Source of the DNA: a virus
Virus record (IMG/VR): IMGVR_UViG_3300037742_000043
Span: 1 to 51,160 of that record
DNA length: 51,160 nt
Direction: 5' to 3' (one strand)
The position numbers and the translations under genes were made by a program. Of the stretch, positions 1 to 51,160 are shown in pieces. Within the stretch, counting starts at the first letter, position 1, and the number at the start of each line of letters is the position of its first letter. The notes under the pieces were generated by a model. The model saw only the letters and a program-made list of their open reading frames with translations. It was not told the origin of the DNA and made no database searches.

Positions 1-127
1 CAAAAAGGCCCGATCATCCAATCACTCGGATGTCGGGCTCTTTTCTTCCTTCGCTCGGCTTCTCTAGTCTTTGATGCCTTTGTACAGCTCCATCGCCTGC
101 CGCGCAGTAAGTATTCGCAACGCCACC
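1..127. repeat. terminal direct repeat, copy 1 (identical to 51034-51160)
   Basis: Nt 1-127 read identically at 51034-51160, giving a 51033-bp unit. Confidence 0.95.
7..47. terminator. bidirectional rho-independent terminator between the convergent operons (second copy at 51040-51080)
   Basis: GC-rich stem 8-19/28-38 (11 bp, one bulged T) with an 8-nt loop. An A5 run lies upstream and TCTTTTCTT downstream, so a U-tract follows the hairpin on both strands. It sits between the + stop (51027) and the - stop (64). Confidence 0.75.
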
Positions 128-3100
128 TGCATATCAATCTGCTCTCTCTTCTGCTCCGGGCTATACATCTCATTGAGCTTAATCGAGTTGATCATCCCAG
201 AGATCGCGTCCATGTCCCTCTTGTAACTAGCGATCATCTCATACTGTGGAATCTTATCGCCATGCTTCGCCATGATATTCATCCATCTATCAGGACGATT
301 GTTCTTTGATGCGTTCTCCAGTGATCCAAGCACCTGCTGTGCCTTTCCTACTTCATCGTAGAACTGATTGACATACTTGATACCGGCTTTTGATACATCA
401 GTCTTTTTAACTCCAGGAATCAGTGTATATCCGTTGAAGGTTGCAGGCTTAGCTGTTTGTCCTTCGAACACATAATCATCCGCAAGATTGAAGGCTTGAT
501 AAATCGGACCGACCATGAAGGTCTTAAAGATATTCTCGACCTTTCCTGCGCTAATTCCGGTTGCTTCAGCCACAAGTCGTGACGACTCGCTTGCCTGCAT
601 ATCGCCTTGATCCTCGGGCAGCAGTCCAGCCCGTGACCTCGGTATGATCGCCGTCGCGCCCTGAAACGGATCAACTCTCTGACCAGTATACAGCGGCAAC
701 ACCGCATTGGCCGTCAACGGTAGAACATTCGGTACAGTCTCGCCAAGCACAGCGCGACCGATCTTACTAAGAGTCTCCGTATCCCCACTATTCTGAAGCT
801 CATCAAGTATCGTCTCAATTGGCGTCATGAACATCGCGCCATAGAGAAAGGGCTTGCGGAAGGAATAGACTTGACTTTCATCAAACGGGTTCCGCATAAA
901 GACGTAGTTCTTACCGCTTGGATCTTGGCGCAGATCCCGTAGCTGTTCATCATCCTGCTGAAGGAACCATAATGCAGCGGTTGGGACAGACAACAATCCC
1001 GCCGCTTTCCCCGCAGCCATCGCAGCACTCGCCGGACTTTTCGTAAAGTTCTCCAGCATCCTCGCATTCGCCTGAAGTGGATAGTTGAAGAAATTCACAT
1101 ACCGTGCATACGCTGCGGTCTTCGCACCTGCCTTATATGGATCACCAAGAACAGTATTGTAGATAGAGGCGGCTTCAGGATACGATGCACCATTCTCTAA
1201 TGCTCTTAGGGAAGATGCAGCACTAACCGCATTCGCCAAATCCCCCGCAAGCTTCTCTGCAAATCTCACAGGATGTGCAAGATGCAGATCCATCCCTTTC
1301 TTAGTTCCAAGTTCGATTAAGTCTTTCGTCGAATGCGCCTGCATCTCCGCTGCGGGATTTGCACCTCTGAATCCCTTTCCTGCACCATAGGCTTCTAGTT
1401 GCAACAACCGAGGATCATCTGTAAGATTCGCCTTCAGCCCTTTGCCGATGTCACTAAGCAATGAGAAGGGATTCCGGAGTACATTCATCTGCTCACCAAG
1501 ATTCGACCTTGCTTCAAGCGCATCGAACAGCGGGCCAGCGCCGAAGACATCGCGGAAGTACGAATAGGATACACCAATCCCTTTTTCAACTCTTTGTGCA
1601 CCTTTCAATACTGGATTAGTGATTGGAGTTGCGCGACTCTGCATAAGATCCAAACTCTTCGCAAGCTCATCACTTAGCTCAACCCGTACCGGCCCAGTCT
1701 CCATTCGAATCACAAACGACTTCGCTCCCTTTGGCGGAACATACATCGCTTCGGCCAAAGACACTCGAATCGTCTCTGGAATATCATTCGGCAAACTCTT
1801 AACGATCCTTTTAATCTCTTCATCAGGATCACCATACTTTTTAATCTTCACATGATGACGAAGATCTGCTGATGGATCATTTGTTGCATCAATTACCATT
1901 TCACGAATGATCTTGCTTCGCTCTCCGTTGTAGACGATTGAGCGAATGTTGTCGCTGAGCGTTGAGTATAGATCAGCGATCTTCTTGGTTGACTTTACCT
2001 CTCCGCGCGCCTTAGTCATCCCCATCCCAGCATTACCAAAGGATGACCTTGAAAGCGGCGCATAAGAAGGATTCAGTCTCATTTGATCAGCGAAGTCCTT
2101 TGAAACTAGATTATATCCTTCCAGCATATCAACCATGCCTTGTGTCAACGGCTGATAAACTTCTTCGTAAGCTTTTGTGACTTGAGGATGATCAAATTTA
2201 TACGCATCAACAAGATCTCGTGCCTCTGCATACTCGATTGGAGTAGTCGCTGACTGTCGACCAAGCACTTGCTGAGAATGTGCATACATCTGAAGTCGTT
2301 GAGCAGATGCTGCATCTCCGCCAGCAGCCTTTAGAAGAGTAGGCAAACTAGCCGCCCCTTCGACATAATCATTCCCTTGTGGAATGAAGAGCCTGTCTGT
2401 CACAGCTATTTGCTGCCGCCGTCCAATCCGCAGAAACTTACTCGCCATATCATATGCGTCCTCACTAACTTCTTTGATCGGCTGGAGAAAGTCAAGCACG
2501 GCATTCTTTGTCTTCTTCGCTGATGTATTCAACAGGTAATGCTTGTTCAATCTTGCAATCTGCGCATCACGATTGTCGAAGTCCATGTGCTTTGCTACGC
2601 CCTTCTCTGCTTCACTAAGTCCAGCGTCAGGAATGCGAGGGAACTTACTTACAAGTCCCATCGCATACGGATCACTAGGAATGTCAACAGGGATGTAGGG
2701 ATGCGTAGACTGAACGCCAGATCCAGCCAGTTCAGGAATCGTAAAGGTCTTATTCCCTTGAAGCGTCATGTCAAAGTTCTTTGCACCACTAAACCCTCTT
2801 AACATCGACCCAAGTGCATTCGACCCAACGTTCTGTACGAATCCTTCTTTCGTTCCAAGTGCAGCAGGATTTGTTGCGGCAGTAACAAGCATACCAGTGG
2901 CAACTTCTTGCGGCACGCCAGCCACAATCGCCTTGATCACACTCTCAGTCTTCGTCGCACCCGGAGATGTGATTCCTGACAATAAGGCTTTTGCCACTGG
3001 ACTCTTCACTGCATTTGCTGCTGCCTTTCCTGCAATGCCAAGCCCTGCCGATGCTGCGCCATACAGCGGCAATTCAGCTACCATCTGCCCGCCCATCCGC

Positions 3101-3426
3101 CCAACCTTCTGAAACCCACTTACTTGCTCACTAAGCTCTTCCCTTGACATTAGGTCTTGCGCCACTTCAGCAATACCACCAAGTCCCTGACTTGCCTTAG
3201 CAGCAGTAAGCAAGTTCTGCAACCCTCTCTTTCCACCTTCAACCACACCTTTTCCAAGATCTGCAAGACTCGCATATCCACCCTTCGCCTTCCTCTCCTC
3301 CACCACTGGCTGAGAAAGAAACGTCTTCAACGAAGATTGGGGCTCCACTGTGTTAGCTGAAGCCCCAAGATCTGCGAATGGGTCTTGAATCAAGTCTGCA
3401 AACGGGTCAATCCGTGGACCAGTCAT
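64..3426 (-). CDS. very large virion-associated protein (putative internal/ejection protein), 1120 aa
   Basis: Longest ORF and last gene of the late operon. ATGA overlap with the upstream ORF. Tandem DPFADL motif at the N-terminus. Function inferred only from size and position. Confidence 0.45.
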   Translation of the reverse strand: MTGPRIDPFADLIQDPFADLGASANTVEPQSSLKTFLSQPVVEERKAKGGYASLADLGKGVVEGGKRGLQNLLTAAKASQGLGGIAEVAQDLMSREELSEQVSGFQKVGRMGGQMVAELPLYGAASAGLGIAGKAAANAVKSPVAKALLSGITSPGATKTESVIKAIVAGVPQEVATGMLVTAATNPAALGTKEGFVQNVGSNALGSMLRGFSGAKNFDMTLQGNKTFTIPELAGSGVQSTHPYIPVDIPSDPYAMGLVSKFPRIPDAGLSEAEKGVAKHMDFDNRDAQIARLNKHYLLNTSAKKTKNAVLDFLQPIKEVSEDAYDMASKFLRIGRRQQIAVTDRLFIPQGNDYVEGAASLPTLLKAAGGDAASAQRLQMYAHSQQVLGRQSATTPIEYAEARDLVDAYKFDHPQVTKAYEEVYQPLTQGMVDMLEGYNLVSKDFADQMRLNPSYAPLSRSSFGNAGMGMTKARGEVKSTKKIADLYSTLSDNIRSIVYNGERSKIIREMVIDATNDPSADLRHHVKIKKYGDPDEEIKRIVKSLPNDIPETIRVSLAEAMYVPPKGAKSFVIRMETGPVRVELSDELAKSLDLMQSRATPITNPVLKGAQRVEKGIGVSYSYFRDVFGAGPLFDALEARSNLGEQMNVLRNPFSLLSDIGKGLKANLTDDPRLLQLEAYGAGKGFRGANPAAEMQAHSTKDLIELGTKKGMDLHLAHPVRFAEKLAGDLANAVSAASSLRALENGASYPEAASIYNTVLGDPYKAGAKTAAYARYVNFFNYPLQANARMLENFTKSPASAAMAAGKAAGLLSVPTAALWFLQQDDEQLRDLRQDPSGKNYVFMRNPFDESQVYSFRKPFLYGAMFMTPIETILDELQNSGDTETLSKIGRAVLGETVPNVLPLTANAVLPLYTGQRVDPFQGATAIIPRSRAGLLPEDQGDMQASESSRLVAEATGISAGKVENIFKTFMVGPIYQAFNLADDYVFEGQTAKPATFNGYTLIPGVKKTDVSKAGIKYVNQFYDEVGKAQQVLGSLENASKNNRPDRWMNIMAKHGDKIPQYEMIASYKRDMDAISGMINSIKLNEMYSPEQKREQIDMQVALRILTARQAMELYKGIKD

Positions 3427-4631
3427 CCTTTCACCTTAATAGTTGGTGCCTTTTTGCTGCTATATTTGGCACGAAGATACGCCTTTGTCTCTTCAGTCAA
3501 GCTTGGCGAGGCTAGAGCCTGATCTAGTGTTGCTTGCCCAGAATCAATTCTCTGAATCGCAGCCTTAGCTTGTGGCGTTTCATTCATCGCCGCAGCCTCT
3601 TGACTCTGCTTCATCATCTCAGGCAGCTTCTCCAGCACCTTTTTCTGTGCATCAGCATAAAACTTCGCTTCTTCTTTCGCATCCATCTTCGCCGCCTGAA
3701 GCTGCTGATACCTTTCAATCGCTGCTGGATTAATACTCTTAGCCATCTTCTTCTGCTGTTCTGGACTTGACTTGAGATACATCGCGAACATGTTGTCTTG
3801 TTGCAGCATTGTCACAATTTCTCGATCAGCGTCCATGACCTTGTTGTTCTTCTCAGCAACAGCAGAGCCAAAGATTCGTGCGCGATCAAGCAAAGCATCA
3901 GGAGTAGTCCCAGCGGTTCTCTCTTTCATCAACGACCGCTCAGCCGCAGTCCTACGCCCAAGCATGTCAATATCCTCATCATGCGCCATCCGTTTCCTAC
4001 GTGTCTCAACTGCTTCTTTGAGTACAAGCTCAGCAGGACTCCCTTCTATTCGCTTAAGCGCAAGAGGATTCGCAGATCCCTTAATAACCTGATCTGCAAG
4101 TCGCTCAAGATTTACATCACTAAGCTCAGGATACTGATCCCAACTCTGTTTCTGTAACGCCTCTGCCTCATCAAGTCGCTTTAGTGAAAATCTATCCTTT
4201 GCAATCGCTTGTTCGTTTCGTGTGACTTGTTGACTTGCGATTACATCAGCTTGTTCTCTCTCCTTCGCTTGTCGATCAATGTCAGCTTGTACAACAGTGC
4301 CGACTTCACGCGCATCAGCGATGGCCTTTTGTTGATCAGTGAGTCCACCACGAATCGCCGCGATTCGTTCTCTCTCCGCGCGCTTCGCACCAACCCCAAT
4401 CTTCGCGAGTGGATTCTTATTCTTCGCTCCTAGCGCTTTACTAAAGGTCTCTCTCTGTCCATCATCCATATCCGCAATCACATTCACCAGATTTGGATCT
4501 TGTTGTGCCATCTGATTGAATGTTTGTTGTGCATAAAAGTCTGGCGCGATGCCTTGTGCGATACTTTGAAAGAAGGACTGAAGTCCGCGCTGTGTATTCG
4601 GATTCTCAGACCACGATGGAATGTATGCCAT
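3423..4631 (-). CDS. charged coiled-coil protein (putative internal core protein), 402 aa
   Basis: K/E/A/Q-rich helical composition, coupled to the downstream 1120-aa ORF, AGGA-type RBS. Confidence 0.4.
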   Translation of the reverse strand: MAYIPSWSENPNTQRGLQSFFQSIAQGIAPDFYAQQTFNQMAQQDPNLVNVIADMDDGQRETFSKALGAKNKNPLAKIGVGAKRAERERIAAIRGGLTDQQKAIADAREVGTVVQADIDRQAKEREQADVIASQQVTRNEQAIAKDRFSLKRLDEAEALQKQSWDQYPELSDVNLERLADQVIKGSANPLALKRIEGSPAELVLKEAVETRRKRMAHDEDIDMLGRRTAAERSLMKERTAGTTPDALLDRARIFGSAVAEKNNKVMDADREIVTMLQQDNMFAMYLKSSPEQQKKMAKSINPAAIERYQQLQAAKMDAKEEAKFYADAQKKVLEKLPEMMKQSQEAAAMNETPQAKAAIQRIDSGQATLDQALASPSLTEETKAYLRAKYSSKKAPTIKVKG

Positions 4632-4663
4632 AATTGTCCTATGTGTGTTGGATTGTTATTGGC

Positions 4664-6388
4664 TCAACCGCCCCATCGTATCGCGTTACCGCCGCCGCCA
4701 GATCCACCATTGCCGCCGCCTCGATTACTCATCCACCCACCAATCGCTTGTCCTGCAATCGGCAACGCTGCACCAAGCACACCACCCAATGCACTACCCT
4801 GTTGATTCGTCTGAGTATTCCGCCCTTCGATCCCAATCCCTGTGCTCTGTCCAAGAGCTTGCAGCAAGGATTGTAGCGCCATCTGCTGATTCTGATTCGC
4901 AAGCTGATTATTATTCTGCCCCATGCCTAGCATCTCCAAAAAGCGATTCTGATTGTTCTGATAGTTGTTCGAGTTCAGAACATTCGTATTCCCTTGTTGG
5001 TTCGCAAGTTGATTCTGGTTCGTTAGATTAAAGTCGTTTTGATTTCGACTCGCTTCTAGAGAATTCAGATTGTTATTCTGCATCGCGCTGTTATTCAGAG
5101 TTTGCGCGTTCACTCCAAATGTGTTACCAAGTCCTTGATTCTCAAGCAGTGCGCGGATATCAGCAAGAGATCTGTTGTTTGTTTGTTCAGCATTGAACGT
5201 GCTTTGATCTTGGCGCTGGCCAGCAGTAAACTGTTGGTTCTGGAAATCTTGTCCACGTCCAAGTCCAGCAGCTTGAAGCAAGGAAGACATCAACTGATTG
5301 TTCTGACCTTGACCATTCACCATCGCTTGAAGATTCGCGATATTCGCCTGTGTCGAGTTCCCCGCATTGGCTATTCCAACTTGAGCGTCCTGTCCTCGAC
5401 TGGTGAGTCCGACATTTGCCCTCGTCCCTCTTTCGGCAAGATCTTGTTGCTGGAGACCTTCAAGTGCTTTCTGCAAAGCGACTGTTTGATCTGCGCTCGC
5501 TGCTGATTGAAGATTGCTGTTTGCAAGCTGCGCACCCGATCCAATAGCTCCAGCTCCCATTGCGCCAAATCGAGCATTGTTCGCAGCCGTCGCTTCTGTA
5601 AGTGCTCTAGCTTGCTGAGTTTTGAGCGCATTGAAGTATGGATTGTTCATGTCGAACACTGTTGCGGCATCAAGAGCAATGCCGGGGCCAATAGATGCTT
5701 GTCCAGCAGCGGCTGAGCCGACGTTCCCGTTCTGTCCTGTCATCTGCTGACCACGACCAAGCAATGACGAAAGTACATCTGTATACTGTGATCCGGCAGC
5801 TTGAGGATTAAACGAACTCAGCGCTGTTTGATTCACGCCGGATAGATCAGCCATTCCGGTTTGACCTTGACCAAAGTTCGTATTCAGATTATTCGTTTGT
5901 CCCTGCACATACTGTTGACTAGTGTAGGGGTTTTGATAATTCTGCCCAAACTGACTAGCACCTTGCCCGATCCCCGATGCAATCTGCGCATTCGCGCCAC
6001 TCGGATCAATCACTTGACCGTTTAACATATTGTTAAAGGCATTGGTGAAGGGTGATCCGTTTTGATTGAAGGAGGATGGGAGATTCGGGCCGACACCGAG
6101 ACCAGATGTCGCCGCGCCATTCTGCCCTCCACCACCTGTAAACGATCCATCAGGATTAAATCTATAGCCTGCACGTTCAGCAGCAGAGATTTGCTGACTG
6201 TTCATCTGACCGCCTCCACTAATAGGAGAGCCGCCGAAATGAGTATTACCACCACCCATCCTAGATTGAAACTGTCCGCCACCATTCACATTCCCTGTCA
6301 ACTGACTCATGAGCCATGATTGAAACTCATTGGCCACAGGAGTTGCCGCACCTCCACCACTTGTCGTCGATACCGTCTTCGCGCCCAT
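4664..6388 (-). CDS. Q/N/G-rich low-complexity virion protein, 574 aa
   Basis: Long ORF dominated by Q, N, G and S with a G-rich C-terminus (GGGNGGSGGGGN). Lies in the structural operon. Confidence 0.5.
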   Translation of the reverse strand: MGAKTVSTTSGGGAATPVANEFQSWLMSQLTGNVNGGGQFQSRMGGGNTHFGGSPISGGGQMNSQQISAAERAGYRFNPDGSFTGGGGQNGAATSGLGVGPNLPSSFNQNGSPFTNAFNNMLNGQVIDPSGANAQIASGIGQGASQFGQNYQNPYTSQQYVQGQTNNLNTNFGQGQTGMADLSGVNQTALSSFNPQAAGSQYTDVLSSLLGRGQQMTGQNGNVGSAAAGQASIGPGIALDAATVFDMNNPYFNALKTQQARALTEATAANNARFGAMGAGAIGSGAQLANSNLQSAASADQTVALQKALEGLQQQDLAERGTRANVGLTSRGQDAQVGIANAGNSTQANIANLQAMVNGQGQNNQLMSSLLQAAGLGRGQDFQNQQFTAGQRQDQSTFNAEQTNNRSLADIRALLENQGLGNTFGVNAQTLNNSAMQNNNLNSLEASRNQNDFNLTNQNQLANQQGNTNVLNSNNYQNNQNRFLEMLGMGQNNNQLANQNQQMALQSLLQALGQSTGIGIEGRNTQTNQQGSALGGVLGAALPIAGQAIGGWMSNRGGGNGGSGGGGNAIRWGG

Positions 6389-6391
6389 ACC

Positions 6392-6934
6392 CTATCCCCC
6401 GCTCGTCAGAAGTTTCTTATTAATCATCGCGTATCGTGATTCATCATACCATGCATCCTTCCACTGTGCAGAGGCGAGCTTCTTTCCTTCGTAAATCCCG
6501 CCGCACTCGATGACAAACTGGTGCACCTTGGCGTTTACATACTTTGGGATTGTGATATTGAGTCTACGAAACCCAAAGTGATCCATGGTCAGTTGCACCA
6601 TCTTGCGCACAAGCTGCTTTTTGTTATCAATTCGCCGGTCGAAGAAGGTGAAGTGTGCGTCAGCCTCGTGTTGATAGATGTTCGTCAGATAAAAGACGCC
6701 TGTCTTCAAATCATCAACTGCCCAAAAGATCCCGTTCATAATCGGATCATCATGAGGGTAGGAGAATTGCATGAAGATGCGTACAAAATCTTCCGGCCCA
6801 CTCAGCTTCCGCCCAAACACAACTTCAAACGGCGCCATCTTTTCATACAACGCGTTAAGACTCGCGACGCTAATCGGATATGGTGCGACGGTATAGTCCC
6901 GTCTGCTCGATCGAATAAGAACGCTATCCATCAT
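6392..6934 (-). CDS. GNAT (RimJ/RimL-like) acetyltransferase-fold protein, 180 aa
   Basis: C-terminal pattern FGFRRLNITIPKYVNAKVHQFVIECGGIYEGKKL..W.D...YAMI matches the RimL-type GNAT core. The Q/R-x-x-G-x-G/A loop is not obvious. ATGA coupling to the upstream gene. Confidence 0.5.
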   Translation of the reverse strand: MMDSVLIRSSRRDYTVAPYPISVASLNALYEKMAPFEVVFGRKLSGPEDFVRIFMQFSYPHDDPIMNGIFWAVDDLKTGVFYLTNIYQHEADAHFTFFDRRIDNKKQLVRKMVQLTMDHFGFRRLNITIPKYVNAKVHQFVIECGGIYEGKKLASAQWKDAWYDESRYAMINKKLLTSGG

Positions 6935-8550
6935 TTCTCTCTTGTATCTGTAGTCTGAATGCCAAGGATTCTGTACTCAAGTACTTCAAACGACCCGATT
7001 GTTGATGAGAGTTTCCATACGTATTCGGAGGTCGTGATGTTTTTGTAGCAGGTGAGGATCTTGCGCTGGCCGATGTCGGTGGCGGAAATGGTGATGGTCT
7101 TATATGTTTCAAATGTCTTCCCACCATTTCTCGAAAAGAGCACATCAAAAGTCCCCTCTCTCTTTGGCCGATACTTCAACAAGAACTTAGTTACCGAAAT
7201 GTTCTGCTTCTGAAGCTCGAAGATCTTAGAGACAAGGTCAGCCGTAAACGCCACTCCATTATCCGTATCCATCGATGAGTCATCTTGCAACAACACTCCA
7301 TCCTTCAATCCATACGTAATCGTCGACGGGCTCACATCTATATCGCTCAAATCATCATACACTCCGATAAGATCGTCATAGACGCCGACTAGATCATCAT
7401 AAACAAGTTCGCCTAGAATCTCGTCAATAGGAAAAACACCATTAACCAAATACCGCTCATCCTTCACCCAAGTCGCTGTGTCATAGTCGAATACATACAC
7501 AATAGTAGTAGTGCTACTATCGCTAGGGATGCAAAGATGATAGCGATTTCCTTTCGGGTCGAATGAGCCTTGAAGTGTGAGATTGTCCGTGATAATTCCA
7601 TCTGTCCCCCCAAGATCCTTGCGTATTGCAGTTCCAATAGGCACCGGAGAATTACCAATCTCGAACGTATAGACTTGATTCGATCGGTAGTCATACCATG
7701 CGATGCCGTTGGAGGTTTGGGCGGCAGAGTCTGGCGAGTCACAGCCGACGTTGGGATATGACGCAGTAAACTGAAATGGCAATGTCGCTACTGGCCGCTT
7801 CGTCGCAGTCCATAAACTTCGCTCTCGCAGGATCAACATCACAGAGGCGAATCCGAAGAGTCCGGTGATTTCATCGCTGAAGTCGCCTTGACCTTCTACC
7901 AGTGCGACATTTCCAGCGGAGATGTCAACCAGTGCGCTCCACTCGGCGAAGTTCAGATCCCCGCTCCAGCCAACCTGTGTCGGATTAGGCGAAGTGGTAT
8001 CAAACAGATTCGCCCCGATGATTCGATTGAAGAATCCGCAGATGTATTTGTACTTCGGCGCATTGCCAAGGTCAGCATAGGTATCCGCGGTGAAGTTAAT
8101 CTCTTGAATCTCATCGGTGCCGGATGTAAAGAAGAATCGGTCGTTGATCGCGAGAGTCTTCTGTCTCTGATTGACAATGAAGCCAGCACCAGTGATTTCT
8201 TCCCATGACGCAGGCGCCCTTCTCCATATCTCATCCTTGTCAAATCGCACAAAGATCGCAGTCCCATCGAATCGTGCAAAGCGCACGACGTTGAGAATCG
8301 GATTGACATTAGGAATCGCACCCTGCGGTGCAAAGGCATCATCACTACTCCCCTCACGCGAGAAGACAATATCGCCATAAATCCGCATATTCGTTGCGGA
8401 TTGGGTCTGATCAGGCTTGAGATCAGCAGGATCAAACCATGTATTAATCCCACCACTCGCCTTCTCAGAGAACATCTCGACGTCCTCTTCAGTCACCTGA
8501 GTTGCCCCGCCAAGCTTATTCCCTATCGGTCTTCCCACAAGATTCGCCAT
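6931..8550 (-). CDS. putative tail structural protein, 539 aa
   Basis: Large ORF in the tail part of the late operon, TAATG overlap with the upstream ORF. No motif recognised. Confidence 0.4.
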   Translation of the reverse strand: MANLVGRPIGNKLGGATQVTEEDVEMFSEKASGGINTWFDPADLKPDQTQSATNMRIYGDIVFSREGSSDDAFAPQGAIPNVNPILNVVRFARFDGTAIFVRFDKDEIWRRAPASWEEITGAGFIVNQRQKTLAINDRFFFTSGTDEIQEINFTADTYADLGNAPKYKYICGFFNRIIGANLFDTTSPNPTQVGWSGDLNFAEWSALVDISAGNVALVEGQGDFSDEITGLFGFASVMLILRERSLWTATKRPVATLPFQFTASYPNVGCDSPDSAAQTSNGIAWYDYRSNQVYTFEIGNSPVPIGTAIRKDLGGTDGIITDNLTLQGSFDPKGNRYHLCIPSDSSTTTIVYVFDYDTATWVKDERYLVNGVFPIDEILGELVYDDLVGVYDDLIGVYDDLSDIDVSPSTITYGLKDGVLLQDDSSMDTDNGVAFTADLVSKIFELQKQNISVTKFLLKYRPKREGTFDVLFSRNGGKTFETYKTITISATDIGQRKILTCYKNITTSEYVWKLSSTIGSFEVLEYRILGIQTTDTREK

Positions 8551-8924
8551 TATGCGTTCTCGATCCAGACGTTGTTGAACAGCGTGAAGGTATAGACTTT
8601 GTTGACAAGGAGAAGCTTATCTACGCCTGTGTTTGTTTTGATACTGGCGCCGAAGTCAAGGGTTGTCTGCCCGTCGCCAAGGATCTTGATCTCCTGCCCC
8701 TCTTGTCCATGCGTGAAGTTCGTCACGAGAGTTGGCGCGCTATTATTAAAGAGCAATCGCGTACGATTCAACACCGATGGAATCAGGGCGCCAAAGGGAA
8801 CTGGCGAAATCGGACTCTCAATCAATTCCGTAAACGTCACTGGCGAACGAAAGACGACAGGATCTTCAACCACGATCTCTTCATTCTTAATCGTCGCGAG
8901 ATCTGTACGTGTGTCGCTGCTCAT
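8550..8924 (-). CDS. hypothetical structural protein, 124 aa
   Basis: ORF coupled to the downstream gene within the late operon. Confidence 0.5.
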   Translation of the reverse strand: MSSDTRTDLATIKNEEIVVEDPVVFRSPVTFTELIESPISPVPFGALIPSVLNRTRLLFNNSAPTLVTNFTHGQEGQEIKILGDGQTTLDFGASIKTNTGVDKLLLVNKVYTFTLFNNVWIENA

Positions 8925-8955
8925 GATTGATTAAGATTAAGAGGGGAATAAAGGA

Positions 8956-9138
8956 TCAGCCGCGCTTCCACGGCCAGACGAATGGCCCACTACCAACAGC
9001 GAGGCGCAGGATGATTAAGACCAAGGCCACCGCCCCAAGCACCAACACTACATTCATCGAAACTGTCGGAATCCACACCCCCAACAGCCAAAGAATCGCC
9101 ACAACGACTAGCGCAACAACAATGATAGTATCTAACAT
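8956..9138 (-). CDS. small membrane protein (2 predicted TM), 60 aa
   Basis: The internal ATG at 9138 is preceded by GGAGGAG and sits 1 nt after the stop of the upstream ORF. The sequence is almost entirely hydrophobic (LDTIIVVALVVVAILWLLGVW...). The track ORF start at 9204 is rejected. Confidence 0.55.
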   Translation of the reverse strand: MLDTIIVVALVVVAILWLLGVWIPTVSMNVVLVLGAVALVLIILRLAVGSGPFVWPWKRG

Positions 9139-9139
9139 C

Positions 9140-9457
9140 TTACTCCTCCTTGTCTTTACGAGACACACTGCGAATCTCGATGCCGAGGTGGCGCGAGAAT
9201 CCAATGCGCAGCTCTGTCAGCAGTCGTTCTACCTCTTTGAATCTTGATCTAAGTCCATTCTCCCCATCCTGCCCAACCAGTGTCGTATTCATCGTCTCGA
9301 CCTTCTTATCCAGTCGATTCAACTTATCATCCTGCTTATCCATGCGTTTGACGAGATAGACGCCATAGGGAATAATCAGCGTATTCACAACCCATTTAAG
9401 AACTTCAAACCCATCAGACACTGCCGATGGTACATTAATCACCGAGTCAATCTGCAT
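9140..9457 (-). CDS. membrane-anchored coiled-coil protein, 105 aa
   Basis: Hydrophobic segment (LKWVVNTLIIPYGVYLV) followed by a charged heptad-like region. Confidence 0.5.
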   Translation of the reverse strand: MQIDSVINVPSAVSDGFEVLKWVVNTLIIPYGVYLVKRMDKQDDKLNRLDKKVETMNTTLVGQDGENGLRSRFKEVERLLTELRIGFSRHLGIEIRSVSRKDKEE

Positions 9458-9465
9458 TGCTACTC

Positions 9466-10209
9466 CTAGAGATTCATGATGGAACCGAGAATTCCTGGCA
9501 GTGGATCTCCAAGAACGTAATACTGAGCAGAGGCGGTAGGGATGTTGACAATGGTCAACGGTGCACGATTCGGGACGATCATAGTATAGACTTCTGGGAT
9601 GACTGTACTTGCCCCCCAGCCTAGATAGTACTGATCCTCAACCACCTGTAGCCCGTTGCTGTAATTGATTGTCGCGGTGAGATACACACCTTTGTTGCTA
9701 TAGTTCAATGTATCTAGAAGAGAATGCTGCACCTCAATGAAGACTTGTGTTTCATCCAGTGGATTCCAAGTCGCAGAGATGACATCCGTTGGTGCGATTG
9801 GAGCAGTGGTTACGTCCCAACGCAACTTCGTTGTAGGCGGCGGAAGAGTTTGCCATGGTCCAACATAACTCAGCGCAACATTCTCCCAACGATAGCGAAA
9901 GAAGTTGTTTTCAAAATATGGTCCGGGCAAGTCAACAGGAAAATCTGCGAGCGGCGTACCATTGAGAACAAAGTTGTTTCCATAGAATGTCGCCCAAGGT
10001 CCACCTCCACCAACAGACTGCTGCACATTCAAAGTCGACGATGTTGGCGTAAACCCATTCCCTGTGAATCTCAAAATCGCCTGCGTACTATCTGGAATTA
10101 CTTGAAAATTCGTCCCAATATTCGATACATTCGGAAAAGAGAATGATTGGGTTGAAGAGAGGAGATTAGGAAACATCGAAGCCGGTTCCGAAGAGGCCGA
10201 GATAGACAA
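9466..10209 (-). CDS. hypothetical structural protein, about 236-247 aa
   Basis: ORF in the late operon. Start is either TTG at 10209 or ATG at 10176 (11-nt overlap with the upstream stop). Confidence 0.5.
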   Translation of the reverse strand: MSISASSEPASMFPNLLSSTQSFSFPNVSNIGTNFQVIPDSTQAILRFTGNGFTPTSSTLNVQQSVGGGGPWATFYGNNFVLNGTPLADFPVDLPGPYFENNFFRYRWENVALSYVGPWQTLPPPTTKLRWDVTTAPIAPTDVISATWNPLDETQVFIEVQHSLLDTLNYSNKGVYLTATINYSNGLQVVEDQYYLGWGASTVIPEVYTMIVPNRAPLTIVNIPTASAQYYVLGDPLPGILGSIMNL

Positions 10210-10699
10210 CTGTGCCGTCGCTATACCAAGAATAAATCGTAGCCTTTAGTGCAGTGTTGATGACGACAAGCGGGACGTTTGCTTGTGTGTTCCAGTTGGC
10301 AGGGAAGGTGATGGTCCAGTTGCCAGTGGCGTTTTGGACTACGCGAAGGATGCCGGAAGCTCCAGCAGGCGGCGTAGCAATGGTCAATACACAATCAGCA
10401 GTAAGTGTCAGCTTCTGACACGGACCATCGGTTGTGAAATTGATTGTCTTCGCAGCCCCGGAATTTCCTGCATCATACTCAGATTTATAAAGCAGTTTCG
10501 AAGATATGGTCGCTGCTTGATTCGCCGCGTCACCAAGCTTCGTCAGCAGAATCGGATCAAGAGTAAAATTGAAGCCAAAGATCTGCGTCAATCGCTCAAC
10601 CATCATGGCTTCTTTCGCCTTCATGTTGGCCGGAGCATTCTTCGCTGGCTCTGTTGCCCCATTAGGTGCAGTCGGTGTGTATGGAGTTGTATAAGCCAC
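10166..10699 (-). CDS. hypothetical structural protein (fibre/collar-like C-terminus), 177 aa
   Basis: GTG start directly after the upstream stop, preceded by GAGGT. Beta-rich C-terminal segment (GNWTITFPANW...). Confidence 0.5.
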   Translation of the reverse strand: MAYTTPYTPTAPNGATEPAKNAPANMKAKEAMMVERLTQIFGFNFTLDPILLTKLGDAANQAATISSKLLYKSEYDAGNSGAAKTINFTTDGPCQKLTLTADCVLTIATPPAGASGILRVVQNATGNWTITFPANWNTQANVPLVVINTALKATIYSWYSDGTVVYLGLFGTGFDVS

Positions 10700-11359
10700 T
10701 TACGGATACCTCGCCTTGATGAGTCGTGCCGAAGACATACTATAATCCCTCTCCTCTTTCGTCTCTGTATCAATCATCGTACTGAGAATATCTGTCATCA
10801 TGGCACGCATTTGGCTGGCCTTTGGGACAGATCCCATGTTGATCCAGCATCGCGCAGTGGCGCCGTAGGCAATGACCTCGTGCCACTCTTCAGGCACAGG
10901 CGGGCCACTGATCAGTACATCCCCAAGACTCTTCTTATACCACACCTTCACCTGATACGCATAGCTTGGCAGATAGTTGAAGACGATGCTGCTCTCAAAC
11001 CTTGCATATTTCGTCGGAATCTGATACGCAGGATTCGTATCATTCTCAACATCCATCAACTCCTCATACGTTGTCTGCTGAATCGGCGTCCAGATTGTAC
11101 TCGCATTTTGCGTATCGAGAATCGTCAAATGACGAATTGCATCGAGGTCAGAGATATATGCCCCAATAGCATAACTATTCGTCCCCGGCGTAAGAGTAAT
11201 GACAAACGAATCATCTTGCTCCCGAAACTTCAGCTTCTTACTAATCTCCCAAAAGGCTCGATTGATATTCTGATTAACTTTGGTTAATGAAATATCATCT
11301 TGGCTCATGCCGAGATTGTCATAGATTTCTTCTTGAAGATCTGCGAGCGAGAGTCCCAT
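10700..11359 (-). CDS. putative head-tail adaptor/connector protein, 219 aa
   Basis: Lies downstream of the capsid genes. N-terminal LADLQEEIYDNLG...VNQNINRAFWEI resembles adaptor proteins. Positional inference. Confidence 0.4.
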   Translation of the reverse strand: MGLSLADLQEEIYDNLGMSQDDISLTKVNQNINRAFWEISKKLKFREQDDSFVITLTPGTNSYAIGAYISDLDAIRHLTILDTQNASTIWTPIQQTTYEELMDVENDTNPAYQIPTKYARFESSIVFNYLPSYAYQVKVWYKKSLGDVLISGPPVPEEWHEVIAYGATARCWINMGSVPKASQMRAMMTDILSTMIDTETKEERDYSMSSARLIKARYP

Positions 11360-11371
11360 TGGCCTTTATTC

Positions 11372-11695
11372 CTATACCGATTCAACGTGAACGTCGATGA
11401 CCTTGTTTCCTTCTTTGCCGATGATGCAGTAGACTTTACTCGTATCTACAACTACAAACGATTCAAAGGGTTCGGGAAGTGACGCATCATCAACAAAGAC
11501 AGCTATCTCGGTATCACTGTCAGTGGAGACAACACGCCACTCCCCTCGACCAATTAGTACTCGCATCGAACCCAATCCAGATTCGGGTCGGACTGATTTG
11601 AATAGCGGGAACTTCACTTTGTTCCTTTTGAATAAGCGGGAAGGATTATCGCGGAGAGAGATAGATTCGAATGTCGCCGCCCTGCACACCGGCAT
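11372..11695 (-). CDS. hypothetical protein (start uncertain)
   Basis: The ORF overlaps the upstream gene by 50 nt. An alternative ATG at 11566 would give 64 aa. Confidence 0.35.
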   Translation of the reverse strand: MPVCRAATFESISLRDNPSRLFKRNKVKFPLFKSVRPESGLGSMRVLIGRGEWRVVSTDSDTEIAVFVDDASLPEPFESFVVVDTSKVYCIIGKEGNKVIDVHVESV

Positions 11696-12146
11696 TGCCG
11701 TCTACTGTATTGCCAACAACTTGACCAGCGGTTGTGCCCGCAATCACGCGACCAGAAACAGTTGCGGGAATGACAGTGAAGTGCGTGCCCGGCGTAATCG
11801 TTCCATCTGCCACAACCATCGCGAAGCCAGTGATTTGCACAATCAGTTGTTCGCCAGCAACACCAGTAGTCAACGCCTTCCCGGTTCCATACACAATATC
11901 CCCGTTTGTCAGCTTACCACCAACCGCTACGCCTTTGAATCCAACATAGTTCGTAGCTGTTGCACTCTTGTTGAATCCAGTTGCGCTTGCGAAGACAAGA
12001 TCGCCAGAGTTGATAACTGCTGCGGCAGCTCGTGCGAAGATGCAGATACCTCCAAGCTCATATGGTGTCTTATCTAAATTACTACGATGAAACTCAAGAG
12101 CTGAGACTGAACTCAGTGCTCCACCTTGGTTTGATTCCATAGCCAT
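11646..12146 (-). CDS. DUF2190-like capsid-associated protein, 166 aa
   Basis: AAGGAG RBS. G/V/T-rich beta protein immediately after the capsid gene with SGDLV...GVAVGG...VQITGFAMV pattern. Confidence 0.4.
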   Translation of the reverse strand: MAMESNQGGALSSVSALEFHRSNLDKTPYELGGICIFARAAAAVINSGDLVFASATGFNKSATATNYVGFKGVAVGGKLTNGDIVYGTGKALTTGVAGEQLIVQITGFAMVVADGTITPGTHFTVIPATVSGRVIAGTTAGQVVGNTVDGNAGVQGGDIRIYLSPR

Positions 12147-12158
12147 GATGGGTCTCCT

Positions 12159-13088
12159 TTAGGTCGGATTTGCGCCGACCCATCCACGCCAGTCGTAGAA
12201 GTATGTCAAGATGCGCATACGGTTTTTCACGAACTGTGTGCCGGTGGGCTTGTCTTCCCAATCGGTCATTTGGACACCTTTGCGCGTCAAGAAGTGCGCG
12301 TCATTCAGACGACTATCCACCATCCAGTACGCAGATGTAGACGTAATGAATGGATTGACGACAACCTTGATGCTCTTCTCCCCAAGGAAGGTCTTAACCG
12401 GATTATCATTCCGATTCGCTGTGTCCAACTCATTAAGCTGATTCACAAGACGCTTGGCATCAACGATCATGCCGTAGTTGTTTGGGATGATGAGGGTGTC
12501 GGGCATAGACTGGATCGGATCGCCATTCTCATCCTTCATCGTGAGGAAGAGTTGGAACATGGCGGCGAGTCCAGCATTGCTTAATGCTACGGGCGAAGAG
12601 ACAAGATTCGACTGAAGCGTTGCGCTACCCATGAGCGGATGCGATGCAGACAAGAGGGCAAGATTGTCCATGCCCAAATACCCACCTGTACCCGTGAAAC
12701 TATCATCAAGAAACGCAGCAGCCAAATACTCTTCAGTCATCGCTGCAGCATGACCTAGGAATGTTCCGCCCTTGTTCAGTTGATTGTACAAATCATCTTC
12801 ACGCGCTTCAATCGTCACACCGTAGCCAAGCTGGTATGTGCGATCAACAGCGGAGAATTTGTCACTGATCGTTGCCTGTACCAGCACTGGTGGCTCACCT
12901 TCATACGACCGAAACATTCGGCTCGGGCCAGTCACACGAACGCGTTGGATTTCAACTTCATCCGTGCTGCTGTATTTCATAAAGCTCGGACCCACTTGCG
13001 GGTACTTGCTATATGCGTTCAGAAAGTTATTAAAAAGCCCTTTGCGATACAGTAGTTGTTCGCGAGTTGTAATTCCAAAACCAGCCAT
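12159..13088 (-). CDS. major capsid protein (HK97-fold type), 309 aa
   Basis: AAGGA RBS. Size and order portal - scaffold - decoration-like - this ORF. C-terminal YFYDWRGWVG-type ending typical of Mu gpT/HK97-like coats. Confidence 0.7.
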   Translation of the reverse strand: MAGFGITTREQLLYRKGLFNNFLNAYSKYPQVGPSFMKYSSTDEVEIQRVRVTGPSRMFRSYEGEPPVLVQATISDKFSAVDRTYQLGYGVTIEAREDDLYNQLNKGGTFLGHAAAMTEEYLAAAFLDDSFTGTGGYLGMDNLALLSASHPLMGSATLQSNLVSSPVALSNAGLAAMFQLFLTMKDENGDPIQSMPDTLIIPNNYGMIVDAKRLVNQLNELDTANRNDNPVKTFLGEKSIKVVVNPFITSTSAYWMVDSRLNDAHFLTRKGVQMTDWEDKPTGTQFVKNRMRILTYFYDWRGWVGANPT

Positions 13089-13117
13089 CGTTGTATTCCT
13101 TTGTTATTAGTGATTGG

Positions 13118-13633
13118 TTATGGAAGGATTGCAGTGGCGAGAAATGTCCACTCGACAATCTGCTGGCCGAATTCGATGTTGATGCGGAGGACTTTGACTC
13201 TTGCATCTGTAGTCACAAGAGCACGATCAACAGTGACTTCGCCATCGGCACGTACGCGAATACCGTAGGAGACGCCAATGTCAGTAGTGGCTGGCGTAAC
13301 ATACGTATCCGACCCATTCGTCATATGTGACGCATAGATCGTATCGGTTGTGGCGCGATAGTAGGGAAGATTGTTGGCGCGGAAATCAACAGTGGTTGGC
13401 TGGTTCCCCATGTTGTAGCCGGGCGTCCATTGATTCGGTGACGCTGCTACACCTACAATCGTCGCCGCAGTTGGCGTAGTCGCCAGTGCGTTTAGCAAAT
13501 TCGATGTTAGTCCAAGAATAGACCCTTTGAAAATGGCACTCGCGGTGTTCGCAAGTCCATTTGTCGTTCCCGGATTGTTCGTGCCTGAATCCGGTTGCTT
13601 CGCCGGACCCATAGCAAAAGGTGCGATTGCCAT
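13118..13633 (-). CDS. putative head decoration/minor capsid protein, 171 aa
   Basis: Lies directly upstream of the capsid gene (lambda D-E-like order). Beta-rich with an A/T/G/N-rich N-terminus. Confidence 0.35.
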   Translation of the reverse strand: MAIAPFAMGPAKQPDSGTNNPGTTNGLANTASAIFKGSILGLTSNLLNALATTPTAATIVGVAASPNQWTPGYNMGNQPTTVDFRANNLPYYRATTDTIYASHMTNGSDTYVTPATTDIGVSYGIRVRADGEVTVDRALVTTDARVKVLRINIEFGQQIVEWTFLATAILP

Positions 13634-13643
13634 CTCTTTTATC

Positions 13644-14177
13644 CTATGTCTGTGGTTTTGACTTCTGATCCTTCATGATTTCAAGCTGCAATGCGTCGAA
13701 GCCAATGGTGTTTTTGGTGTTGCCTGCGATCTCACTTTCTGGCAAGTGTCTAAAATCAGATCCGAGTGCCTTTGACACTTCCTTTGCTGCATCTTCGTAA
13801 GACTTCCGAGGGTCTTGCTTGATTGATTTTGCAATCTCGAATGCGTCGAGTCGTGCGTTGTGATAGTCTTTGTGAATAGAGAAGCAGCGTACGTCGCCGA
13901 TGCGTTTGGCGCCATCGACGGAGGATGTGATATGTGGGGACATGCCGCCGAGAGCGTCATCGACTTTGAATCCAAGACTGGTCAAGCGGTCGATGTTCTC
14001 TGGCGTATCAGGCTGCCATTCGTAATGCTTGTTCGTCGGGGCATTCGCGATAAAGTGTTTATCAACATACTTGCCATGCGAGAAGCGATTGACATTCTCA
14101 CGGCGAAAGTTCTCAATCTGCTCCGCAGTAGGTGCGTCTTCGATCTCAAGGTCTGGGAGACTGATCTTCTGTGTCAT
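13644..14177 (-). CDS. hypothetical head-module protein, 177 aa
   Basis: ATGA coupling to the scaffold-like ORF. Confidence 0.5.
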   Translation of the reverse strand: MTQKISLPDLEIEDAPTAEQIENFRRENVNRFSHGKYVDKHFIANAPTNKHYEWQPDTPENIDRLTSLGFKVDDALGGMSPHITSSVDGAKRIGDVRCFSIHKDYHNARLDAFEIAKSIKQDPRKSYEDAAKEVSKALGSDFRHLPESEIAGNTKNTIGFDALQLEIMKDQKSKPQT

Positions 14178-15025
14178 GATGCACCTCCTGTGTTGCGAAT
14201 GCTGTTGATGTTGAGAGTGAACTTTTGGTCAGGGTCGAGCATACCGGCTTTGAACTCCTCATCGGTGATCTTGCCAGTGAGTCCCATGATGGCCATGAGT
14301 TTCTTCTCACTCTCATCGAGCGTGGATGGAGCGTTGGTTGGATTCACGAGAGGACGACCATTGGGGATGCGTGGAGGAATTGGCTTGGGCGGAGATTGTG
14401 GCGCATTTGATGGTTGAGTTTGTGTCAAAGACTGCCCACGTTGTTGACTATAGAATTCGGTCAACATCTGCGGATTGGCTGCAATGGCATTCCCAACCGC
14501 TGCGTCAACTAGACTCTTAACCACAAACTCACTGGGCTCAGCCGATCCCAATGCTCCACGCACATACGTAACAAGATGATCACGACCGGGGCGCACGAAG
14601 TCCGGATGCAGATGACTGTTGATCGCCTTGTCTACAAATGCGATTGTGTTGCGCTCCCGTGTTGCCTGTGCACTCTCTCGCAACAATGGCTGAATCATTT
14701 CATTCATGACTTGCCGCGCAACATCAGCCTGTACTTCTGCGAACTGACCATTGGATGCACGTTGATTCAGCTCTTCGAAATTAAATGCTGGCGCCGCAAC
14801 TCGTTGTTCATACTGCATCCGCAGTCGATTCGCTTCTGCACGTGCAGCCTCGGCTTGCTCCATTGCAGTTTGCGCAGTGCGCTGACTCATTGCAATTGCT
14901 GCCCGCACCTGCTCTTCACTAAAGGATACTGTCGAAGGGGCCGACTGGCTTTCTTGCTGCTGGCTTTGCTCGCTCGACTGATCCTGCTCCGTTGTTACTA
15001 CTGATCCATCTAGCTCGTCGTTCAT
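14174..15025 (-). CDS. putative scaffolding protein, 283 aa
   Basis: Follows the portal gene. Acidic Q/S/E-rich N-terminus, long helical A/E/R/Q segment, P-rich linker. GAGGAAGGA RBS. Confidence 0.5.
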   Translation of the reverse strand: MNDELDGSVVTTEQDQSSEQSQQQESQSAPSTVSFSEEQVRAAIAMSQRTAQTAMEQAEAARAEANRLRMQYEQRVAAPAFNFEELNQRASNGQFAEVQADVARQVMNEMIQPLLRESAQATRERNTIAFVDKAINSHLHPDFVRPGRDHLVTYVRGALGSAEPSEFVVKSLVDAAVGNAIAANPQMLTEFYSQQRGQSLTQTQPSNAPQSPPKPIPPRIPNGRPLVNPTNAPSTLDESEKKLMAIMGLTGKITDEEFKAGMLDPDQKFTLNINSIRNTGGAS

Positions 15026-15096
15026 TTCCTTCCTCTTGTTGAATAGATGTGAAGTCTTGAATAATGATGTTTACTGCGCTGATGCTTCCTTGAAGC

Positions 15097-17085
15097 TTAG
15101 TAAGCTGCTCCGCCGAGCAAGCCTGCAAGGCCGCTAGGTACTTGTCCCGATACGTCTCCAGAGCCGATATTAATGTTTGTGACGCTGTTGTCTGGAGGAG
15201 TGTACGGAGTTCCAACATTTCCGGCGGAGAGAGCCCGCTGATTTGGGTCTGTGAGCGTGGGATCTCCATTCATTGACATGGGTTGAGGTGAGGGGAGAGG
15301 CGGTGGGACAGCGATGAGGTATTCTTTTGGATCTCTGACATTAAAAGTGCCAAGAATCTGACTGAAGACTTGATTGGCACCCTTGATGGCTTGACGATAG
15401 CCTTCGTGAAGGACTGGATCTTGTGTCTGTGGCAGGGCTTGAAGAATGGGGATCAGACTATTGTAATACTGTTGCGCCGCACCTGATAACTGTGTCATCG
15501 TCTGACGATCAAGCATCTGATTGTCATTCTGATCAACCATGTGAACGTCGAGAATCAGTTTCTTTCGAAAGTCCTCGTATGGCCTCTTGAGAAACATCTC
15601 AATCTCACTACCTTGAGGACTATACTTCAGTCTCTCAATATTGGGGCCATACTGGACGATGTTAAGCACACCATCAGAAGCAAGCTGGGAGAGAAATCGT
15701 AGAGTAGCCCGATGTGTGTAATCTCCCTTTCGTTGAGACTCTTGCACACGGAGTGAAGAATCAGTCGCTGTTCCAGGTGTTCCCACTCCGGGCATTCCGA
15801 GTGTGATTTCATTAATCCCTGTGCGTTGTTGGGAGTAGATCATGGCTTGGTTTTCCATGTTGAACGCAGAGGCGTAGATCTCTTCGTTCTTCATGGGTTG
15901 GACATCGTCCATGTCGTCGACCCACCAGATTTTATTCGGGAAGATCGGTTCGTTGTCGCGGATGCTGTTGTTGCCTTTACGCACTTTCCACATGCGCGTG
16001 TTGGCGATGGTGCCGGAGTCGATGATTTGGCGATGCTGAGTCGAGACCTCTTCTTGGAAAGATCTATTCATCTCAGCCAAGCCAATGCCGGTCCAGCGAT
16101 AGGGCTTAGAGAAGAAGTTGCAGCTTCTCTGAGGCCGACGCAGATCCTCAAGCGGATTGTAAAAACATCCGACTAAACTCCGACTATCTTTATGATAAAT
16201 CGCGCAGATCTCTTGAAACTCCTGCTTGTCATCAATCGGGACATTGCGGGACAGGGCATACTCTTTCATCCCCTTTGTCAACTTCTCAACAGGAAATTGG
16301 AGATAGATATAGAAGAAGTTTAACTGCTGTGGCCAGCCCGGAATTCGATTATCTAGCCTCTCCTCGTTCCAAAGTGTCTCTCGTACTTGTGTTGTCGCGA
16401 CAGTTGGCGGGAAGTAGTAGCCTCGCAGTTTCTCTGTTGTGCCCGACTCGAACATTCCTTCTTGCTCTGCTTCTTGCACCTGAAGTGGATTCATGAAGAA
16501 GACTTGCCCGCACCATCTTGCGGTCTGTTGATCAACTTGGTCGAACGGCATGAGGAAGTTGGTGACCGGAATGGACTCGAAGACGTTGCCTTCTTTGACT
16601 ATCACCTCAAAGGGCTTTCCGTTTCTCATCCCCTTCTTGACAATCTTCTGCCATGTCGCTTGTGCCACACCTGTGCCGAGCAGGATCTGCTCTTGAATCG
16701 CCGGCTTGATCAGCTCAAGCATCTCTCCTTGAAGAATAAACTCATCATCGAAGAAGATCTCTAGCTCATCCTTGATTGCTGCTGCGGCTGGATCTTTGAC
16801 ATTGGCTGCGATCTTCTGCGGCATAGCTTCCAACTTCTGAAAGGTACGCGCCTCCGTTGCTTCAAATGCAATCGCCGTGAGTGGGACGATGAAGCGACTC
16901 GCACCAATGAATGGGAAAGTCGTCTGCTCATCACTAGGCTTTGCAATATAGTCTCGTTGATAATCATTGATTTCCTGAATCCAATTGCCTCTTTCACTGA
17001 GATGATTCACCAACTCAGTATCCAGATGCTGAATCAGTGCCTCTTTGATTTCTGGATTGAGTTTGAGTTGAGTTGGGTAGTTCAT
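15097..17085 (-). CDS. portal protein, 662 aa
   Basis: Size and position between TerL/HNH and the scaffold/capsid genes. Confidence 0.65.
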   Translation of the reverse strand: MNYPTQLKLNPEIKEALIQHLDTELVNHLSERGNWIQEINDYQRDYIAKPSDEQTTFPFIGASRFIVPLTAIAFEATEARTFQKLEAMPQKIAANVKDPAAAAIKDELEIFFDDEFILQGEMLELIKPAIQEQILLGTGVAQATWQKIVKKGMRNGKPFEVIVKEGNVFESIPVTNFLMPFDQVDQQTARWCGQVFFMNPLQVQEAEQEGMFESGTTEKLRGYYFPPTVATTQVRETLWNEERLDNRIPGWPQQLNFFYIYLQFPVEKLTKGMKEYALSRNVPIDDKQEFQEICAIYHKDSRSLVGCFYNPLEDLRRPQRSCNFFSKPYRWTGIGLAEMNRSFQEEVSTQHRQIIDSGTIANTRMWKVRKGNNSIRDNEPIFPNKIWWVDDMDDVQPMKNEEIYASAFNMENQAMIYSQQRTGINEITLGMPGVGTPGTATDSSLRVQESQRKGDYTHRATLRFLSQLASDGVLNIVQYGPNIERLKYSPQGSEIEMFLKRPYEDFRKKLILDVHMVDQNDNQMLDRQTMTQLSGAAQQYYNSLIPILQALPQTQDPVLHEGYRQAIKGANQVFSQILGTFNVRDPKEYLIAVPPPLPSPQPMSMNGDPTLTDPNQRALSAGNVGTPYTPPDNSVTNINIGSGDVSGQVPSGLAGLLGGAAY

Positions 17086-17093
17086 TGAGGCGA

Positions 17094-17453
17094 TTAGTGG
17101 GCGACGGCGACGGACTTCGACGGACGAGCGGTGATGGTCATTCCTTTATGTTGCTTGCGATGGCAGGAAAGGCAGAGATAAGTGCCGTTGTCAACGGCTA
17201 CAGACTTTGTAGGGTCTGAGTAGACAGGCACTTTATGATGCACATGCTTGCCTCGCTTGTTGCAATCAGGATCGGCACACATGTTGTTGCAGCGGGCACG
17301 GACTTCTTTGAGGAAGGCTTGATATTCTGTTGTTTTAAAAAGAAGGTCGCGAAGCTGATTCCAGATCTTGAAGAAGTCTTCACGATCCAGTCCGCCCCTT
17401 CGTTTCAAATTCACCATCCGATTGATGATCACTGCGGCAGAAAGATCAGGCAT
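17094..17453 (-). CDS. HNH endonuclease, 119 aa
   Basis: CADPDC...HVHHKVP...N...CLSCHRKQH motif set. The ATG at 17453 overlaps the TerL stop by 8 nt. The 254-aa track ORF is an out-of-frame extension into TerL. Confidence 0.8.
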   Translation of the reverse strand: MPDLSAAVIINRMVNLKRRGGLDREDFFKIWNQLRDLLFKTTEYQAFLKEVRARCNNMCADPDCNKRGKHVHHKVPVYSDPTKSVAVDNGTYLCLSCHRKQHKGMTITARPSKSVAVAH

Positions 17454-19056
17454 ATTTGATGGCCGAGTAGCCGGTGGCGATTGATCGAGACCTATTGAAC
17501 TTGTCAAGCGCTTCATCTCGTTGATTGACTTCGACGTCCTTGATTGAGGTGCGCCAGACTTCTGGACCCATAGCCAAAGCATCAAGAGAGTGGATGTCGC
17601 TGCCATAGGGGAATGATCGGTATTGATCGACAATGCTGTCTTTTTGTGAAGAGTGGAACCAGATCTTGCCATTGGCGAACCATTGACGAAGGACCCTGAT
17701 TCGATCTTCTTTCTGCTTCTGCTTCGTCGTGACCATGATGACACGAAAGAATGTGCCGCGCAGTCGCATCTCTCTCTTGAACACATTCTCAAAGAGGCCA
17801 GAGAAGAGAACCTTTTCGCAGACGAAGGCACGTGGATTCCACTTAGCAACAAGGCCAAAGATCATGGAGATGAATGCCTCTGGAACAAGCTTCTCCTGTA
17901 CGACTTGCAGGATGTAGACAACGCCCCATCGGTCTGTACCTGTGACAACAATGCCAGAGAAGCCTGTCATTGCAGGATCAGCTAGGATCAAGATGTCAAG
18001 CTCTCTCGTGTCGATTCGACGAAAGGTTCCGTCAAGCTGTACCGCGGTGATTTCAAATGGTCGATCGTCAACAAATTCAAAATATCTCTCCCACTCCTGA
18101 CTGAACTCCCCTTCCGTCTCCATCGGGTTGTTCATGTACTGAGAATTGAACATCGCGAGATCGTTGGCTTTCATCTCTTCAATATCTTCCCAGCTTGTCG
18201 CCTCGGGCCAGATTAGGTACTTTTGATTCTTTTCATCCCTTTCGTAGATAGACCGTGTGTAGATCTTGAGACGAGTCTTGAAGTCCTCTTTGATGACCGA
18301 ATAGATGTCATCTTTGCGATAGCGAACACCTTCAAAGTCTACATGCGTCGCGTTCATTTGAGTGAACATACCTTTGAGATCGCGGACCCATGTCTTAGCA
18401 GCAGTGAAATCAGCTTCGGACTGCATTGCGTTAAGTCCAACGATGTCATTCACCTTCATCATGTCAAAGTGCTTACCTTGACCTGCGGCGCCACGGCCCA
18501 TGACTGTGAAGGTAGACTCGGGCCATGACTTGGTTCGTGGTAATTCTAAGTTGGTTTGATTTACACGAAGATGCTTACCGGGGACAAGTTCTGGAAACAA
18601 GGCAACAAGAAACTCTTCATCAAAGATCTTCCCAGTGATGGCTTGAAGGTTCTCGCTGGCGGTTGTTTGGACTTCGTGCGCGAGAAGGATGCGGACGTTG
18701 GTGCCAAGATTGCGCGGAAAGGGTTGATTGCCACTGTCGTCAGGCAACGCGATCTGAATACTATCACTAATCGTATTGATCGTTGTCTTGAGAAAGCCGC
18801 GCGGCATGAGGATGAGTCTGAACCTGTCCTCATTCGTCTTACCCATCCATGTGCAGAAGTCACCGTGCAGGGCTGTTGGCCGCCCTTCTTTCGTCCGCAG
18901 TCGATCAAAGCCGAGGACAGTGTCAGACAGAAAAAAGAGATCACACTTAGTTCTTCGACGAAGCAGAGCAACTTCAGTATCCGTCTGACTCTCTCGTACC
19001 TTATCCGCCTTCCTTCTCAGCTCATCTGTGTTGATAATTCGTTCGTCATCACTCAT
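17446..19056 (-). CDS. terL: terminase large subunit, 536 aa
   Basis: Size and TerS-TerL-portal order. N-terminal ATPase-like segment (LILMPRGFLKTT) and an acidic nuclease-like C-terminal half. Confidence 0.8.
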   Translation of the reverse strand: MSDDERIINTDELRRKADKVRESQTDTEVALLRRRTKCDLFFLSDTVLGFDRLRTKEGRPTALHGDFCTWMGKTNEDRFRLILMPRGFLKTTINTISDSIQIALPDDSGNQPFPRNLGTNVRILLAHEVQTTASENLQAITGKIFDEEFLVALFPELVPGKHLRVNQTNLELPRTKSWPESTFTVMGRGAAGQGKHFDMMKVNDIVGLNAMQSEADFTAAKTWVRDLKGMFTQMNATHVDFEGVRYRKDDIYSVIKEDFKTRLKIYTRSIYERDEKNQKYLIWPEATSWEDIEEMKANDLAMFNSQYMNNPMETEGEFSQEWERYFEFVDDRPFEITAVQLDGTFRRIDTRELDILILADPAMTGFSGIVVTGTDRWGVVYILQVVQEKLVPEAFISMIFGLVAKWNPRAFVCEKVLFSGLFENVFKREMRLRGTFFRVIMVTTKQKQKEDRIRVLRQWFANGKIWFHSSQKDSIVDQYRSFPYGSDIHSLDALAMGPEVWRTSIKDVEVNQRDEALDKFNRSRSIATGYSAIKYA

Positions 19057-19403
19057 GAGTGGTGTAGATCGTAAAGGAATCTCATAGTTACATTCAGAGA
19101 ACTTGGATCTAAACTTCCCAGAGTTTTAAGCCAGCACTCGAAGATTCTTGGATCATATATCATACAAGTAGGCTCTAGCATCTTTTGCATCTCTTGTTCA
19201 GCCTTTAGAGCCTTAAAGAGACTACCCACGTATCGAATATACTTGAAAACCAAAACGCCTTCGAGAGTTTGAGATGTGTTGTGATCCCTTAATCGCTTCT
19301 TAGGTCGAGAGGTTATTCCAACATAGTATTCTCCTTGGTTGTTACCTAGAATATACAAGTAGAATCCATCTATCGGCCACTTTCGAAGTTGATCATACTT
19401 CAC
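19053..19403 (-). CDS. GIY-YIG nuclease-domain protein, 116 aa
   Basis: FYLYILGNNQGEYYVGITSRPKKRLRDHN matches the GIY-(10-11)-YVG...R...H/N core. GTGA overlap with the TerS stop and ATGA overlap with the TerL start. Visibly AT-richer than its flanks. Confidence 0.7.
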   Translation of the reverse strand: MKYDQLRKWPIDGFYLYILGNNQGEYYVGITSRPKKRLRDHNTSQTLEGVLVFKYIRYVGSLFKALKAEQEMQKMLEPTCMIYDPRIFECWLKTLGSLDPSSLNVTMRFLYDLHHS

Positions 19404-19966
19404 TTCAACACCTTAATCTTCTCACTCCCATCAACAGATGCACCTGTGACATGTGCGTGCATCTCTTCGACCATTTGTGCACGGCGCAAGCCTTCAGCAA
19501 GCGCATCCCGCTTGGGCTCACTATTGAGAACGTTAAACTGCGTATTGTTCGTGATGTTGATCGTGTTGCCTGCACCGATGTGTTTGTCGGCAGAGACAAG
19601 AGTGTCAAAGGCTTTCATGTTGAGCGGCGCACAGGCGAGAGGGGCCATGGTTTGCAGCTTGTCATCCTGAAGAAAGTCAAGAATGCGCTGCTGAGCCAAG
19701 GCGATTGCCTGCACCCGCTGCTCTGGCATCTGCAATGTCTTCTTCGCCATGATCTCTGCTTCGACCGTGGCGATAATAATCTTAGCCTTACGCGACGTGC
19801 AGATAACCGCAATCGTAGTCTCTGCGTAGTTGTACTTCTCAGCAATCTCTGTGTTGTTCATCCCTTGAATTCTATCCATTACAATTGCTGTGTGGACAGG
19901 CTTCCAGTTTTTGACCATCAAATTGCCGTTACCTTCGCCTTTTTTGCGTCGCGCAAACTCGATCAT
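19400..19966 (-). CDS. putative terminase small subunit (HTH protein), 188 aa
   Basis: Lies upstream of TerL. HTH-like GMNNTEIAEKYNYAETTIAVI. AAGGA RBS. Confidence 0.5.
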   Translation of the reverse strand: MIEFARRKKGEGNGNLMVKNWKPVHTAIVMDRIQGMNNTEIAEKYNYAETTIAVICTSRKAKIIIATVEAEIMAKKTLQMPEQRVQAIALAQQRILDFLQDDKLQTMAPLACAPLNMKAFDTLVSADKHIGAGNTINITNNTQFNVLNSEPKRDALAEGLRRAQMVEEMHAHVTGASVDGSEKIKVLK

Positions 19967-19990
19967 GATTTTATCCTTCGAATAGTGTTG

Positions 19991-20131
19991 CTATTTAGCT
20001 GGTGGGAACTGTGGCTTTGACAGTCGTTTGCGCATCTTTGATAGTGTCTTTGCATTTACTGTCATCTTCTTCTTAGGGACCCTTTTCAACACCTTGGCCG
20101 GCGCGAAGGGTCCCTTTGCTTTTTCTGCCAT
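19991..20131 (-). CDS. small highly basic protein, 46 aa
   Basis: Internal ATG with AGAGG RBS. K/R-rich (MAEKAKGPFAPAKVLKRVPKKK...). Below the track cutoff from this start. Confidence 0.35.
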   Translation of the reverse strand: MAEKAKGPFAPAKVLKRVPKKKMTVNAKTLSKMRKRLSKPQFPPAK

Positions 20132-20162
20132 CTTTGACCTCTTTAAAAATGAAGAGGGGAGA

Positions 20163-20363
20163 CTACAGCGGATTTGCAGTAATGGCCGCCGCGATCTTCG
20201 TCTGATCCGCGTCCAGTGAATCTGCAAGTGCAGTCAGGGCCGCAGGATCATTCACGCTATCGCGAATCTTCTGGGCCAAGCCTTCAATCAACGTAACTGC
20301 CGATGCCGCAACAGTCTTCGTCTCTGCAACTTCAGCGGTCAGGCGATCAAGTTCTACGCTCAT
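20163..20363 (-). CDS. hypothetical protein, 66 aa
   Basis: A/L/T-rich helical ORF in the late operon. Confidence 0.5.
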   Translation of the reverse strand: MSVELDRLTAEVAETKTVAASAVTLIEGLAQKIRDSVNDPAALTALADSLDADQTKIAAAITANPL

Positions 20364-20426
20364 GATTTCTTTCCTTTTGTTTTAAGTGACTTTGCTGCCT
20401 CTCGAACAGATTGTTCGAGCCTCTTT

Positions 20427-20744
20427 CTACTCTTCGCTAGATCTTTTGCTAGATTCACGAGAGTTAGGTTCGTCGTAGCTTCTCTTTTGTACAGTCTTTC
20501 GAGGAGCCAAGTTAGAAACCTCATCCTTTTCCTCCTTTGGCGAGAGAAGAGATTCAAGATTGTCAACCTTTCTCTTGAGATAGGTAATCTCTTCTGTCAT
20601 TGCAGTACGCTGTGAGTTGACAATCTCGTGGATTTTATCTGTTTCCTCTTGGTTCTTCTGGAGCATTTTGATGATGATGGTACTGACGACTGAGGCGATG
20701 GAGGTGACTGCGCCGATCATGGCAACGATTACTGTGTCTGTCAT
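20427..20744 (-). CDS. membrane-anchored coiled-coil protein, 105 aa
   Basis: ATGA coupling to the upstream gene. N-terminal TM (VIVAMIGAVTSIASVVSTIII) followed by a charged helical region. Confidence 0.55.
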   Translation of the reverse strand: MTDTVIVAMIGAVTSIASVVSTIIIKMLQKNQEETDKIHEIVNSQRTAMTEEITYLKRKVDNLESLLSPKEEKDEVSNLAPRKTVQKRSYDEPNSRESSKRSSEE

Positions 20745-22090
20745 CTAAGTCTCCGGCGTCGGTAGAACCAGAGGTCATCTGGGGTTGTGCTGCCTGAACC
20801 GGTGCCGCCACCATCTGATCGCGCCGCACGCATCGTGATTGTTGCGCCTTGCATGTCGTGCGACTGAGTTCGCTTTTTGCTCTCTTTTGTCTGAATCACT
20901 TGCCTTTTACGTCCACCAGATGACTCGATGTTTGTAAAGACAATCGAGGATCGTTCGACAGTCAGCAATCCACTCGCACCAGTCACGACTTTCCAATCTA
21001 CTTGATCAGTCGGCAGGAAGTCAACAGTGTTGGTTGTGTCTTCAAAGAATCCAGTTGCCGCTGCGCCGACTGTGATGGTGATGGCGGTATCGACGCCGTT
21101 CTTTCGAAGTGTGAAGACAGAGTTGCCGGATGTGGCGTTGGCGCTGACGTAGACGTTGGCAAGAGAGGCGCGTGCGATAAACTGGATTGGGCGTTGGACA
21201 TCGACTTCAGTAGAGGCAAAGATACAGTTGCCTGAAATGTAGTCGAATCTGGTCGAGGCTGCGGCGACAGCTTGAGTGCCTTGGCAGACATACTGGACCT
21301 GCTGGGCAACACTTATGATCTCAGCCGACTGAATCGCGTTGAAGTTCTCAGTACTAGCGCCGCCAAGAATGAATCTATTGACCAGATCGCCAATAACTAG
21401 TGCGTCTGTATTTATTGTATCCTCAAACAGACCAGTGAGACCAGCGCCAATGGTGTTGACGTTTGAACCGTCAGCGCCATTCTTGCGTAAGCCTGTGAAC
21501 GTTGTGGTCGTACGGGCGTTTGTGCCTACGATTGTCTGATACCACTTTAAGTCCGCTGCGATTTTGATTCGAATTTGATCGGCGATGGACTCTGATCCTA
21601 CGAGAAGTTGTGCGCCGCCAAGACGCATAAAGTTACGTGTGGCGTTCGCAGTGTAGAATGCAGACTGTGTTGCGTTATAGGTACAGGCGGTTAAGCCAGC
21701 GTCAGCGTTGAAGACAGGTCCGAATGCAACGAGAATGATGGATGTTCCTCCAGCGGGGCAGACAACACTTGCAGAGATCAGATCAGTGGCGACAACTGTG
21801 TCGAAGTTGATTGCGTCAGTAAATTCTCCTGTCAGTCCAGCACCGATCGTAATAACCTGATTCCCATTTGCACCATTCTTTCTAAACCTGATTGTGCATG
21901 TACCAGTTAGAGTATTGGTGATGACACGAACGTAGAGATTGCTGTATACTCCCGGCGTCCGCACTCTCTTCTGAATATTCGCTTCAGTCGTACTGGATGT
22001 TACACCAGTTGACGTAATGGCGACGAATGAAGTTGTATTCTGATTGAAAGCGAAGTTCGATCTGCCAGCGATTTGCGAGATCTTTGTCAT
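20741..22090 (-). CDS. triple-repeat structural protein (putative fibre/receptor-binding), 449 aa
   Basis: Start moved to ATG 22090 (TAATG overlap with the upstream stop). Three internal repeats share the signature RKNG-x5-8-(I/V)-x-(I/V)GA-x2-TG-x-F-x-D..N.D. Confidence 0.5.
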   Translation of the reverse strand: MTKISQIAGRSNFAFNQNTTSFVAITSTGVTSSTTEANIQKRVRTPGVYSNLYVRVITNTLTGTCTIRFRKNGANGNQVITIGAGLTGEFTDAINFDTVVATDLISASVVCPAGGTSIILVAFGPVFNADAGLTACTYNATQSAFYTANATRNFMRLGGAQLLVGSESIADQIRIKIAADLKWYQTIVGTNARTTTTFTGLRKNGADGSNVNTIGAGLTGLFEDTINTDALVIGDLVNRFILGGASTENFNAIQSAEIISVAQQVQYVCQGTQAVAAASTRFDYISGNCIFASTEVDVQRPIQFIARASLANVYVSANATSGNSVFTLRKNGVDTAITITVGAAATGFFEDTTNTVDFLPTDQVDWKVVTGASGLLTVERSSIVFTNIESSGGRKRQVIQTKESKKRTQSHDMQGATITMRAARSDGGGTGSGSTTPDDLWFYRRRRLR

Positions 22091-24138
22091 TATGTGCCAA
22101 GCCTCGCCATGACGATATTGAAGATGTTCCACTGAAGTCCGTAGTCTTGACCGTCGGGCGCAGATTGATAACCGATAGAGGTCGGGAGTAGCGTATAGTC
22201 TTTCGCCGCAACATTCGTAAACTGCATGGCCGCGATGCTGTTTGCCTGCAATTGATTATTGTATTGAACGTTTGAAGTAGAGACGAAGTTGTTTGAGAAG
22301 GAAGATCCGACAGGATTTACATGGTTATCGAAACATGTTTGTCCTGTTAAGCCGCCACCGTTTGAAGCCATGAGAAACGTAGGCGCTGCGTCTCTGCCGA
22401 CCATAATATTCTGCTCAATCACAGTCGCATATTGATCTGTGCCGAGGCTTTGGAATACTATGGACTTTCCATACGAAGATGCTGGTGAAGCGACGAGATT
22501 GTTCCACTTGATTGTGATGTCATGAATTAGCGTCCCGTTCATGAGGATTGGAACCCCGCCGTTTGACCCGGTATATAGTGATCCTACGATATTATTATTC
22601 GCGATGTAGATGCGATTTGTTTCGTTGGGGTTGGAGGCAGAGGAGAATTGTTTTGGCACAATTGCGATTCCACTTGGCCAACTGACTTGAGAAAAGTCGT
22701 TGTTTGTAAAGTGGATGTCTTGTGTGTTTGTATAGATGTTTGGACCGAATTGATCTGTGAGCCGGATGATGACAGCTTGCTGTTGTGCCGCACCGTCATG
22801 GACACCTAGAAGTCTATTTCCATCCATAAGAATGCGCACACCAAACTTTAGCTCCAACCAGTTCTTACAATCTCCATAATCCGGGTCCATGTGGATGATG
22901 TTCTGAGAGAAGTCTGCATCCTTTAGAAGCATGTCTCCGGTCGGGCCGGGGAGACCCCCGCCACCAGTGAAGACTCCGCCAACAGCATCACCACCTACAG
23001 ACATATAGTTGTTGGTAACCTTGTATGGTCCGGGACCAAACATGATATTCACACACGCTGAATCAGCCCCGTCAATACCAACACGCTCCATGTAGCAATT
23101 GAAGATTGCTACGTTCGTTCCACCAGCATAGATCAACTTCTTAATTTTGTTTGACATTCCAACACGCGCAAAACCATCAAACACACACTGCTCAAACATG
23201 ATGTCTTGACAGTAGTTGGCGAGGACAGTGTTGGCGGATGGTTGGAGAAAGATCAAGCCTGTTCCTGCTTGGCTTACATCATTGCGATTTGTGAAGAGGA
23301 TGCCGCGGAATCTTATGTGTGATGCGCCATTGTTCTGTCCCATGACTGGAACATCTGCACCTGTTGGGTACATTTCAGGCATGAAAGCACGATCTGCGGA
23401 GGATGCTGTGTTCGCATGACTGCCTCTGTTTGTACCATTGGAATCTTGCGGCGGCAGAGAGGCATGTGCAGATGTGCAGACTTCAAGTCTAAATCCATGC
23501 GCGTTGTTGCGAAGAGTCAGTGCTCCTGCGAAAAGCACGCCGGGATCAATCAACAATCTCTTATTCTGTGTCGCTGTTGACGCGAATGTGCTCAAGTAGG
23601 AGTTGAGATTCGCCATGTTTGTCGCGGCGACACCTGTATCGGTGAAGCTTTCTTCGACATCAGGTATCCAAGGGGCGGTGTTGACTGTAGTTCCTTCCCA
23701 GAGTCCTGTAGAGGTGTTGAATGTGATGCCGACAGGCGGAGTGTATGGGGTGTTCAGCCATTCGAAGTCGCCGGGAGCGAGGATGTTGATGTCGAGCGGC
23801 GACGTGACTGTGGATACACCGACACCTGTTGCTTCAATGATCAATGAATTTGCACCAAGGGGCGCGTCCTCTGCAACCAATACCTCCACTTCACTTACTA
23901 ATGTCGCACCACTTAATACAGACGGATTGAATGATGCGGTTACGCCAGCGGGGAGATTGATGGCGGTAAGCGTTACATCACTTGTGTAATTCGTTCGAAC
24001 CAGATTGACAAAGAACTGTCCAGAGAATCCTTGAGTGATGTCACCGGAACCAAGCGTGACCGAGATGGAGATCTCACTCAGAGGGGGCGGGATCGGCGGA
24101 GATGTCGGAAATGCTGCCCTGCGCATGATTACTGACAT
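22090..24138 (-). CDS. right-handed beta-helix (pectate-lyase-like) tail fibre/spike protein, 682 aa
   Basis: Repeated short hydrophobic-N/G rungs (IRFRGILFTN, IMFEQCVFDG, VAIFNCYMER, NNYMSVGGD, IYIANNNIVG) after an Ig-like N-terminal segment. Confidence 0.6.
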   Translation of the reverse strand: MSVIMRRAAFPTSPPIPPPLSEISISVTLGSGDITQGFSGQFFVNLVRTNYTSDVTLTAINLPAGVTASFNPSVLSGATLVSEVEVLVAEDAPLGANSLIIEATGVGVSTVTSPLDINILAPGDFEWLNTPYTPPVGITFNTSTGLWEGTTVNTAPWIPDVEESFTDTGVAATNMANLNSYLSTFASTATQNKRLLIDPGVLFAGALTLRNNAHGFRLEVCTSAHASLPPQDSNGTNRGSHANTASSADRAFMPEMYPTGADVPVMGQNNGASHIRFRGILFTNRNDVSQAGTGLIFLQPSANTVLANYCQDIMFEQCVFDGFARVGMSNKIKKLIYAGGTNVAIFNCYMERVGIDGADSACVNIMFGPGPYKVTNNYMSVGGDAVGGVFTGGGGLPGPTGDMLLKDADFSQNIIHMDPDYGDCKNWLELKFGVRILMDGNRLLGVHDGAAQQQAVIIRLTDQFGPNIYTNTQDIHFTNNDFSQVSWPSGIAIVPKQFSSASNPNETNRIYIANNNIVGSLYTGSNGGVPILMNGTLIHDITIKWNNLVASPASSYGKSIVFQSLGTDQYATVIEQNIMVGRDAAPTFLMASNGGGLTGQTCFDNHVNPVGSSFSNNFVSTSNVQYNNQLQANSIAAMQFTNVAAKDYTLLPTSIGYQSAPDGQDYGLQWNIFNIVMARLGT

Positions 24139-24151
24139 CTATGATCCTAGA

Positions 24152-24637
24152 TTATTCGTGGAAAGTTACTTCGTAGTAGGCGAGGATTCCGGCGGCCCGG
24201 GCTGAGGCAGAGGTCAGTTCGACTGAGATGTTGCTATTGATCGCGGCTTCGAGCCACATGCCGTCTGGATCTTCGAAGAATCTCTCAATCTCACTGCCGG
24301 TTGGGCAGGTGAATGTTGCGAGAAGATCAGGTGATCCCGGAGTTGGCTCGGTGAGATAAGCGTTGTTGACTGTTCCTTGAACAGCGCCTGAAGAAGATCC
24401 ATATTGTAGAATAGGTGTAACAGCAGTGAATTGTCCGCCTGCTGAATCTGCTCCACGATTTCTATACACACGCACAATGATTGGTTCATCAGTCGAGGTG
24501 ATTGAGCCATCTGCAACCAAGATTCGACCAATATTCGCGCGCCGCGCTGTTGCATGAGTATTCATACGAACCGCTGTTTTCTTCGTAGCAGCCACTAAGT
24601 TCGTCGAGCCTGCTACAGTGAATACAAGTTCTGCCAT
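24152..24637 (-). CDS. hypothetical structural protein, 161 aa
   Basis: ORF in the late operon, upstream of the fibre gene. Confidence 0.5.
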   Translation of the reverse strand: MAELVFTVAGSTNLVAATKKTAVRMNTHATARRANIGRILVADGSITSTDEPIIVRVYRNRGADSAGGQFTAVTPILQYGSSSGAVQGTVNNAYLTEPTPGSPDLLATFTCPTGSEIERFFEDPDGMWLEAAINSNISVELTSASARAAGILAYYEVTFHE

Positions 24638-24649
24638 GATAGGTCTCGG

Positions 24650-25024
24650 TTAGTTAGTTGCTTGGCCGACAATGTAGTATGTCGTATCTTCGAGCACTGG
24701 AGCGGCGGCGACAATGCGAAAGGCGCGTGGGATTACGAGGAAGACGTAGGGTTGAGCGTTGCCAGCGGCGGGCGTTACTTGCTGAACAGCAGGCGGGCCG
24801 CCATCGAAGTACGGAAACCAGTCTGCTGCGTTCGTTACAACGTCAGTATCCTTAAAGTTTCTCCACGCAAGCTGAATGTTCGCTGGAGCTACTTGATTTG
24901 ACGGCGAATAGATGAAAAGACCTGCTGATCCGCCAAACGCTTTCCAATTTCGCACTACGTCTGAGACTGAATTGCCTTCTGTGATCGTGACTTGAAGGGC
25001 AATTGGAGTCGATGAAGTTCCCAT
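24650..25024 (-). CDS. hypothetical structural protein, 124 aa
   Basis: AAGGA RBS, in the late operon. Confidence 0.5.
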   Translation of the reverse strand: MGTSSTPIALQVTITEGNSVSDVVRNWKAFGGSAGLFIYSPSNQVAPANIQLAWRNFKDTDVVTNAADWFPYFDGGPPAVQQVTPAAGNAQPYVFLVIPRAFRIVAAAPVLEDTTYYIVGQATN

Positions 25025-25034
25025 TGTCTATTCC

Positions 25035-25307
25035 TTAGTCTGAGGTTCCAAGAACTTCGTCTTCTTTGTTCTGGGCGCGCTTTTCTTCGATCATTGCGAG
25101 CCGTTGTTCGTGGGAGATCTGGGCAATCATGGAAATATCCTTCAATTTGATGCGAATAGTTGAACCGTATTCATTTTCGCCGTCGAAGAAGTCCTTTTTA
25201 CTCTCCCAAGCTGCGCAGACTTTGTCATAATCGTCAAAAGAGAGTCGAGTTGTGAGCCTCGTGGAGAAGATGACCTCTGTAAATGGATGATATTGAGGGT
25301 CTGACAT
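25035..25307 (-). CDS. hypothetical protein, first gene of the late operon, 90 aa
   Basis: ATG at 25307. The track start at 25346 is a TTG. Confidence 0.45.
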   Translation of the reverse strand: MSDPQYHPFTEVIFSTRLTTRLSFDDYDKVCAAWESKKDFFDGENEYGSTIRIKLKDISMIAQISHEQRLAMIEEKRAQNKEDEVLGTSD

Positions 25308-25525
25308 GCAGAATGGGCCGGGGCGGGAGGGCTGTTGATGGGGCAACAGAGCAAGAGGGTCGCGCGCGTGAGATTGCCTTGACGATATAGCCCGTAGGGT
25401 AGATTGTCAAGAGTTTTCCACAAGAATTAACAGTGCGCCTGCGGCCTTGGCGATAGCCTATCTACCCAAATAGGTAGAAGTCTAGGCAAAAATATGCAAA
25501 CTAAGGCAACATTGCTGAATTTTTA

Positions 25526-25571
25526 GTGAAAATTTTAGAGCCTTTTTGAAAATTGAGTAAAATTTTAGAGC
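25526..25571. repeat. two copies of AAAATTTTAGAGC spaced 30 nt apart
   Basis: The 13-mer is identical at 25529-25541 and 25559-25571, each preceded by AGT(G). GAAAATTG lies between the copies. Confidence 0.8.
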
Positions 25572-25635
25572 GACTTGGTAATTTATAATCATGTCTAATC
25601 ATTTTCCCTTACCCTCGGGCTTGGCTTTATGCTCT

Positions 25636-25688
25636 TGCGCGTGCGTGTGTGCGCATGATGCGCGTGTGTGTACGTGTGTGCGTGCGCG
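25636..25688. repeat. alternating purine-pyrimidine (GC/GT) tract, 53 nt
   Basis: Perfect R-Y alternation over 25636-25657 and 25658-25688, with one phase slip. Confidence 0.85.
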
Positions 25689-25845
25689 ATTCATCTGTGC
25701 GCGAGTGGTGAATGAGCAATATTCGTAATCATTCCTTAATCTGTTCGTTACAATTGGGTAGTTGACACCCTATTGCGTCTACCTAGATTGATCGTCACTA
25801 GGCTGTGCGGCACCAATGCCGAGATTATCTTTAGGGAGGGACACC

Positions 25846-25983
25846 ATGTACATCATCACTGAAACAAACGGAACTGTGAACTATTGCTCGCTTGCTGAGT
25901 GGCGAGAATTGGATGTATGCGCAATCATGCGTGACTGTTTGTCTGTCGATTCCGTCGTCTACTGTTCTGAGATTGGGGAATGA
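25846..25983 (+). CDS. hypothetical small protein, 45 aa
   Basis: Read by hand (below the track cutoff). GGGAGGG RBS and ATGA coupling to the next ORF. Confidence 0.45.
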   Translation: MYIITETNGTVNYCSLAEWRELDVCAIMRDCLSVDSVVYCSEIGE

Positions 25984-26195
25984 GGTATCACGTTCAGCCG
26001 CAAGTAATCGGCAAGCGTGCGTCAGTCTTTGAGTCTGACGATAAAGAGGCGACGATTCTCTTTATTACCTCATATGGTGATTGCACCGTGTGGGAAGATG
26101 GCAAGCAATGTTTGATAAATCACACAAATAACCTCGGAGTGTTCTACTTCCGTGGTGAGACAACGCTATTTGAAGGTTGCGAGGTGCAAGCATGA
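25980..26195 (+). CDS. hypothetical protein, 71 aa
   Basis: Track ORF, coupled on both sides. Confidence 0.55.
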   Translation: MRYHVQPQVIGKRASVFESDDKEATILFITSYGDCTVWEDGKQCLINHTNNLGVFYFRGETTLFEGCEVQA

Positions 26196-26266
26196 TCTTA
26201 GTACTAGTAATCTCGCTGCTACTCGGCGTAGTCTTTGGCTTTATTTGGAGTCAAAAGGATGAATAA
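26192..26266 (+). CDS. possible 24-aa hydrophobic peptide
   Basis: ATGA coupling. MILVLVISLLLGVVFGFIW... Read by hand. Confidence 0.25.
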   Translation: MILVLVISLLLGVVFGFIWSQKDE

Positions 26267-26372
26267 GATAGAGGATACAGAGGATTGCGCCGACGAATCT
26301 TTCCCGACTTTGTTCCTTATGGCCATGCTTGAGGATCAATTGGCGGCATTTGTCGATACTGAAGCGGAATAA
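26259..26372 (+). CDS. possible acidic 37-aa protein
   Basis: Overlaps the previous stop. Read by hand. Confidence 0.25.
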   Translation: MNKIEDTEDCADESFPTLFLMAMLEDQLAAFVDTEAE

Positions 26373-26489
26373 TCAGCCAGATCAGCTTTTCAACTGCATC
26401 GAGGCGACTTTTTGATTTTGTAGAAGATAGGGGCATTTTCGCCTAAAAACACCTGAAAGTACTAGGATTTCACCTGATTTTGTCCAAAA

Positions 26490-26726
26490 CTACTCCCCAT
26501 TACTACCCAACCAATCCCCCCCTCTCACCTAGGAACATACAGTAGGTTATGATACGTCGCTTCTCATAGGTCTGTGGTTGTGTGTGTTCCTTTAGTCCCC
26601 CCCCCATTTCTCTACCTACGGTAAGAACACACAAACCAACCACAAGCAACAACGAGACATGACGCATGTTATCCTACTGCTAGTTGCTAGGTGAGGAGGG
26701 GACCTCGTTTGCCTAGTAGTAGGGAG
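26490..26726. repeat. long imperfect inverted repeat / hairpin with a C9 apex
   Basis: Nested perfect helices: 26524-32/26687-95 (9 bp), 26540-46/26673-79 (7), 26555-58/26661-64 (4), 26574-80/26637-43 (7), 26581-89/26625-33 (9). C9 run at 26597-26605. Confidence 0.8.
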
Positions 26727-26818
26727 CATTCTCGCGCATTCCCCCCGCACTTTCAGGCATTTTGCTAGTACTCTCGCGCGATTCTGTCCCCAATTCCCAT
26801 CATCCCAAAAATCACCTC

Positions 26819-26846
26819 TTGACACATTTGTTTTTTGTCTTATGAT
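26819..26846 (+). promoter_or_regulatory. sigma70-type promoter
   Basis: TTGACA (26819-24), 16-nt spacer, TATGAT (26841-46), about 55 nt upstream of the 26902 ORF. Confidence 0.6.
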
Positions 26847-26901
26847 GTTGCATCAGTATATCAACAGTATCGGAGTTTCATAATCCATCAGAGAGGCTGT
26901 T

Positions 26902-27216
26902 ATGAGGAAGAACACACAGGAAGTGATGAAAGCATGGCGGAATGGTGATGCTAAGCGTTCATGTGAGGCAATTTGGACGGATGGCGAGGATGTTTTCTCA
27001 TACTGGACATGCCTACTAACGACAGCAGAGAACGGAAGATTAGTGTTTAACGCCACAAGCTACAGCCCTACAACCAGCAGGCAGCAAAGTGGAATGTTGT
27101 TATTCTTGCGTGACAATGGTAGTGAAGTCTTTTCGACTTACAACCATGATAGGGGCGCTTCACCATATTCATTAGTAAAGGCGTATGAAGCTGTTACGAA
27201 AAAGGGAGATGAGTAG
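26902..27216 (+). CDS. hypothetical protein, 104 aa
   Basis: GAGAGG RBS. First ORF after the promoter. Confidence 0.65.
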   Translation: MRKNTQEVMKAWRNGDAKRSCEAIWTDGEDVFSYWTCLLTTAENGRLVFNATSYSPTTSRQQSGMLLFLRDNGSEVFSTYNHDRGASPYSLVKAYEAVTKKGDE

Positions 27217-27334
27217 TCTGTAGGGTAGATTGCTCCCGGCAGTCATTCTATTGACTGGCCAGCGCTCGAAGCGTAAGGGAGCCCTTGGTTGTTGATCGTT
27301 ATTCCATGCAGTCCTACACTCACGGGAGATAGAT

Positions 27335-27511
27335 ATGAGGTTTAGTCAGGAAATGCTGAAGCGATTTGAGGCGTATAAGGCAACGGCGAGGGAATTGGAA
27401 TTGGGACTTTGTGACGTTGTGACCTTTCTTGAAGCCCACGCACTGTGGAATCAGCATGTTGCAGCGTGGGAACGGGAATGTTGTGCGGCCAGCAACTATG
27501 GAGCCTTTTGA
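27335..27511 (+). CDS. hypothetical protein, 58 aa
   Basis: Read by hand. GGGAG RBS. The stop lies 2 nt before the next ATG. Confidence 0.45.
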   Translation: MRFSQEMLKRFEAYKATARELELGLCDVVTFLEAHALWNQHVAAWERECCAASNYGAF

Positions 27512-27513
27512 CC

Positions 27514-27891
27514 ATGTCGTTTTCACACTTTGTAGACGGCTATCTAGACTGTGCGCTATGGGCAGCAACGGAAGATGATGATAACGGTACACCTCTAGAC
27601 GAACGCTGTAATTCAAATGATTGGACAGATCAAGCAAAGGCAAAGGCGACGGCTGATTGTCTAGACTTTTGGAACGTGAATAGTCATTTGTGGCTAGGCG
27701 GCGATAATCACTGGACGCGCAATGGAGACAGTTACGCCGGTCACGACTTCTATTTGACTCGCAATGGTCATGGAGCGGGATTTTGGGATAGAGGCGAGGG
27801 AGAGTTAGGCGAGACACTTACACAAGCCGCAAAAGTCTATAGTGAGACTCATATCTGGGCCGATGATGACAACAAACTTCACTTGGAGTAG
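27514..27891 (+). CDS. hypothetical protein with an HDFYLTRNGHGAGFWD motif, 125 aa
   Basis: Start moved to ATG 27514 (GGAG RBS). Confidence 0.6.
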   Translation: MSFSHFVDGYLDCALWAATEDDDNGTPLDERCNSNDWTDQAKAKATADCLDFWNVNSHLWLGGDNHWTRNGDSYAGHDFYLTRNGHGAGFWDRGEGELGETLTQAAKVYSETHIWADDDNKLHLE

Positions 27892-27984
27892 TTAGATCAT
27901 GGCCTTTATTATCCTTGCAACGATCCTACTTAGTATCCCAACATTCATCACGCATCTTTACCTCAATCATAGGATGAAAGAGCC

Positions 27985-28167
27985 ATGTTCGTATTGACAT
28001 ATGATGACAAACGAGGCGAGCTTAGGCAGTTTGAGTCAATATATGAAGCCCATAGCGAATTAGAACGACTAGGCTTCAGATTCAATCAATGGGTGCGAGG
28101 ACTGAATGTAGAAATGTGGTACAATAAGACTGGTGATGTTCTTCTTCTTTCACAATCAGAGGACTAG
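27985..28167 (+). CDS. hypothetical protein, 60 aa
   Basis: Track ORF in the packed early operon. Confidence 0.5.
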   Translation: MFVLTYDDKRGELRQFESIYEAHSELERLGFRFNQWVRGLNVEMWYNKTGDVLLLSQSED

Positions 28168-28170
28168 ACC

Positions 28171-28383
28171 ATGACTCAGGGCAAAGCAACAACAGTTTGG
28201 CAAGCTGGTGCATCGCTTCCTCATGGCGACGGTGATTGGACATTCGGAACATTTGACAATAGAGATGCCGCCAATGCTTGCCTTCAATGGCACAAGAAGT
28301 ACGATGGGCTCCCACGTAACGCGCATTTCTTTGTTGAATCTTTTGATGTCAGTACAACATTCACACCAATTCAAGAGGACTAG
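28171..28383 (+). CDS. hypothetical protein, 70 aa
   Basis: Track ORF, 3-nt gaps to its neighbours. Confidence 0.55.
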   Translation: MTQGKATTVWQAGASLPHGDGDWTFGTFDNRDAANACLQWHKKYDGLPRNAHFFVESFDVSTTFTPIQED

Positions 28384-28386
28384 GCT

Positions 28387-28572
28387 ATGTATTACATCGT
28401 CGAACGTACGGATCAAGGCGGCGGGTATCTGACTCCACCGGGCAGCGAGCATAGCTACACAGACAATGTGCTGTACGCACAGATGTTCACCTCAAAGACG
28501 AATGCCAAAGCACAATGTTGTGAGAACGAACGGGTAGTTACGCTTGAATCCCTGCTTCTTCCATCCTCATAG
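28387..28572 (+). CDS. hypothetical protein, 61 aa
   Basis: Track ORF, 3-nt gap to the upstream gene. Confidence 0.55.
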   Translation: MYYIVERTDQGGGYLTPPGSEHSYTDNVLYAQMFTSKTNAKAQCCENERVVTLESLLLPSS

Positions 28573-28751
28573 GCGAGATATGCAAACGAGAATCTACTTC
28601 CGCATTGGCGACAGGCTTTCATCTATCTGTCTTGTGAGAAACGAGCGGCAGTCAAGCATTAGGCTTGTGCAGGACTTGAATATTTCAAGTTCACCAATCC
28701 TTACATTCTCCGAATGCCCTGCCCTTCCCCCACAACCAAGAGAGGCACGAG

Positions 28752-28946
28752 ATGCCCATTCTTGAAATGACTGAGGATGAAACGATTATTCTCGGCATAA
28801 TCTGTTGCGTCGGCAATGCCTTTATCCTTGGACAAGCAAATCGCGTTAAACTCATCCAAGAAGCATTAGAGACAATGCAAGAGATTCCCAATGGTCGCGC
28901 TGTAGCCGGAGCTGTGTCAAAAAAGCTTGTAAATCTACTTGAATAA
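28752..28946 (+). CDS. hypothetical protein, 64 aa
   Basis: AGAGAGG RBS. Confidence 0.55.
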   Translation: MPILEMTEDETIILGIICCVGNAFILGQANRVKLIQEALETMQEIPNGRAVAGAVSKKLVNLLE

Positions 28947-29009
28947 CGCTTGACCTTCATTCATTCATTCATTATCTTCTCTCCATCACATTAACATGGA
29001 GGCAGGGCG

Positions 29010-29135
29010 ATGACGAGGATTACAGAGAAGGATGCGCGGCTGGACAGGTTGAGGGCGGTACGGGCGAGGATGGAGCGACTGGCCAAGCAGGGCAAGGCAC
29101 TAATGGTAAAAAGACCAACTATGGTCACAGCATGA
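29010..29135 (+). CDS. possible basic helical 41-aa protein
   Basis: Read by hand. GGAGG RBS. Confidence 0.3.
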   Translation: MTRITEKDARLDRLRAVRARMERLAKQGKALMVKRPTMVTA

Positions 29136-29144
29136 CCCGCAGGG

Positions 29145-29216
29145 CGAGAGAGACGGTCAAGGATTGCCTACTATATAGTAGAAACAATCCTCGGGGTTCG
29201 ATTCCCTATCTCTCCA
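29145..29216 (+). other. tRNA-like fragment with no usable anticodon arm
   Basis: T arm CGGGG-TTCGATT-CCCTA. Acceptor 6/7 bp (CGAGAGA/TCTCTCC). D arm with a GG loop. The anticodon position is occupied by the tight palindrome CTACTATATAGTAG. Confidence 0.3.
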
Positions 29217-29269
29217 TGCTCCAATCTCGGAGCGGGCAGCACCAACATTCATTCTCGGAGTAGCATCAC

Positions 29270-29776
29270 ATGAGTATCACTACGGTAAAGCTGAGCGGTA
29301 AGAAGAACACGAAAGATGGCAGCGAAATGGCATGGAAGGTTAATGCGAAGAACCTTGAGGCGAGCAAGTATCCGAATCTGACCAGTGGTGAGATTCCCGG
29401 ACCGAATAAGACGCGCATCGCTGTTGCACAGGTTCCCATGCTGCCATCCAATGTCACAACGACCGAGGCCACTTCGTATGAAGATGTGGTGACGGAAGCT
29501 GGTGATAAGTTTCAGGCATGGGTAGTTCGTAGCCGCAATGAACAAGTCCGCAATGCAGCAGAGGCAGCGGCCAAGGCGTATGCCCGTGACATCGAATCCT
29601 ATGCTGACGGTCAAGTCCTGACTTATGATGGCACAGGTGTTGACATTTACACTGTTGTGGAAAAGGCAGCAGTGAAGCAGTCTGCTGGCGCATTCAAGTC
29701 TGAATTGCAAAAGATCCTTGAACTCGATCTCTCCGACGCCGAACGTATCGCCATGATTCAGCAGCTTTCGAAGTAA
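29270..29776 (+). CDS. hypothetical protein, 168 aa
   Basis: Track ORF. Confidence 0.65.
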   Translation: MSITTVKLSGKKNTKDGSEMAWKVNAKNLEASKYPNLTSGEIPGPNKTRIAVAQVPMLPSNVTTTEATSYEDVVTEAGDKFQAWVVRSRNEQVRNAAEAAAKAYARDIESYADGQVLTYDGTGVDIYTVVEKAAVKQSAGAFKSELQKILELDLSDAERIAMIQQLSK

Positions 29777-29786
29777 TTTTGCAATA

Positions 29787-29835
29787 GGGGCTGTGTGATG
29801 GTAGTCATGAATCCTAGCAATCTTCACACAGCCCC
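29787..29835 (+). other. perfect 12-bp hairpin (processing site or U-tract-less terminator?)
   Basis: GGGGCTGTGTGA (29787-98) pairs with TCACACAGCCCC (29824-35), 25-nt loop, no downstream T run. Confidence 0.5.
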
Positions 29836-29945
29836 GCGCGAGGTTTCAGCCGCTGCGCATCGAACCCCATTCATTAATCATTGCGCGCCAGCGCCAACGA
29901 ATCCCATTCTCTTTCCTTCATGTCAGAGACAAAGGACCACTCTCC

Positions 29946-30212
29946 ATGCCATCAGGATTTCGCACATCCCATCAATTAGCAAGAGAGCTATTAGCGCGAA
30001 GAAACATGCCAATTGCGACATGTTATTCTCGTTTTGTCTCTAATCCAAGTAATATCTCAGCGTTTGGAATGATGCTTGGGCATATTCGTTTTGGCTATTC
30101 AGACGACAAAACGATTGACGCTTTACTCATCGGTCAATGGGATTTGGATGATAAGCTAAACCCGCCGAATTGGGAATTGATCGAAACATTTGAAGTTGGT
30201 GAAGCTATATAG
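29946..30212 (+). CDS. hypothetical protein, 88 aa
   Basis: Track ORF. Confidence 0.55.
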   Translation: MPSGFRTSHQLARELLARRNMPIATCYSRFVSNPSNISAFGMMLGHIRFGYSDDKTIDALLIGQWDLDDKLNPPNWELIETFEVGEAI

Positions 30213-30256
30213 CCCCATACAGCATTCCCCCATCACAATCCTCAGAGAACATCGCA

Positions 30257-30700
30257 ATGGGATATTCAATTTTCATCGGCAATGCAGAGCTTGAAACATC
30301 ATGGTCAGCAGAGGAAGGTGGCTGGGCACGATGGCATGTGGCCGAGCATTCTGAAGACAACGCTCCAAATTTTATTGGAGACGACCTGACATCAAATAGC
30401 AATGGTCGTCACCCAAGTTACTCACAATGGGATGACTTTTGTCACACAGTAAAACTTCATTCTCTGTTCTTCAACAAGGAGAATGGCTTGATGCAAGAGC
30501 ATCCGGGAATTGTCCCTTTAACTACATCAATTCTCGAAGCAGTGCGTAATACGAGAGAGAAGTATACCAATCTTTACCCAAACGCAAAACCGGGATGGGG
30601 AGATGGTTATGACTATACTCTAGCACGATTGCTTTGGCTTGAATGGTGGATGGATTGGGCATTGCATAACTGTGAGCGGCCAGCAATCTCCAATTCCTAA
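30257..30700 (+). CDS. hypothetical protein, 147 aa
   Basis: Track ORF. Confidence 0.6.
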   Translation: MGYSIFIGNAELETSWSAEEGGWARWHVAEHSEDNAPNFIGDDLTSNSNGRHPSYSQWDDFCHTVKLHSLFFNKENGLMQEHPGIVPLTTSILEAVRNTREKYTNLYPNAKPGWGDGYDYTLARLLWLEWWMDWALHNCERPAISNS

Positions 30701-30752
30701 CCGAGAACATTAATCATAAAGCTCTCATAACTCACACCTTCGGAGAACAAAA

Positions 30753-31061
30753 GTGACAGAAGAGGAGCAGTATTTTGAAATGATCCGACCGCGAGCAGAC
30801 TATGCGGAAAAAGCCGAAAAGGAATGGAGCGCATTCGCACGCAGCGCCAAGCGCAGAATGTACTTTAATACAATCATGCTGATCTGGGGCGCAGAATGGC
30901 TAGTCTATGATGCCACACATGGCAAACATTATCAAGCAATAGCGCAAGGATTCTTTTTTATCTTCCAGCTCATTCTCCTGTTGTTCAATCATGATCGTCG
31001 GCAGAAGAATCTACGAGTCGCAAAAGCCTTTGCAAATCGTCAATGGCCGGACTGGCGATAA
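30753..31061 (+). CDS. membrane protein (2 predicted TM), 102 aa
   Basis: GTG start after GGAGA. Hydrophobic segments IMLIWGAEWLV and GFFFIFQLILLLF. Confidence 0.55.
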   Translation: MTEEEQYFEMIRPRADYAEKAEKEWSAFARSAKRRMYFNTIMLIWGAEWLVYDATHGKHYQAIAQGFFFIFQLILLLFNHDRRQKNLRVAKAFANRQWPDWR

Positions 31062-31063
31062 TC

Positions 31064-31654
31064 ATGGAACTCGCGGAGCTATCTCATGCATGTCTCATCG
31101 GCGTATTGCGACTAGAAGAGCATTTGATTTCAGTACATCGAATCAAAAAGTGCTGGGTCACAAAAATGAGCGAGGATGAGAGTGAATGGATGAGGGTAGA
31201 GAGAAGCGGCGGAGACTTTCCAATCATCTCCATCTCCATCCTCGCATTCATCAACTACAAGCAGAGCAAGAATGATCGAGAGCGGCAAAGGTATGAGAGA
31301 CTCCTCGTCAATCTCTACCTCCACGCAACAAAGATGACGCATCAAAATCTATTCGAACATCCAAGCGATGCAGTAAAGGTGGTGTATAATTCGTCAATGA
31401 AGTGGCCAGAGAGAAAGAGAGTCAAGCCAGAGCCAGTTGTAGTTGTGCCAGCGCAGCCATCATTCATCATTCAGCATATTGTTGCAGTAACAGAGACGAT
31501 GACGGGGAAGCGACATAGTGTGGCAGTGATGCAAGGACCAGAGACGCCGACGATTGACGCGATGGTGCAAGAGGCGACGAGGATTTTGACGGAAAGGATT
31601 CTGAATGAGCAAGCGGACTGTGAGACAGGCACGCCGAGGCTGGCGCTGGCCTAG
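31064..31654 (+). CDS. hypothetical protein, 196 aa
   Basis: Start moved to ATG 31064, just after the upstream stop. Confidence 0.55.
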   Translation: MELAELSHACLIGVLRLEEHLISVHRIKKCWVTKMSEDESEWMRVERSGGDFPIISISILAFINYKQSKNDRERQRYERLLVNLYLHATKMTHQNLFEHPSDAVKVVYNSSMKWPERKRVKPEPVVVVPAQPSFIIQHIVAVTETMTGKRHSVAVMQGPETPTIDAMVQEATRILTERILNEQADCETGTPRLALA

Positions 31655-31699
31655 AGCGAATCGAGGGCAGGATTGGGGTAAGGAGCCAGATAGAATTAG

Positions 31700-31748
31700 A
31701 GGGGCGTACAGGGGCCATTGTGGCGATCCTAGACGCCCCTTTCCTTTT
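31700..31748 (+). terminator. rho-independent terminator-like hairpin
   Basis: AGGGGCGT (31700-07) pairs with ACGCCCCT (31733-40), followed by TTCCTTTT. The loop is large (25 nt). Confidence 0.5.
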
Positions 31749-31760
31749 AGTAGAAGCCGC

Positions 31761-31822
31761 TGAAAATTTCCGAAAATTTCTACTTACTCCCCCTTGCGGG
31801 AGGGGGCAAGTCATAGTATACT
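31761..31822 (+). promoter_or_regulatory. tandem (T/C)GAAAATTTC x2, GC hairpin and putative promoter
   Basis: GAAAATTTC at 31762-70 and 31772-80. CCCCCT/AGGGGG hairpin at 31789-31806. TTGCGG (31794-99), 17-nt spacer, TATACT (31817-22). Confidence 0.45.
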
Positions 31823-31876
31823 CTCACTCACGCCGACCTACCTCGGCACCCATGTGTATCATCATCTCAATCATCA

Positions 31877-32212
31877 ATGACCCCACTATCAAGTATCAGA
31901 CTCCTGATCGGCCTAGACCTCAATCAAAAAGGTCTCCCTTCATCAATCATCACGCCAATCCTCACCATTCTCAAGCTGGCCGACGAAGAAATGACCGAAG
32001 TTGGCTTTGACTTTGAAGATCCGCAGATTCACTTGGCTGTTGAGGAGCTTGAAAAGGCCATTGCAGAGATGAACGGCGTTGAACCTGCATACATTATCGA
32101 AGGAACGGAAACAGCACGAAGTTATGGTTTGAGTAACATTAGTGAGATTGAAACTTCCCTTAACAACAATCCCGACCCTCTCTCCTACCTTGACGATGAT
32201 GATGGAAACTAA
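31877..32212 (+). CDS. hypothetical acidic protein (start uncertain), up to 111 aa
   Basis: Track ORF. An alternative ATG lies at 31991. Confidence 0.45.
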   Translation: MTPLSSIRLLIGLDLNQKGLPSSIITPILTILKLADEEMTEVGFDFEDPQIHLAVEELEKAIAEMNGVEPAYIIEGTETARSYGLSNISEIETSLNNNPDPLSYLDDDDGN

Positions 32213-32213
32213 G

Positions 32214-32501
32214 ATGAGTGATGATGCGATGATAAGTGAGGCGAAACGCGACAAGGTTCGCGACGCGATTGCAGAGGCGCTTGGACAGAGCGCATACATG
32301 CGCATCACCGACCTGTTTTGTCAGTGGCGCTTCGAACGCAAGCACGACCGGACGCAACGTGCACGGAAGGCGGACCGTAAGCGCCGTCTGGACCGGATGG
32401 CCGCGCTTGAGGATGAATTGCGCGACCTCGAATGCGCGGAAGCCGCGGCGCTCGCATTCGAAACGAAACAACCCGTCACCCTCACCCGGAGCCCGCAATG
32501 A
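32214..32501 (+). CDS. hypothetical basic protein, 95 aa
   Basis: Start moved to ATG 32214. First gene of the GC-rich island. Confidence 0.55.
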   Translation: MSDDAMISEAKRDKVRDAIAEALGQSAYMRITDLFCQWRFERKHDRTQRARKADRKRRLDRMAALEDELRDLECAEAAALAFETKQPVTLTRSPQ

Positions 32502-32923
32502 GCGCCGTCTATTGCATCGTGCGCGTGAGTGATGGTGAAGTGGTAGGCGCGAGTGCTCAGGGCTACGCGGACGCGATCAACGATGCAGGTGCGAGAATGG
32601 TCAATCTGATCGCAGCTCGACACGCTATTGCGTTGCAACCCGACCCATCACGTGACTGGAATGGTTTTGAACATGACGGCTACCGCCTCGAAACCCGCCC
32701 CACGCCAGCGCTGCCCGCGGTGAGTAAGGCGATGGTGGAAGCGGCGGCGCGTGTGTTGTGTGACTGTCTCGCCAAAGACAAACACTTACGGAATGCAATG
32801 GGCGAGCCTCTCGTCGCGCAATATGATGAATATGGTGATTCTGGTCAGGTCGTTATGCGCCATTACGCCCACATCATTCTTACAGCCGCCCTCAACGCGT
32901 GCGGCGATCGGGGGGAAGGATGA
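32498..32923 (+). CDS. hypothetical protein, 141 aa
   Basis: ATGA coupling. In the GC-rich island. Confidence 0.6.
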   Translation: MSAVYCIVRVSDGEVVGASAQGYADAINDAGARMVNLIAARHAIALQPDPSRDWNGFEHDGYRLETRPTPALPAVSKAMVEAAARVLCDCLAKDKHLRNAMGEPLVAQYDEYGDSGQVVMRHYAHIILTAALNACGDRGEG

Positions 32924-33429
32924 GCCTTTACCCGATGTGCCCGAATTGCGGATCAACGAACATCGCGACAGAACGCCGGATGAACGGCAATCATTCGTGC
33001 GCCGCATGTCGTCACGTGTGGCCGAACATGAAACCAACAGAACCCGCCCCGCCAACCGAGGCGCTGGTTGCTGAAGGGCGGAAGTTGGTGGAGTACGATA
33101 TTGACATCAAACAACGTAGCGCACAGAACGCGCGCGACACGCAGAACGATGGACCCTTTGTCGATAGGGACTTGAAAAGGCGTGTCGCCGAGTCGCTGGA
33201 TAAAGACGCCGAAGCACTTTGCGCTTTCCTCGACAAAGCCGAACGCGACGCCAACACCCTCGCCACGTTGCGCCAGCAGATCGAGGGGTTGGCGCGGTTG
33301 AGTGTTGAGCACTACGTCCAGCGCGCCGACTTCGGCGGCCCTGCATTCTCAACGACACGAGAGAAACCGAGCGCGAATGGCAAATATCTCGACCGCGCCG
33401 AAGTGCTGGCGACGTTGGGAGGGGCATGA
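32920..33429 (+). CDS. zinc-ribbon protein, 169 aa
   Basis: ATGA coupling and GGGGAAGG RBS. N-terminal CPNCG...CAACRH. Confidence 0.6.
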   Translation: MSLYPMCPNCGSTNIATERRMNGNHSCAACRHVWPNMKPTEPAPPTEALVAEGRKLVEYDIDIKQRSAQNARDTQNDGPFVDRDLKRRVAESLDKDAEALCAFLDKAERDANTLATLRQQIEGLARLSVEHYVQRADFGGPAFSTTREKPSANGKYLDRAEVLATLGGA

Positions 33430-33680
33430 TGGGTAAAGCGCTAACACTCCGCGAGAAACTGGAACGGCTCTCGATCCCTCGCGGATGGGGGTTGAAACTG
33501 GCGCGCGATGTTGCAAAGACATGCCCGTTCTGCCAGCGCCAACCAGTCATTCAGTATTGGCACGCTGGCGGACCGAACAAAGTGTTGGTCGGTTGCGAGA
33601 ACGACAATTGCGCGGCGGAACCATCGGTAACAGGCGAATCTACTTTTGAGGGCGTGAAGAAATGGAACAAAAGAACATGA
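33426..33680 (+). CDS. Lar-family (restriction alleviation)-like protein, 84 aa
   Basis: CPFC-x23-C-x4-C ... KKWNKRT matches the Lar family pattern (CPFCG ... C..C ... WN.R). Confidence 0.55.
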   Translation: MMGKALTLREKLERLSIPRGWGLKLARDVAKTCPFCQRQPVIQYWHAGGPNKVLVGCENDNCAAEPSVTGESTFEGVKKWNKRT

Positions 33681-34330
33681 CTAACCCGACTCCGAGCGAG
33701 GGGGTGCTGTACTTCCTCGACTGGAACGAACCAGTTAGCTATTCGCGCAAGGATGACGGGACTATCCTTCGTAATTGCGAGGAAGATAACTGGCCTGGCG
33801 GTATCGGCGAAGATCAGCCGAACGGTGTGTTTCTTGTGTTTGTTGGGACAATCCACCAGAACACAGATGACTGGACAGAAGAGCAATGCGAAGCAGCGGA
33901 GATCTCGATCGAAGCGATGAAGTACAGCGCGTGGTGGGATGGAGACTTTCGCGAAGCAACGGACGAAGAGATCGCCGACGTGTTCTGTCCCCAACTCCGC
34001 GCCCGCTTGGCGACGTGTGAAGGGGAAAAGAACGCCGCGTACGCGGAACGGAATCGCGTTGTTGCGTGGGCCGCGTTGCTGTCGCATCAACTTGGCGACG
34101 TGGTGCGCGTGACGAAAACGGTTATCGAAGGCTGGGACCCCGCTTGGCACAACTGCGTCTTTGTCGAAACGCCAAACGGCCAAGCGTCGTGGCACTTCCA
34201 CGACACCGAATCCCATCTCTTTTTCGGCCTTACACACATGCCGCATGTGTGGGATGGACACAGTACAGAAGAGAAGTACGCCCGGCTTCAAAACCTCATG
34301 CTTACTCGCCCACTATCAAAAAAATCATGA
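33677..34330 (+). CDS. WDGH-domain-like protein, 217 aa
   Basis: ATGA coupling at 33677. C-terminal ERNRVVAWAA...GQASWHFHD...WDGHSTEEKYARL. Confidence 0.5.
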   Translation: MTNPTPSEGVLYFLDWNEPVSYSRKDDGTILRNCEEDNWPGGIGEDQPNGVFLVFVGTIHQNTDDWTEEQCEAAEISIEAMKYSAWWDGDFREATDEEIADVFCPQLRARLATCEGEKNAAYAERNRVVAWAALLSHQLGDVVRVTKTVIEGWDPAWHNCVFVETPNGQASWHFHDTESHLFFGLTHMPHVWDGHSTEEKYARLQNLMLTRPLSKKS

Positions 34331-34545
34331 TCACCAAAGCCTTAGTCTGGTGCGACACGCATCATCAACTAGAAGAGTGGCGACATGACAGCGATCAATA
34401 CTTTCGCTACTCTCGACTTGAAGATGGTAAGTGGGAAGATTCAGGGGCGTATATAAGAAGGTTTAGCGGTAAGACTTCAAGAACACTTGAAGAATACGTG
34501 AAAGAAAATAAGGAGCTAACCATCCTCTACGCCTTTCGCACATGA
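34327..34545 (+). CDS. hypothetical protein, 72 aa
   Basis: ATGA coupling. Confidence 0.55.
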   Translation: MITKALVWCDTHHQLEEWRHDSDQYFRYSRLEDGKWEDSGAYIRRFSGKTSRTLEEYVKENKELTILYAFRT

Positions 34546-34552
34546 CTAGATC

Positions 34553-34933
34553 ATGATCCAGTCCAACAAACTATATCCAGCATTCCCTTATTGCATCACA
34601 ATCCCCGGCGGAGCGAAGGCGAATATCTTCATCACTGAAGGCCCAGTCATTCAGCCAGACGGATTAATCAAAATCCTCCCCATTCTCGTCCAATGCAACA
34701 TCGGCCGAGTAGGAACACGGATGGCAGGGTATGGCATTACAGTCTCTCGCCTCTGCACTGAACTCCTTAATCAAACATCCTTAGACGAATGTATCGCAGT
34801 CTTTTCCGATTTGAGTATTGATCTTGCCGAACTCGAATCAGACATCGCATTTGAATCCGCTCGAAGTCTACCCGAAGCATTCGCCATCGCCCTTCGTACC
34901 TATCGCAACCATAAACAGGAGACAGGAGTATGA
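34553..34933 (+). CDS. hypothetical protein, 126 aa
   Basis: Track ORF. Confidence 0.6.
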   Translation: MIQSNKLYPAFPYCITIPGGAKANIFITEGPVIQPDGLIKILPILVQCNIGRVGTRMAGYGITVSRLCTELLNQTSLDECIAVFSDLSIDLAELESDIAFESARSLPEAFAIALRTYRNHKQETGV

Positions 34934-35259
34934 ATAAAATCTATATTCTCTCATCTGGTGAAGGCAAATTCATTTCAGGCTTTGCAATTGCGGAGGATGG
35001 CGAGTGTATTGCTAGCCACTGTTCATCCCACCGTAGCTGGACGAGGCATGACATGGGTATAAATAGTGATTGGAAGCATGATCAGTACAAAAAGAAATAT
35101 CCAAACGGATATGAGTTGGTTGATTACATTGATGTGCCTGAGTATGAGTGGGAGGCGCATGATGTGATTGCTTCGTTGATTGCACTTGCGAAGGAAAGAG
35201 ATGATCCAGAACTTGAACCGTTTGTTACAGCAGAATTCATTGAGGGACCATCTTTATGA
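34930..35259 (+). CDS. hypothetical protein, 109 aa
   Basis: ATGA coupling. Confidence 0.6.
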   Translation: MNKIYILSSGEGKFISGFAIAEDGECIASHCSSHRSWTRHDMGINSDWKHDQYKKKYPNGYELVDYIDVPEYEWEAHDVIASLIALAKERDDPELEPFVTAEFIEGPSL

Positions 35260-35420
35260 CCCTCGATGACCTCATTCACAGACTCCAACAATTCAAATCC
35301 GATCATCCCGACATGGGCAAGTCCATCATAGTCGATGATCAAGAGATGGAAGTTGTTGGTGTGTACTTAACAAAGACAGCAGTTCACGGTCAGTGTATTG
35401 TTGTCTCAGGAGATGACTAA
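35256..35420 (+). CDS. MTL-family small protein, paralog 1, 54 aa
   Basis: Read by hand. ATGA coupling. MTLDDLIHRLQQFKSDHPD... Confidence 0.5.
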   Translation: MTLDDLIHRLQQFKSDHPDMGKSIIVDDQEMEVVGVYLTKTAVHGQCIVVSGDD

Positions 35421-35421
35421 A

Positions 35422-35592
35422 ATGACCCTTGGCGAACTCAAAGCGGCGATCAAGAATCTTGAGATCGACAATCCTAAGCTTAATGATAACTCGGATGTAC
35501 TTGCATACAATCATTCACTCGGCTGTGATATGGACCTTACAAAGGCTGAAGTCAGTTTCAATGGAAACTTAATCTTCACGGTACAAGAATGA
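35422..35592 (+). CDS. MTL-family small protein, paralog 2, 56 aa
   Basis: Start at internal ATG 35422. MTLGELKAAIKNLEIDNPK... Confidence 0.5.
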   Translation: MTLGELKAAIKNLEIDNPKLNDNSDVLAYNHSLGCDMDLTKAEVSFNGNLIFTVQE

Positions 35593-35759
35593 CCCTCTCT
35601 CAATTAGAATCAGAGATTAAGCGACTAAGAGAAGAGCATCCAGAGCTTGACGACAACACAGAGATAATGATGTTCGAATCCTATAAGGGACCAATAGGCA
35701 AGCTTGCAGTTATAACATACGGGGAATCTTTTCTCTGGCTAAATGGTCCAGCTTCATGA
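35589..35759 (+). CDS. MTL-family small protein, paralog 3, 56 aa
   Basis: Read by hand. ATGA coupling at both ends. MTLSQLESEIKRLREEHPE... Confidence 0.5.
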   Translation: MTLSQLESEIKRLREEHPELDDNTEIMMFESYKGPIGKLAVITYGESFLWLNGPAS

Positions 35760-36106
35760 TCCTCCCCATCATCAACGAGAAGTCCAAGGCGATGTTTTCA
35801 CTTCTTCGCAAGGGCTTTACGAACGTGTCGCCAGAAGACCTTGCCCTTCTCTGCGCCTACATTGGAGTGACAATAATCAGAGGCAAATGCGATGCGAACG
35901 ACATCGAAATCAAAAAGTCCTGCGCCCGCATCGCTCACTTCGCCTACATCAACCTACTCTCACCATCGGAGTACGAAGAATTTCTCCTCACTCAATCAAA
36001 AGCCAATGGCTCCACGACTCAGCAAGAACAAGATCGAGTATCTAACACCGATAGCAGCGGACATCAACATGGCGCTGACCTCGATTCCACGAGTACATCT
36101 TCTTAG
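35756..36106 (+). CDS. hypothetical protein, 116 aa
   Basis: ATGA coupling. Confidence 0.5.
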   Translation: MILPIINEKSKAMFSLLRKGFTNVSPEDLALLCAYIGVTIIRGKCDANDIEIKKSCARIAHFAYINLLSPSEYEEFLLTQSKANGSTTQQEQDRVSNTDSSGHQHGADLDSTSTSS

Positions 36107-36569
36107 AATCACCCATGATCGCCCTTGGGTACTCAAAGCCGACCTCGAAGTCTACCGATCACAACTTTTCCCCGACTGGAAAGGAAAGTTCTCAATGTGG
36201 AGCTTTCCGAATGAAGGCTATTTGGAACTGAGGTTCCCCAAAACACCTACTGTCAAGGTCGAACACTCATTCGAAGGCCAGTTCATCAACACGCCACAGA
36301 CAACCGAGGCCATTGTTGGCTACCTTATGTCAGATCGAGGCGCGCAGATGAAGTTCCTTAAGCAAGGATTGACACGAGATGACCTTACTTCATTACATAA
36401 TCTCAACCTCATGTATCACATCAGTGAATCCGGCATGTATATTACCTTCACGCCGCGCACAGATGCACGAGGAGAGACGCCGTATAGGCCAACGCTTGAA
36501 GCTCCAGTTTATTCTCCTGCTATAGATTCACCAATCACTGAGGACAAAAAGGATAAATATGGATTCTGA
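36006..36569 (+). CDS. hypothetical protein (start uncertain), about 167-187 aa
   Basis: The track ORF is trimmed to the ATG at 36006 or 36069. It overlaps the previous ORF. Confidence 0.5.
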   Translation: MAPRLSKNKIEYLTPIAADINMALTSIPRVHLLRITHDRPWVLKADLEVYRSQLFPDWKGKFSMWSFPNEGYLELRFPKTPTVKVEHSFEGQFINTPQTTEAIVGYLMSDRGAQMKFLKQGLTRDDLTSLHNLNLMYHISESGMYITFTPRTDARGETPYRPTLEAPVYSPAIDSPITEDKKDKYGF

Positions 36570-36870
36570 CTACGACTCACACGCGCAAACAGAATACTGG
36601 CATCGGCGGACATTAGGTCGAGCTGAGCCGCCCGACTCGCCGCCCGATGATCCATTAAAAGAAGAAGAATTCTGCATAAGATGCGACAATCCTCTTGGTG
36701 ACGGCGATGATAATAAATTATGCGAAGCTTGCATCGAGGAAGAAGACGACGATGCAGAATGCCCCGACTGTGGCGAGCCAGTAGACAACGATGGAGATTA
36801 CTGCGACGCATGTTTGGATGATGAAGATGACGACCTTGAAATCGACTTCAATGATGACGATGACCTATGA
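36559..36870 (+). CDS. highly acidic double zinc-ribbon protein, 103 aa
   Basis: CIRC...CEAC and CPDC...CDAC pairs embedded in D/E runs. Confidence 0.6.
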   Translation: MDSDYDSHAQTEYWHRRTLGRAEPPDSPPDDPLKEEEFCIRCDNPLGDGDDNKLCEACIEEEDDDAECPDCGEPVDNDGDYCDACLDDEDDDLEIDFNDDDDL

Positions 36871-37064
36871 GCCCAAACAGATCAATGGTGATGGTTCATC
36901 TCTTTGTCGGACTTTTGACCATCACCCTCATCATCCTCAAACTAACATCAGTCCTCTCATGGTCATGGCTCTGGATTCTCGCTCCAATCTGGCTCGACCT
37001 TCTCACTCACATCATCCTTCTCCTCTTCGTCTTCATCCTCGCCCTCCTCGTAGACAAGCGATAG
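36867..37064 (+). CDS. small membrane protein, 65 aa
   Basis: ATGA coupling, almost entirely hydrophobic. Confidence 0.55.
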   Translation: MSPNRSMVMVHLFVGLLTITLIILKLTSVLSWSWLWILAPIWLDLLTHIILLLFVFILALLVDKR

Positions 37065-37105
37065 ATGCTAAATAATCACATAAAATCATTCTTTAGGAGA
37101 CTTAA

Positions 37106-37384
37106 ATGACAGAAATTCCTACTCCAACCTGCGAAGAAATTTGGGAAGGACAAGAAGATACATATCTTCCAGTAAGTAAGAAGCTTGACGACTCGTGGAG
37201 ACACGGTAACAGAGTTACTGAAGTGTTTCACCGACCAGCAGATGACACATACTGGCGAGTTCACTACCGTAAGAGCGGTGACGGAGAAGCAAACGAGTTT
37301 CGAGAAGGTGATGCAGACATCTTGCAGGTGTTTCCACACACTAAGACTGTTGAAGTAACAGAATACTTGTCAAAGCCATGCTAA
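37106..37384 (+). CDS. hypothetical protein, 92 aa
   Basis: Track ORF. Confidence 0.6.
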   Translation: MTEIPTPTCEEIWEGQEDTYLPVSKKLDDSWRHGNRVTEVFHRPADDTYWRVHYRKSGDGEANEFREGDADILQVFPHTKTVEVTEYLSKPC

Positions 37385-37437
37385 TTCATGACGTGCCAAA
37401 GAGAAGGTTTCTTGATACAATACTTGATGCGACTTGA
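37378..37437 (+). pseudogene. degenerate duplicate of the 5' end of the 37954 nuclease gene (19 codons)
   Basis: MLIHDVPKRRFL here against MLIHDIPKRKFL at 37954. The ATG overlaps the upstream stop (ATGCTAA). A frameshift follows CTTGA. Confidence 0.6.
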
Positions 37438-37953
37438 TATGGTGATTTATGCTAAACAGAGTTCAAGTATCTTGGACACCAAAACGAAAAGAACTTAGAA
37501 AGGCAGCTCACGCACGTCAGAACGGAAGATGTAAGATTTGCGGGCATAAGCAGAAACTTAAAAAAATGTCTCTACATCATATCATTCATAGAGAACATGG
37601 TGGAGCAGACTCTTATGAAAACACAGTAGTTCTATGTCTTCCATGTCATCAGAAGATTCATAACAATAAGGAGAAGAAATGATTCTCGAAGCATTACTCA
37701 CAATAAAATTCGATTTAGAGATAACAGAACTTAAATTTTTCTATGTTGATTCTAAGTTTCGGTGCGCCATAGAAAAGAACGAAGTTTTCCCATATCTTCT
37801 ATGGTTAACTGAATACTTCAAAAAAGATGTTGAACACAAGCTCACCATTGAACAAATGATGCAAGACTTTCCTGATAAGGCGCAAGATGTAAGTTCTTTG
37901 GACGGACACATGAAACCATCTTACGCATGGACTATTCTTAAACAAGACGAATA
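37438..37953 (+). mobile_element. free-standing HNH endonuclease cassette (HNH plus a 91-aa ORF)
   Basis: Flanked by the two copies of the nuclease 5' end. AT-richer than its surroundings by eye. Confidence 0.55.
37449..37682 (+). CDS. HNH endonuclease, 77 aa
   Basis: CKICGH...LHHIIHREHGG...N...LCLPCHQKIH. Confidence 0.8.
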   Translation: MLNRVQVSWTPKRKELRKAAHARQNGRCKICGHKQKLKKMSLHHIIHREHGGADSYENTVVLCLPCHQKIHNNKEKK

Positions 37954-37954
37954 A
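37679..37954 (+). CDS. hypothetical protein, 91 aa
   Basis: ATGA coupling to the HNH gene, TAATG overlap with the nuclease gene. Confidence 0.55.
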   Translation: MILEALLTIKFDLEITELKFFYVDSKFRCAIEKNEVFPYLLWLTEYFKKDVEHKLTIEQMMQDFPDKAQDVSSLDGHMKPSYAWTILKQDE

Positions 37955-38910
37955 TGTTAATCCACGACATACCAAAGCGAAAGTTTCTTCCGCAGCTTGA
38001 GCGAAGCGAGCCATTGATCAAAGACCACACCGCAACACAGTACTTTCGCGACTGTAAAAGGAAGTATTTCTACGCAATGGTGGCCGGGCGCAGACCAAAG
38101 TCTAGCGAGATGCAAAACATTTGGGATTGGGGCAGCGGAGTGCACAAGTTTATTGAAGAATACTCGATGCACTTTGACTATGACAAAGCAGTCGCCGCCG
38201 CCATTCCTGTCTCAGGATTCTTAAACAAGAATCGACTCCCTATGCCGAAAAAATGGGAGCATCTTGACAGCAGCAGATTCGAAGAGACAATGATAGCACT
38301 CGCCAAATTCTTCGATCAAGAGAAGAAGGATGGATATATTCATACAGAGAGTGTAGAAGCACCATTCAATCTTGAGCTGCCAGACGGCTCTGTCATTGGT
38401 GGACGAATGGATGCAGTGCTAAGATTCTCTGGTGGTCAGGTCTGGGTTCGTGATCACAAGACCTCAACCAAGCCCGCGATGTGGTTCATCAAAGGTCTCG
38501 ACCCGAACGATCAAGCCACACGCTACGTCTACGCCATGTCTCGTATGCTAGGCTGGAACAGCAAGGATCAGCAGGTATCAAAGAAAGCAAACGGCCTCGA
38601 ATACTTACTCATCAGCAACGAAGCGAATCTAGTCAAAGGCAAGCGCAAACCTCAAATCTCCCGTCATCCCATTACCAAGTCCAACGAACAACTTGTAAAC
38701 TGGGAACGACAGCAGATGTTCCGTCACATCGACATGGCCCTGCATCGTGAGCACGATGAATGGCCAATGGAAGAAGGGAGTCAATGTCAATGGTGCGACT
38801 ACGTATCAGTCTGCCGCGCACCGACAGAGGAGAACATGCGCCAACGACTTCAATCTGACTTCCTACACCAACCTTGGGATCATCAAACAGTGGAGCAGAA
38901 GGAGAGATAG
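37954..38910 (+). CDS. PD-(D/E)XK nuclease, Cas4/RecB-like, 318 aa
   Basis: N-terminal Cys (YFRDCKRKYFY), GRMDAV, VRDHKTS, QATRYVYA, and a C-terminal CQWCDYVSVC cluster. Confidence 0.75.
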   Translation: MLIHDIPKRKFLPQLERSEPLIKDHTATQYFRDCKRKYFYAMVAGRRPKSSEMQNIWDWGSGVHKFIEEYSMHFDYDKAVAAAIPVSGFLNKNRLPMPKKWEHLDSSRFEETMIALAKFFDQEKKDGYIHTESVEAPFNLELPDGSVIGGRMDAVLRFSGGQVWVRDHKTSTKPAMWFIKGLDPNDQATRYVYAMSRMLGWNSKDQQVSKKANGLEYLLISNEANLVKGKRKPQISRHPITKSNEQLVNWERQQMFRHIDMALHREHDEWPMEEGSQCQWCDYVSVCRAPTEENMRQRLQSDFLHQPWDHQTVEQKER

Positions 38911-38912
38911 TC

Positions 38913-39278
38913 ATGGGCAGATTTGATTATGTCTATTCCAAGATGCTAAGGCACAAAGCTCCACGCGCTACTGACTTTCAATCATGGCTTATGCAAAGCT
39001 TGACTGGTGATGTAGAGGTGATCAATCAGGCGAGAGAGAACGTAATAAAGGCGAGTGAAAACTTTCAACGACAAGACGAGCCTAGCTTTCCCAACAAGAT
39101 ATGTTGGTGTAATGCAACACAACAGTATGTTCAACAACGCACTGGCATCTATAAACTTACTCTCGGTATACCTAACGAACCACTCATCTGCATCTGGTGC
39201 AAGCGACCAACCACGACTGACGTATGCTCAGGCTGTGGCGGAGCAGGGACTCAACTTAACAATCAAAAGGAGAAATAA
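38913..39278 (+). CDS. Cys-rich protein sharing an N-terminal motif with the Q/N-rich virion protein, 121 aa
   Basis: Start moved to ATG 38913 (GGAGAG RBS). CWC...CIWC...CSGCGG. Confidence 0.55.
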   Translation: MGRFDYVYSKMLRHKAPRATDFQSWLMQSLTGDVEVINQARENVIKASENFQRQDEPSFPNKICWCNATQQYVQQRTGIYKLTLGIPNEPLICIWCKRPTTTDVCSGCGGAGTQLNNQKEK

Positions 39279-39506
39279 ATGAAAGACTGGATAGAAGTAA
39301 AAGAACCAATGACAGGAAGAATGCGCTACCTTCGCGTCTCCTCCATAGTCAGCATATGTGACCTTGATGAAAACGATGCGCCGAGTTGCGTCCTACACAT
39401 CGCTCACAGTCCGAATCAAAAACTTAACATTTCTGCTGAAGACTTCATGAACAGTCTCGAAGAAAACGATGAAGAAATTGTGGAAGAAACATGGGAAGAT
39501 TCATGA
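39279..39506 (+). CDS. hypothetical acidic protein, 75 aa
   Basis: Track ORF. Confidence 0.55.
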   Translation: MKDWIEVKEPMTGRMRYLRVSSIVSICDLDENDAPSCVLHIAHSPNQKLNISAEDFMNSLEENDEEIVEETWEDS

Positions 39507-39694
39507 TCGACAACCTTCTATCCCTAAAGGACCGACTCAGCAGAATCCAATGGCCGAACGATACAACAACCATCAGCCTTGCCATTGACATAGAAGGAGA
39601 CTTTCGATACTGTCTCGACTCTATCCGCTCTGTCCGCGACGACGAGACAAATCAAGTCGAAGTGATCTTGAAGATTAAACGGAGAGAAGCATGA
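39503..39694 (+). CDS. hypothetical protein, 63 aa
   Basis: ATGA coupling at 39503. Confidence 0.5.
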   Translation: MIDNLLSLKDRLSRIQWPNDTTTISLAIDIEGDFRYCLDSIRSVRDDETNQVEVILKIKRREA

Positions 39695-39855
39695 CCTTAC
39701 GAGAATTCCAATCCCAACTTGAACGGTGGATCATGTCGCAAGAAGATCCAGAAGCTGTTCGTGATTACGAAATTATTTGGGCGGATTTTGGCGGCGTTCG
39801 TAATGTTGACTTCCGCACAGATCATGAAACACAGACAATCATTATGGCAGACTAA
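39691..39855 (+). CDS. MTL-family small protein, paralog 4, 54 aa
   Basis: Read by hand. ATGA coupling. MTLREFQSQLERWI... Confidence 0.5.
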   Translation: MTLREFQSQLERWIMSQEDPEAVRDYEIIWADFGGVRNVDFRTDHETQTIIMAD

Positions 39856-39857
39856 TC

Positions 39858-40034
39858 ATGACACTCCTCGAATTCCAAGCCATGATCAACGAGTATGTAA
39901 AGAAGCATCCGGAGCATCATCATATTGAAGTCGAAGATCAAGAAGGGCAGCCTCCAGACTCACTTGTCCTCACAAAGGCCATGATAACTACTGACACACA
40001 AGTTCCATATCCTGCATACTTGACTCTGCGATGA
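39858..40034 (+). CDS. MTL-family small protein, paralog 5, 58 aa
   Basis: Read by hand. MTLLEFQAMINEYVKKHPE... ATGA coupling to the next gene. Confidence 0.5.
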   Translation: MTLLEFQAMINEYVKKHPEHHHIEVEDQEGQPPDSLVLTKAMITTDTQVPYPAYLTLR

Positions 40035-40933
40035 AACTAAGCCAACTCAAACTATCCGAAGCCATTATCATGATGGTGTATGCGGAGCCGAAGATCGGGA
40101 AGAGTCATTTTGCAGCAACAGCAGCGGAGACAGACAGGATTGTTATCATCACCGACCTCAACGGTATCGAAACATACGCTGGCGCAGCGATCCGCAAGCA
40201 GTTTCCCAAGCTCGATGAGAACAACATTGAAGTAGAAATCATCACAAGGGATGGCAGTCTTAGTCAAGCCAAAGCATTCCAACAAATCAACGATGTCCTT
40301 CGCGAATACTTCGAACAGAAGCTCGACAAGTTCGACACGATTGTTATTGATGACAGCAGCTTCGTCAAGAATCAGGCCCGCAACCTAGCAATCAAGATCA
40401 ACGGCACATCTGGCCGCTCTTCCACCTACGACAAGGCCCTGAAGGACAACAAACCATCCTTCAACAACATCTCAGTCCTAGAAGAATCAGACTTCGGTCG
40501 TGAGATGGAGATGGTAGCGAACTTCTTCGAAGAACTGACCTCCATGTGCCGCAAGCATGGAAAGAACCTTATCGTCTGTGCCCACGAAGCACAAATCTAT
40601 ATCAAAAAGAAGAACGATAAGGGTAAGGATGTTCCTACTCTAGATCGTCGCACCGCAGCATTCACAGGCAAGAAGGAACCAACAGCTACATCTCGATACT
40701 TTTCGATTGTTGCAAGGCTCACAGCCAAGGGCAAAGAAGCATCTCGCCAAATCGTCTTCCAATGTAAAGCCGACGACATCGTAGACGCTGGCGATCGTTT
40801 CGGAGTCCTGAACACTTACGAATACAATCTCACATGGAGGCAACTTAAGGAGAAGGTCGCAGCACAAGTCGCAGCAGTAGAGCCAGTTCGAATCAAGAAA
40901 GAAGAATCACCCACACCATCCACTCAAGCATAA
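40031..40933 (+). CDS. RecA-fold ATPase, Sak4/AAA_24-like, 300 aa
   Basis: Walker A AEPKIGKS, Walker B TIVIDDSS. Followed by a DUF669-like gene, as is usual for Sak4 modules. Confidence 0.7.
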   Translation: MKLSQLKLSEAIIMMVYAEPKIGKSHFAATAAETDRIVIITDLNGIETYAGAAIRKQFPKLDENNIEVEIITRDGSLSQAKAFQQINDVLREYFEQKLDKFDTIVIDDSSFVKNQARNLAIKINGTSGRSSTYDKALKDNKPSFNNISVLEESDFGREMEMVANFFEELTSMCRKHGKNLIVCAHEAQIYIKKKNDKGKDVPTLDRRTAAFTGKKEPTATSRYFSIVARLTAKGKEASRQIVFQCKADDIVDAGDRFGVLNTYEYNLTWRQLKEKVAAQVAAVEPVRIKKEESPTPSTQA

Positions 40934-40944
40934 CCAAACTACTC

Positions 40945-41475
40945 ATGGCAATTTTCAATCCATCCGCTTCAAAGTTCGACACAACATTCTTTGTCTGCCC
41001 AGAAGGCACGCATCGCTTTAAGATTCAAGGCTTCAAGATGCGACTCGGCAAATGGGGCACAGGTAAGATGCTCTTTATTGACGTAAGCACTCGGATCGAA
41101 GGTGGCGGCGCAGATCTTGATGGCAAGATGGTCACTATCAGTCAACAACTGGGCAACACTGATCCAGACAACGATCGCTTGCCACTGGACGAAACTGGCG
41201 CACCGATCTACGACTTCAAAACCATCGCCACAATCGCCCACGCCGCACTTGGCTATGGCAATAACGACAAAGCCGAAGACAAACGCTTTGAACAGCAGGA
41301 ATCAGACTTCATGTCCTCATTATCCTTTGATGATGAGACACTTGAACTGCCCGGCGCAGGTTGGGAACGTCTCAAAGACTGTTCCTTCAAGGCCACCGTC
41401 GTCCGCAACGCAGACAGGAAAGACCCGAACAAGATCTACGCCCGATTCAACTACATCTCACCAGTGAATGGTTAA
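40945..41475 (+). CDS. DUF669-like protein (putative ssDNA binding), 176 aa
   Basis: Position after the Sak4-like ATPase and a weak N-terminal pattern. Acidic C-terminal part. Confidence 0.4.
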   Translation: MAIFNPSASKFDTTFFVCPEGTHRFKIQGFKMRLGKWGTGKMLFIDVSTRIEGGGADLDGKMVTISQQLGNTDPDNDRLPLDETGAPIYDFKTIATIAHAALGYGNNDKAEDKRFEQQESDFMSSLSFDDETLELPGAGWERLKDCSFKATVVRNADRKDPNKIYARFNYISPVNG

Positions 41476-41483
41476 GATGTAAA

Positions 41484-41711
41484 AAAGGGCTCTCACATAA
41501 CACATCGTGAAACCTTCAAGTCTTTCGTCACTAGTCATGACAAACAAGAAAGATGACGTAACCACATGTTCCCTGTTATGAACCTCAACTGGCGTTTGGC
41601 ACATGGTTGAAGGCACCCATGAGGGTTTCCTGTATGTTCTCCGCCGATTAGGTAAAAGGCGCATGATTTCCGCTTCGCAGCAGCGCCTCCAGTTGAGGGA
41701 GAGAGCCCTTT
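41484..41711 (+). ncRNA. structured element with a three-way junction (class unknown)
   Basis: P1 41484-94/41701-11 (11 bp), P3 41496-502/41574-80 (7 bp), P2 41583-92/41689-98 (10 bp), all perfect, with linkers of 1, 2 and 2 nt. No ORF. Confidence 0.6.
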
Positions 41712-41871
41712 GTTGTTCATTAATGTACCAAAGTCAATCCCGAGTCATCCAAGGTAAATGACAGACGGAGAGATGGCCTTCTTATCTAGTTACTGCCGCT
41801 CAGACTGACGGTATGGAGTTATCATACTAGGTCTGCAATATTGTGGGATTAAACCAGATAGATAAGATGAA

Positions 41872-41952
41872 TGTGCGGCTTTGATGGAAAAGGCAATGAG
41901 AGATTAATCATCTCGAATGCGTAAACTGCGGGTTCGACTCCCGCCCGCACAG
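41872..41952 (+). tRNA. tRNA-like element (class II Leu(UAA)-like layout, non-canonical anticodon arm)
   Basis: 7-bp acceptor TGTGCGG/CCGCACA, T arm GCGGG-TTCGACT-CCCGC, 3-bp D stem with a GG loop, 13-nt variable region. The anticodon stem has a G-A mismatch and position 37 is U. Confidence 0.4.
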
Positions 41953-41987
41953 CTTTGCACCACAACTTTCACTTCATTACTACAACT

Positions 41988-42221
41988 ATGATTCACGACG
42001 GAAACGTATTCAATCGAGTCAACGACATTTGCGACGGACTTAAAGCCAAGATCGAACGAAAGATCAAGCCTCTCACATGGACTTATCACTCAGATCGAGA
42101 GGAGTTCTTTATCTCCTACGACGGCAGATTGCTTAGAGTTATTAAGTACAAAAATCTACTTAGTGAAACCGCAGTGGAACGAGAAATTAACTCTTTATAC
42201 CAAGACTTTCTCGACCGATGA
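41988..42221 (+). CDS. hypothetical protein, 77 aa
   Basis: Trimmed to ATG 41988. The track start (TTG 41955) abuts the tRNA-like element. Confidence 0.5.
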   Translation: MIHDGNVFNRVNDICDGLKAKIERKIKPLTWTYHSDREEFFISYDGRLLRVIKYKNLLSETAVEREINSLYQDFLDR

Positions 42222-42247
42222 ACTACAACCCTTCACTATTCACAAGG
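42218..42247 (+). pseudogene. degenerate duplicate of the 5' end of the 42449 gene
   Basis: ATGAACTACAACC is identical at 42218 and 42449, with similarity continuing about 15 nt further. The ATG overlaps the upstream stop (ATGA). Confidence 0.5.
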
Positions 42248-42254
42248 AGAAAGA

Positions 42255-42452
42255 ATGCAGGAAAAGGTTGCTGTTAGTTGTTTGATTTTTGGATTCGCTT
42301 GTTTGATCTTGGCCGTATCCTATGCAATAGGCACAGAAACATACTGCGCAGATCTAGCAGAAAGGCGTGCGAGATGGGGAGGAAGATTTGTATTATCTTC
42401 TCCGGTACTTTTCGTACTTGGCTTCTTACTGCTAACTTGGCAAGCAGAATGA
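42255..42452 (+). CDS. small membrane protein (2 predicted TM), 65 aa
   Basis: AAGGAGAAAG RBS, two hydrophobic segments. Confidence 0.6.
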   Translation: MQEKVAVSCLIFGFACLILAVSYAIGTETYCADLAERRARWGGRFVLSSPVLFVLGFLLLTWQAE

Positions 42453-42652
42453 ACTACAACCTCCCCACTTTCAAACACCCCACCATCACCACAAACATTC
42501 AATCCATCCTCCATGAGCATCTCCCGACAGAACATAACAGTCTCCTTGGGGAGATTGAGGCGATCACCGGACGACTTGCCGACCTTACAGCGGCGAAAGA
42601 GTACCTTGAAAAAGTTGCGGAAGCATGTGAGATACGCATTACTGTTGATTGA
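42449..42652 (+). CDS. hypothetical protein, 67 aa
   Basis: ATGA coupling at 42449. Confidence 0.55.
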   Translation: MNYNLPTFKHPTITTNIQSILHEHLPTEHNSLLGEIEAITGRLADLTAAKEYLEKVAEACEIRITVD

Positions 42653-42794
42653 CGAAGAAGATAAAACACAGTTCGTCAAAACCTATCTTCGCAAGCCAGC
42701 AATGGAGCAAGAATATCGAGAGATGAAGAACAATGGTACATCACATCTCAAACGCGCCAAAATCGAGATCGTTATCACGAAGGTGTATCCATGA
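42645..42794 (+). CDS. possible small protein (start uncertain)
   Basis: TTG at 42645 overlapping the upstream stop, or ATG at 42702. Fills the gap and is ATGA-coupled downstream. Confidence 0.3.
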   Translation: MIDEEDKTQFVKTYLRKPAMEQEYREMKNNGTSHLKRAKIEIVITKVYP

Positions 42795-42970
42795 TTAAGC
42801 TTCAAGGCTATGCTTATGCTTTCATAGCAGAGAAGCTTGAAGGCGGTGACGTAGATATATATAAAGACGATGACTCTGAAATGGGCGTTATAATTAGAGC
42901 TGATCAACTAGACAAGCTCATCGCCTTTCTTCAAAAAGTTCAAGAAGAAAACAAGAAGGAGAATCTGTGA
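42791..42970 (+). CDS. hypothetical protein, 59 aa (paralog of the next ORF)
   Basis: Read by hand. C-terminus LDKLIAFLQKVQEENKKE. Confidence 0.45.
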   Translation: MIKLQGYAYAFIAEKLEGGDVDIYKDDDSEMGVIIRADQLDKLIAFLQKVQEENKKENL

Positions 42971-43155
42971 ATACAATCATAGGTGAGTTGTTATGTACAA
43001 GAGAAGATGAAGAGGGCTTCGCACACATCGCTGACTGGAACTCTGGCTCAGAAGTTTGGATACCAAAACAGCACATCGAAGCCGTCATCACCTTCCTAAC
43101 CAAAGTCAAAGAGGAGAACGAGCGTTCTCTTAGCAGTACCAACAATCAACCATAA
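42967..43155 (+). CDS. hypothetical protein, 62 aa (paralog of the previous ORF)
   Basis: GTGA overlap. C-terminus IEAVITFLTKVKEENERS. Confidence 0.5.
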   Translation: MNTIIGELLCTREDEEGFAHIADWNSGSEVWIPKQHIEAVITFLTKVKEENERSLSSTNNQP

Positions 43156-43165
43156 GGAACCAATC

Positions 43166-43570
43166 ATGCCCATCACCAACGAAGACATCATGAAGAAGCT
43201 CGAAGAGATTCAGGCATCTGTAAAGCAAGTTAACGAATCAGTTATGACTTACTTGCTTGACGAAACAGTCACGTCTTCTCAACCTTTCGCAGTTACGCCA
43301 GTCGGGTCGATTAGTGAAATCGAAAGGTGGATTAAAGAAGAAAAGGCTTCTCAGGATCTGCCTGCCAACAACACTCCACCTGTCCCGCCTGAATTCCAAG
43401 TTGGCAAGCTTGTCTATCTCGCCCATGATCCAGAGAAGCGCCAAGTTCCAATCACGCAAATCGGTGACGGTATTGTCCATATCGACCTAACCGACGACCT
43501 AAAGTCCTTCATCAACAACCCTGACCATGGCGGATGGTTCTATCCCAGCAGCCTTATTCTTGTCAACTAA
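43166..43570 (+). CDS. hypothetical protein, 134 aa
   Basis: Track ORF. Confidence 0.6.
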   Translation: MPITNEDIMKKLEEIQASVKQVNESVMTYLLDETVTSSQPFAVTPVGSISEIERWIKEEKASQDLPANNTPPVPPEFQVGKLVYLAHDPEKRQVPITQIGDGIVHIDLTDDLKSFINNPDHGGWFYPSSLILVN

Positions 43571-43573
43571 TCC

Positions 43574-43978
43574 ATGCCACTATTCCCAATCGGAAAGCAA
43601 GTCCTAGTTCAGCTCATCCCTGTTTCATCCATGTTCACCGCCAACATCCATCGACCTGATACATTAACCAAGCAAAGCAATCAAGGAATCGTCAAAGCAA
43701 TAGGTCCAGATGTCGAGCACGTTCAAATCGGCTGGTATATCTGCTTCGAAGAGATGCGCGGATTGAATGTCGAAGACAAACATGGCAAGTACCATCTGGT
43801 CAACGAAGACGATGTAGAGTGTCGGATCGAGATTGAGCCGGAGATTATTCCCGGCCTTTGGCACATGGACGAACAAGGAGATCGCTTCGAAGCAACAACT
43901 GACTCCATCTTCTCCTGCATCATCGCGCATTTCGAATCGAAGCCAAGGATCGTACAATCAGTCAAGGAGAGTCGATGA
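43574..43978 (+). CDS. GroES/Cpn10-like co-chaperonin with a C-terminal extension, 134 aa
   Basis: PIGKQVLVQ..., QGIVKAIGPDV, VQIGWYICFEE...YHLVNEDDVECRIE parallels the GroES pattern (P..drVLV, G.V.AVG, v.vGD.V.f..y....e.dil..i). Confidence 0.5.
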   Translation: MPLFPIGKQVLVQLIPVSSMFTANIHRPDTLTKQSNQGIVKAIGPDVEHVQIGWYICFEEMRGLNVEDKHGKYHLVNEDDVECRIEIEPEIIPGLWHMDEQGDRFEATTDSIFSCIIAHFESKPRIVQSVKESR

Positions 43979-44139
43979 GGAAGATCACACAGATCGCAGT
44001 CAGTCCTGACACCAAAGCCACATTCCCCTGTCTCTACGCAGTCTGTGATGACGGCACAGTTTGGTTCATGAACCTTGAACGATCGCGAGGCGTGTGGGAA
44101 AGAGAGGAGCCAATCCCTCAAGACAAGGAGAGTCAATGA
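43975..44139 (+). CDS. hypothetical protein, 54 aa
   Basis: Read by hand. ATGA coupling at both ends. Confidence 0.45.
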   Translation: MRKITQIAVSPDTKATFPCLYAVCDDGTVWFMNLERSRGVWEREEPIPQDKESQ

Positions 44140-44300
44140 GAATAGTTCAATCTCTATTCGATGATCTCTCCCTATTTCCAGCAGCGAAGAGAGATGTGAT
44201 TATCGCGCAAGACAACAAAAAAGATAACATTTTGTTGCAATTTGAGCACATAGATGATCTCATTGCTGCGTTGCAAGAGTTCAAAAGGATAAGATCATGA
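44136..44300 (+). CDS. hypothetical protein, 54 aa
   Basis: Start at internal ATG 44136, coupled. Confidence 0.45.
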   Translation: MRIVQSLFDDLSLFPAAKRDVIIAQDNKKDNILLQFEHIDDLIAALQEFKRIRS

Positions 44301-44515
44301 TCCACTTCATTAACTACAAACTCACTTACGACTATCACGGGAAGATTGGCATATCGGCAGACAGCAGTGCAGAGGCAGAGGAGATTGTCAAGCTTATGAA
44401 AGTCACAGAGTTGCGCGAACTCTCATCTGAATCCGAACACCGTGTCACCGCCAAAGCCGACCGCCCTGTTGATCTGCGCCAACTCACCTTGTTCGAGGAC
44501 GAGACAAGTCCATGA
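44297..44515 (+). CDS. hypothetical protein, 72 aa
   Basis: ATGA coupling. Confidence 0.55.
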   Translation: MIHFINYKLTYDYHGKIGISADSSAEAEEIVKLMKVTELRELSSESEHRVTAKADRPVDLRQLTLFEDETSP

Positions 44516-46008
44516 CAGATCCAAGGATTCCCGGTGTACCAAAGGCAGATTGGGAGCCAATTCAAAACAGCTACAACCTCCTCCTCAATCTTCCCGACTT
44601 CCAACTAAGAGCCCTTGCGCAGATTTATCTCAACACACCTGCCAAGGCAACTCTATGGCTTTCTTATTCAGACGCGTATCGCATCACCCTTGTTTCATAC
44701 TATCATCCCAACAGTCCCTCGTCTGTCTACCTGCCATACCTCTACGACTACGCACTCTGCGTACTCAATGGAATCACACCGGAGAATCCGATGAATTTTA
44801 GCGACCTTAATATCTATTTTCTCAATGACCCGCAGTATGGCGGTGCAGCGGAATACCAATCCCCTACTGCACTTGGCACAGACAACTATCCAGCACTTGC
44901 CGCAATCCTCAATGCAATAGAAGACACCGGAAAAGGCGGCGTCATCATGATCCCCCCATCTCCATACGGCTACTACTTCTCTACCTTCCCCAACATTCGC
45001 CTCGATTACACAAAGATCATGGGCTTCGGCATTGGTGCCACGCGCATTGTCTACGAGCCTGAAGATCCCGGCGAGAACGCGGCGTTTAAATTCTACTCGT
45101 CCGGCGCGACAACTCTTGTCGGATGTGAGATCGGCAACTTCACTCTCGAAGGATTCAACCCCGATCTCCTCTCCCTTTCCGCCAAGAACAATCGCCATAA
45201 AAAGATCGGCATCCTAACCGAATGTGTCTCGCACCTCACCATTCATCCGATTCAGATCAAACTATGGAACACTGGCTCCGCAGTCTATGGCGTAGAGGGC
45301 GGTAGTGAAGGCATTACCTCGCGCGGCAAAGAATTCATCCGCGTCGTCAATCCATACATCATCGCCGACCGACCACTTGTATTCGAAGCCAACACCCGCG
45401 AACCATCCTCCTTCGACGTTGACGAATACAATATTTCAGACTTCGACTTTCGTATGCCTATCGCCCCAGACAAATACGCAGACGAGGCCGCCATCACATT
45501 CGTCGGTGACCTCGATGTACATGAATTAAAAACCACAGGCAAATCCAACATCGCAGGTGGCAGTGGGAATGTATACTGGAACAATAGCGCAGGCACTCAT
45601 GCGTGCAACAATGTGACCTTCAGTGGATGGCGAGCGGAGCAACAGAGCGGTGCTATGAAGAATATTGATCTACGCTTCAACGTCCCTAACCCACTCTTCG
45701 GTCTAGTGATCGACGACGTAACAATGAGTCGCGAAACAGCCGGAATCTATCTCGACGGGTGCCGCGCAAAGATCAGCAATTCATTCTATCCACGATTCGC
45801 AGATCAAGACGCAGGACTTCTTGGGATCGAAATCGGCCCACTCGCTGCCGAGTCTAGCGAAACAATCATTGACAACTTTCTCCTCCCCGACACCAACACA
45901 GTTGACTCAGCCATTCTCTACGACTGGGGCACCAAGACAGTCCAATTTACCACCGCAGATGAACAAACCGGATTCAATCAACTCGCGAGTCGGATGACGA
46001 TTCGATGA
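44512..46008 (+). CDS. pectate-lyase-superfamily beta-helix protein (putative depolymerase/tailspike), 498 aa
   Basis: YPALAAILNAIEDTGKGGVIMIPPSPYGYYFS matches the Pectate_lyase_3 N-terminal signature (d.t.Aiq.Ai....gG.v..P.G.Y). Beta-helix-like rungs follow. Confidence 0.6.
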   Translation: MTDPRIPGVPKADWEPIQNSYNLLLNLPDFQLRALAQIYLNTPAKATLWLSYSDAYRITLVSYYHPNSPSSVYLPYLYDYALCVLNGITPENPMNFSDLNIYFLNDPQYGGAAEYQSPTALGTDNYPALAAILNAIEDTGKGGVIMIPPSPYGYYFSTFPNIRLDYTKIMGFGIGATRIVYEPEDPGENAAFKFYSSGATTLVGCEIGNFTLEGFNPDLLSLSAKNNRHKKIGILTECVSHLTIHPIQIKLWNTGSAVYGVEGGSEGITSRGKEFIRVVNPYIIADRPLVFEANTREPSSFDVDEYNISDFDFRMPIAPDKYADEAAITFVGDLDVHELKTTGKSNIAGGSGNVYWNNSAGTHACNNVTFSGWRAEQQSGAMKNIDLRFNVPNPLFGLVIDDVTMSRETAGIYLDGCRAKISNSFYPRFADQDAGLLGIEIGPLAAESSETIIDNFLLPDTNTVDSAILYDWGTKTVQFTTADEQTGFNQLASRMTIR

Positions 46009-46173
46009 TCATGCTGTAACCATCATTGCAATCTGGTCGGCGCAGTTCGGTCCCCAAGCCAATCTCTGTCTTCTCACTACGATCTTGCCCGACGCCAGAC
46101 CGGCCCGCTTCTGGGCCGGGGCTGCGCGGTTGCAGTTTGCTCCCCTATCCCAACCACCAATAAGGAAAAGGTT

Positions 46174-46371
46174 ATGAGAATTATAGACCAAAATGACGAA
46201 CAAGATCGCAGAGTCATCACAGTAGAGTTTGACAGCGTAGATCTTATGAAGCTGCATCGAAGAACCTTAGCAAGGTTTCACAATGTTCTACACGACATGC
46301 TAAACGAACTCTATCCGGAAGTAGATGAAGATGATAAGCAAGAAGAAAGTCAATCACATCGGTCCACTTGA
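46174..46371 (+). CDS. hypothetical acidic protein, 65 aa
   Basis: AAGGAAAAGG RBS. Its 3' end overlaps the polA-N start. Confidence 0.45.
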   Translation: MRIIDQNDEQDRRVITVEFDSVDLMKLHRRTLARFHNVLHDMLNELYPEVDEDDKQEESQSHRST

Positions 46372-47962
46372 TGCCTCGATCTTCATCCTCGGAAAAGCGC
46401 CCGGAGCAGACGAGGATCATTATGGCATTCCATTTGTAGGCCAAATCGGTAAGTTTCTCGACCATTGCCTTTCTCTCGCCGGAATAGATCGAGAATCCTG
46501 CCGCATCGGAAATGTCTGCAACTACAAACCAACAAGAAACATCTTCGCAATTCTGAAAGACTCTGATCAACTAAAGGAATCTCATGCCGAACTCTCTGCT
46601 TACTTGGAAACGTACAGACCTCGCATTATCATCGCTCTTGGAAATGAAGCTTTGCGATATCTTAGACATCACGATGGAATCTCTAATTGGCGAGGAAGTG
46701 TCTTACCATATTCACATAATTCATTCATCATACCGACCTACCACCCTGCTGACGCCATCCGAGACGGAACCTTCGCCCCACAAGTTGTCTTCGATCTCAC
46801 CAAGGCCAAGCGAGTTTTAGATCATGGCTACACCAGACCAGTCCATGACTTCGTAATCGACCCGCACCCTGATCAACTCGAATCAATCCTAGAAGAGGTG
46901 CGCAATGCCCCGTTCATCGCCGCCGACATTGAAACAGGAATGTCAACGTCTTATGTCAAGTGTTTCGGCTTCGCAGTCAGTTCAAACAGAGCCTTTACCT
47001 TCCGAAATCATTACGATGTTGGTATCGAGCAATCTTTTTCCAAGATGGTATCTGCTGTTATATCAGCAGCCAAGGAGATCGTCTACCACAACGGCAGCTA
47101 CGACACCTCGCAACTAAGAGACAATCATGTCGAATACGCAGAAAGGCTTGACTATGACACCATGCTCGCCCAGCGAGTCCTCGAACCTGACCTTCCAATC
47201 GGTCTCGCCTTCTGTGCCTCTATCTACACCGACGAACCGTACTACAAAAACGACGGAAAGGAAACAGGCAAGCGCATTACGTGGGAGAAACTTGCACCGT
47301 ACAATTGTATCGACTGTATTGTTACATGGCAGACGAGGGTTGAGCAAGAAAAGATTTTCGCGCTGGATAGTATTCTCGATACTGACAGGAAATTCATATT
47401 CAGCCGTATACCCCTTATGCAAGAATTTCAGCGCAATGGGATGCTGGTTGATGAAGAAAGAAGGGATACGCTTCGCAGATCGACACAGGCCAAGCTATCA
47501 CAATCAGAAAGGATTGTTAACATATCCACCGGCTACTCTCTTAACTTCCGAAGCTCTAAGCAAGTAAAGTCGCTTCTTTACGACATTCTAAAACTACCGA
47601 TCAGAAAGAAGCGAAACGCAAGTGGCGAAGAAGTAATCTCCGCCGACGAAGACGCAATTGTCTCCCTTATCCAATACGTTCAAGGGCAAATAGATGACAA
47701 AAAGACAAATACGGGTAGAGATCCGTGGCTCCTTCGACTTTATGCCCTCAAGAGTATCCTCGATATTAGAGGCAATGAGAAGCTTATTTCTTCCTACTTC
47801 GATGCAGCATCATCCGCCGACGGACGCATACGTTCCTCCTACTATCCTGCTGGAACAGACACAGGAAGATGGAGTTGTGGTACTTACGTTGACGGAACAG
47901 GATTGAATGCGCAAACACTCCCAAGACTTGAAATCGAAATCACTACTCAACAGGAGGCATGA
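46325..47962 (+). CDS. polA: DNA polymerase A, N-terminal piece: UDG-like domain + 3'-5' exonuclease + N-terminal part of the polymerase domain, 545 aa
   Basis: UDG family-4-like GKAPGADEDHYGIPFVGQIGKFL...HPA. Exo motifs FIAADIETG, YHNGSYD, YNCID. DGRIRSSYYPAGTDTGRWS...NAQTLP, then a stop 12 codons later. Confidence 0.8.
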   Translation: MKMISKKKVNHIGPLDASIFILGKAPGADEDHYGIPFVGQIGKFLDHCLSLAGIDRESCRIGNVCNYKPTRNIFAILKDSDQLKESHAELSAYLETYRPRIIIALGNEALRYLRHHDGISNWRGSVLPYSHNSFIIPTYHPADAIRDGTFAPQVVFDLTKAKRVLDHGYTRPVHDFVIDPHPDQLESILEEVRNAPFIAADIETGMSTSYVKCFGFAVSSNRAFTFRNHYDVGIEQSFSKMVSAVISAAKEIVYHNGSYDTSQLRDNHVEYAERLDYDTMLAQRVLEPDLPIGLAFCASIYTDEPYYKNDGKETGKRITWEKLAPYNCIDCIVTWQTRVEQEKIFALDSILDTDRKFIFSRIPLMQEFQRNGMLVDEERRDTLRRSTQAKLSQSERIVNISTGYSLNFRSSKQVKSLLYDILKLPIRKKRNASGEEVISADEDAIVSLIQYVQGQIDDKKTNTGRDPWLLRLYALKSILDIRGNEKLISSYFDAASSADGRIRSSYYPAGTDTGRWSCGTYVDGTGLNAQTLPRLEIEITTQQEA

Positions 47963-47965
47963 ATC

Positions 47966-48211
47966 ATGGCTGGATCATTCAACCATCTAGTTGACGAGGA
48001 TGGTACGTATCACTCAGATAATGTAGAGAACATGAAGGATTGTGGCGAGGCACTACGAGATTGCTGGCGAATCATCTATGCTTTAGCAAAAGGGAACTCA
48101 AAGAAGATCTCAAAGGTTTGTCAAGAAATAGGAACCGTAGATCCTTGGAGCGAAGAGTACGGCGAAGCAAGAAAGAAGAAGATGCAACCTCTTAAGAAGG
48201 ATGTATGGTGA
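47966..48211 (+). CDS. intervening ORF 1, 81 aa
   Basis: AGGAGG RBS, starts 4 nt after the polA-N stop. Confidence 0.55.
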   Translation: MAGSFNHLVDEDGTYHSDNVENMKDCGEALRDCWRIIYALAKGNSKKISKVCQEIGTVDPWSEEYGEARKKKMQPLKKDVW

Positions 48212-48268
48212 ACGCGCAGAAAGGAATGATAATCACACAGACTTTACCTCGACTGGATATGGAGATTC

Positions 48269-48469
48269 ATGAAAATTGTCCCGACGAAAGAGAAGCTGTC
48301 ATCCTTGCAGCTAACGCTGTTTGAAAAGAAACAACAAGATCGGTGGATTTGGCGAGATATTATAGCTCAAGCTAGAGGTCAAGCTCTCGAAGATCCGCAT
48401 GATCTCTGGGGTCATTGGGGTAGCGATGAGGAACTCGATGACCTACGTTATGGTCGCGGCGAATACTAA
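48269..48469 (+). CDS. intervening ORF 2, 66 aa (weak similarity to ORF 1)
   Basis: GGAG RBS lies inside junction-repeat copy B. IWRDIIAQARG resembles CWRIIYALAKG of ORF 1. Confidence 0.55.
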   Translation: MKIVPTKEKLSSLQLTLFEKKQQDRWIWRDIIAQARGQALEDPHDLWGHWGSDEELDDLRYGRGEY

Positions 48470-48499
48470 TCCTTCCACGACTGGAGATAGAGATAGACG

Positions 48500-48700
48500 A
48501 TGAGGTTCAATAACTTAACAGACGAACAACTCAACAAACTAGTTCAGCAGTTTGAGTCAGCTATCGCTCTTGCCAATAACACTGGAACGGTTCATTTCGC
48601 CCTCGACGCTCTCAACGAAGTACAAGGCGAGATTAATCGAAGACAAGAGTTGAGGCTCAAGCAAGAAGTTCCAAGTTGGTGGCAAGGCTTGTTGAGATGA
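48500..48700 (+). CDS. intervening ORF 3, 66 aa
   Basis: RBS lies inside junction-repeat copy C. ATGA coupling to polA-C. Confidence 0.55.
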   Translation: MRFNNLTDEQLNKLVQQFESAIALANNTGTVHFALDALNEVQGEINRRQELRLKQEVPSWWQGLLR

Positions 48701-49542
48701 GCGCTCTCCCAATCCAATCTGCAAAGAAAAAAGCCGCTATTCGATCCTTCATCACTTGCGCCCCCGCCAACGTACTCATCGAACTCGACCTCAGCGCAGC
48801 AGAAAGCTGGTGCGTAGCTCATCTCGCGAATGATCAGAACATGATTCAGCAGTTAGAGCTAGGACAGCTTCATCAGTATTCTGCGCGGATGATCTTCCGC
48901 GATCCATCAATCACCAAGGCGAACAAGACCGAGTACTACATCGGCAAACGAATGAACCATCTTTGCGGTTACCGTGGCAGTCCTGAGATGCTAACAACAA
49001 CAATCAACAAAGATGGCGAGATCACAGTCGCACTAAGACAGATCAAAGTCTACCACAAGCTCTGGCACTCAACCTACAACATCACAAATTGGTGGGCCGA
49101 CATTGAGCGACGACTGCGAAATAACGATGGAACGCTCATTACTGCTTACGGAAAGAAACGGAAGTTCTGGGGTTTTTTTAATAGCGATCTACTTAAGGCC
49201 GCCACAGCCTTTGAGCCTCAGAGTCTGGTGTCATATCATATGGACGGTGCTGTCCATCCTGACATCGGCATTCCGGGAGGCTTACTCGAAATCCAAAGAC
49301 AAATCACAATCCCATATCCATCTATCAGACTCATTAACACATCACACGACAGCGTCCTCATCGAATGCCCTCGGCCCATCTCACTGGAAATAGCCCTACG
49401 TTGTAAAGCCTTACTTACTCGGCCATTGATGATTCATGGCCAGACCTTTACTATCCCGGTGGATTGTGAGCGATACGATAGAAGATGGAAGGAAGACGGA
49501 GAGCGACTTGTCGGTGAACGGTTCGAGAGCATTGGTCATTGA
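48697..49542 (+). CDS. polA: DNA polymerase A, C-terminal piece (motifs A, B, C), 281 aa
   Basis: Start at ATG 48697 (ATGA coupling). LPIQSAKKKAAIRSF, motif A LIELDLSAAESW, motif B GKRMNHLCGYRGS, motif C TSHDSVLIE. Confidence 0.8.
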   Translation: MSALPIQSAKKKAAIRSFITCAPANVLIELDLSAAESWCVAHLANDQNMIQQLELGQLHQYSARMIFRDPSITKANKTEYYIGKRMNHLCGYRGSPEMLTTTINKDGEITVALRQIKVYHKLWHSTYNITNWWADIERRLRNNDGTLITAYGKKRKFWGFFNSDLLKAATAFEPQSLVSYHMDGAVHPDIGIPGGLLEIQRQITIPYPSIRLINTSHDSVLIECPRPISLEIALRCKALLTRPLMIHGQTFTIPVDCERYDRRWKEDGERLVGERFESIGH

Positions 49543-50812
49543 GAAGCCGAAGCGACGACTGGATGATTGGATTACAAGCTATATCGAATGGGTGACGCCG
49601 AGAGTGCGAGTGCCGCCACAGTACACTGCATGGTGCAGCATCTTTGCCCTTTCAACTGCACTCGAAAGAAAGGTCAAGATCCCCCGCAAGTATCTTGGCG
49701 GATTCGACTGCGATCCATTCCTTTTCATCATGCTCATCGGTGACCCCGGCATCGGCAAGGGCACATCCATGAGTCAAGTGAAGCATCTTCTCTACCGCGT
49801 CGGATGTCTGAATCGAGGCGAGAACATTTTTACGAAGGAACGACTGTTTCAACAACTCGTCGAACTCCCTCGTTCATCAGTGTATCTCATCCTCGGCGAA
49901 TTCGCAGACGTTCTACAGAAGAACAAGAATGATGTCTTTGACCTGTTGTTGACGCTCTACGACGGCACCGACGAGATCAGCGAAGGCACACGTATGCGAT
50001 CCAAGGAAATTGCTGTTCGGCCTTGTCTCAACTTCATCGCTGGAACAACCTCTGCATGGATCATTGAGAACATTACCTCTGGAATTATCGGAGGTGGACT
50101 CCCATCACGCATAAGTTGGGTCTACGCTGACTCCGACGAAGCTGGCCCCATCAAAGTCTTCTACGACGAAGATGTAGAATCCGATGCATTCGACGCCCTT
50201 GAAGACGATCTAGTCCATGACCTTGAGATCATTGCGAACATGGAAGGGGATATGAAGCTTACTCGTGGAAGGGTTCGCAACAGCATGGACCCTGACCTTG
50301 CCAAGTACGGTGACGAAAACGCAGGCGCATGGTTCGAATCATGGTGCCAGTCGAATCGTCTCACTGTTGAAGACCCGAATATGCAGAACTTCTTCGCCCG
50401 CAAACGTACACATCTGCATAAGATCGCGATGATCCGATCAATCTCATTACGAGATGACATGGTAATCACCATCGCAGACTATGAATTCGCAATCAACGCA
50501 GTTGAAAAGACAGAGAAAAAGGTCCATAAAGTCCTTGGTCGCATGGGCAAGAACATCTATGTCGAAGACACGATGCGGATTCGGACATACATTACAGAGA
50601 ACGGACCAGTAGATGATGAGGAGATTCGCCAACGATTCGAGTCCGCCGCTGAACCTCGCAAGCTCGACGACCTCATTCGAGGCATGGAACTCGCAGGCAT
50701 CATCGCTAAGATGCCAACTCATCTCCTACCTGACGGAAAGAAGCACAAAACATTCTGGGTACTTCGCGATGCACTAGAGGGGATTATGAAATCACTACCG
50801 AGGCCAGCATGA
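49436..50812 (+). CDS. P-loop NTPase, DUF3987/helicase-like (start uncertain), up to 458 aa
   Basis: LIGDPGIGKGTS (Walker A-like; K is followed by G), VYLILGEF (Walker B-like). ATG 49436 overlaps polA-C by 107 nt. TTG 49508 is preceded by GGAGAG. Confidence 0.45.
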   Translation: MARPLLSRWIVSDTIEDGRKTESDLSVNGSRALVIEKPKRRLDDWITSYIEWVTPRVRVPPQYTAWCSIFALSTALERKVKIPRKYLGGFDCDPFLFIMLIGDPGIGKGTSMSQVKHLLYRVGCLNRGENIFTKERLFQQLVELPRSSVYLILGEFADVLQKNKNDVFDLLLTLYDGTDEISEGTRMRSKEIAVRPCLNFIAGTTSAWIIENITSGIIGGGLPSRISWVYADSDEAGPIKVFYDEDVESDAFDALEDDLVHDLEIIANMEGDMKLTRGRVRNSMDPDLAKYGDENAGAWFESWCQSNRLTVEDPNMQNFFARKRTHLHKIAMIRSISLRDDMVITIADYEFAINAVEKTEKKVHKVLGRMGKNIYVEDTMRIRTYITENGPVDDEEIRQRFESAAEPRKLDDLIRGMELAGIIAKMPTHLLPDGKKHKTFWVLRDALEGIMKSLPRPA

Positions 50813-51027
50813 TAGACAGAAAAAAGCGCATTGAGGATTACGATGAAGAGAAATCGAAACCTCACTATCTCTTTCACGAAGATGGTACTCCTCATTACAG
50901 AAAGGCCGAGACAGGTTGTTGCGATGGGTTTGGGGAAGTATGCGAAGCATGTGGCGGCTTCTGTCATTACCAACCTGTCTACGGTGGTTATTACTACAAA
51001 TGCGAAGACTGTTTAAAGACACAATAA
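50809..51027 (+). CDS. Cys-rich (zinc-binding?) protein, 72 aa
   Basis: ATGA coupling. CCDGFGEVCEACGGFC...YKCEDC. Last gene before the terminator. Confidence 0.55.
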   Translation: MIDRKKRIEDYDEEKSKPHYLFHEDGTPHYRKAETGCCDGFGEVCEACGGFCHYQPVYGGYYYKCEDCLKTQ

Positions 51028-51033
51028 GAAAAA

Positions 51034-51160
51034 CAAAAAGGCCCGATCATCCAATCACTCGGATGTCGGGCTCTTTTCTTCCTTCGCTCGGCTTCTCTAG
51101 TCTTTGATGCCTTTGTACAGCTCCATCGCCTGCCGCGCAGTAAGTATTCGCAACGCCACC
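51034..51160. repeat. terminal direct repeat, copy 2 (identical to 1-127)
   Basis: Exact 127-nt match to the window start. Confidence 0.95.

Follow-up and report, generated by a model that had tools for sequence, protein, structure and literature searches.

A long palindrome among the early genes of an uncultivated phage, conserved in position and form among its relatives, is a possible origin of replication

An imperfect palindrome of 234 nt (positions 26493-26726) is present in the early region of the genome of an uncultivated tailed phage. It is conserved by position and form, and not by sequence, in at least 14 distant relatives. We give an even chance to the reading that it is a cis-acting DNA element of the phage early region, most likely an origin of replication. 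In most of the relatives the palindrome has inverted arrays of short repeats around an AT-rich centre, and the phage encodes a helicase that could possibly act on such a site.

The palindrome and its neighbourhood

The window, which is the whole stretch of 51,160 nt that was analysed, is a complete circular assembly with a 127-nt overlap, which corresponds to a circle of 51,033 bp, and a Logan assembly of SRR12681888 is identical to it. The palindrome was delimited by a gapped palindrome alignment, which has 75 Watson-Crick pairs, 11 mismatches that are transitions and 13 that are transversions, 6 gaps, and a loop of 30 nt. It is far above the level of chance. Its score of 87 is by far the maximum of the window, the runner-up scores 44, and dinucleotide shuffles of the whole window (n = 25) gave maxima of 37-51. 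The coordinates of the features are listed in Table 1.

A sequence-only reading of this DNA had described five nested perfect helices with weaker pairing out to about 26490/26726, a C9 run at the apex, two further C runs, and short recurring motifs, all in an ORF-free region before a near-consensus promoter. The pairing limit matches the span of the alignment, and the C runs, motifs, promoter and helix positions were each confirmed when their coordinates were checked by script. One helix (26573-26580/26637-26644) is 8 bp long and had been given as 7 bp. The region is free of ORFs on the + strand; on the - strand there are two mechanical ORFs, for which similarity was sought in the relatives and found in none of them.

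Table 1. Coordinates of the palindrome, its parts, and the neighbouring and related features in the window.
Feature	Position	Strand	Basis or remark
Promoter TTGACA-16-TAGATT of the first early unit	25762-25789	+	Promoter scan
First early unit, upstream of palindrome	25762-26372	+	Promoter and three small ORFs
Small ORFs of the first early unit	25816-25983, 25980-26195, 26235-26372	+	ORF list
Outer left extension	26446-26465	.	Inverted-repeat pairs; AAAACACCTGAAAGT pairs with 26749-26763, GAAAGTACTAG pairs with 26765-26775
Left arm, 100 nt	26493-26592	.	Gapped palindrome alignment; top inverted repeat of the window
Mechanical ORF, 54 aa	26503-26667	-	ORF list
C7 tract in left arm	26516-26522	+	Opposite GGGG 26698-26701; one of three direct TCCCCCC
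Perfect helix, 9 bp, CTCACCTAG	26524-26532/26687-26695		Coordinates checked by script
Perfect helix, 7 bp	26540-26546/26673-26679		Coordinates checked by script
4-bp helices, several	26555-26558/26661-26664 (one example)		Coordinates checked by script
Perfect helix, 8 bp	26573-26580/26637-26644		Coordinates checked by script
Perfect helix, 9 bp	26581-26589/26625-26633		Coordinates checked by script
Apex, 30 nt, asymmetric, 43% AT	26593-26622	.	Sequence and alignment; C9 at 26597-26605
Mechanical ORF, 69 aa	26616-26825	-	ORF list
Right arm, 104 nt	26623-26726	.	Gapped palindrome alignment
C6 tract directly outside right arm	26741-26746	+	TTCCCCCCGCACTTTC
Outer right extension	26749-26775	.	Inverted-repeat pairs; partner of 26446-26465
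Sigma-70-type promoter TTGACA-16-TATGAT	26819-26846	+	11 of 12 consensus positions; drives the next early genes
First gene past palindrome, 104 aa	26902-27216	+	ORF list and domain searches; no known domain
DUF3987 AAA+ helicase, putative trans-acting partner	49508-50812	+	Pfam DUF3987

In the outer extensions, CCTGAAAGT (26452) and ACTTTCAGG (26749) each occur a single time in the entire window. GCATTTT is found at 26433 and 26757, and GTACTAG at 26459 has its inverted form, CTAGTAC, at 26765. Runs of C are concentrated in the region 26373-26901: of the C7 7-mers in the window it has all four, and of the C6 6-mers 7 out of 11. The repeats in the palindrome region are TCACCT (four copies, one inverted) and TCCCCCC (three copies, all direct), and their periodicity in the arms is not significant (p = 0.15 and 0.22). 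The richest 30-mer near the centre is 63% AT, and 5.5% of the 30-mers in the window are richer. An intrinsic terminator was considered and rejected, as the right arm is followed by GCATTCTCGCGC and not by a T run.

Searches with the palindrome and its surroundings returned nothing. There were no matches to a pattern covering both arms in 185,579 species genomes, none to the apex sequence in IMG/VR, and no DNA similarity of 26000-27300 to any of 50,697 phage records. A tRNA/tmRNA search of the window was also empty.

The palindrome lies between two early transcription units. The downstream promoter begins 93 nt past its end. Relatives of the 104-aa gene that follows were detected only in loci L017 and L025, and when its product was compared with 5.8 billion proteins the sole match was itself. 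No relatives were recovered from IMG/VR with this gene or the 148-aa gene. Upstream, one to three genes are found in the relatives where the window has its first early unit. Pfam and PHROG searches of the genes flanking the palindromes of the window and eight relatives gave no DNA-binding or initiator domain. Cultured relatives sought through the portal or terminase reached no more than 24-26% identity.

Palindromes in related phages

Relatives were found through the terminase (36-73% identity), giving 14 distinct loci of up to ~21 kb. In all 14, the top-scoring inverted repeat of the locus is a palindrome, 170-363 nt long with a score of 63-160. These palindromes belong to the early region and are close to its divergence point, which is the map position of the palindrome in the window. 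In the five relatives where a homologue of the window gene 24650-25024 could be mapped, the palindrome is 1.0-1.5 kb away from it.

A comparison of homologous regions had been proposed as a check, and in it the form and position of the palindrome were kept while its sequence was not. Alignment of the syntenic regions of the window, L001 and L004 gave no primary-sequence conservation, and covariation can thus be assessed base by base for the alignable relatives and not for the window's own copy. In two alignable subgroups of relatives both arms change together, with double changes in 9 of 54 and 7 of 79 arm pairs.

The arms in most relatives are inverted arrays of short repeats spaced 9-10 bp apart. 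This phasing was found in L004, L008-L010, L032, L041, L050, and L051 (p ≤ 0.007). In L008-L010, L041, L050, and L051 both sides of the centre have two or more short iterons, and the two sets are oppositely oriented. The motifs include TGGGAA (five to nine copies in L008-L010), TTGGAA (L041), AGGTCCAA (L051), and GGCAGGAAT (L050). The repeat cores are concentrated in the palindromes, with 4-7 copies in six relatives and 1-2 in L014, L032, L036, and L039, and most motifs have few copies (0-8) elsewhere in the locus. A search of IMG/VR for TGGGAA-N4-TGGGAA-N4-TGGGAA returned mostly unrelated elements that bear iteron arrays of their own.

The AT-richest 30-mer of the locus sits at the centre of the palindrome in 10 of the 14 relatives (87-100% AT). 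Across the relatives, the AT-richest 30-mer of the centre is 80-100% AT, compared to 63% in the window. Homopolymer runs of G or C in the arms or near the centre are also present in L004, L014, L032, L050, and L051. An intrinsic terminator lies directly upstream of the palindrome in five relatives (L004, L008, L010, L025, and L051), and in eight a TTGACA promoter follows it at a distance of 13-211 nt. No promoter on the opposite strand was found at the palindrome in the window or any other locus. Two viral contigs have their ends precisely in the (TA)n centre of such a palindrome; they are L065 and L005, the latter being 49,062 nt long and thus close to a full genome.

A possible origin of replication

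From its layout, the palindrome can be read as an origin of the type in which iterons, an AT-rich centre, and inverted iterons follow one another, and we put about half of our confidence in this. An origin was among the roles first proposed for the region. It is favoured by the conserved position and form of the palindrome and by the canonical arrangement of iterons and AT-rich DNA in most relatives, although the window copy is atypical. The window copy is a divergent version that keeps the long-range complementarity of the arms, the C/G tracts, and the promoter; it is called divergent because it has neither an AT-rich centre nor clear iterons. Being short of these two defining features, it counts against an origin, as does the cumulative GC skew, which turns at ~12.5 kb and ~33.5 kb and not at 26.5 kb. 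Phased repeats can also occur in packaging sites, ejection signals, and operator arrays.

The design in the family is symmetric: short repeats in helical phase form two arrays in inverted orientation, a G/C-rich stretch lies inward of each array, and the AT-rich DNA at the centre should melt easily. The two arms would be bound in opposite orientation by an initiator, for which the MCM-like DUF3987 helicase of the phage, with its C-terminal domain making the contact, is a plausible candidate. It could then open the centre and load two helicase rings, which would lead to bidirectional replication. The palindrome sits in the spacer between the upstream transcription unit and a strong promoter firing outward. 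At this position it would be protected from read-through, and it would be exposed to negative supercoiling behind RNA polymerase. When single-stranded, each arm may be able to fold as a hairpin of ~100 bp. We infer the origin function, the identity of the binding protein, and the role of supercoiling.

Between the palindrome and the gene of this helicase there are 23 kb, and PHROG annotates the gene product as a DNA primase. Sequence searches of the helicase and of the neighbouring 498-aa protein against the PDB gave nothing useful, and a fold search was thus required. An AlphaFold2 model of the DUF3987 protein (pLDDT 81) ends at its C-terminus in three helices and a beta-hairpin, which in the model looks like a winged helix. 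The best fold matches in the PDB are MCM helicases (E = 4e-8), with modest query-normalised TM-scores of 0.40-0.45.

The closest parallel is with the origins of staphylococcal pathogenicity islands (SaPIs), which have six to twelve short iterons (5-6 nt core) in two sets that flank a central AT-rich region in opposite directions (PMC9371898). Their initiator doubles as the replicative helicase, a self-loading AAA+ protein of SF3 or of the MCM-like SF6 that has a winged helix at its C-terminus, and the origin comes immediately after the rep gene (PMC9371898). The same geometry of sites is seen in the relatives of the window phage, and the window encodes the MCM-like protein with a C-terminal fold that, as modelled, resembles a winged helix. 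There are differences, since the helicase gene does not lie beside the palindrome, the arms remain complementary for ~100 bp outside the repeats, G/C homopolymer runs being part of this pairing, and the window copy departs from the layout as described above.

Other known systems share parts of this arrangement. Palindromic origins of eukaryotic DNA viruses, such as oriL/oriS of HSV-1 and the core origins of SV40 and papillomavirus, place the sites for the initiator helicase in dyad symmetry about an A+T-rich centre, and both arms serve for helicase assembly. Among them, HSV oriL is a long palindrome, and after unwinding its arms are able to fold back into hairpins within one strand. These origins are 45-144 bp long, compared to 170-360 bp here, the hosts and proteins differ, and the function here is one that we infer. 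In archaeal oriC, inverted origin-recognition boxes bracket an AT-rich unwinding element, and the helicase is of the MCM type. Oppositely oriented sites around AT-rich DNA are likewise present in the relatives, and the phage helicase, as modelled, is MCM-like, but the window has yielded no homologue of Orc1/Cdc6 and its promoters are of the bacterial sigma-70 type.

The origins of lambda, P1 (oriR), RK2, and pSC101 also combine phased repeats with an AT-rich region and adjoin a promoter. Classical iteron origins of this kind carry DnaA boxes and an adjacent rep gene, and neither is recognisable at the palindrome. In 26373-26901 there is no match to TTATCCACA with up to one mismatch and no enrichment, and the adjoining genes have no recognisable initiator in Pfam or PHROG; a classical DnaA-dependent iteron origin was rejected for the window. 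Long imperfect hairpins before early-expressed genes or priming sites are known from F plasmid Frpo, the N4 hairpin promoters, and the M13 minus-strand origin. Those hairpins hold elements like -35 and -10 or short stems of 5-7 bp. They differ from the palindrome, as no promoter-like site is present within 26446-26775 on either strand. Elsewhere in the window, the divergent junction at 25490-25600 is more AT-rich and bears repeats, and it is an alternative candidate for an origin.

Other possible roles

A cis element connected with the genome ends is unlikely. It could be a barrier that pauses ejection, as in the first-step transfer of T5, a hairpin for processing concatemers, or a pac site. 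The palindrome would then bound, on the inner side, a short segment that enters first and carries the first one to three early genes. The layout agrees with it: a sigma-70 promoter, one to three small genes, in some cases a terminator, the repeat-rich palindrome, and the next sigma-70 promoter. The terminase of the window is distantly related to those of Cyanophage PP, Pf-WMP3, and A-4L, podoviruses of filamentous cyanobacteria that have short terminal repeats. The two contigs ending in the (TA)n centre could also be genome ends. Assembly is expected to break contigs artificially at (TA)n palindromes, however, and the contig starts of the relatives are scattered. The window itself assembles as a circle, and the palindrome is ~6.5 kb from the candidate small-terminase ORFs (19053-19966), which lie directly upstream of the large-terminase gene. 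None of these roles needs an AT-rich centre flanked by oppositely oriented repeats.

The palindrome also resembles the injection stop signal (iss) of T5, where a non-coding stretch crowded with repeats, both direct and inverted, and palindromes follows a small set of first-expressed genes. The T5 iss is defined by eight DnaA boxes inside a 10-kb terminal repeat, and these boxes are its conserved feature (10.1101/866236). A stop signal of the T5 type was rejected for the window palindrome, where such boxes are absent. A hairpin telomere resolved by a protelomerase, as at telRL of N15-like phages, an idea that came from the ends of L005 and L065, was rejected for the window with its asymmetric 30-nt apex. 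No Pfam match to a protelomerase or tyrosine recombinase was found among the 42 window ORFs scanned.

We hold it equally doubtful that the palindrome is a control region of the promoter at 26819, either as an array of sites for an early regulator or as a supercoil-sensitive cruciform or insulator that times the second early unit. The repeats are helically phased and the palindrome ends only 13-25 nt before the -35 hexamer in L001, L008, L010, and L051. In the window this distance is longer, and its variation over all loci, from 13 to 211 nt, speaks against such a role. Eight to twelve sites over 200-330 bp, with the most meltable DNA of the genome at the centre, far exceed what a promoter operator needs. 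The promoters of L008 and L010 have a dyad of their own, TGACAG-N8-CTGTCA, over the -35 hexamer and spacer. Most motifs rarely recur elsewhere in the sequenced parts of the genomes, unlike the operators of a regulon. The cruciform switch that the sequence-only reading had suggested suits AT-rich, near-perfect centres such as those of L008-L010, and the palindrome does adjoin a strong promoter in the window and eight relatives. Extrusion of a cruciform from duplex DNA is unlikely in the window because the centre is asymmetric and is not AT-rich.

A structured RNA is very unlikely. One form would be a hairpin of great length in an early transcript, within its leader or 3' UTR, that serves stability or processing by RNase III; the other would be a minus-strand RNA, either antisense or non-coding. 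The window has no terminator-like site between 26229 and 27227, and an RNA reading through from the upstream ORFs would fold. With RNA parameters the + strand folds at -91.9 kcal/mol (z = -6.2) and the minus strand more strongly at -116.9 kcal/mol (z = -8.2); the z-scores with DNA parameters are -5.1 and -6.4. Against this, the mismatches in the pooled palindromes are strand-neutral (54 G.T versus 60 A.C), the better-folding strand varies among relatives, and the Rfam search that had been suggested gave no match at gathering thresholds or at E ≤ 1. On these three grounds, the sequences argue for a DNA element rather than an RNA. The upstream terminators in five relatives and the missing opposite-strand promoters likewise leave the proposed long structured or antisense RNA unsupported. 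Tandem repeats and an AT content of 87-100% at the centre are also unlike a structured RNA, and the covariation term of the consensus fold is unfavourable in the two alignable subgroups (+2.5 and +7.7).

Selfish or neutral sequence, such as a MITE, the remnant of an insertion sequence, or a functionless palindrome kept by replication slippage, is the least probable of all, for although the size and hairpin form are MITE-like, no second copy was found in the window or in the searches above, and the same map position in the 14 relatives is filled by palindromes of unrelated sequence and common architecture.

Significance

Hardly any uncultivated phage has a known replication origin. If the palindrome is an origin, a simple palindrome scan would find the origin across a family of ~50-kb phages without a cultured member, since no inverted repeat in the sequenced locus scores higher and the highest AT content of the locus is usually found there too. 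The widespread DUF3987 domain would then be linked to an MCM-like, self-loading initiator helicase with a defined DNA target. The family would provide a natural series of origins with varied repeat sequences, some of which, such as the window copy, keep only the potential for hairpins. With this series one could examine which features of the DNA the helicases recognise.

A larger picture can be drawn, though it is rather doubtful. A family of uncultivated bacterial viruses of ~50 kb might share a long palindromic origin with inverted repeat arrays, G/C homopolymer "clamps", and a (TA)n-type centre, recognised and opened by the virus's MCM-like helicase as two opposed rings. In lineages like that of the window, arm hairpins of ~100 bp might have replaced the iterons and AT-rich centre under selection. 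Such an origin would be of eukaryotic-virus or archaeal style within a sigma-70-dependent phage. It would be bolder still to propose that the same module also halts the entry of DNA after a tiny pre-early operon. Even if the palindrome is not an origin, these phages have in it a conserved cis site where the first early transcription unit borders on the second, and this makes it worth mapping.

An inverted repeat in the early region

The top inverted repeat of the entire window is an imperfect palindrome at 26493-26726, as delimited by gapped palindrome alignment. It scored 87 versus 44 for the runner-up, and in 25 dinucleotide-shuffled versions of the window the maxima were 37-51. The scoring was einverted-type in our own implementation and was also used on the relatives. 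The arms contain 75 Watson-Crick pairs, 3 G.T, 8 A.C, and 13 transversion mismatches, and 6 gaps, around an asymmetric apex of 30 nt. Outer, weaker pairing extends to 26446/26775. The nested perfect helices, C runs, unique motif pair, and near-consensus promoter described in a sequence-only reading are all present (Table), except that one helix has 8 bp rather than 7. All C7 7-mers of the window are inside the palindrome region. The region had also been described as ORF-free. This is true of the plus strand, where 26373-26834 has no ORF of at least 30 aa, and not of the minus strand, where two mechanical ORFs (54 and 69 aa) are found that are without counterpart in the relatives.

The window begins and ends with the same 127 nt (1-127 and 51034-51160), and thus it is a circular assembly of approximately 51,033 bp. 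Between 25346 and 64 the minus strand carries structural genes, including those for an SU10-type portal, a capsid, and the large terminase. Plus-strand genes from 25816 on are early and replication genes, including a PD-(D/E)XK nuclease, a Sak4-like annealase, a DUF3987 protein, and a split family-A polymerase with an N-terminal UDG-like domain. Rightward from the divergence point, the order is a sigma-70-type promoter (25762), three small ORFs, the palindrome, at a distance of about 1.1 kb, and the 26819 promoter. Nothing similar to the palindrome region was found in the phage database, and cultured phages reach at most 24-26% identity in terminase or portal.

Features of the window and palindromes of the related loci (L numbers)
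Feature	Position	Score or value	Repeat unit or motif	G/C run
Large terminase gene	17446-19056 (-)
Helix, 9 bp	26524-26532/26687-26695	read directly, script-checked
Helix, 7 bp	26540-26546/26673-26679	read directly, script-checked
Helices, 4 bp (several)	within palindrome	read directly, script-checked
Helix, 8 bp	26573-26580/26637-26644	script-checked
Helix, 9 bp	26581-26589/26625-26633	read directly, script-checked
C tract	26516-26522			C7
C tract	26597-26605			C9
C tract	26741-26746			C6
Unique motif pair	palindrome region		CCTGAAAGT / ACTTTCAGG
Promoter	26819-26846	11/12 positions matched	TTGACA-16-TATGAT
Folding z-score, RNA parameters	26480-26740	+ strand -6.2; - strand -8.2
Folding z-score, DNA parameters	26480-26740	+ strand -5.1; - strand -6.4
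L001	3454-3670	87
L004	3184-3444	93		G7
L008	1729-1975	140	TTTCCCATGG / CCATGGGAAA
L009	6409-6737	160	TTTCCCATGG / CCATGGGAAA
L010	4280-4532	107	TTTCCCATGG / CCATGGGAAA
L013	5576-5798	63
L014	861-1040	77	CCATCC	G7
L025	3613-3883	74
L032	6506-6707	81	CCATCC	C9 and G6G6
L036	6061-6239	78	CCATCC
L039	6374-6543	83	CCATCC
L041	7546-7815	100	ATTCCAA
L050	6120-6482	129	GGCAGGAAT	C7/G7
L051	7715-7942	96	AGGTCCAA	C6/G6

Palindromes in related loci

The terminase has many metagenomic homologues. Contigs of relatives were collected by exact look-up and by scanning the IMG/VR and JGI metagenomes for matches to a terminase alignment. Each locus that extends far enough upstream has one outstanding early-region palindrome, located 1.0-1.5 kb from the homologue of window gene 24650-25024 wherever this is mappable, as in the window. 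No meaningful alignment was obtained for the palindrome regions of the window, L001, and L004. The family keeps the position and form of its palindromes and not their sequence.

In most relatives, short units recur every 9-10 bp along the outer arms, and the array on one arm is inverted relative to that on the other. This periodicity is significant in L004, L008-L010, L032, L041, L050, and L051 and not significant in the arms of the window and L001. The repeat cores number 4-7 per palindrome in L008-L010, L041, L050, and L051 and only 1-2 in L014, L032, L036, and L039; they are concentrated in the palindrome, with 0-8 copies elsewhere in the locus. Inward of the repeats are G- or C-rich stretches, often homopolymers, represented in the window by C7 and C9. 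In 10 of the 14 relatives, the centre holds the 30-mer with the highest AT content of the locus (87-100% AT), and in L001 and L041 it ranks close to the highest; the exceptions are the window (63%) and L025. An intrinsic terminator is just upstream in L004, L008, L010, L025, and L051. A perfect-TTGACA promoter pointing toward the early genes lies 13-211 nt downstream in the window, L001, L008, L010, L013, L014, L032, L039, and L051. No opposite-strand promoter was found at the palindromes of the window or relatives.

Other elements were observed beside these palindromes. In L008 and L010, a promoter 20-50 nt past the palindrome has its own small dyad, TGACAG-N8-CTGTCA, over the -35 hexamer and spacer; kept in both, it looks like an operator. 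A tRNA-Leu gene (L032 6731-6806) is directly upstream of the L032 palindrome. At the same spot, L036, L039, L013, and L014 have a T-arm-like GGTTCRAWTCC and an acceptor-like end, at which ARAGORN called no tRNA; in L036 and L039 a TTGACA promoter is ahead of it. Iterons of the 10-bp TGGGAA/TTCCCA type are common, since TGGGAA-N4-TGGGAA-N4-TGGGAA also matches tandem arrays in unrelated IMG/VR contigs (L055, L082, L084/L075, L091, and L105), often adjoining AT-rich DNA near contig ends.

DNA element or RNA

A long structured or antisense RNA had been proposed for this region. Pooled over 15 palindromes, the arm mismatches are balanced between 54 G.T, wobble-capable on one strand, and 60 A.C, wobble-capable on the other, with 185 transversions. 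The window's minus strand folds better because A.C exceeds G.T there; L008 and L041 have the opposite bias. The Rfam search gave no match, and the centres in the family are tandem repeats or (TA)n tracts. Together with the upstream terminators and the lack of antisense promoters, these results point to a double-strand or strand-symmetric DNA element, not a strand-specific RNA; a structured RNA is very improbable.

The suggested covariation check was run in two alignable subgroups of relatives, where both arms changed jointly at 9/54 and 7/79 pairs; pairing is also lost at many positions, with an unfavourable covariation term. Such a pattern is expected from co-evolving protein sites on both arms, and as evidence for base pairing as such it is weak.

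Possible function of the palindrome

Of the roles proposed earlier, an origin is the best supported, through the form and position shared in the family. We give about an even chance to the palindrome being a replication origin conserved in the family, in which inverted arrays of repeats surround a centre that unwinds and which occupies a spacer with little transcription, behind a strong promoter that points outward. Counting against it, the GC skew of the window does not turn at the palindrome, which has neither DnaA boxes nor an adjacent initiator gene. The window copy is a divergent version that keeps the long-range complementarity, C tracts, and promoter and is without an AT-rich centre or significant iterons. 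Either arm hairpin formation itself is selected in this lineage, or the recognition sites are not simple repeats.

The DUF3987 protein, annotated as 'DNA primase' in PHROGs, is a candidate partner. Its model, built from 13 homologues (mean pLDDT 81), best matches archaeal and eukaryotic MCM helicases in the PDB, with E=4e-8 and a query-normalised TM-score of 0.40-0.45. At the C-terminus are three helices and a beta-hairpin, possibly a winged-helix-like domain; nowhere is conservation in the alignment lower than over this C-terminal part. The Rep helicases of SaPIs load themselves, are of SF3 or MCM-like type, and have a C-terminal winged helix that reads 5-6-nt iterons flanking an AT-rich centre in opposite directions (PMC9371898). 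Among prokaryotes, SaPI origins come nearest to the site geometry of the family, opposed short repeats round an AT-rich centre.

More AT-rich than the palindrome and bearing direct repeats, the divergent junction (25490-25600) is another candidate for the origin, which also counts against the palindrome. At 25526-25572, G(T)(G/A)AAATTTTAGAGC occurs twice in direct orientation within one of the AT-richest stretches of the window (77.5% AT in 40-nt windows; maximum anywhere 80%), as a candidate for an alternative origin or UP-element. The motif TTTATAATCA-N10-ATTTTCCC(C/T)TACCCT is common to the window (25572-25615) and its two closest relatives, L001 (4560-4586) and L004 (4304-4330), in DNA that is otherwise not alignable; the window and L001 share a longer form, GACTTGGTAATTTATAATCATG. 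It could mark a conserved promoter and its transcription start, or else serve as a signal for packaging or a terminus. Right after it is a Z-DNA-prone alternating purine-pyrimidine tract of about 50 nt (25637-25689, GCGCGTGCGTGTGTGCGCATGATGCGCGTGTGTGTACGTGTGTGCGTGCGCG), and L001 has a similar CGCG/CACA-rich tract in the same place (~4440-4530).

A terminus-, ejection-, or packaging-related role for the palindrome is unlikely. Its placement after the first genes resembles the T5 iss, from which it differs in being without DnaA boxes (10.1101/866236), and two contigs end in a palindrome centre. These IMG/VR contigs, L005 (1-200, contig end) and L065 (1-110, contig start), stop exactly inside the (TA)n centre and retain one iteron arm; one, of 49,062 nt, approaches the full length of the genome. 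The stops are either assembly breaks at a low-complexity palindrome or physical ends. A protelomerase site was rejected for the window, given its asymmetric apex and the lack of a Pfam hit to such an enzyme among the 42 window ORFs scanned. A control region for the 26819 promoter is as unlikely as the terminus-related role. A selfish or neutral palindrome, for which MITE tests were negative, is hardly credible.

Other features of the genome

An independent Logan assembly, SRR12681888 (L106; 51,063 nt), is identical to the window over 39508-51063. It begins at the window's first base and has an end overlap of 30 nt. Both are cut within a hairpin (GCCCGA...TCGGGC) where the two gene modules converge, perhaps because the assembly graph branches there or because this is a true end. 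The polymerase parts (46325-47962 and 48676-49542) are separated by about 700 nt that contain small ORFs; the first has the uracil-DNA-glycosylase-like domain and a 3'-5' exonuclease. A GIY-YIG (T5orf172-like) homing-endonuclease-type ORF (19053-19403, minus strand) is directly upstream of the large terminase gene, and in the locus L003 an HNH ORF adjoins the terminase in its place. A GC-rich island (32000-34000; 56-57% versus 48% overall) contains a gene for a protein with a TFIIB-type zinc ribbon (32899-33429), and a Cpn10/GroES homologue is further along (43574-43978).

Significance for the family

Origins with opposed iterons round an AT-rich centre and a self-loading AAA+ helicase are already known. 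What is new is the family itself, along with complementarity over such long arms, homopolymer runs of G or C, and, in the window, a version poor in iterons.

Follow-up and report, generated by a model that had tools for sequence, protein, structure and literature searches.

Possible one-sided homing of an HNH cassette at the start of a Cas4/RecB-like nuclease gene in a viral genome

Nuclease-associated exchange in described systems

The free-standing seg and mob genes of T-even phages, known for "intronless homing", are compositionally foreign and linked to the exchange of flanking alleles (PMC2988022). The locus described here, in a window comprising 51,160 nucleotides of viral DNA (IMG/VR record IMGVR_UViG_3300037742_000043), resembles them in these respects and in its layout, with an intergenic nuclease of a homing superfamily beside a conserved DNA-metabolism gene (PMC2988022). 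It differs from ordinary homing in that a duplicated gene start has been left behind, and it is known from sequence alone. Unlike Mob or I-HmuI-type enzymes, the nuclease concerned (termed HNH77) is a bare domain of 77 amino acids without an extra DNA-binding region.

One-sided homing by illegitimate double-strand break repair has been documented experimentally in T4 (Parker, Belisle and Belfort 1999, cited through PMC2988022). As far as the account of the T4 td intron given there goes, it has in common with our locus a homology restricted to one flank, a second junction that is non-homologous and lies inside the target, and the acquisition of an element where flanking homology is incomplete. 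That account concerns an engineered intron with sequenced junctions, whereas the present case is a natural free-standing cassette (PMC2988022). Partial C-terminal duplications of the fungal mitochondrial genes atp6 and cob are similar in that a homing-type ORF separates the complete gene from a displaced fragment (PMC6279837), but they affect 3' ends in organelle genomes and involve LAGLIDADG or GIY-YIG enzymes, whereas here the 5' end of a phage gene and an HNH enzyme are concerned. Border sequences and nucleases also mark the edges of modules in the PeSL cassettes of T4-type phages (PMC2839356) and at the exchange-boundary nuclease genes of ICP1 (PMC10448857), as they do here; unlike in PeSL cassettes, there is no promoter-stem-loop motif at our locus, where what recurs is ATGCTAA, the overlap formed by the start codon of the nuclease gene and the preceding stop. 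The locus is a natural example of a known process and not a new class of element. Its interest is that it would be a rare natural "fossil" of the entry of a free-standing nuclease cassette with only one homologous flank, the resident gene start having been stranded while the incoming DNA supplied a working replacement.

The AT-rich insert and the repeated gene start

The intact gene (37954..38910, plus strand) encodes a Cas4/RecB-like PD-(D/E)XK nuclease of 318 amino acids (Pfam PDDEXK_1, E=2e-20) and has a host-like GC content of 0.489. It is preceded by an insert of 540 nucleotides (37414..37953) with a GC content of 0.361, compared to 0.484 for the genome. Windowed GC analysis, suggested in a preliminary description of this DNA that had noted the AT-richness of the block by eye, identified 37414-37953 as the lowest-GC stretch of the whole ~51-kb window, and a change-point fit placed the boundaries at 37342-37960. 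The block is compositionally foreign. A Logan assembly made independently agrees at every position over 12,957 nt, and the arrangement is therefore not an assembly artefact. The content attributed earlier to the block, an HNH endonuclease and a 91-aa ORF, was recovered as a Pfam HNH match (E=5e-11) and an open frame at 37679-37954.

The HNH gene (37449..37682, plus strand) encodes a protein of 77 amino acids and pI 10.2 that consists of the domain only (PF01844, E=5.3e-11; HNH_5, E 1.3e-6, also in Pfam; HNH families in PHROG). The motif CxxC...HH...N...CxxCH...H is intact with all catalytic and zinc ligands present, and it can be aligned residue by residue with the HNH domains found in IscB and in a group II intron maturase; HNH77 thus carries the catalytic domain of a homing-endonuclease family in intact form. 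The HNH domain alone spans the 77 residues and no additional DNA-recognition domain could be recognised with Pfam, PHROG or NCBIfam; most HNH profiles of PHROG have 115-440 positions, of which HNH77 matches the HNH segment only. Its best matches among 50,697 GenBank phages are distant HNH proteins below 45% identity, and an IMG/VR scan with the protein yielded one distant match. A word-indexed protein search returned zero candidates, itself included, the gene is missing from the called genes of the Logan record, and the HNH core, searched for with degenerate DNA patterns, was not found in the metagenome, viral and species-genome collections. We rejected a packaging function of the terminase-associated type (HK97 gp74 or GVE2), as HNH77 is located in the replication/recombination module, ~18 kb from the terminase large subunit (17446-19056) and portal-like (15097-17085) genes, both on the opposite (minus) strand.

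The second gene of the insert, orf91 (37679..37954, plus strand), encodes an acidic ORFan of 91 amino acids (pI 4.8). It has the ribosome-binding site AAGGAG, its start overlaps the HNH stop (ATGA) and its end overlaps the nuclease ATG (TAATG). Word-indexed and full HMMER searches of 5.8 billion clustered and 1.84 billion representative proteins retrieved only orf91 itself, Pfam, PHROG, NCBIfam and PADLOC gave no match, and an AlphaFold2 single-sequence model (pLDDT 69) had no fold match at E<=0.001. No similarity to DNA-binding proteins was detectable in these sequence and fold searches.

The first 12 codons of the nuclease gene (copy B, 37954..37989, plus strand, MLIHDIPKRKFL) have an orphan counterpart upstream of the insert (copy A, 37378..37413, plus strand, MLIHDVPKRRFL), which matches copy B as well as the nuclease starts of the related sequences L027 and P0002. 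The two copies form an ungapped direct repeat of 36 nt with a spacing of 576 nt, identical at 29/36 positions. Each opens with ATG and encodes the peptide MLIHD[VI]PKR[RK]FL, which is the conserved N-terminus of the Cas4/RecB-like nuclease family. When the pairwise comparison of the copies proposed earlier was run, the similarity proved to be above chance: the second-best match to the 36-mer in the whole genome, both strands included, is 22/36, and the maximum among 300 shuffled 36-mers was 25/36. A score for similarity between the nuclease start and its own upstream region reached 18.5 here, against a background of 7-13.5 in 13 related lineages (17 loci). The seven differences between the copies divide into 4.5 synonymous and 2.5 non-synonymous changes (path-averaged; pS 0.61, pN 0.087), in agreement with the mostly synonymous divergence described before, and the chance of at least five of seven being synonymous is P = 0.005. 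Copies A and B match the L027 nuclease start at 31/36 and 32/36 positions respectively and are thus both nearer to it than to each other. From this and the bias towards synonymous sites, the two 5' ends resemble alleles whose divergence took place while both were functional genes. Mean identity to the relatives is ~25/36 for copy A and likewise for the working copy B, and copy A shares 11/15 residues with the P0002 N-terminus; being as near to the relatives as copy B, copy A has undergone little decay. The seven substitutions in 36 nt are candidate immunity differences, and the two copies provide a concrete allele pair with which questions of cleavage and immunity can be addressed.

The preliminary description had extended the homology to ~57 nt by assuming a 1-nt indel after CTTGA. 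Its repeat holds for the 36 nt above and not beyond. The 35 nt that follow codon 12 of copy A (junction spacer, 37414..37448, plus strand) gave alignments to copy B and nine relatives that did not surpass those of dinucleotide shuffles (P=0.68-0.72), their similarity was not above that of random genomic 35-mers (P=0.80), and at codons 13-14 the copies have 0/6 nt in common. The demonstrable repeat is exactly 12 codons long and ends in a sharp breakpoint at 37413/37414, which pins the likely break or junction point within a few bases. The longer alignment is at chance level (P~0.7 in the shuffle tests), which leaves decay by frameshift without support and the spacer without detectable homology to nuclease genes. 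The orphan start and seven unrelated codons constitute an ORF of 19 codons (37378..37437, plus strand) ending, as described, with a TGA stop (37435-37437), 11 nt before the HNH ATG. The possibility that this ORF is a conserved gene in its own right was checked and no independent homologue was found in the 13 related lineages. With a weak GGTGA Shine-Dalgarno-like motif in the spacer, 3 nt before the HNH ATG, the ORF is a possible translational-coupling leader, and the retained orphan start may now feed ribosomes to a poorly signalled HNH start codon. The motif CTTGAT occurs three times in 37411-37438 (0 expected by chance), and CTT or CTTGAT at the junction is only suggestive of microhomology with the donor. 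Tandem Repeats Finder reported nothing in the junction. A promoter and terminator scan returned seven consensus-level matches, near the 4.1 expected, and no conclusion rests on these; a -10-like TACAAT was observed in the promoter scan at 37416-37421.

The upstream border of the nuclease gene and its relatives

Upstream of the orphan start lies up92 (37106..37384, plus strand), a gene of 92 amino acids matching PHROG phrog_24285 (E=2.8e-16), with homologues of 40% identity over residues 3-91 in the Sinorhizobium phages phiM12, phiM7 and phiN3. Its TAA stop (37382-37384) sits within an ATGCTAA overlap with the orphan ATG (37378), as had been noticed before, and such a junction is family-typical, since the relatives exhibit ATGCTAA, ATGCTAG or a longer overlap at this place. 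The up92 gene is absent from all relatives carrying the nuclease family, and an IMG/VR scan with its protein gave no match.

Eighteen homologues of the nuclease were collected, at 35-63% identity (63% protein identity for the closest relative). Searches of 50,697 GenBank phages with the nuclease region as DNA and as protein retrieved nothing; in IMG/VR, a scan with the single nuclease protein as query found one distant locus, and the loci L008-L024 were found with alignment A1 as query. Degenerate DNA patterns for the 12-codon start had no match in the metagenome, viral and species-genome collections. In 16 homologues C278, C281 and C287 are invariant and the N-terminal C34 is nearly so; the protein thus combines a PD-(D/E)XK nuclease with a cluster of four cysteines, one N-terminal and three C-terminal, and has weak Cas4 similarity in PHROG and PADLOC. 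Nucleotide identity at the 5' end of the gene is 0.64-0.70 compared to an average of 0.58, yet other parts are more conserved, and the notion that the 5' end is the best homing target of this gene is unsupported.

The comparison with cassette-free relatives that had been recommended could be made in part: the orphan copy and the cassette are absent from all 13 related lineages, but no close cassette-free relative with up92 beside the nuclease gene was present in the searched collections. In every relative examined the nuclease gene abuts or overlaps a preceding gene or ORF, including uncalled ORFs in L003 and L027. The preceding gene differs between lineages and the immediate upstream genes are unrelated. 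Between a conserved gene of ~70 amino acids and the nuclease gene, the relatives carry either nothing or one unrelated gene, for a Zn-ribbon protein, a TM protein, an ORF of 62 or 80 amino acids, or an HNH_3 protein. The HNH_3 gene, unrelated to HNH77, lies exactly in this slot in L028-L030, and in the closest sampled relatives of the L028 lineage, L008 and L009, its place is taken by no more than a spacer of 6-9 nt. Judged from these sequence comparisons, the upstream border of the nuclease gene seems to have been entered repeatedly, by two unrelated HNH genes as well as by assorted small genes, which bears on the origin of mosaicism in the early regions of phages.

Origin of the arrangement

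We consider it on balance probable that the locus arose by recombination between two diverged phages of the group, through one-sided intronless homing with the HNH nuclease as the most probable trigger. In one parent, up92 would have abutted its own nuclease gene through the ATGCTAA overlap, and in the other the AT-rich cassette of HNH gene and ORFan would have abutted another allele of that gene. The likely trigger would be an HNH double-strand break in the 5' part of the cassette-free allele, repaired in a one-sided manner: the right-hand exchange would be homologous and lie inside or beyond the nuclease gene, and the left-hand exchange, non-homologous for want of related genes upstream of the nuclease, would be illegitimate and sealed after codon 12 of the resident gene. 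This would yield the order up92, 12-codon orphan start, 35-nt junction, HNH gene, orf91 and complete nuclease gene with donor-type start. That HNH77 made the break, where it cut and which parent was the recipient are read from the arrangement as presumptions. Import from a diverged donor, as proposed in the preliminary description, agrees with the foreign block, the intact HNH domain and the allele-like 5' ends, but classical co-conversion, which that description invoked, replaces flanks without duplicating them, and the duplicate requires one non-homologous junction. One-sided illegitimate repair fits better with the way in which homology breaks off behind codon 12 (29/36 up to there, then chance level, at an abrupt junction within the target gene) and with a homology confined to one flank, the nuclease being conserved and the upstream genes of the relatives unrelated. 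It is favoured by the unique repeat, the allele-like divergence, the foreign GC content, the intact HNH motif, the recurrent occupancy of the slot by HNH genes and the absence of cassette and orphan from the relatives. It is weakened by the bare catalytic domain of HNH77, since characterised free-standing HNH homing enzymes do carry a DNA-recognition module (PMC2988022; PMC12724721). Mobility is moreover undocumented, as searches of the protein and DNA collections revealed neither HNH77 nor orf91 a second time, and genes other than nucleases also occupy the slot, which may be a general recombination hot spot.

This last point leads to a possible, albeit rather doubtful, alternative, namely generic mosaic recombination in a hypervariable slot that has the conserved nuclease start as its border, in which illegitimate or short-homology exchange would have brought in HNH77 and orf91 as cargo without any homing break, HNH77 being possibly a non-specific or otherwise employed nuclease. 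The presence of no gene or one unrelated gene beside the ~70-aa gene would be expected in that case, HNH77 lacks a recognition domain, and ATGCTAA, which is also the start of HNH77 itself (37449), marks three module junctions that lie no more than 385 nt apart (37065, 37378 and 37449), reminiscent of boundary-sequence shuffling (PMC2839356). Against mere passenger status, the scar immediately adjoins the intact gene of a nuclease of a homing-endonuclease superfamily, the slot of L028 holds a second, unrelated HNH gene with a clean presence/absence relationship to L008 and L009, and the compositional anomaly is strong and typical for selfish cassettes. The direct repeats flanking the insert and the early termination of the orphan ORF might also suggest that the nuclease 5' end was duplicated within the genome on insertion of the cassette, the upstream copy then drifting as a pseudogene. 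We regard this as improbable, because a pS/pN of about 7 is unexpected under neutral decay, copy A is as similar to the relatives as the functional copy, similarity stops abruptly instead of fading, with the indel alignment at chance level, and a 36-nt repeat of 81% identity is unlike a target-site duplication. A transposon or IS target-site duplication was likewise rejected, given the length, 81% identity and synonymous bias of the repeats and the lack of a transposase domain.

The strongly different isoelectric points of HNH77 and orf91 (10.2 and 4.8), the translational overlap of their genes and the resemblance of a bare HNH domain to non-specific HNH DNases requiring inhibitors, of which colicin E7/Im7 is an example, could point to a nuclease-inhibitor pair, toxin/immunity-like or serving as an accessory module (e.g. 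in anti-defence or host-DNA degradation), with the scar merely recording its arrival. Such a pair seems to us very unlikely: orf91 has neither homologue nor fold match, acidic early phage proteins are common (up92 has a pI of 4.85), and PADLOC and NCBIfam detect nothing beyond a generic HNH domain. Phage group I introns often host HNH genes, and an AT-rich insert behind an orphan start in translatable context could be taken for a self-splicing element, either such an intron or an intein, with copy A as exon 1. The chance of this is minimal, since no Rfam family, group I introns included, matched at E<=10 in 37000-38400 and none exceeded its gathering threshold across the window. The insert is moreover taken up by two closely spaced ORFs, so that a ribozyme core would find no space in it, and the gene that follows begins with an ATG of its own and a complete, conserved N-terminus. 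The domain searches detected no Hint/intein domain, and the reading frames of the ORFs differ.

A more elaborate form of one-sided homing, which we put forward as speculative and rather unlikely, would make the upstream stretch an archive of successive one-sided insertions, all directed at the first codons of the nuclease gene. Each event would strand an ATGCTAA start piece, represented by a trace of 15 nt at 37065, by the orphan of 36 nt at 37378 and by the HNH start at 37449, and the newest invader would use the stranded start as its 19-codon leader, coupling its translation to the upstream gene. If so, the nuclease 5' end would be a dedicated landing pad for selfish cassettes that, rather than being an intron or intein, supply the gene with a new start. 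The trace at 37065..37079 (plus strand, ATGCTAAATAATCAC), a weakly evidenced and possible older and shorter nuclease-start scar, directly follows the stop of a TM-protein gene; it matches copy A at 12/15 and L027 at 11/15 positions, which places it in the top 1.4-2.6% of the ATG sites of the window. In L027, the nuclease gene comes immediately after the homologue of this TM gene. ATGCTAA occurs seven times in total on the plus strand.

The displaced nuclease gene start and the insert

The first 36 nt of the Cas4-like nuclease gene (37954-38910) occur twice, at 37378-37413 (copy A, the orphan) and at 37954-37989 (copy B, the start of the intact gene), forming an ungapped direct repeat with a spacing of 576 nt and 29/36 identical positions. 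The second-best match to the 36-mer in the whole genome, on both strands, reaches 22/36 and none of 300 shuffled 36-mers scored above 25/36, so the repeat reported in the preliminary description is real. Both copies open with ATG and encode the peptides MLIHDVPKRRFL and MLIHDIPKRKFL. These correspond to MLxHDVPKRKFLPTLERSEPLIKDH, the N-terminal sequence conserved in a small group of PD-(D/E)XK nucleases that share a Cas4-type arrangement of cysteines; 18 homologues at 35-63% identity were identified. As had been noticed, copy A begins within the end of up92 (37106-37384), the 92-aa gene before it, its ATG overlapping the up92 stop codon TAA as ATGCTAA; relatives display nuclease junctions of the same kind (ATGCTAA in L026, ATGCTAG in L004 and L028).

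The repeat had also been proposed to continue to about 57 nt through a 1-nt indel after CTTGA, and this extension could not be upheld. Codons 13-14 share 0 of 6 bases between the copies. When the 35 nt after codon 12 of the orphan (37414-37448) were aligned with copy B and with nine relatives, dinucleotide shuffles (P=0.68-0.72) and random genomic 35-mers (P=0.80) scored just as well. Since similarity past codon 12 is at chance level, the homology spans precisely 12 codons and breaks off abruptly at 37413/37414; the upstream copy is not a product of gradual frameshift decay. The CTTGA common to both copies is better explained by a local oddity than by homology: CTTGAT occurs three times in 37411-37438 with 10-11-nt spacing (CTTGATACAATACTTGATGCGACTTGAT), where chance predicts none, at the proposed illegitimate junction. 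Junction microhomology, a binding site and slippage are candidate explanations for this triplet.

The 540 nt separating the copies (37414-37953) are AT-rich, as previously described, with a GC content of 0.361 versus 0.484 for the genome, and constitute the lowest-GC stretch in the whole window; a two-change-point fit places the AT-rich island at 37342-37960. An independent Logan assembly (SRR12681888) is identical to the window across 12,957 nt spanning the locus, so misassembly does not account for the arrangement. The two predicted plus-strand genes were recovered: HNH77 (77 aa, 37449-37682; Pfam HNH, 5e-11) and orf91 (91 aa, 37679-37954), overlapping each other in ATGA, while orf91 overlaps the nuclease gene in TAATG. 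HNH77 is basic (pI 10.2), carries all HNH-fold ligands (CxxC, HH, N, CxxCH, H) and aligns with IscB and a group II intron maturase over their HNH domains. It consists of the HNH domain alone, PHROG HNH profiles (mostly 115-440 positions) being matched solely in their HNH segment, and shares less than 45% identity with every phage HNH. A word-indexed protein search with HNH77 returned zero candidates, HNH77 itself included. The gene was left uncalled in the Logan record (L002, 5496-5729), probably owing to its poor ribosome-binding signal (GGTGA 3 nt before the ATG), and small, weakly signalled HNH genes of this type may be systematically under-annotated. The acidic orf91 product (pI 4.8) is preceded by a strong AAGGAG site; it matched only itself among 5.8 billion clustered and 1.84 billion representative proteins, had no family match, and its model, of modest confidence, had no structural neighbour.

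The gene border in relatives

The nuclease family yielded genomic context for 13 further lineages. In all those examined, a gene or ORF (uncalled in L003 and L027) runs right up to the nuclease start or overlaps it, and the cassette and the orphan gene start were each found in 0/13. The 19-codon ORF (37378-37437), formed by copy A and seven further codons to a TGA, is thus not a conserved independent gene, and the preliminary description withstands the refuting check it had itself set on this point. It retains the ATGCTAA coupling to up92 and stops 11 nt before the weakly signalled ATG of HNH77; judging from this layout, termination-reinitiation could provide the low-level HNH77 expression typical of such nucleases. 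The up92 gene is itself real, with homologues in Sinorhizobium phages and in none of the nuclease-family relatives.

Many relatives carry a conserved ~70-aa gene upstream of the nuclease, and the hypervariable slot between the two lacks any gene in L006/7, L008 and L009. In other lineages the slot contains a 49-aa zinc-ribbon gene in L003-5, an 80-aa gene in L025, a 62-aa gene in L026, a gene for a transmembrane (TM) protein in L027 and a 168-aa HNH_3 (PF13392) endonuclease gene in L028-30. The L027 protein (203-412, uncalled, directly 5' of the nuclease) is a homologue, at 40% identity, of the two-TM protein (65 aa) encoded at 36867-37064 in the window. The HNH_3 gene lies exactly between the ~70-aa gene and the nuclease (L028, 4273-5939; also L029 and L030), and in the nearest sampled relatives of this lineage a mere 6-9 nt separate the flanking genes (L008, 1388-1613; L009, 3007-3214). 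A homing-type gene other than HNH77 is thus cleanly present in one lineage and absent from its nearest sampled relatives, so that this gene border is occupied by two unrelated HNH genes in the nuclease family.

All seven ATGCTAA occurrences in the window are on the plus strand. Three of them fall within 385 nt at module junctions: at 37065, directly after the TM-protein gene, where the corresponding position is the exact nuclease start in L027; at 37378, the orphan start; and at 37449, the HNH77 start, whose TAA falls in the reading frame of the orphan ORF. The 15 nt at 37065-37079 (ATGCTAAATAATCAC) match nuclease starts at 11-12/15, in the top 1.4-2.6% among all ATG sites, and may represent an older, shorter scar. 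This match and the motif clustering give a thin hint of serial insertions at one point.

Origin of the scar

The seven differences between the copies are mostly synonymous, as had been stated (averaging over mutational paths gives 4.5 synonymous and 2.5 non-synonymous changes; pS 0.61, pN 0.087). Because they favour synonymous sites, the two 12-codon starts behave as alleles diverged under purifying selection and not as a duplicate decayed in place. The L027 nuclease start matches the copies at 31/36 and 32/36, compared to 29/36 between them, and mean identity to relatives is ~25/36 for the orphan as for the working copy, so the scar is young and joins DNA of two diverged genomes. The diverged donor of the preliminary description is thereby supported; its mechanism, homing with co-conversion, is incomplete, as ordinary co-conversion alone would replace the flank and leave no duplicate. 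Since different lineages have unrelated genes upstream of the nuclease, recombination anchored in this gene has homology on one side only and its other junction must be illegitimate. The exchange would thus have been anchored in the nuclease gene and the second junction sealed illegitimately after codon 12. By analogy, the sharp breakpoint looks like the illegitimate junction left by the "one-sided" mode of double-strand-break repair, which is known from intron homing in T4 where exon homology is limited (reviewed in PMC2988022).

We lean slightly towards HNH77 having initiated this one-sided homing: it is intact, adjoins the scar and is embedded in DNA of foreign composition, and the same slot was independently entered by another HNH family. 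Against this, HNH77 has no recognisable recognition domain, the slot also takes non-nuclease genes, and no other copy was found in the collections searched. Generic mosaic recombination with HNH77 as cargo is a distinctly less probable alternative. In-genome duplication followed by decay, a nuclease-inhibitor module and a splicing element share the small remainder; the last is contradicted by the lack of any Rfam match, of room for a ribozyme and of any gap in the downstream gene, which is complete. With the terminase ~18 kb away on the opposite strand, HNH77 is unlikely to be a packaging HNH.

The locus works like the insertion of a free-standing homing endonuclease of the T4 seg/mob type, acquired by one-sided repair. 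HNH77 itself is a candidate homing endonuclease, with the catalytic domain of such enzymes and no recognisable recognition domain. In fungal mitochondria, displaced C-terminal gene fragments lie beside endonuclease ORFs (PMC6279837), an arrangement mirrored here at the 5' end, and the locus agrees with the broader pattern in which phage exchange boundaries carry nuclease genes (PMC10448857). The event is of a known kind and defines no new type of system; its moderate interest lies in a clean natural junction with testable alleles.

Genome setting

The window is a complete, circularly assembled, metagenome-derived phage genome of ~51 kb. Its final ~100 nt (51050-51160) duplicate 1-110, which makes the contig either circularly assembled or a complete genome with terminal redundancy, ~51.06 kb in length. 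Among 50,697 GenBank phages, there was no DNA-level match to the locus and no protein-level match to the nuclease. The minus strand carries the structural genes, among them the terminase large subunit (17446-19056) and a portal-like gene (15097-17085), and the plus strand an early/replication module comprising the Cas4-like nuclease, a Sak4-like AAA_24 protein, DNA polymerase and primase. The DNA polymerase is apparently split into two ORFs (46325-47962 and 48676-49542, matching positions 464-987 and 993-1140 of PHROG phrog_17); the ~700 nt between them contain three small ORFs (81, 66 and 66 aa), with neither an obvious endonuclease nor a GC anomaly. The 121-aa protein encoded 3' of the nuclease (38913-39278) resembles a minus-strand segment within the portal-like ORF (15790-16020; tblastn E=2e-6, 32% over 77 aa), a similarity that may be compositional, and has a further short match at 6287-6340.

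What the first reader, a model, noticed from the sequence alone, without database searches (positions are those of the whole stretch)
41484..41711. Tidy three-way-junction structure of 228 nt in an ORF-free gap of the replication module
The 480-nt gap 41476-41954 has no credible ORF. Three perfect helices nest with almost no linker: P1 AAAGGGCTCTC/GAGAGCCCTTT (41484-94 / 41701-11, 11 bp), P3 CATAACA/TGTTATG (41496-502 / 41574-80, 7 bp) and P2 CCTCAACTGG/CCAGTTGAGG (41583-92 / 41689-98, 10 bp). The linkers are 1, 2 and 2 nt. Inside the arms there are further hairpins (GTCAT...ATGAC at 41534-56, AGGCGC/GCGCCT at 41657-62 / 41683-88). A possible inter-arm pairing is CCTTCAA/TTGAAGG (41513-19 / 41607-13). 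Two perfect complements of 10 bp or more, nested this neatly within 230 nt, are unlikely by chance. I could not match the element to a known ribozyme, riboswitch or 6S layout by eye. It may be a phage ncRNA or a replication/recombination DNA structure next to the Sak4/DUF669 genes.
Basis: seen in the sequence. Interest (0 to 1): 0.75.

Follow-up and report, generated by a model that had tools for sequence, protein, structure and literature searches.

The report
Conserved structured RNA in uncultured phages
The 228-nt three-way junction is real: it recurs with compensatory base-pair changes in five distantly related uncultured phages, usually directly in front of a tRNA or tRNA-like element, so it is most likely an uncatalogued folded non-coding RNA whose job is still unknown.

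Summary
P1, P2, P3, the AGGCGC/GCGCCT hairpin and the inter-arm pairing are perfect complements at the stated coordinates. Two perfect helices of 10 bp or more occur in 11 of 5000 shuffles of the gap.

The same element sits at the same syntenic position in four other uncultured phage lineages. That position is after the gene that follows the Sak4-like AAA_24 gene; the flanking proteins are only 29-56% identical. On a hand-made structural alignment, 95.7% of pair cells are standard pairs, against 35-40% when partners are slid. 36 of 58 pairs show compensatory changes. This covers P1, P2, three further helices (P3a, P2a/P2b, P2c) and the loop-loop pseudoknot. P3 (CAUAACA/UGUUAUG) and several joining strands are invariant.

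No Rfam 15 family matches any member. In three relatives a tRNA-Gln or an anticodon-defective tRNA-like element starts 0-5 nt after P1. In the window a tRNA-like element lies 160 nt downstream (41872-41952).

Best reading: a new family of folded phage RNA on the + strand, co-transcribed with the recombination genes, with its 3' end set by RNase P. Its function is unknown; binding of a specific partner is inferred. A DNA origin is unlikely. Only five distinct members could be reached.

The parts
41484..41494 (+). P1 5' strand (closing helix)
   Evidence: Perfect complement of 41701-41711. 8 of 11 pairs show compensatory changes among 5 phages.
41496..41502 (+). P3 5' strand, CAUAACA, invariant
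   Evidence: Identical in all 5 members. The pairing never varies, so covariation does not prove it; it is present in every single-sequence fold.
41503..41509 (+). P3a 5' strand (CAU-C-GUG)
   Evidence: Pairs with 41563-41568. 5 of 6 pairs are compensatory and 100% of cells are paired.
41513..41519 (+). Pseudoknot 5' strand (CCUUCAA) in the P3-arm loop
   Evidence: Complement of 41607-41613. 93% of cells are paired against 33-56% when slid; 3 pairs are compensatory.
41520..41562 (+). Variable insert of the P3 arm (P3b)
   Evidence: Length ranges from 10 to 43 nt and the sequence is not conserved among members.
41563..41568 (+). P3a 3' strand (CACAUG)
   Evidence: helix 3.
41569..41582 (+). Invariant UUCCC bulge, P3 3' strand UGUUAUG, and AA linker
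   Evidence: The 14-mer TTCCCTGTTATGAA is identical in all 5 members.
41583..41592 (+). P2 5' strand
   Evidence: Perfect complement of 41689-41698. 7 of 10 pairs are compensatory.
41593..41600 (+). Conserved joiner CGNU plus P2a 5' strand (UGGC)
   Evidence: GGCGNUUGGC is conserved. P2a pairs with 41643-41646. In L023 it reads UCAG/CUGA, three compensatory changes (helix 6).
41602..41621 (+). P2b hairpin (CAUGG / loop UUGAAGGCAC / CCAUG); its loop carries the pseudoknot 3' strand (41607-41613)
   Evidence: The stem covaries: 3 of 5 pairs are compensatory and 100% of cells are paired. The loop motif UUrAAGAUyAU is conserved.
41643..41656 (+). P2a 3' strand (GCCG) plus conserved A-rich joiner AUUAGGUAAA
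   Evidence: The joiner is GGUAAAAGG in window and L007, and AACGAAAA in L001, L006 and L023.
41657..41688 (+). P2c hairpin (AGGCGC ... GCGCCU)
   Evidence: 7 of 9 pairs are compensatory and 100% of cells are paired. The loop is variable, 9-41 nt.
41689..41698 (+). P2 3' strand
41701..41711 (+). P1 3' strand
41712..41871 (+). 160-nt spacer specific to this phage
   Evidence: No homolog in the relatives. Not unusually structured, z = -0.4.
41872..41952 (+). tRNA-like element: 7-bp acceptor stem, D arm, irregular anticodon arm with a 5-nt loop, T arm GGUUCGACUCC
   Evidence: Scores 21.4 bits on the Rfam tRNA model, below the gathering score of 29. ARAGORN is negative. Cloverleaf-like fold, z = -2.3. 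In the same relative position L006 has a true tRNA-Gln, and L007 and L023 have tRNA-like elements.

Best explanation
Window 41484-41711 encodes, on the + strand, one member of a previously uncatalogued family of compactly folded phage RNAs of 178-228 nt.

Architecture. A closing helix P1 leads into a three-way junction. One arm is the invariant helix P3 (CAUAACA/UGUUAUG) with an invariant UUCCC bulge, followed by P3a and a variable tip. The other arm, P2, branches again into P2a-P2b and P2c. A 6-7-bp loop-loop pseudoknot ties the P3-arm loop to the P2b loop and holds the two arms side by side.

How it most likely works; these steps are inferred. The RNA has no room for a promoter of its own, because it starts 3-12 nt after the preceding stop codon in four of five members. 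It is therefore transcribed as part of the recombination/replication operon (PD-(D/E)XK nuclease, Sak4-like ATPase, SSB-like OB-fold protein). Its 3' end is set when host RNase P cuts at the 5' end of the tRNA or tRNA-like element that follows. That element starts 0-5 nt downstream in three members and 160 nt downstream here. P1, which pairs the two ends, then protects the released RNA. The invariant P3, bulge and junction nucleotides, displayed on a covarying scaffold, act as a specific binding surface for a partner not yet identified (protein, RNA or small molecule). In that sense it would work as a stable trans-acting RNA, like other orphan phage RNAs found next to tRNA genes.

Rough confidence by step: real conserved structure 0.95; RNA of the + strand 0.85; 3' end made through the tRNA-like element 0.6; trans-acting partner binding 0.4.
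For: Homologs and synteny. Five relatives of the Sak4-like protein (43-56% identity) lie in syntenic loci. Four distinct lineages carry the element directly after the 166-172-aa gene.

Covariation. 95.7% of cells are paired against 35-40% with slid partners. 36 of 58 pairs have changes on both sides. 0 of 500 shuffles reach the observed values. RNAalifold returns the same nested helices with 30 compensatory pairs. Each sequence folded alone recovers P1, P3, P2 and P2c, with z from -2.0 to -4.5. The pseudoknot covaries.

Sequence constraint. 47 core columns are invariant, including the 14-mer UUCCCUGUUAUGAA, although the neighbouring proteins share only about 30-50% identity.

Copy number. A covariance model finds one copy per genome at 97-108 bits and nothing else.

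Strand and processing. All flanking genes are on the + strand. A tRNA-Gln starts 3 nt after P1 in L006. tRNA-like acceptor/T-arm elements follow in L007, L023 and the window. That RNase P needs only the acceptor/T-arm stack is established knowledge, not tested here.

Not a known family. No Rfam match for any member, even at E up to 10.
Against: There are no expression data, so transcript ends, stability and processing are all inferred.

Only five distinct sequences are available, and the structural alignment was made by hand and so leans towards the structure.

Wobble pairs do not settle the strand: 8 U-G cells against 8 A-C cells.

L001 has the element with no tRNA-like element after it. In the window the tRNA-like element is 160 nt away.

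The L003-L005 lineage has only a 12-bp GC-rich hairpin plus tRNA-Gln at this position. The element is therefore dispensable, and a simpler cis role is conceivable.

P3 never varies, so its pairing is not proven by covariation.

No partner has been identified.
Confidence: 0.55

Rival explanations
1. A cis-acting end module of the mRNA. After RNase P cuts at the tRNA or tRNA-like element, the folded domain is simply the protective 3' structure of the upstream SSB-like/Sak4 mRNA. It may also insulate tRNA folding from the mRNA. It has no trans function.
For: The element begins 3-12 nt after the stop codon in four of five members, with no room for a promoter (no promoter-like site). The L003-L005 lineage carries a plain 12-bp GC-rich hairpin in front of tRNA-Gln at the same position, which suggests functional replacement by a simple stable structure.
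Against: A protective stem needs neither a 14-nt invariant core, nor invariant joining strands, nor a covarying pseudoknot. L001 keeps the element without any tRNA-like element.
Confidence: 0.2
2. A ligand-sensing RNA (riboswitch-like aptamer). Its folding would control read-through or processing of the downstream tRNA-like element and genes.
For: The architecture resembles known aptamers: a three-way junction with side-by-side arms locked by a loop-loop interaction, and invariant junction nucleotides on covarying helices. This resemblance rests on general knowledge of purine and other riboswitches.
Against: There is no conserved expression platform. The terminator-like run after P1 occurs only in the window. 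What follows is a tRNA-like element, or a gene after more than 20 nt. P1 closes the whole domain. No Rfam riboswitch model matches.
Confidence: 0.08
3. A self-cleaving or otherwise catalytic RNA that frees itself from the polycistronic transcript, for example by making its own 5' end just after the stop codon.
For: Some 5' processing event is needed, because there is no promoter space. An invariant core surrounded by three covarying helices plus a loop-loop tertiary contact is the general layout of small ribozymes such as the hammerhead (general knowledge).
Against: No hammerhead, twister, pistol, hatchet or HDV-like model matches at E up to 10. The junction strands do not fit the hammerhead core. 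Host RNases could make the 5' end.
Confidence: 0.07
4. A DNA-level element: a replication origin or recombination site whose single strands extrude as a cruciform or three-way structure in the replication module.
For: It lies between recombination genes and helicase/polymerase genes. The complementary strand folds at least as well (z = -3.6). Wobble counts do not discriminate between the strands.
Against: There are no iterons or direct repeats, no AT-rich unwinding region (GC 0.48) and no GC-skew turning point here. A covarying pseudoknot and A-rich invariant joining strands are typical of RNA tertiary structure. The element is tightly coupled to tRNA or tRNA-like genes on the same strand. It is absent from L003-L005, which have the same replication genes.
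Confidence: 0.05
5. Chance complementarity with no function.
For: On the window alone the z-score is only -2.8.
Against: The element is conserved with compensatory changes in five lineages. Chance gives two such helices in 0.2% of shuffles.
Confidence: 0.01

Closest known systems
GOLLD and ROOL RNAs (large ornate phage/prophage RNAs)
   Same: They are phage-encoded, elaborately folded with pseudoknots, of unknown function, have no identified protein partner, and are often placed next to tRNA genes (PMC12286853).
   Different: Those RNAs are about 580 to more than 800 nt; this one is 178-228 nt. Their Rfam models do not match any member. Nothing here shows multimer or cage formation. It is not a member of either family.
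T4 RNAC / RNAD (stable small phage RNAs in the T4 tRNA region)
   Same: They are small stable phage RNAs of still unknown function (PMC9697503). By my recollection they are encoded beside phage tRNA genes and matured with them.
   Different: No sequence or structure relation was found. T4-type phages are unrelated to this clade: no GenBank phage match by DNA or protein.
MALAT1-mascRNA arrangement (3' end of a long RNA made by RNase P at a downstream tRNA-like element)
   Same: A folded RNA is followed directly by a tRNA-like element that cannot decode. RNase P cleavage would define the upstream RNA's 3' end. This is the inferred mechanism, based on general knowledge.
   Different: MALAT1 is a eukaryotic nuclear RNA whose 3' end is stabilised by a triple helix. 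Here the end would be protected by P1. Cleavage was not tested.
Purine riboswitch aptamer / hammerhead ribozyme architecture
   Same: A three-way junction whose two hairpin arms are held parallel by a loop-loop interaction, with conserved junction nucleotides.
   Different: This element is two to three times larger, and one arm is itself branched. It lacks the core sequences of either family and has no Rfam match. The resemblance is in layout only.
tRNA (for the downstream element 41872-41952)
   Same: A 7-bp acceptor stem, a D arm, and a canonical T arm GGUUCGACUCC.
   Different: It scores below Rfam's tRNA threshold (21.4 against 29 bits) and ARAGORN is negative. The anticodon arm is irregular, with a 5-nt loop. 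The L023 counterpart has no anticodon arm at all.

Membership tests
Any Rfam 15 family (4227 models, which should include the known riboswitches, self-cleaving ribozymes, 6S, tmRNA, RNase P, and large RNAs such as GOLLD, ROOL, raiA, OLE and HEARO) | Covariance-model score at or above the family's gathering threshold | tested here: not met
   No hits at gathering threshold in the whole window. Nothing overlaps the element on the + strand at E up to 10 in the window or in L023, L006 and L058.
GOLLD / ROOL | Phage or prophage location near tRNA genes | tested here: met
   tRNA-Gln or a tRNA-like element lies 0-5 nt downstream in 3 members and 160 nt downstream in the window.
GOLLD / ROOL | Size of about 580-800+ nt with the family's conserved multi-pseudoknot core | tested here: not met
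   The element is 178-228 nt and there is no model match.
tRNA (element 41872-41952) | Cloverleaf with a 7-nt anticodon loop, scoring above threshold | tested here: not met
   21.4 bits against a gathering score of 29. ARAGORN found none. The anticodon-arm loop is 5 nt.
RNase P substrate (tRNA-like element) | Coaxial acceptor stem plus T arm | tested here: met
   A 7-8-bp acceptor stem and a 5-6-bp T stem with a 7-nt loop in the window, L007 and L023.
RNase P substrate (tRNA-like element) | Actual cleavage at the 5' end of the acceptor stem | not testable with these tools
   Requires an in-vitro RNase P assay or 5'/3' end mapping.
Hammerhead ribozyme | Core CUGANGA ... GAAA ... UH at the junction of three helices | tested here: not met
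   The junction strands are A, AA and GA if P3 forms, or ACAUAACA... / UUCCCUGUUAUGAA / GA if it does not. Neither fits the core, and there is no model match.
Riboswitch | Aptamer followed by an expression platform (terminator or RBS-sequestering helix) in front of a regulated gene | tested here: not met
   A terminator-like U-run follows P1 only in the window. Other members are followed directly by a tRNA or tRNA-like element.
Retron msr-msd RNA | Adjacent reverse transcriptase gene | tested here: not met
   The neighbours are an AAA_24 protein, an OB-fold-like protein, small ORFs and a Cpn10-like protein. No RT domain appears among the window proteins scanned or in the precomputed domain lists of the relatives' genes.
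Iteron-type replication origin | Arrays of direct repeats plus an AT-rich region | tested here: not met
   Only chance-level two-copy repeats. GC is 0.48 and there is no skew inflection.
The new family itself (model R1) | P1-P3-P3a-P2-P2a-P2b-P2c layout with invariant CAUAACA ... UUCCCUGUUAUGAA ... CGNUU | tested here: met
   The window scores 96.9 bits (E 2e-22) over the full model. The score is by construction, because the window was in the seed. Its independent single-sequence fold recovers P1, P3, P2 and P2c.

The most novel reading that the evidence does not exclude
The element is a new class of functional RNA with its own chemistry or assembly. It could be a self-processing ribozyme that cuts itself out of the operon transcript, a ligand-binding RNA, or an RNA that self-assembles through its loop-loop contact made between molecules. 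In each case it would work together with anticodon-less tRNA-like elements that this phage clade uses as RNase P 'punctuation' marks.
Probability: 0.15. Interest if true: 0.85.

Novelty: new variant of a known kind. Interest (0 to 1): 0.6.

Why it matters
Complex folded RNAs with a pseudoknot, an invariant core and covarying helices are the pool from which new ribozymes, riboswitches and RNA-only assemblies have repeatedly come. Those found in phages next to tRNA genes (GOLLD, ROOL, T4 RNAC/RNAD) are long-standing orphans.

This element is a compact example of about 200 nt, small enough for chemical probing, crystallography or cryo-EM. It comes with a built-in hypothesis for how its 3' end is made: RNase P acting at a degenerate tRNA-like element. 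If that is confirmed, it would show tRNA-like 'punctuation' of phage operons and add a new RNA family.

Its weaknesses are rarity (five lineages, all uncultured, host unknown) and the absence of any functional clue.

Tried and rejected
- Rfam. Searches at gathering threshold and at E up to 10 on the window and on three relatives gave nothing for the element.
- GenBank phages. blastn (near and distant) and tblastn with both flanking proteins found no match.
- Protein-guided searches of IMG/VR with the 176-aa and 300-aa proteins and with an alignment returned only the contig already in hand.
- DNA pattern scans. The strict P3 pattern found true members only in the loci already known, plus L023; the other 40-odd hits in the metagenome and genome collections were chance matches in unrelated genes. 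Three looser or alternative patterns in IMG/VR gave no new member.
- The profile search with the upstream protein family added only identical copies of the L007 element.
- A second assembly of the same phage (L066) is 100% identical.
- The plain MAFFT alignment misaligned the 3' half and was replaced by a hand alignment.
- Wobble-pair counting to fix the strand was inconclusive.
- A hammerhead-like reading of the core was considered and rejected, because the junction strands do not fit.
- The 160-nt spacer 41712-41871 was tested as a possible second RNA. It is neither conserved nor unusually stable.
- Pfam, PHROGs and PDB sequence searches of the upstream protein were empty. Only the predicted fold gave a lead, the OB-fold protein PrgE.

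Full report
1. THE OBSERVATION

P1 is AAAGGGCTCTC/GAGAGCCCTTT, 11 bp. P3 is CATAACA/TGTTATG, 7 bp. P2 is CCTCAACTGG/CCAGTTGAGG, 10 bp. The linkers are 1, 2 and 2 nt. The AGGCGC/GCGCCT hairpin and the inter-arm complement CCTTCAA/TTGAAGG are also present. Only the small GTCAT/ATGAC hairpin is off by one base.

The minimum-free-energy RNA fold reproduces the junction, with z = -2.8 on the + strand and -3.6 on the - strand. Two distinct perfect helices of 10 bp or more within 250 nt arise in 11 of 5000 dinucleotide shuffles of the gap. Only three places in the real 51-kb window show the same property.

The mechanical ORFs in the gap (52-68 aa) have no family hits.

2. WHAT ELSE IS IN THE GAP

At 41872-41952 (+) lies a tRNA-like element. 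It has a 7-bp acceptor stem, a D arm, a canonical T arm (GGUUCGACUCC) and an irregular anticodon arm with a 5-nt loop. It scores 21.4 bits on Rfam's tRNA model, below the gathering score of 29, and ARAGORN does not call it.

The 160 nt between the junction and this element are neither conserved nor unusually stable.

3. RELATIVES

The contig has no DNA or protein relatives among GenBank phages. The Sak4-like AAA_24 protein (40031-40933) has five relatives at 43-56% identity in metagenomes.

Their contigs are syntenic: PD-(D/E)XK nuclease, AAA_24, a 166-172-aa protein, a gap, small genes, a Cpn10-like protein, a roughly 500-aa protein, and a UDG-PolA fusion.

In four distinct lineages the gap holds an obviously homologous element. 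These are L001 (identical in L002, L009 and L033), L006, L007 (identical in L055, L056 and L058) and L023 (same sequence as L008). All share CAYAUAACA, UUCCCUGUUAUGAA and CGNUU (four of the five read GGCGNUUGGC; L023 reads GUCGAUUCAG).

Pattern scans of the viral, metagenome and genome collections, and a covariance model run on all loci held, found no further members. Each genome has exactly one copy. The L003-L005 lineage lacks the element. At the same position it carries a 12-bp GC-rich hairpin followed by tRNA-Gln(UUG).

4. STRUCTURE AND COVARIATION

I aligned the five sequences by hand, segment by segment. The alignment tool kept the columns unchanged.

- On the proposed structure, 95.7% of the 258 pair cells are standard pairs. 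With the 3' partners slid by 1-3 columns the figure is 35-40%.
- 36 of 58 pairs show changes on both sides.
- None of 500 shuffles reaches any of the observed measures.
- Helices supported by compensatory change: P1 (8 of 11 pairs), P3a (5 of 6), P2 (7 of 10), P2a (3 of 4; UGGC/GCCA becomes UCAG/CUGA in L023), P2b (3 of 5) and P2c (7 of 9).
Three pairs are compensatory: AUCUUC/GAAGAU in most members, CCUUCAA/UUGAAGG here, ACUCU/AGAGU in L023.
- P3 never varies, so covariation says nothing about it.

Because the alignment was fitted to the structure, I checked two ways that are less exposed to that bias. RNAalifold predicts the same nested helices, with 30 compensatory pairs; it ran on the same hand alignment, so this checks the structure assignment and not the alignment. 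Each sequence folded alone recovers P1, P3, P2 and P2c in all five members, P3a and P2b in three, and P2a in two, with z from -2.0 to -4.5; this check is fully independent of the alignment.

So the element is a real, selected structure. It is more elaborate than a tidy three-way junction: the P2 arm is itself a junction, and the two main arms are tied together by a pseudoknot.

47 of the 148 core columns are invariant, although the neighbouring proteins are only about 30-50% identical. This points to sequence-specific recognition or tertiary contacts.

5. RNA OR DNA, AND WHICH STRAND

Wobble counts are uninformative: 8 U-G against 8 A-C cells, mostly at helix ends.

The case for a + strand RNA rests on four points:
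- every gene from about 26 kb to the end of the contig is on the + strand;
- the tRNA-Gln and the tRNA-like elements directly downstream are on the + strand;
- the invariant single-stranded joiners are A-rich on this strand (AACGAAAA / GGUAAAAGG, and an A-run before the pseudoknot);
- a covarying pseudoknot is a hallmark of RNA tertiary structure.

Against a DNA origin: there are no iterons, no AT-rich block and no skew inflection, and the element is absent from L003-L005, which have the same replication genes.

6. HOW IT PROBABLY WORKS (INFERRED)

The element starts 8 nt after the stop codon here, and 3-12 nt after it in L001, L007 and L023. No promoter-like site was found. It is therefore most likely transcribed with the upstream recombination genes.

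In L006 a genuine tRNA-Gln starts 3 nt after P1. In L007 and L023 tRNA-like elements start within 0-5 nt. The L023 element has an acceptor stem, a D-like hairpin and a T arm but no anticodon arm; the L007 element lacks a D arm. These keep the acceptor/T-arm stack that RNase P recognises (established knowledge) but cannot decode. Their most economical role is as processing signals.

RNase P cleavage would leave the folded RNA with its 3' end at, or in the window 160 nt beyond, the P1 helix, and P1 would protect both ends. A second tRNA-like element elsewhere in the window (about 29145-29214) and one in L001 (about 900-985) suggest that this clade uses such elements repeatedly.

What the released RNA does is unknown. 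I commit to partner binding by a stable trans-acting RNA as the most likely role. The main rival is a purely cis role as the protective 3' structure of the upstream mRNA, which the hairpin replacement in L003-L005 supports. Riboswitch, ribozyme and DNA-origin readings are less likely, for the reasons given under the rivals.

7. CONTEXT GENES

The upstream 176-aa protein has no Pfam, PHROG or PDB sequence hit, so the DUF669 label is not confirmed. A medium-confidence AlphaFold model (pLDDT 69) matches PrgE of pCF10, which I recall (not checked here) as an OB-fold ssDNA-binding protein (Foldseek E 8e-4, TM 0.42-0.54). An SSB-like role next to Sak4 is therefore plausible.

8. COMPARISON WITH KNOWN RNAS

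No Rfam 15 family matches.

In genomic habit the closest are GOLLD and ROOL: phage RNAs of unknown function, often near tRNA islands (PMC12286853). T4 RNAC and RNAD are also of unknown function (PMC9697503). The present element is much smaller than GOLLD or ROOL and unrelated in sequence and fold, so it is not a member of these families.

In processing logic it resembles MALAT1-mascRNA. In layout it resembles three-way-junction RNAs with a loop-loop lock, such as the purine riboswitch and the hammerhead, but it lacks their defining cores.

9. VERDICT

This is a genuine, conserved, previously uncatalogued structured phage RNA family, with five reachable members, linked to tRNA-like elements. 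Its function is unknown. Interest is moderate to high for RNA biologists. It is limited by rarity, the unknown host and the lack of expression data.

Noticed in passing
window 41872-41952 (+): tRNA-like element with a canonical T arm and acceptor stem but a defective anticodon arm. It is below Rfam's tRNA threshold and ARAGORN does not call it. Counterparts sit directly after the structured RNA in L007 and L023, and a true tRNA-Gln does so in L006.
   Followed up: yes
window about 29010-29218 (+); L001 about 760-985: A second tRNA-like element (about 29145-29214): acceptor-like stem GAGAGA/UCUCUC, a long central hairpin, and a T arm GGGGUUCGAUUCCC. It follows a 41-aa Arg/Leu-rich ORF (29010-29135). 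L001 has an analogous Arg/Leu-rich coding-like stretch followed by a T arm GAGUGGUUCGACUCCAC. This suggests repeated use of tRNA-like 'punctuation' in this clade.
   Followed up: partly
window 46325-47962 and 48676-49542 (+): The family A DNA polymerase is split. The first ORF carries UDG, the 3'-5' exonuclease and the N-terminal part of PolA. The second carries the C-terminal part of PolA. About 710 nt with three or four small ORFs (39-81 aa) lie between them, and no group I intron model matched. Relatives also end the first ORF at 533-545 aa.
   Followed up: partly
L003 7144-7289 (= L004, L005): In this related lineage the structured RNA is missing. At the same syntenic spot a perfect 12-bp GC-rich hairpin (GGAGGAGGGAGA...UCUCCUUCCUCC) sits just upstream of tRNA-Gln(UUG).
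   Followed up: partly
L006 4131-4257: A further non-coding stretch of about 125 nt lies upstream of the element in L006. It has a long-range stem GCGGUGGUAA...UUACCACUGC and no counterpart in the window.
   Followed up: no
L007 1374-1598: A 74-aa gene with a precomputed Pfam Acb2/Tad1-hairpin hit (an anti-defence sponge family) is inserted between the Sak4-like and SSB-like genes of one relative. This neighbourhood therefore tolerates counter-defence cargo.
   Followed up: no
window 20542-20626, 20075-20115, 29787-29835: Other notable inverted repeats: two interleaved pairs (13 and 11 nt) at 20542-20626, a perfect 10-bp hairpin at 20075-20115, and a perfect 12-bp hairpin GGGGCUGUGUGA/UCACACAGCCCC at 29787-29835, beginning about 10 nt after the stop codon of the 168-aa ORF 29270-29776.
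   Followed up: no
window 40945-41475 (+): The 176-aa protein upstream of the RNA has no sequence-family hit. Its predicted fold best matches PrgE of plasmid pCF10, recalled (not checked here) as an OB-fold ssDNA-binding protein.
   Followed up: partly

Follow-up and report, generated by a model that had tools for sequence, protein, structure and literature searches.

A family A DNA polymerase encoded in two pieces, with a variable gene slot and probable relic gene ends between them, in a viral genome

Two polymerase genes and the small ORFs between them

The window analysed here is the whole stretch of 51,160 nucleotides from IMG/VR record IMGVR_UViG_3300037742_000043, and the polymerase genes, the ORFs and repeat copies between them, and the DUF3987 gene described below lie on its + strand. 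The ORF list placed PolA-N (545 aa) at 46325–47962 and PolA-C (281 aa counted from its ATG) at 48697–49542, with three small ORFs between them, confirming the coordinates given in a first-pass annotation of this DNA. PolA-N comprises a UDG-like domain (Pfam UDG, E 2.4e-22), a 3'-5' exonuclease domain (DNA_pol_A_exo1, 4.5e-7), and the N-terminal portion of a family A polymerase domain, which runs to TGRWS...NAQTLPR and is followed by the tail LEIEITTQQEA. PolA-C starts with a lysine-rich head (MSALPIQSAKKKAA), followed by IRSF and then the family A motifs A, B, and C; DLSAAE, K...Y.G, and HDS were present in the translation of the polymerase. Because PolA-N covered positions 6–123 of the Pfam DNA_pol_A profile (PF00476) and PolA-C covered positions 131–354 (E 5.4e-11), the break was fixed at the NxQxxP motif, in agreement with the first-pass annotation, which had described polA as broken at NxQxLP. 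When joined, the two pieces aligned with intact phage PolA proteins, including across the junction. The TxxGR...NxQxxP region and motifs A, B, and C of a family A polymerase domain were all found, distributed over two ORFs in different frames with 735 nt between them and not on a single polypeptide. The DUF3987 primase/helicase-like gene 3' of polA (49436–50812) also follows polA in relatives with an intact polA and was used as a synteny anchor.

Three tightly packed small ORFs without any nuclease or intein domain occupy the gap, as originally described. ORF1 (47966–48211, 81 aa) has a good Shine-Dalgarno sequence (AGGAGG) within the PolA-N end and a TGA stop within copy B of a repeat discussed below; ORF2 (48269–48469, 66 aa) follows; and the stop of ORF3 (48500–48700, 66 aa) overlaps the PolA-C start (ATGA). 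The codon-usage margin was 0.138 for ORF1 and 0.059 for ORF2, the weakest coding signal of the three. Single-sequence AlphaFold models predicted small helical proteins, with a three-helix arrangement for ORF1 (pLDDT 72.8) and a helical hairpin for ORF3 (pLDDT 70.5). Structure prediction thus provided helical models but no significant fold match, as neither model matched an entry in BFVD at E 0.001 or better. None of the three ORFs matched Pfam or PHROGs, and searches for homologues of ORF1 and ORF2 among 5.8 billion proteins returned the queries alone. ORF3 had one homologue, located in the same slot of a related locus (L008; E 8e-7); an exhaustive HMMER search with ORF3 gave coiled-coil noise only, and an ORF3 alignment found no match in IMG/VR. 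No hit was common to any two of the ORFs in any search. The only pair aligned directly, ORF1 and ORF2, gave a match covering 7 of 15 residues, with E 0.015 when just these two sequences were compared, which does not support the paralogy suggested by the first-pass annotation.

Several classes of element and recoding were considered for this region and rejected. A free-standing homing endonuclease (HNH, GIY-YIG, or LAGLIDADG) was dismissed on the absence of Pfam, PHROGs, and fold matches for the small ORFs, and a transposon or insertion sequence on the absence of a transposase domain and the short, scattered nature of the inverted repeats in 47700–48900. Transposon target duplication was likewise rejected, as the candidate CTCCCAA pair is not conserved in relatives. 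Programmed frameshifting or bypass would have to cross 735 nt, three ORFs, and many stops, and the relative frame of the two pieces varies among relatives.

The split and the slot in related loci

Relatives in IMG/VR were recovered by an alignment-based scan; a scan with the single PolA-N protein gave nothing. Approximately 50 related PolA-N protein clusters (31–71% identity) formed one clade in a neighbour-joining tree, in which the split group was monophyletic. The homologues (P0002–P0050) were approximately 495–603 aa long, each ending in NxQxxPR and a short tail, and all clade loci with sufficient sequence encoded the polymerase as two genes with the break in the same loop. In approximately 20 distinct loci, the N and C pieces were collinear and followed by DUF3987. 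Looking for relatives with an intact polA or another copy number, as had been proposed, yielded intact polymerases (760–940 aa) only at ≤35% identity, whereas the clade itself was split throughout. At four loci (L007, L018, L019, and L091), the halves abut with nothing between them. The split is ancestral to the whole clade and not a recent cassette hit, so the proposal that a cassette had entered the polymerase was not borne out. The break sits in a variable loop at the surface, between NxQxxPR and IRxxF and immediately 5' of motif A. The frame of the C piece relative to the N piece was −1 in L091 and +1 in L007 and L019; a possible −1 frameshift route between the halves was seen in L091 alone. 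As a separate gene, PolA-C of the split clade had no isolate match in a collection of 50,697 phages.

Among relatives, the space between the polymerase halves held 0–5 unrelated genes, and the interval between the N stop and the beginning of the C match ranged from −16 to 1260 nt. The cargo included Dcm methylase, ThyX, DUF3310, RyR-domain, and Zn-ribbon-like proteins. Cargo genes move, as the Zn-ribbon-like gene in the slot of two loci (L004 and L005) was found elsewhere in this window, at 50809–51027. The gap is a hypervariable slot and became a hot spot of accessory-gene gain and loss because the inter-gene space tolerates anything. ORF1–3 are cargo and not polymerase subunits, the other role that had been considered for them, since ORF1 and ORF2 have no homologues and the slots of relatives hold unrelated genes or none.

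The first of the three junction copies, copy A (47903–47941; LNAQTLPRLEIEI), is translated and forms the authentic C terminus of PolA-N. It carries the motif PR-x-x-[IV]-E-[IVL], which was conserved throughout the split clade, and the alignment of PolA-N tails gave the consensus NAQTxPRExIE with an invariant R534; LPR-x-x-IE-I is thus the conserved end of PolA-N clade-wide, not cassette DNA. The tails were net negative in 47 of 48 proteins, and the PolA-C heads net positive in 14 of 16. The LP at the start of PolA-C, which had been read as a resupply of the motif, is missing from the heads of relatives (MKAAIRSF, LKTKFATRSF, and MSGELAILSAPQKAAVRSF). The CTCCCAA repeat was indeed present at both ends of the proposed excision, but it occurs five times on the + strand of the window, and a precise deletion between the two sites would lose the invariant Arg after LP; the proposed excision was not supported.

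In the clade, the start of the downstream gene usually overlaps the PolA-N end (ATGA or TAATG), and the PolA-N stop overlaps the start of the next gene in L004, L090, L091, L009, and L008. Most likely, two polypeptides come together to form the enzyme: an N piece ending in the short strand-like motif PR-x-x-IE-I, usually with acidic residues after it, and a C piece starting with a short basic head, where translation downstream would usually be coupled to the PolA-N end. We infer that the pieces associate through this tail and head on the basis of the conserved acidic tail, the basic head, and the precedent of split NrdA. The acidic tail and basic head provide a hypothesis for how a two-piece family A polymerase may assemble, parallel to NrdA of phage Aeh1.

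Probable relic PolA-N ends before ORF2 and ORF3

The top family reported by the repeat finder consisted of three copies (47921–47940, 48247–48266, and 48475–48494), which verified the LPRL(E/D)(I/M)EI junction copies of the first-pass annotation and their third-position divergence before ORF2 and ORF3. A search of the 51 kb window with 3 mismatches allowed found the motif elsewhere only as copies B and C; a promoter or other regulatory motif was rejected, as the repeat is not genome-wide.

Copy B (48208–48267, frame 1) is a relic PolA-N 3' end reading VNAQ-KGMIIT-QTLPRLDMEI, of which 48238–48267 is the firm portion. It lies within a 39-codon ORF (48205–48324), occupies the entire spacer between ORF1 and ORF2, and supplies a GGAG 4–5 nt 5' of the ORF2 ATG. 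Its LPRLDMEI is nearest to the tails of P0003 and P0004 (LPRLEMEI), not to the tail of this genome. Copy C (48472–48513, frame 1), likewise a relic PolA-N 3' end, reads LPRLEIEIDDEVQ-stop and fills the spacer between ORF2 and ORF3; it has no start codon in its own frame, and the ORF3 ATG (48500) is embedded inside it, an anatomy identical to the overlaps of PolA-N stop and next-gene start in relatives. The repeat ends 1 nt before the start codon of ORF2 and 4 nt before that of ORF3.

The similarity of the LPRLEIEI copies, which the first-pass annotation had left to a statistical alignment, was weak between A and C at the nucleotide level alone (local score 11, equalled by 14 of 200 shuffles) but strong at the codon level, where 7 of 24 nt differ and all differences are synonymous (0 of 200,000 random 7-substitution trials). 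Copies A and B differ at 9 nt with just two amino-acid changes (p ~0.002). When a profile of 45 PolA-N C-terminal ends was run against approximately 1.9 million six-frame residues from all fetched loci, the best non-genuine hits were copies B and C. The repeated element is the PolA-N 3' end itself, and the three ORFs are not detectably related, so the earlier picture of a cassette that multiplied together with its junction was not supported. Service as a purine-rich Shine-Dalgarno region may be part of why the relics are kept, in which case their codon-level conservation would look stronger than it is.

Across the approximately 20 distinct split loci, own-tail local alignment, regular expressions, and the profile revealed clear relics only here and partly in L008, where 16 nt of the genome's own PolA-N end recur exactly, directly before the ORF3 homologue. 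Either most stacking events leave no trace or the scars are quickly lost.

Origin of the relics and comparison with known systems

Taking the clade-old split, the conserved tail, and the variable slot together, we consider it probable that copies B and C arose through recombination between diverged relatives. A slot gene would have its ribosome-binding site and start codon within the PolA-N end. Illegitimate or short-homology recombination between diverged co-infecting relatives could then place a unit 'PolA-N end + gene X' from one phage 5' of a unit 'PolA-N end + gene Y' from another, leaving the second PolA-N end as a non-functional stub that would still act as the translation start region of gene Y. 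On this reading, the order of arrival would have been ORF3 first, ORF2 next, and ORF1 last. The largely synonymous divergence among the three copies fits sequences that were functional polymerase ends while they diverged, each in a separate genome. A donor genome with ORF2 or ORF3 directly after a working PolA-N and with a matching tail was sought and not found. In JGI metagenomes, back-translated LPRLDMEIHE had no match (the collection evidently lacks the window's own contig), and QTLPRLEIEI gave a single unrelated high-GC chance match (L099).

It is possible, albeit rather unlikely, that the relics were instead duplicated in place. An insertion at the junction of PolA-N and the next gene would have duplicated approximately 20–60 bp within the same lineage, by unequal crossing-over of sister genomes, staggered-break repair, or microhomology-mediated insertion, and the duplicate would persist as the carrier of the downstream gene's ribosome-binding site and start. 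The relic before ORF3 does encode the peptide of the genome's own tail (LPRLEIEI), the L008 relic copies L008's own tail exactly, and a start codon adjoins every relic, each of which contains GGAG or GAGA. However, a non-coding copy should drift at all codon positions, whereas all 7 A–C differences are synonymous; the Met codon of copy B is shared with the tails of other lineages; and a divergence of 25–38% over 24 nt without any disruptive change is hard to obtain in this way. In both the window and L008, the relic before the ORF3-type gene resembles the current tail of its own genome, which duplication in place would also produce.

An improbable reading makes the relic ends working parts of cassette exchange. 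The exchanged unit would be 'PolA-N tail sequence + gene', with the tail as the homology for capture or loss, in the manner of integron capture sites; alternatively or in addition, the 39-codon ORF (MVNAQ...QTLPRLDMEI...) would be translated as a decoy of the PolA-N docking tail and compete for PolA-C, through which the cargo could influence replication. Each cassette has a single repeat, at its boundary, and the encoded peptide is conserved; the 39-codon ORF starts with an ATG of its own that overlaps the ORF1 stop, and its codon-usage margin of 0.203 is gene-like. Against this, copy C has no in-frame start codon, other slots in the clade have no repeats, and the motif is found nowhere else in the 51 kb. 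Integron cassettes were rejected, as the genes flanking the slot include no integrase and the junction regions showed no hairpin or other RNA structure beyond that of shuffles (z-scores 0.4–0.8).

Phage polymerase genes are classic targets of self-splicing and homing elements, and restoration of the polymerase at the RNA or protein level by a group I or II intron, an intein, or a homing endonuclease cassette is a further explanation, one also raised by the authors on the split polA of OM43 phages (PMC10580990). We regard it as very improbable here. A cmscan of 46000–50000 with E up to 10 gave no Rfam intron and two noise hits (a snoRNA and an lncRNA), and the two genes of relatives overlap, so that nothing is left to splice. 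An intein or split intein is at odds with the frame change and the stops between the pieces, and Pfam found neither an intein nor a Hint domain; at 11 aa (RLEIEITTQQEA) and 14 aa, respectively, the N tail and the C head are shorter than split-intein halves could be and have no splicing blocks (N-terminal Cys/Ser, C-terminal His-Asn, or +1 nucleophile). The least credible explanation is an assembly chimera, in which strain variants with different slot genes were concatenated by the assembler. The slot does vary between relatives, but the longest exact word common to the three copies is 8 nt (CGACTGGA), too short for any de Bruijn k-mer to have joined them. The Logan assembly of SRR12681888 is identical over 46769–49969, which counters the concern of the first-pass annotation that the interruption might be an artefact, and both contigs close into a circle of approximately 51.03 kb.

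The locus illustrates that an essential replication enzyme can remain permanently split at one permissive loop, and within this polymerase family independent splits of that loop have occurred at least twice. The space between the halves serves as a nursery for orphan and accessory genes. If the recombination origin holds, the relic gene ends would be a rare direct footprint of phage gene stacking, and the moving unit would include the last 20–60 nt of the upstream gene, since these hold the ribosome-binding site and start codon. For annotation, PolA-N proteins are currently labelled 'uracil-DNA glycosylase' in public sources, and the C pieces could be mistaken for fragments.

Tailed phages have hyperplastic regions and 'moron' sites, and illegitimate recombination produces mosaic joints at their gene boundaries, a pattern familiar from the general mycobacteriophage and lambdoid literature. 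Like moron sites, the slot is a fixed intergenic position at which small, mostly orphan genes come and go with joints at gene boundaries; unlike them, it lies within what is functionally one enzyme gene, and its joints are visible as relic 3' ends of the upstream gene, which continue to act as translation start regions. Group I introns with homing endonucleases interrupt the DNA polymerase genes of T7-like and SPO1-like phages. In both cases, ORF-carrying DNA breaks the gene near a conserved motif, whereas the locus described here has no intron RNA, three nuclease-free ORFs, and relatives without intervening DNA.

Split polA genes have been described in the OM43 phages MEP401 and MEP402, with a small ORF of unknown function between the two genes (PMC10580990), and in a marine cyanophage MAG lineage with the Synechococcus WH8016 island (bioRxiv 10.1101/325100). 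As far as the available portions of these two sources go, they resemble our case in having two genes and no recognised intron or nuclease. Their polymerases belong to other lineages (the cyanophage one is described as T7-like), and the same portions note no UDG-like fusion and make no mention of conserved tails, a variable slot, or relic gene ends, all of which are found here. Another parallel is nrdA of Aeromonas phage Aeh1, likewise split ('genes in pieces'), where NrdA-a and NrdA-b join via C- and N-terminal tails that are essential for activity (Crona et al. 2010, PMC3045599). There, as in split polA, an essential replication-related enzyme is encoded by two genes with a foreign gene between them and no splicing. 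The Aeh1 split, however, was a recent event in which a mobile endonuclease (mobE) was inserted and the tails came from the insertion, whereas the polA split is ancient, its cargo lacks nuclease domains and is dispensable throughout the clade, and its tails may play the joining role that those of NrdA do.

Organization of the split polA locus

As the first-pass annotation had described, the family A DNA polymerase is encoded in two halves with three small ORFs between them, a layout confirmed by the ORF list, the raw sequence, and Pfam. On the plus strand, the N-terminal half PolA-N (46325–47962, 545 aa) is followed by ORF1 (47966–48211, 81 aa), ORF2 (48269–48469, 66 aa), ORF3 (48500–48700, 66 aa), the C-terminal half PolA-C (ATG at 48697, to 49542, 281 aa), and a DUF3987 primase/helicase-like gene. 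PolA-N contains UDG-superfamily and 3'-5' exonuclease domains and covers positions 6–123 of the DNA_pol_A profile, and PolA-C covers positions 131–354. None of ORF1–3 had a Pfam match, and no intron-like RNA was found at the locus.

The window begins and ends with the same 127 nt (1–127 and 51034–51160), an exact direct repeat of the kind that assemblers typically leave as an overlap; the genome is therefore closed (circular or circularly permuted) and 51,033 bp long. Over 46769–49969, a Logan assembly of run SRR12681888 was identical to the window, and its contig for this genome measured 51,063 nt. The split polymerase is mis-annotated in public sources: JGI names several PolA-N proteins just 'uracil-DNA glycosylase (family 4)', and ORF3 (48500–48700) is missing from the Logan gene calls of the window copy (L095). 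In relatives, a Cpn10/GroES-like co-chaperonin gene lies a few kb upstream of polA (L008 1–248, L089 780–1220, L090 296–715, and L096 2234–2674; L-numbers denote fetched DNA loci).

Age and position of the split

A search with PolA-N yielded about 50 clusters at 31–71% identity, all 495–603 aa long, and full-length proteins (760–940 aa) appeared only at ≤35% identity. The short homologues all end at one place, just past NxQT[LFM]PR plus a short tail; in an alignment of 45 sequences, the Arg after LP was invariant and the consensus end was NAQTxPRExIE. In a neighbor-joining tree of the common N-terminal region, all split proteins formed one clade, sister to the intact forms. The intact relatives MW202489 and Microcystis phage Mel-JY34 carry a single polA followed by the same DUF3987 gene, and the joined window halves align with intact relatives across the junction. 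The break falls in a loop of variable length that links NLQNIP(R) to the IRxxF strand preceding motif A. This comparative picture shows that the two-gene state of polA is ancestral to the clade. The earlier proposal that a cassette entered the polymerase was not borne out, since the clade-wide two-gene state means that the polymerase was already split beforehand, and the comparative data lend no support to a unique, recent invasion.

An independent split of the same loop was found at L097 4590–5020, whose PolA-N homologue (P0078) was placed among intact polymerases in the tree. Its junction reads NLQNIPAGDE-stop ... MTLPNVREMF, and the gap holds a 60-aa ORF as well as two tiny hydrophobic ones of 33 and 24 aa. 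Another polymerase is broken at a different point (L025 3487–4114), where the N piece runs through IPEDCRDVYIAG to a stop codon, the C piece begins just before motif A (MSKVFVGWDKAQAEARV), and a 95-aa ORF lies between them.

The working polymerase is most likely a heterodimer. Past the invariant PR, the PolA-N residues carry a net negative charge in 47 of 48 proteins (down to -19 where the tails are long and rich in Asp/Glu), and the PolA-C residues that precede IRS carry a net positive one in 14 of 16 loci; the PolA-N tails and PolA-C heads are complementary in charge. The split NrdA of phage Aeh1, which has been studied experimentally, depends on such terminal tails (PMC3045599). The sole non-acidic PolA-N tail, SSILISTSVKI, was observed in P0006 (L091 1600–1680). 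There, no stop codon interrupts the -1 frame between the F-P codons, which form the X XXY YYZ heptamer T TTC CCT, and MKAAIRSF of PolA-C. One uninterrupted polymerase would result from a -1 frameshift or if the assembly were off by 1 nt, and a re-fused gene is a further candidate reading.

Contents of the slot between the halves

The slot was surveyed in the DNA of about 20 distinct split loci. No gene intervenes in L007, L018, L019, and L091, where the halves overlap or lie 3 nt apart. A single gene is present in L004/L005 (Zn-ribbon-like protein), L011–L014 (DUF3310), L092–L094 (a 180-aa protein), and L009, L017, L021, and L029 (unknown). L010, L016, and L089 were assigned two genes, including a RyR-domain protein in L016, with L089 comprising one called ORF and about 400 nt without a called gene. 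Three genes occur in the window and in L096 (ThyX in the latter), and five in L015 (unknown). On contigs that end within the slot, L090 holds at least one gene (C5 cytosine methylase) and L008 at least two (a 61-aa ORF, then an ORF3 homologue). The survey shows that the slot is hypervariable and plastic.

The window itself carries a 72-aa Zn-ribbon-like ORF (50809–51027, …HYQPVYGGYYYKCEDCL) with 50% identity (E 1e-24) to the gene that is the single slot occupant of its closest relative (L004 6599–6814). The same cargo gene occupies different slots, namely the polA slot in L004/L005 and the region past the DUF3987 gene in the window.

ORF1 and ORF2 had no homologue among 5.8 billion proteins, and ORF3 had one, located in the same slot of L008, with otherwise only coiled-coil noise. 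Together with the variable slot contents, these results mark the small proteins as dispensable cargo and not as polymerase subunits, the alternative that the first-pass annotation had considered. By codon usage, ORF1 and ORF3 are supported as genes, whereas the signal for ORF2 is weak. Modelled from single sequences, ORF1 and ORF3 came out as small helical proteins, for which no fold matches were found. The previously noted resemblance between ORF1 and ORF2 does not hold (7 of 15 residues).

Junction repeats and the proposed stacking of cargo genes

The reported recurrence of the PolA-N junction ahead of ORF2 and ORF3 was recovered by a repeat finder, in which the three copies were the top family, and the junction 20-mer pattern was absent elsewhere in the 51 kb. 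As exact words common to the three copies are at most 8 nt long, erroneous joining by the assembler is impossible. Copy A (47903–47941) is nothing other than the conserved PolA-N C-terminus. Among relatives, whichever gene comes next usually has its start overlapped by the PolA-N stop codon (ATGA in L004, L090, and L091; TAATG in L009; an embedded ATG in L008). Copy C (48472–48513) reads LPRLEIEIDDEVQ-stop in a frame without a start codon, with the ORF3 ATG embedded within, which is how a complete PolA-N end looks when it runs into the gene after it. Copy B (48208–48267) reads (V)NAQ-KGMIIT-QTLPRLDMEI up to the ORF2 ATG. Copies B and C make up essentially all the non-coding DNA of the window slot, and they supply ORF2 and ORF3 with their start codon and Shine-Dalgarno sequence. 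A putative 39-codon ORF (48205–48324, MVNAQKGMIITQTLPRLDMEIHENCPDEREAVILAANAV), whose ATG overlaps the ORF1 stop (ATGGTGA), covers the first 18 codons of ORF2 with a gene-like codon-usage margin of 0.203.

Copies B and C can be read as relics, or leftover PolA-N 3' ends in front of a cargo gene. A profile of 45 genuine PolA-N ends, run against 1.9 million six-frame residues, ranked them directly after the genuine ends. Between copies A and B, differences at 9 nt lead to two conservative amino-acid changes (p about 0.002); here and in copy C, the divergence has retained a coding pattern. L008 is an independent case: an exact 16-nt direct repeat, TAGAGGTGAGAGATGA, with an ATG in each copy, lies at 6604–6619 (PolA-N end) and 6932–6947 (right before the ORF3 homologue) and flanks a 328-nt insert with the 61-aa ORF. 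No relics were found in the remaining split loci. The CTCCCAA pair noted earlier is present, but its role as a deletion scar was rejected, because excision would lose the invariant Arg, the heptamer is found at five places in the window, and the LP at the PolA-C head is missing in relatives. This LP might perhaps be the counterpart of the second LP (LPx[IV]R) that lies just before IRxxF in intact relatives.

The main rival explanation holds that the junction was duplicated in place and that the copy was kept as a translation start region. It accounts for the relic before ORF3 matching the genome's own tail, but does not easily explain the purely synonymous divergence of copies A and C (7 of 24 nt; 0 of 200,000 random trials). 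We suggest instead that each relic diverged while it was still a functioning polymerase end in a phage of its own, the phages being moderately diverged from one another, and that recombination then set a 'PolA-N end + gene X' from one genome upstream of a 'PolA-N end + gene Y' from another. Every round would gain one gene and strand the previous PolA-N end as a stub. A donor PolA-N would end in ...QTLPRLDMEIHE... directly before an ORF2 homologue, or in ...LPRLEIEIDDEVQ-stop overlapping an ORF3 homologue. The Met of copy B is shared with the tails of the PolA-N homologues P0003 and P0004 (LPRLEMEI), not with the window's own tail, and the joint, where the ORF1 stop codon falls, is inside copy B. 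The longest-standing occupant would be ORF3, since it is present in the L008 slot too and has an ATGA overlap with the PolA-C start; ORF2 and then ORF1 would have followed.

In phage genomes generally, orphan genes gather at hot spots. A polA in two parts, with small ORFs of unknown function in the gap, has been noted in OM43 phages (PMC10580990) and in a cyanophage lineage (10.1101/325100), and phage Aeh1 has a split essential gene whose products are joined through terminal tails. What is new is a large uncultured clade whose UDG-fused PolA has its permanent split in a single loop, a space between the polymerase halves that serves as a cargo slot, and relic gene ends that would record how cargo gets stacked.
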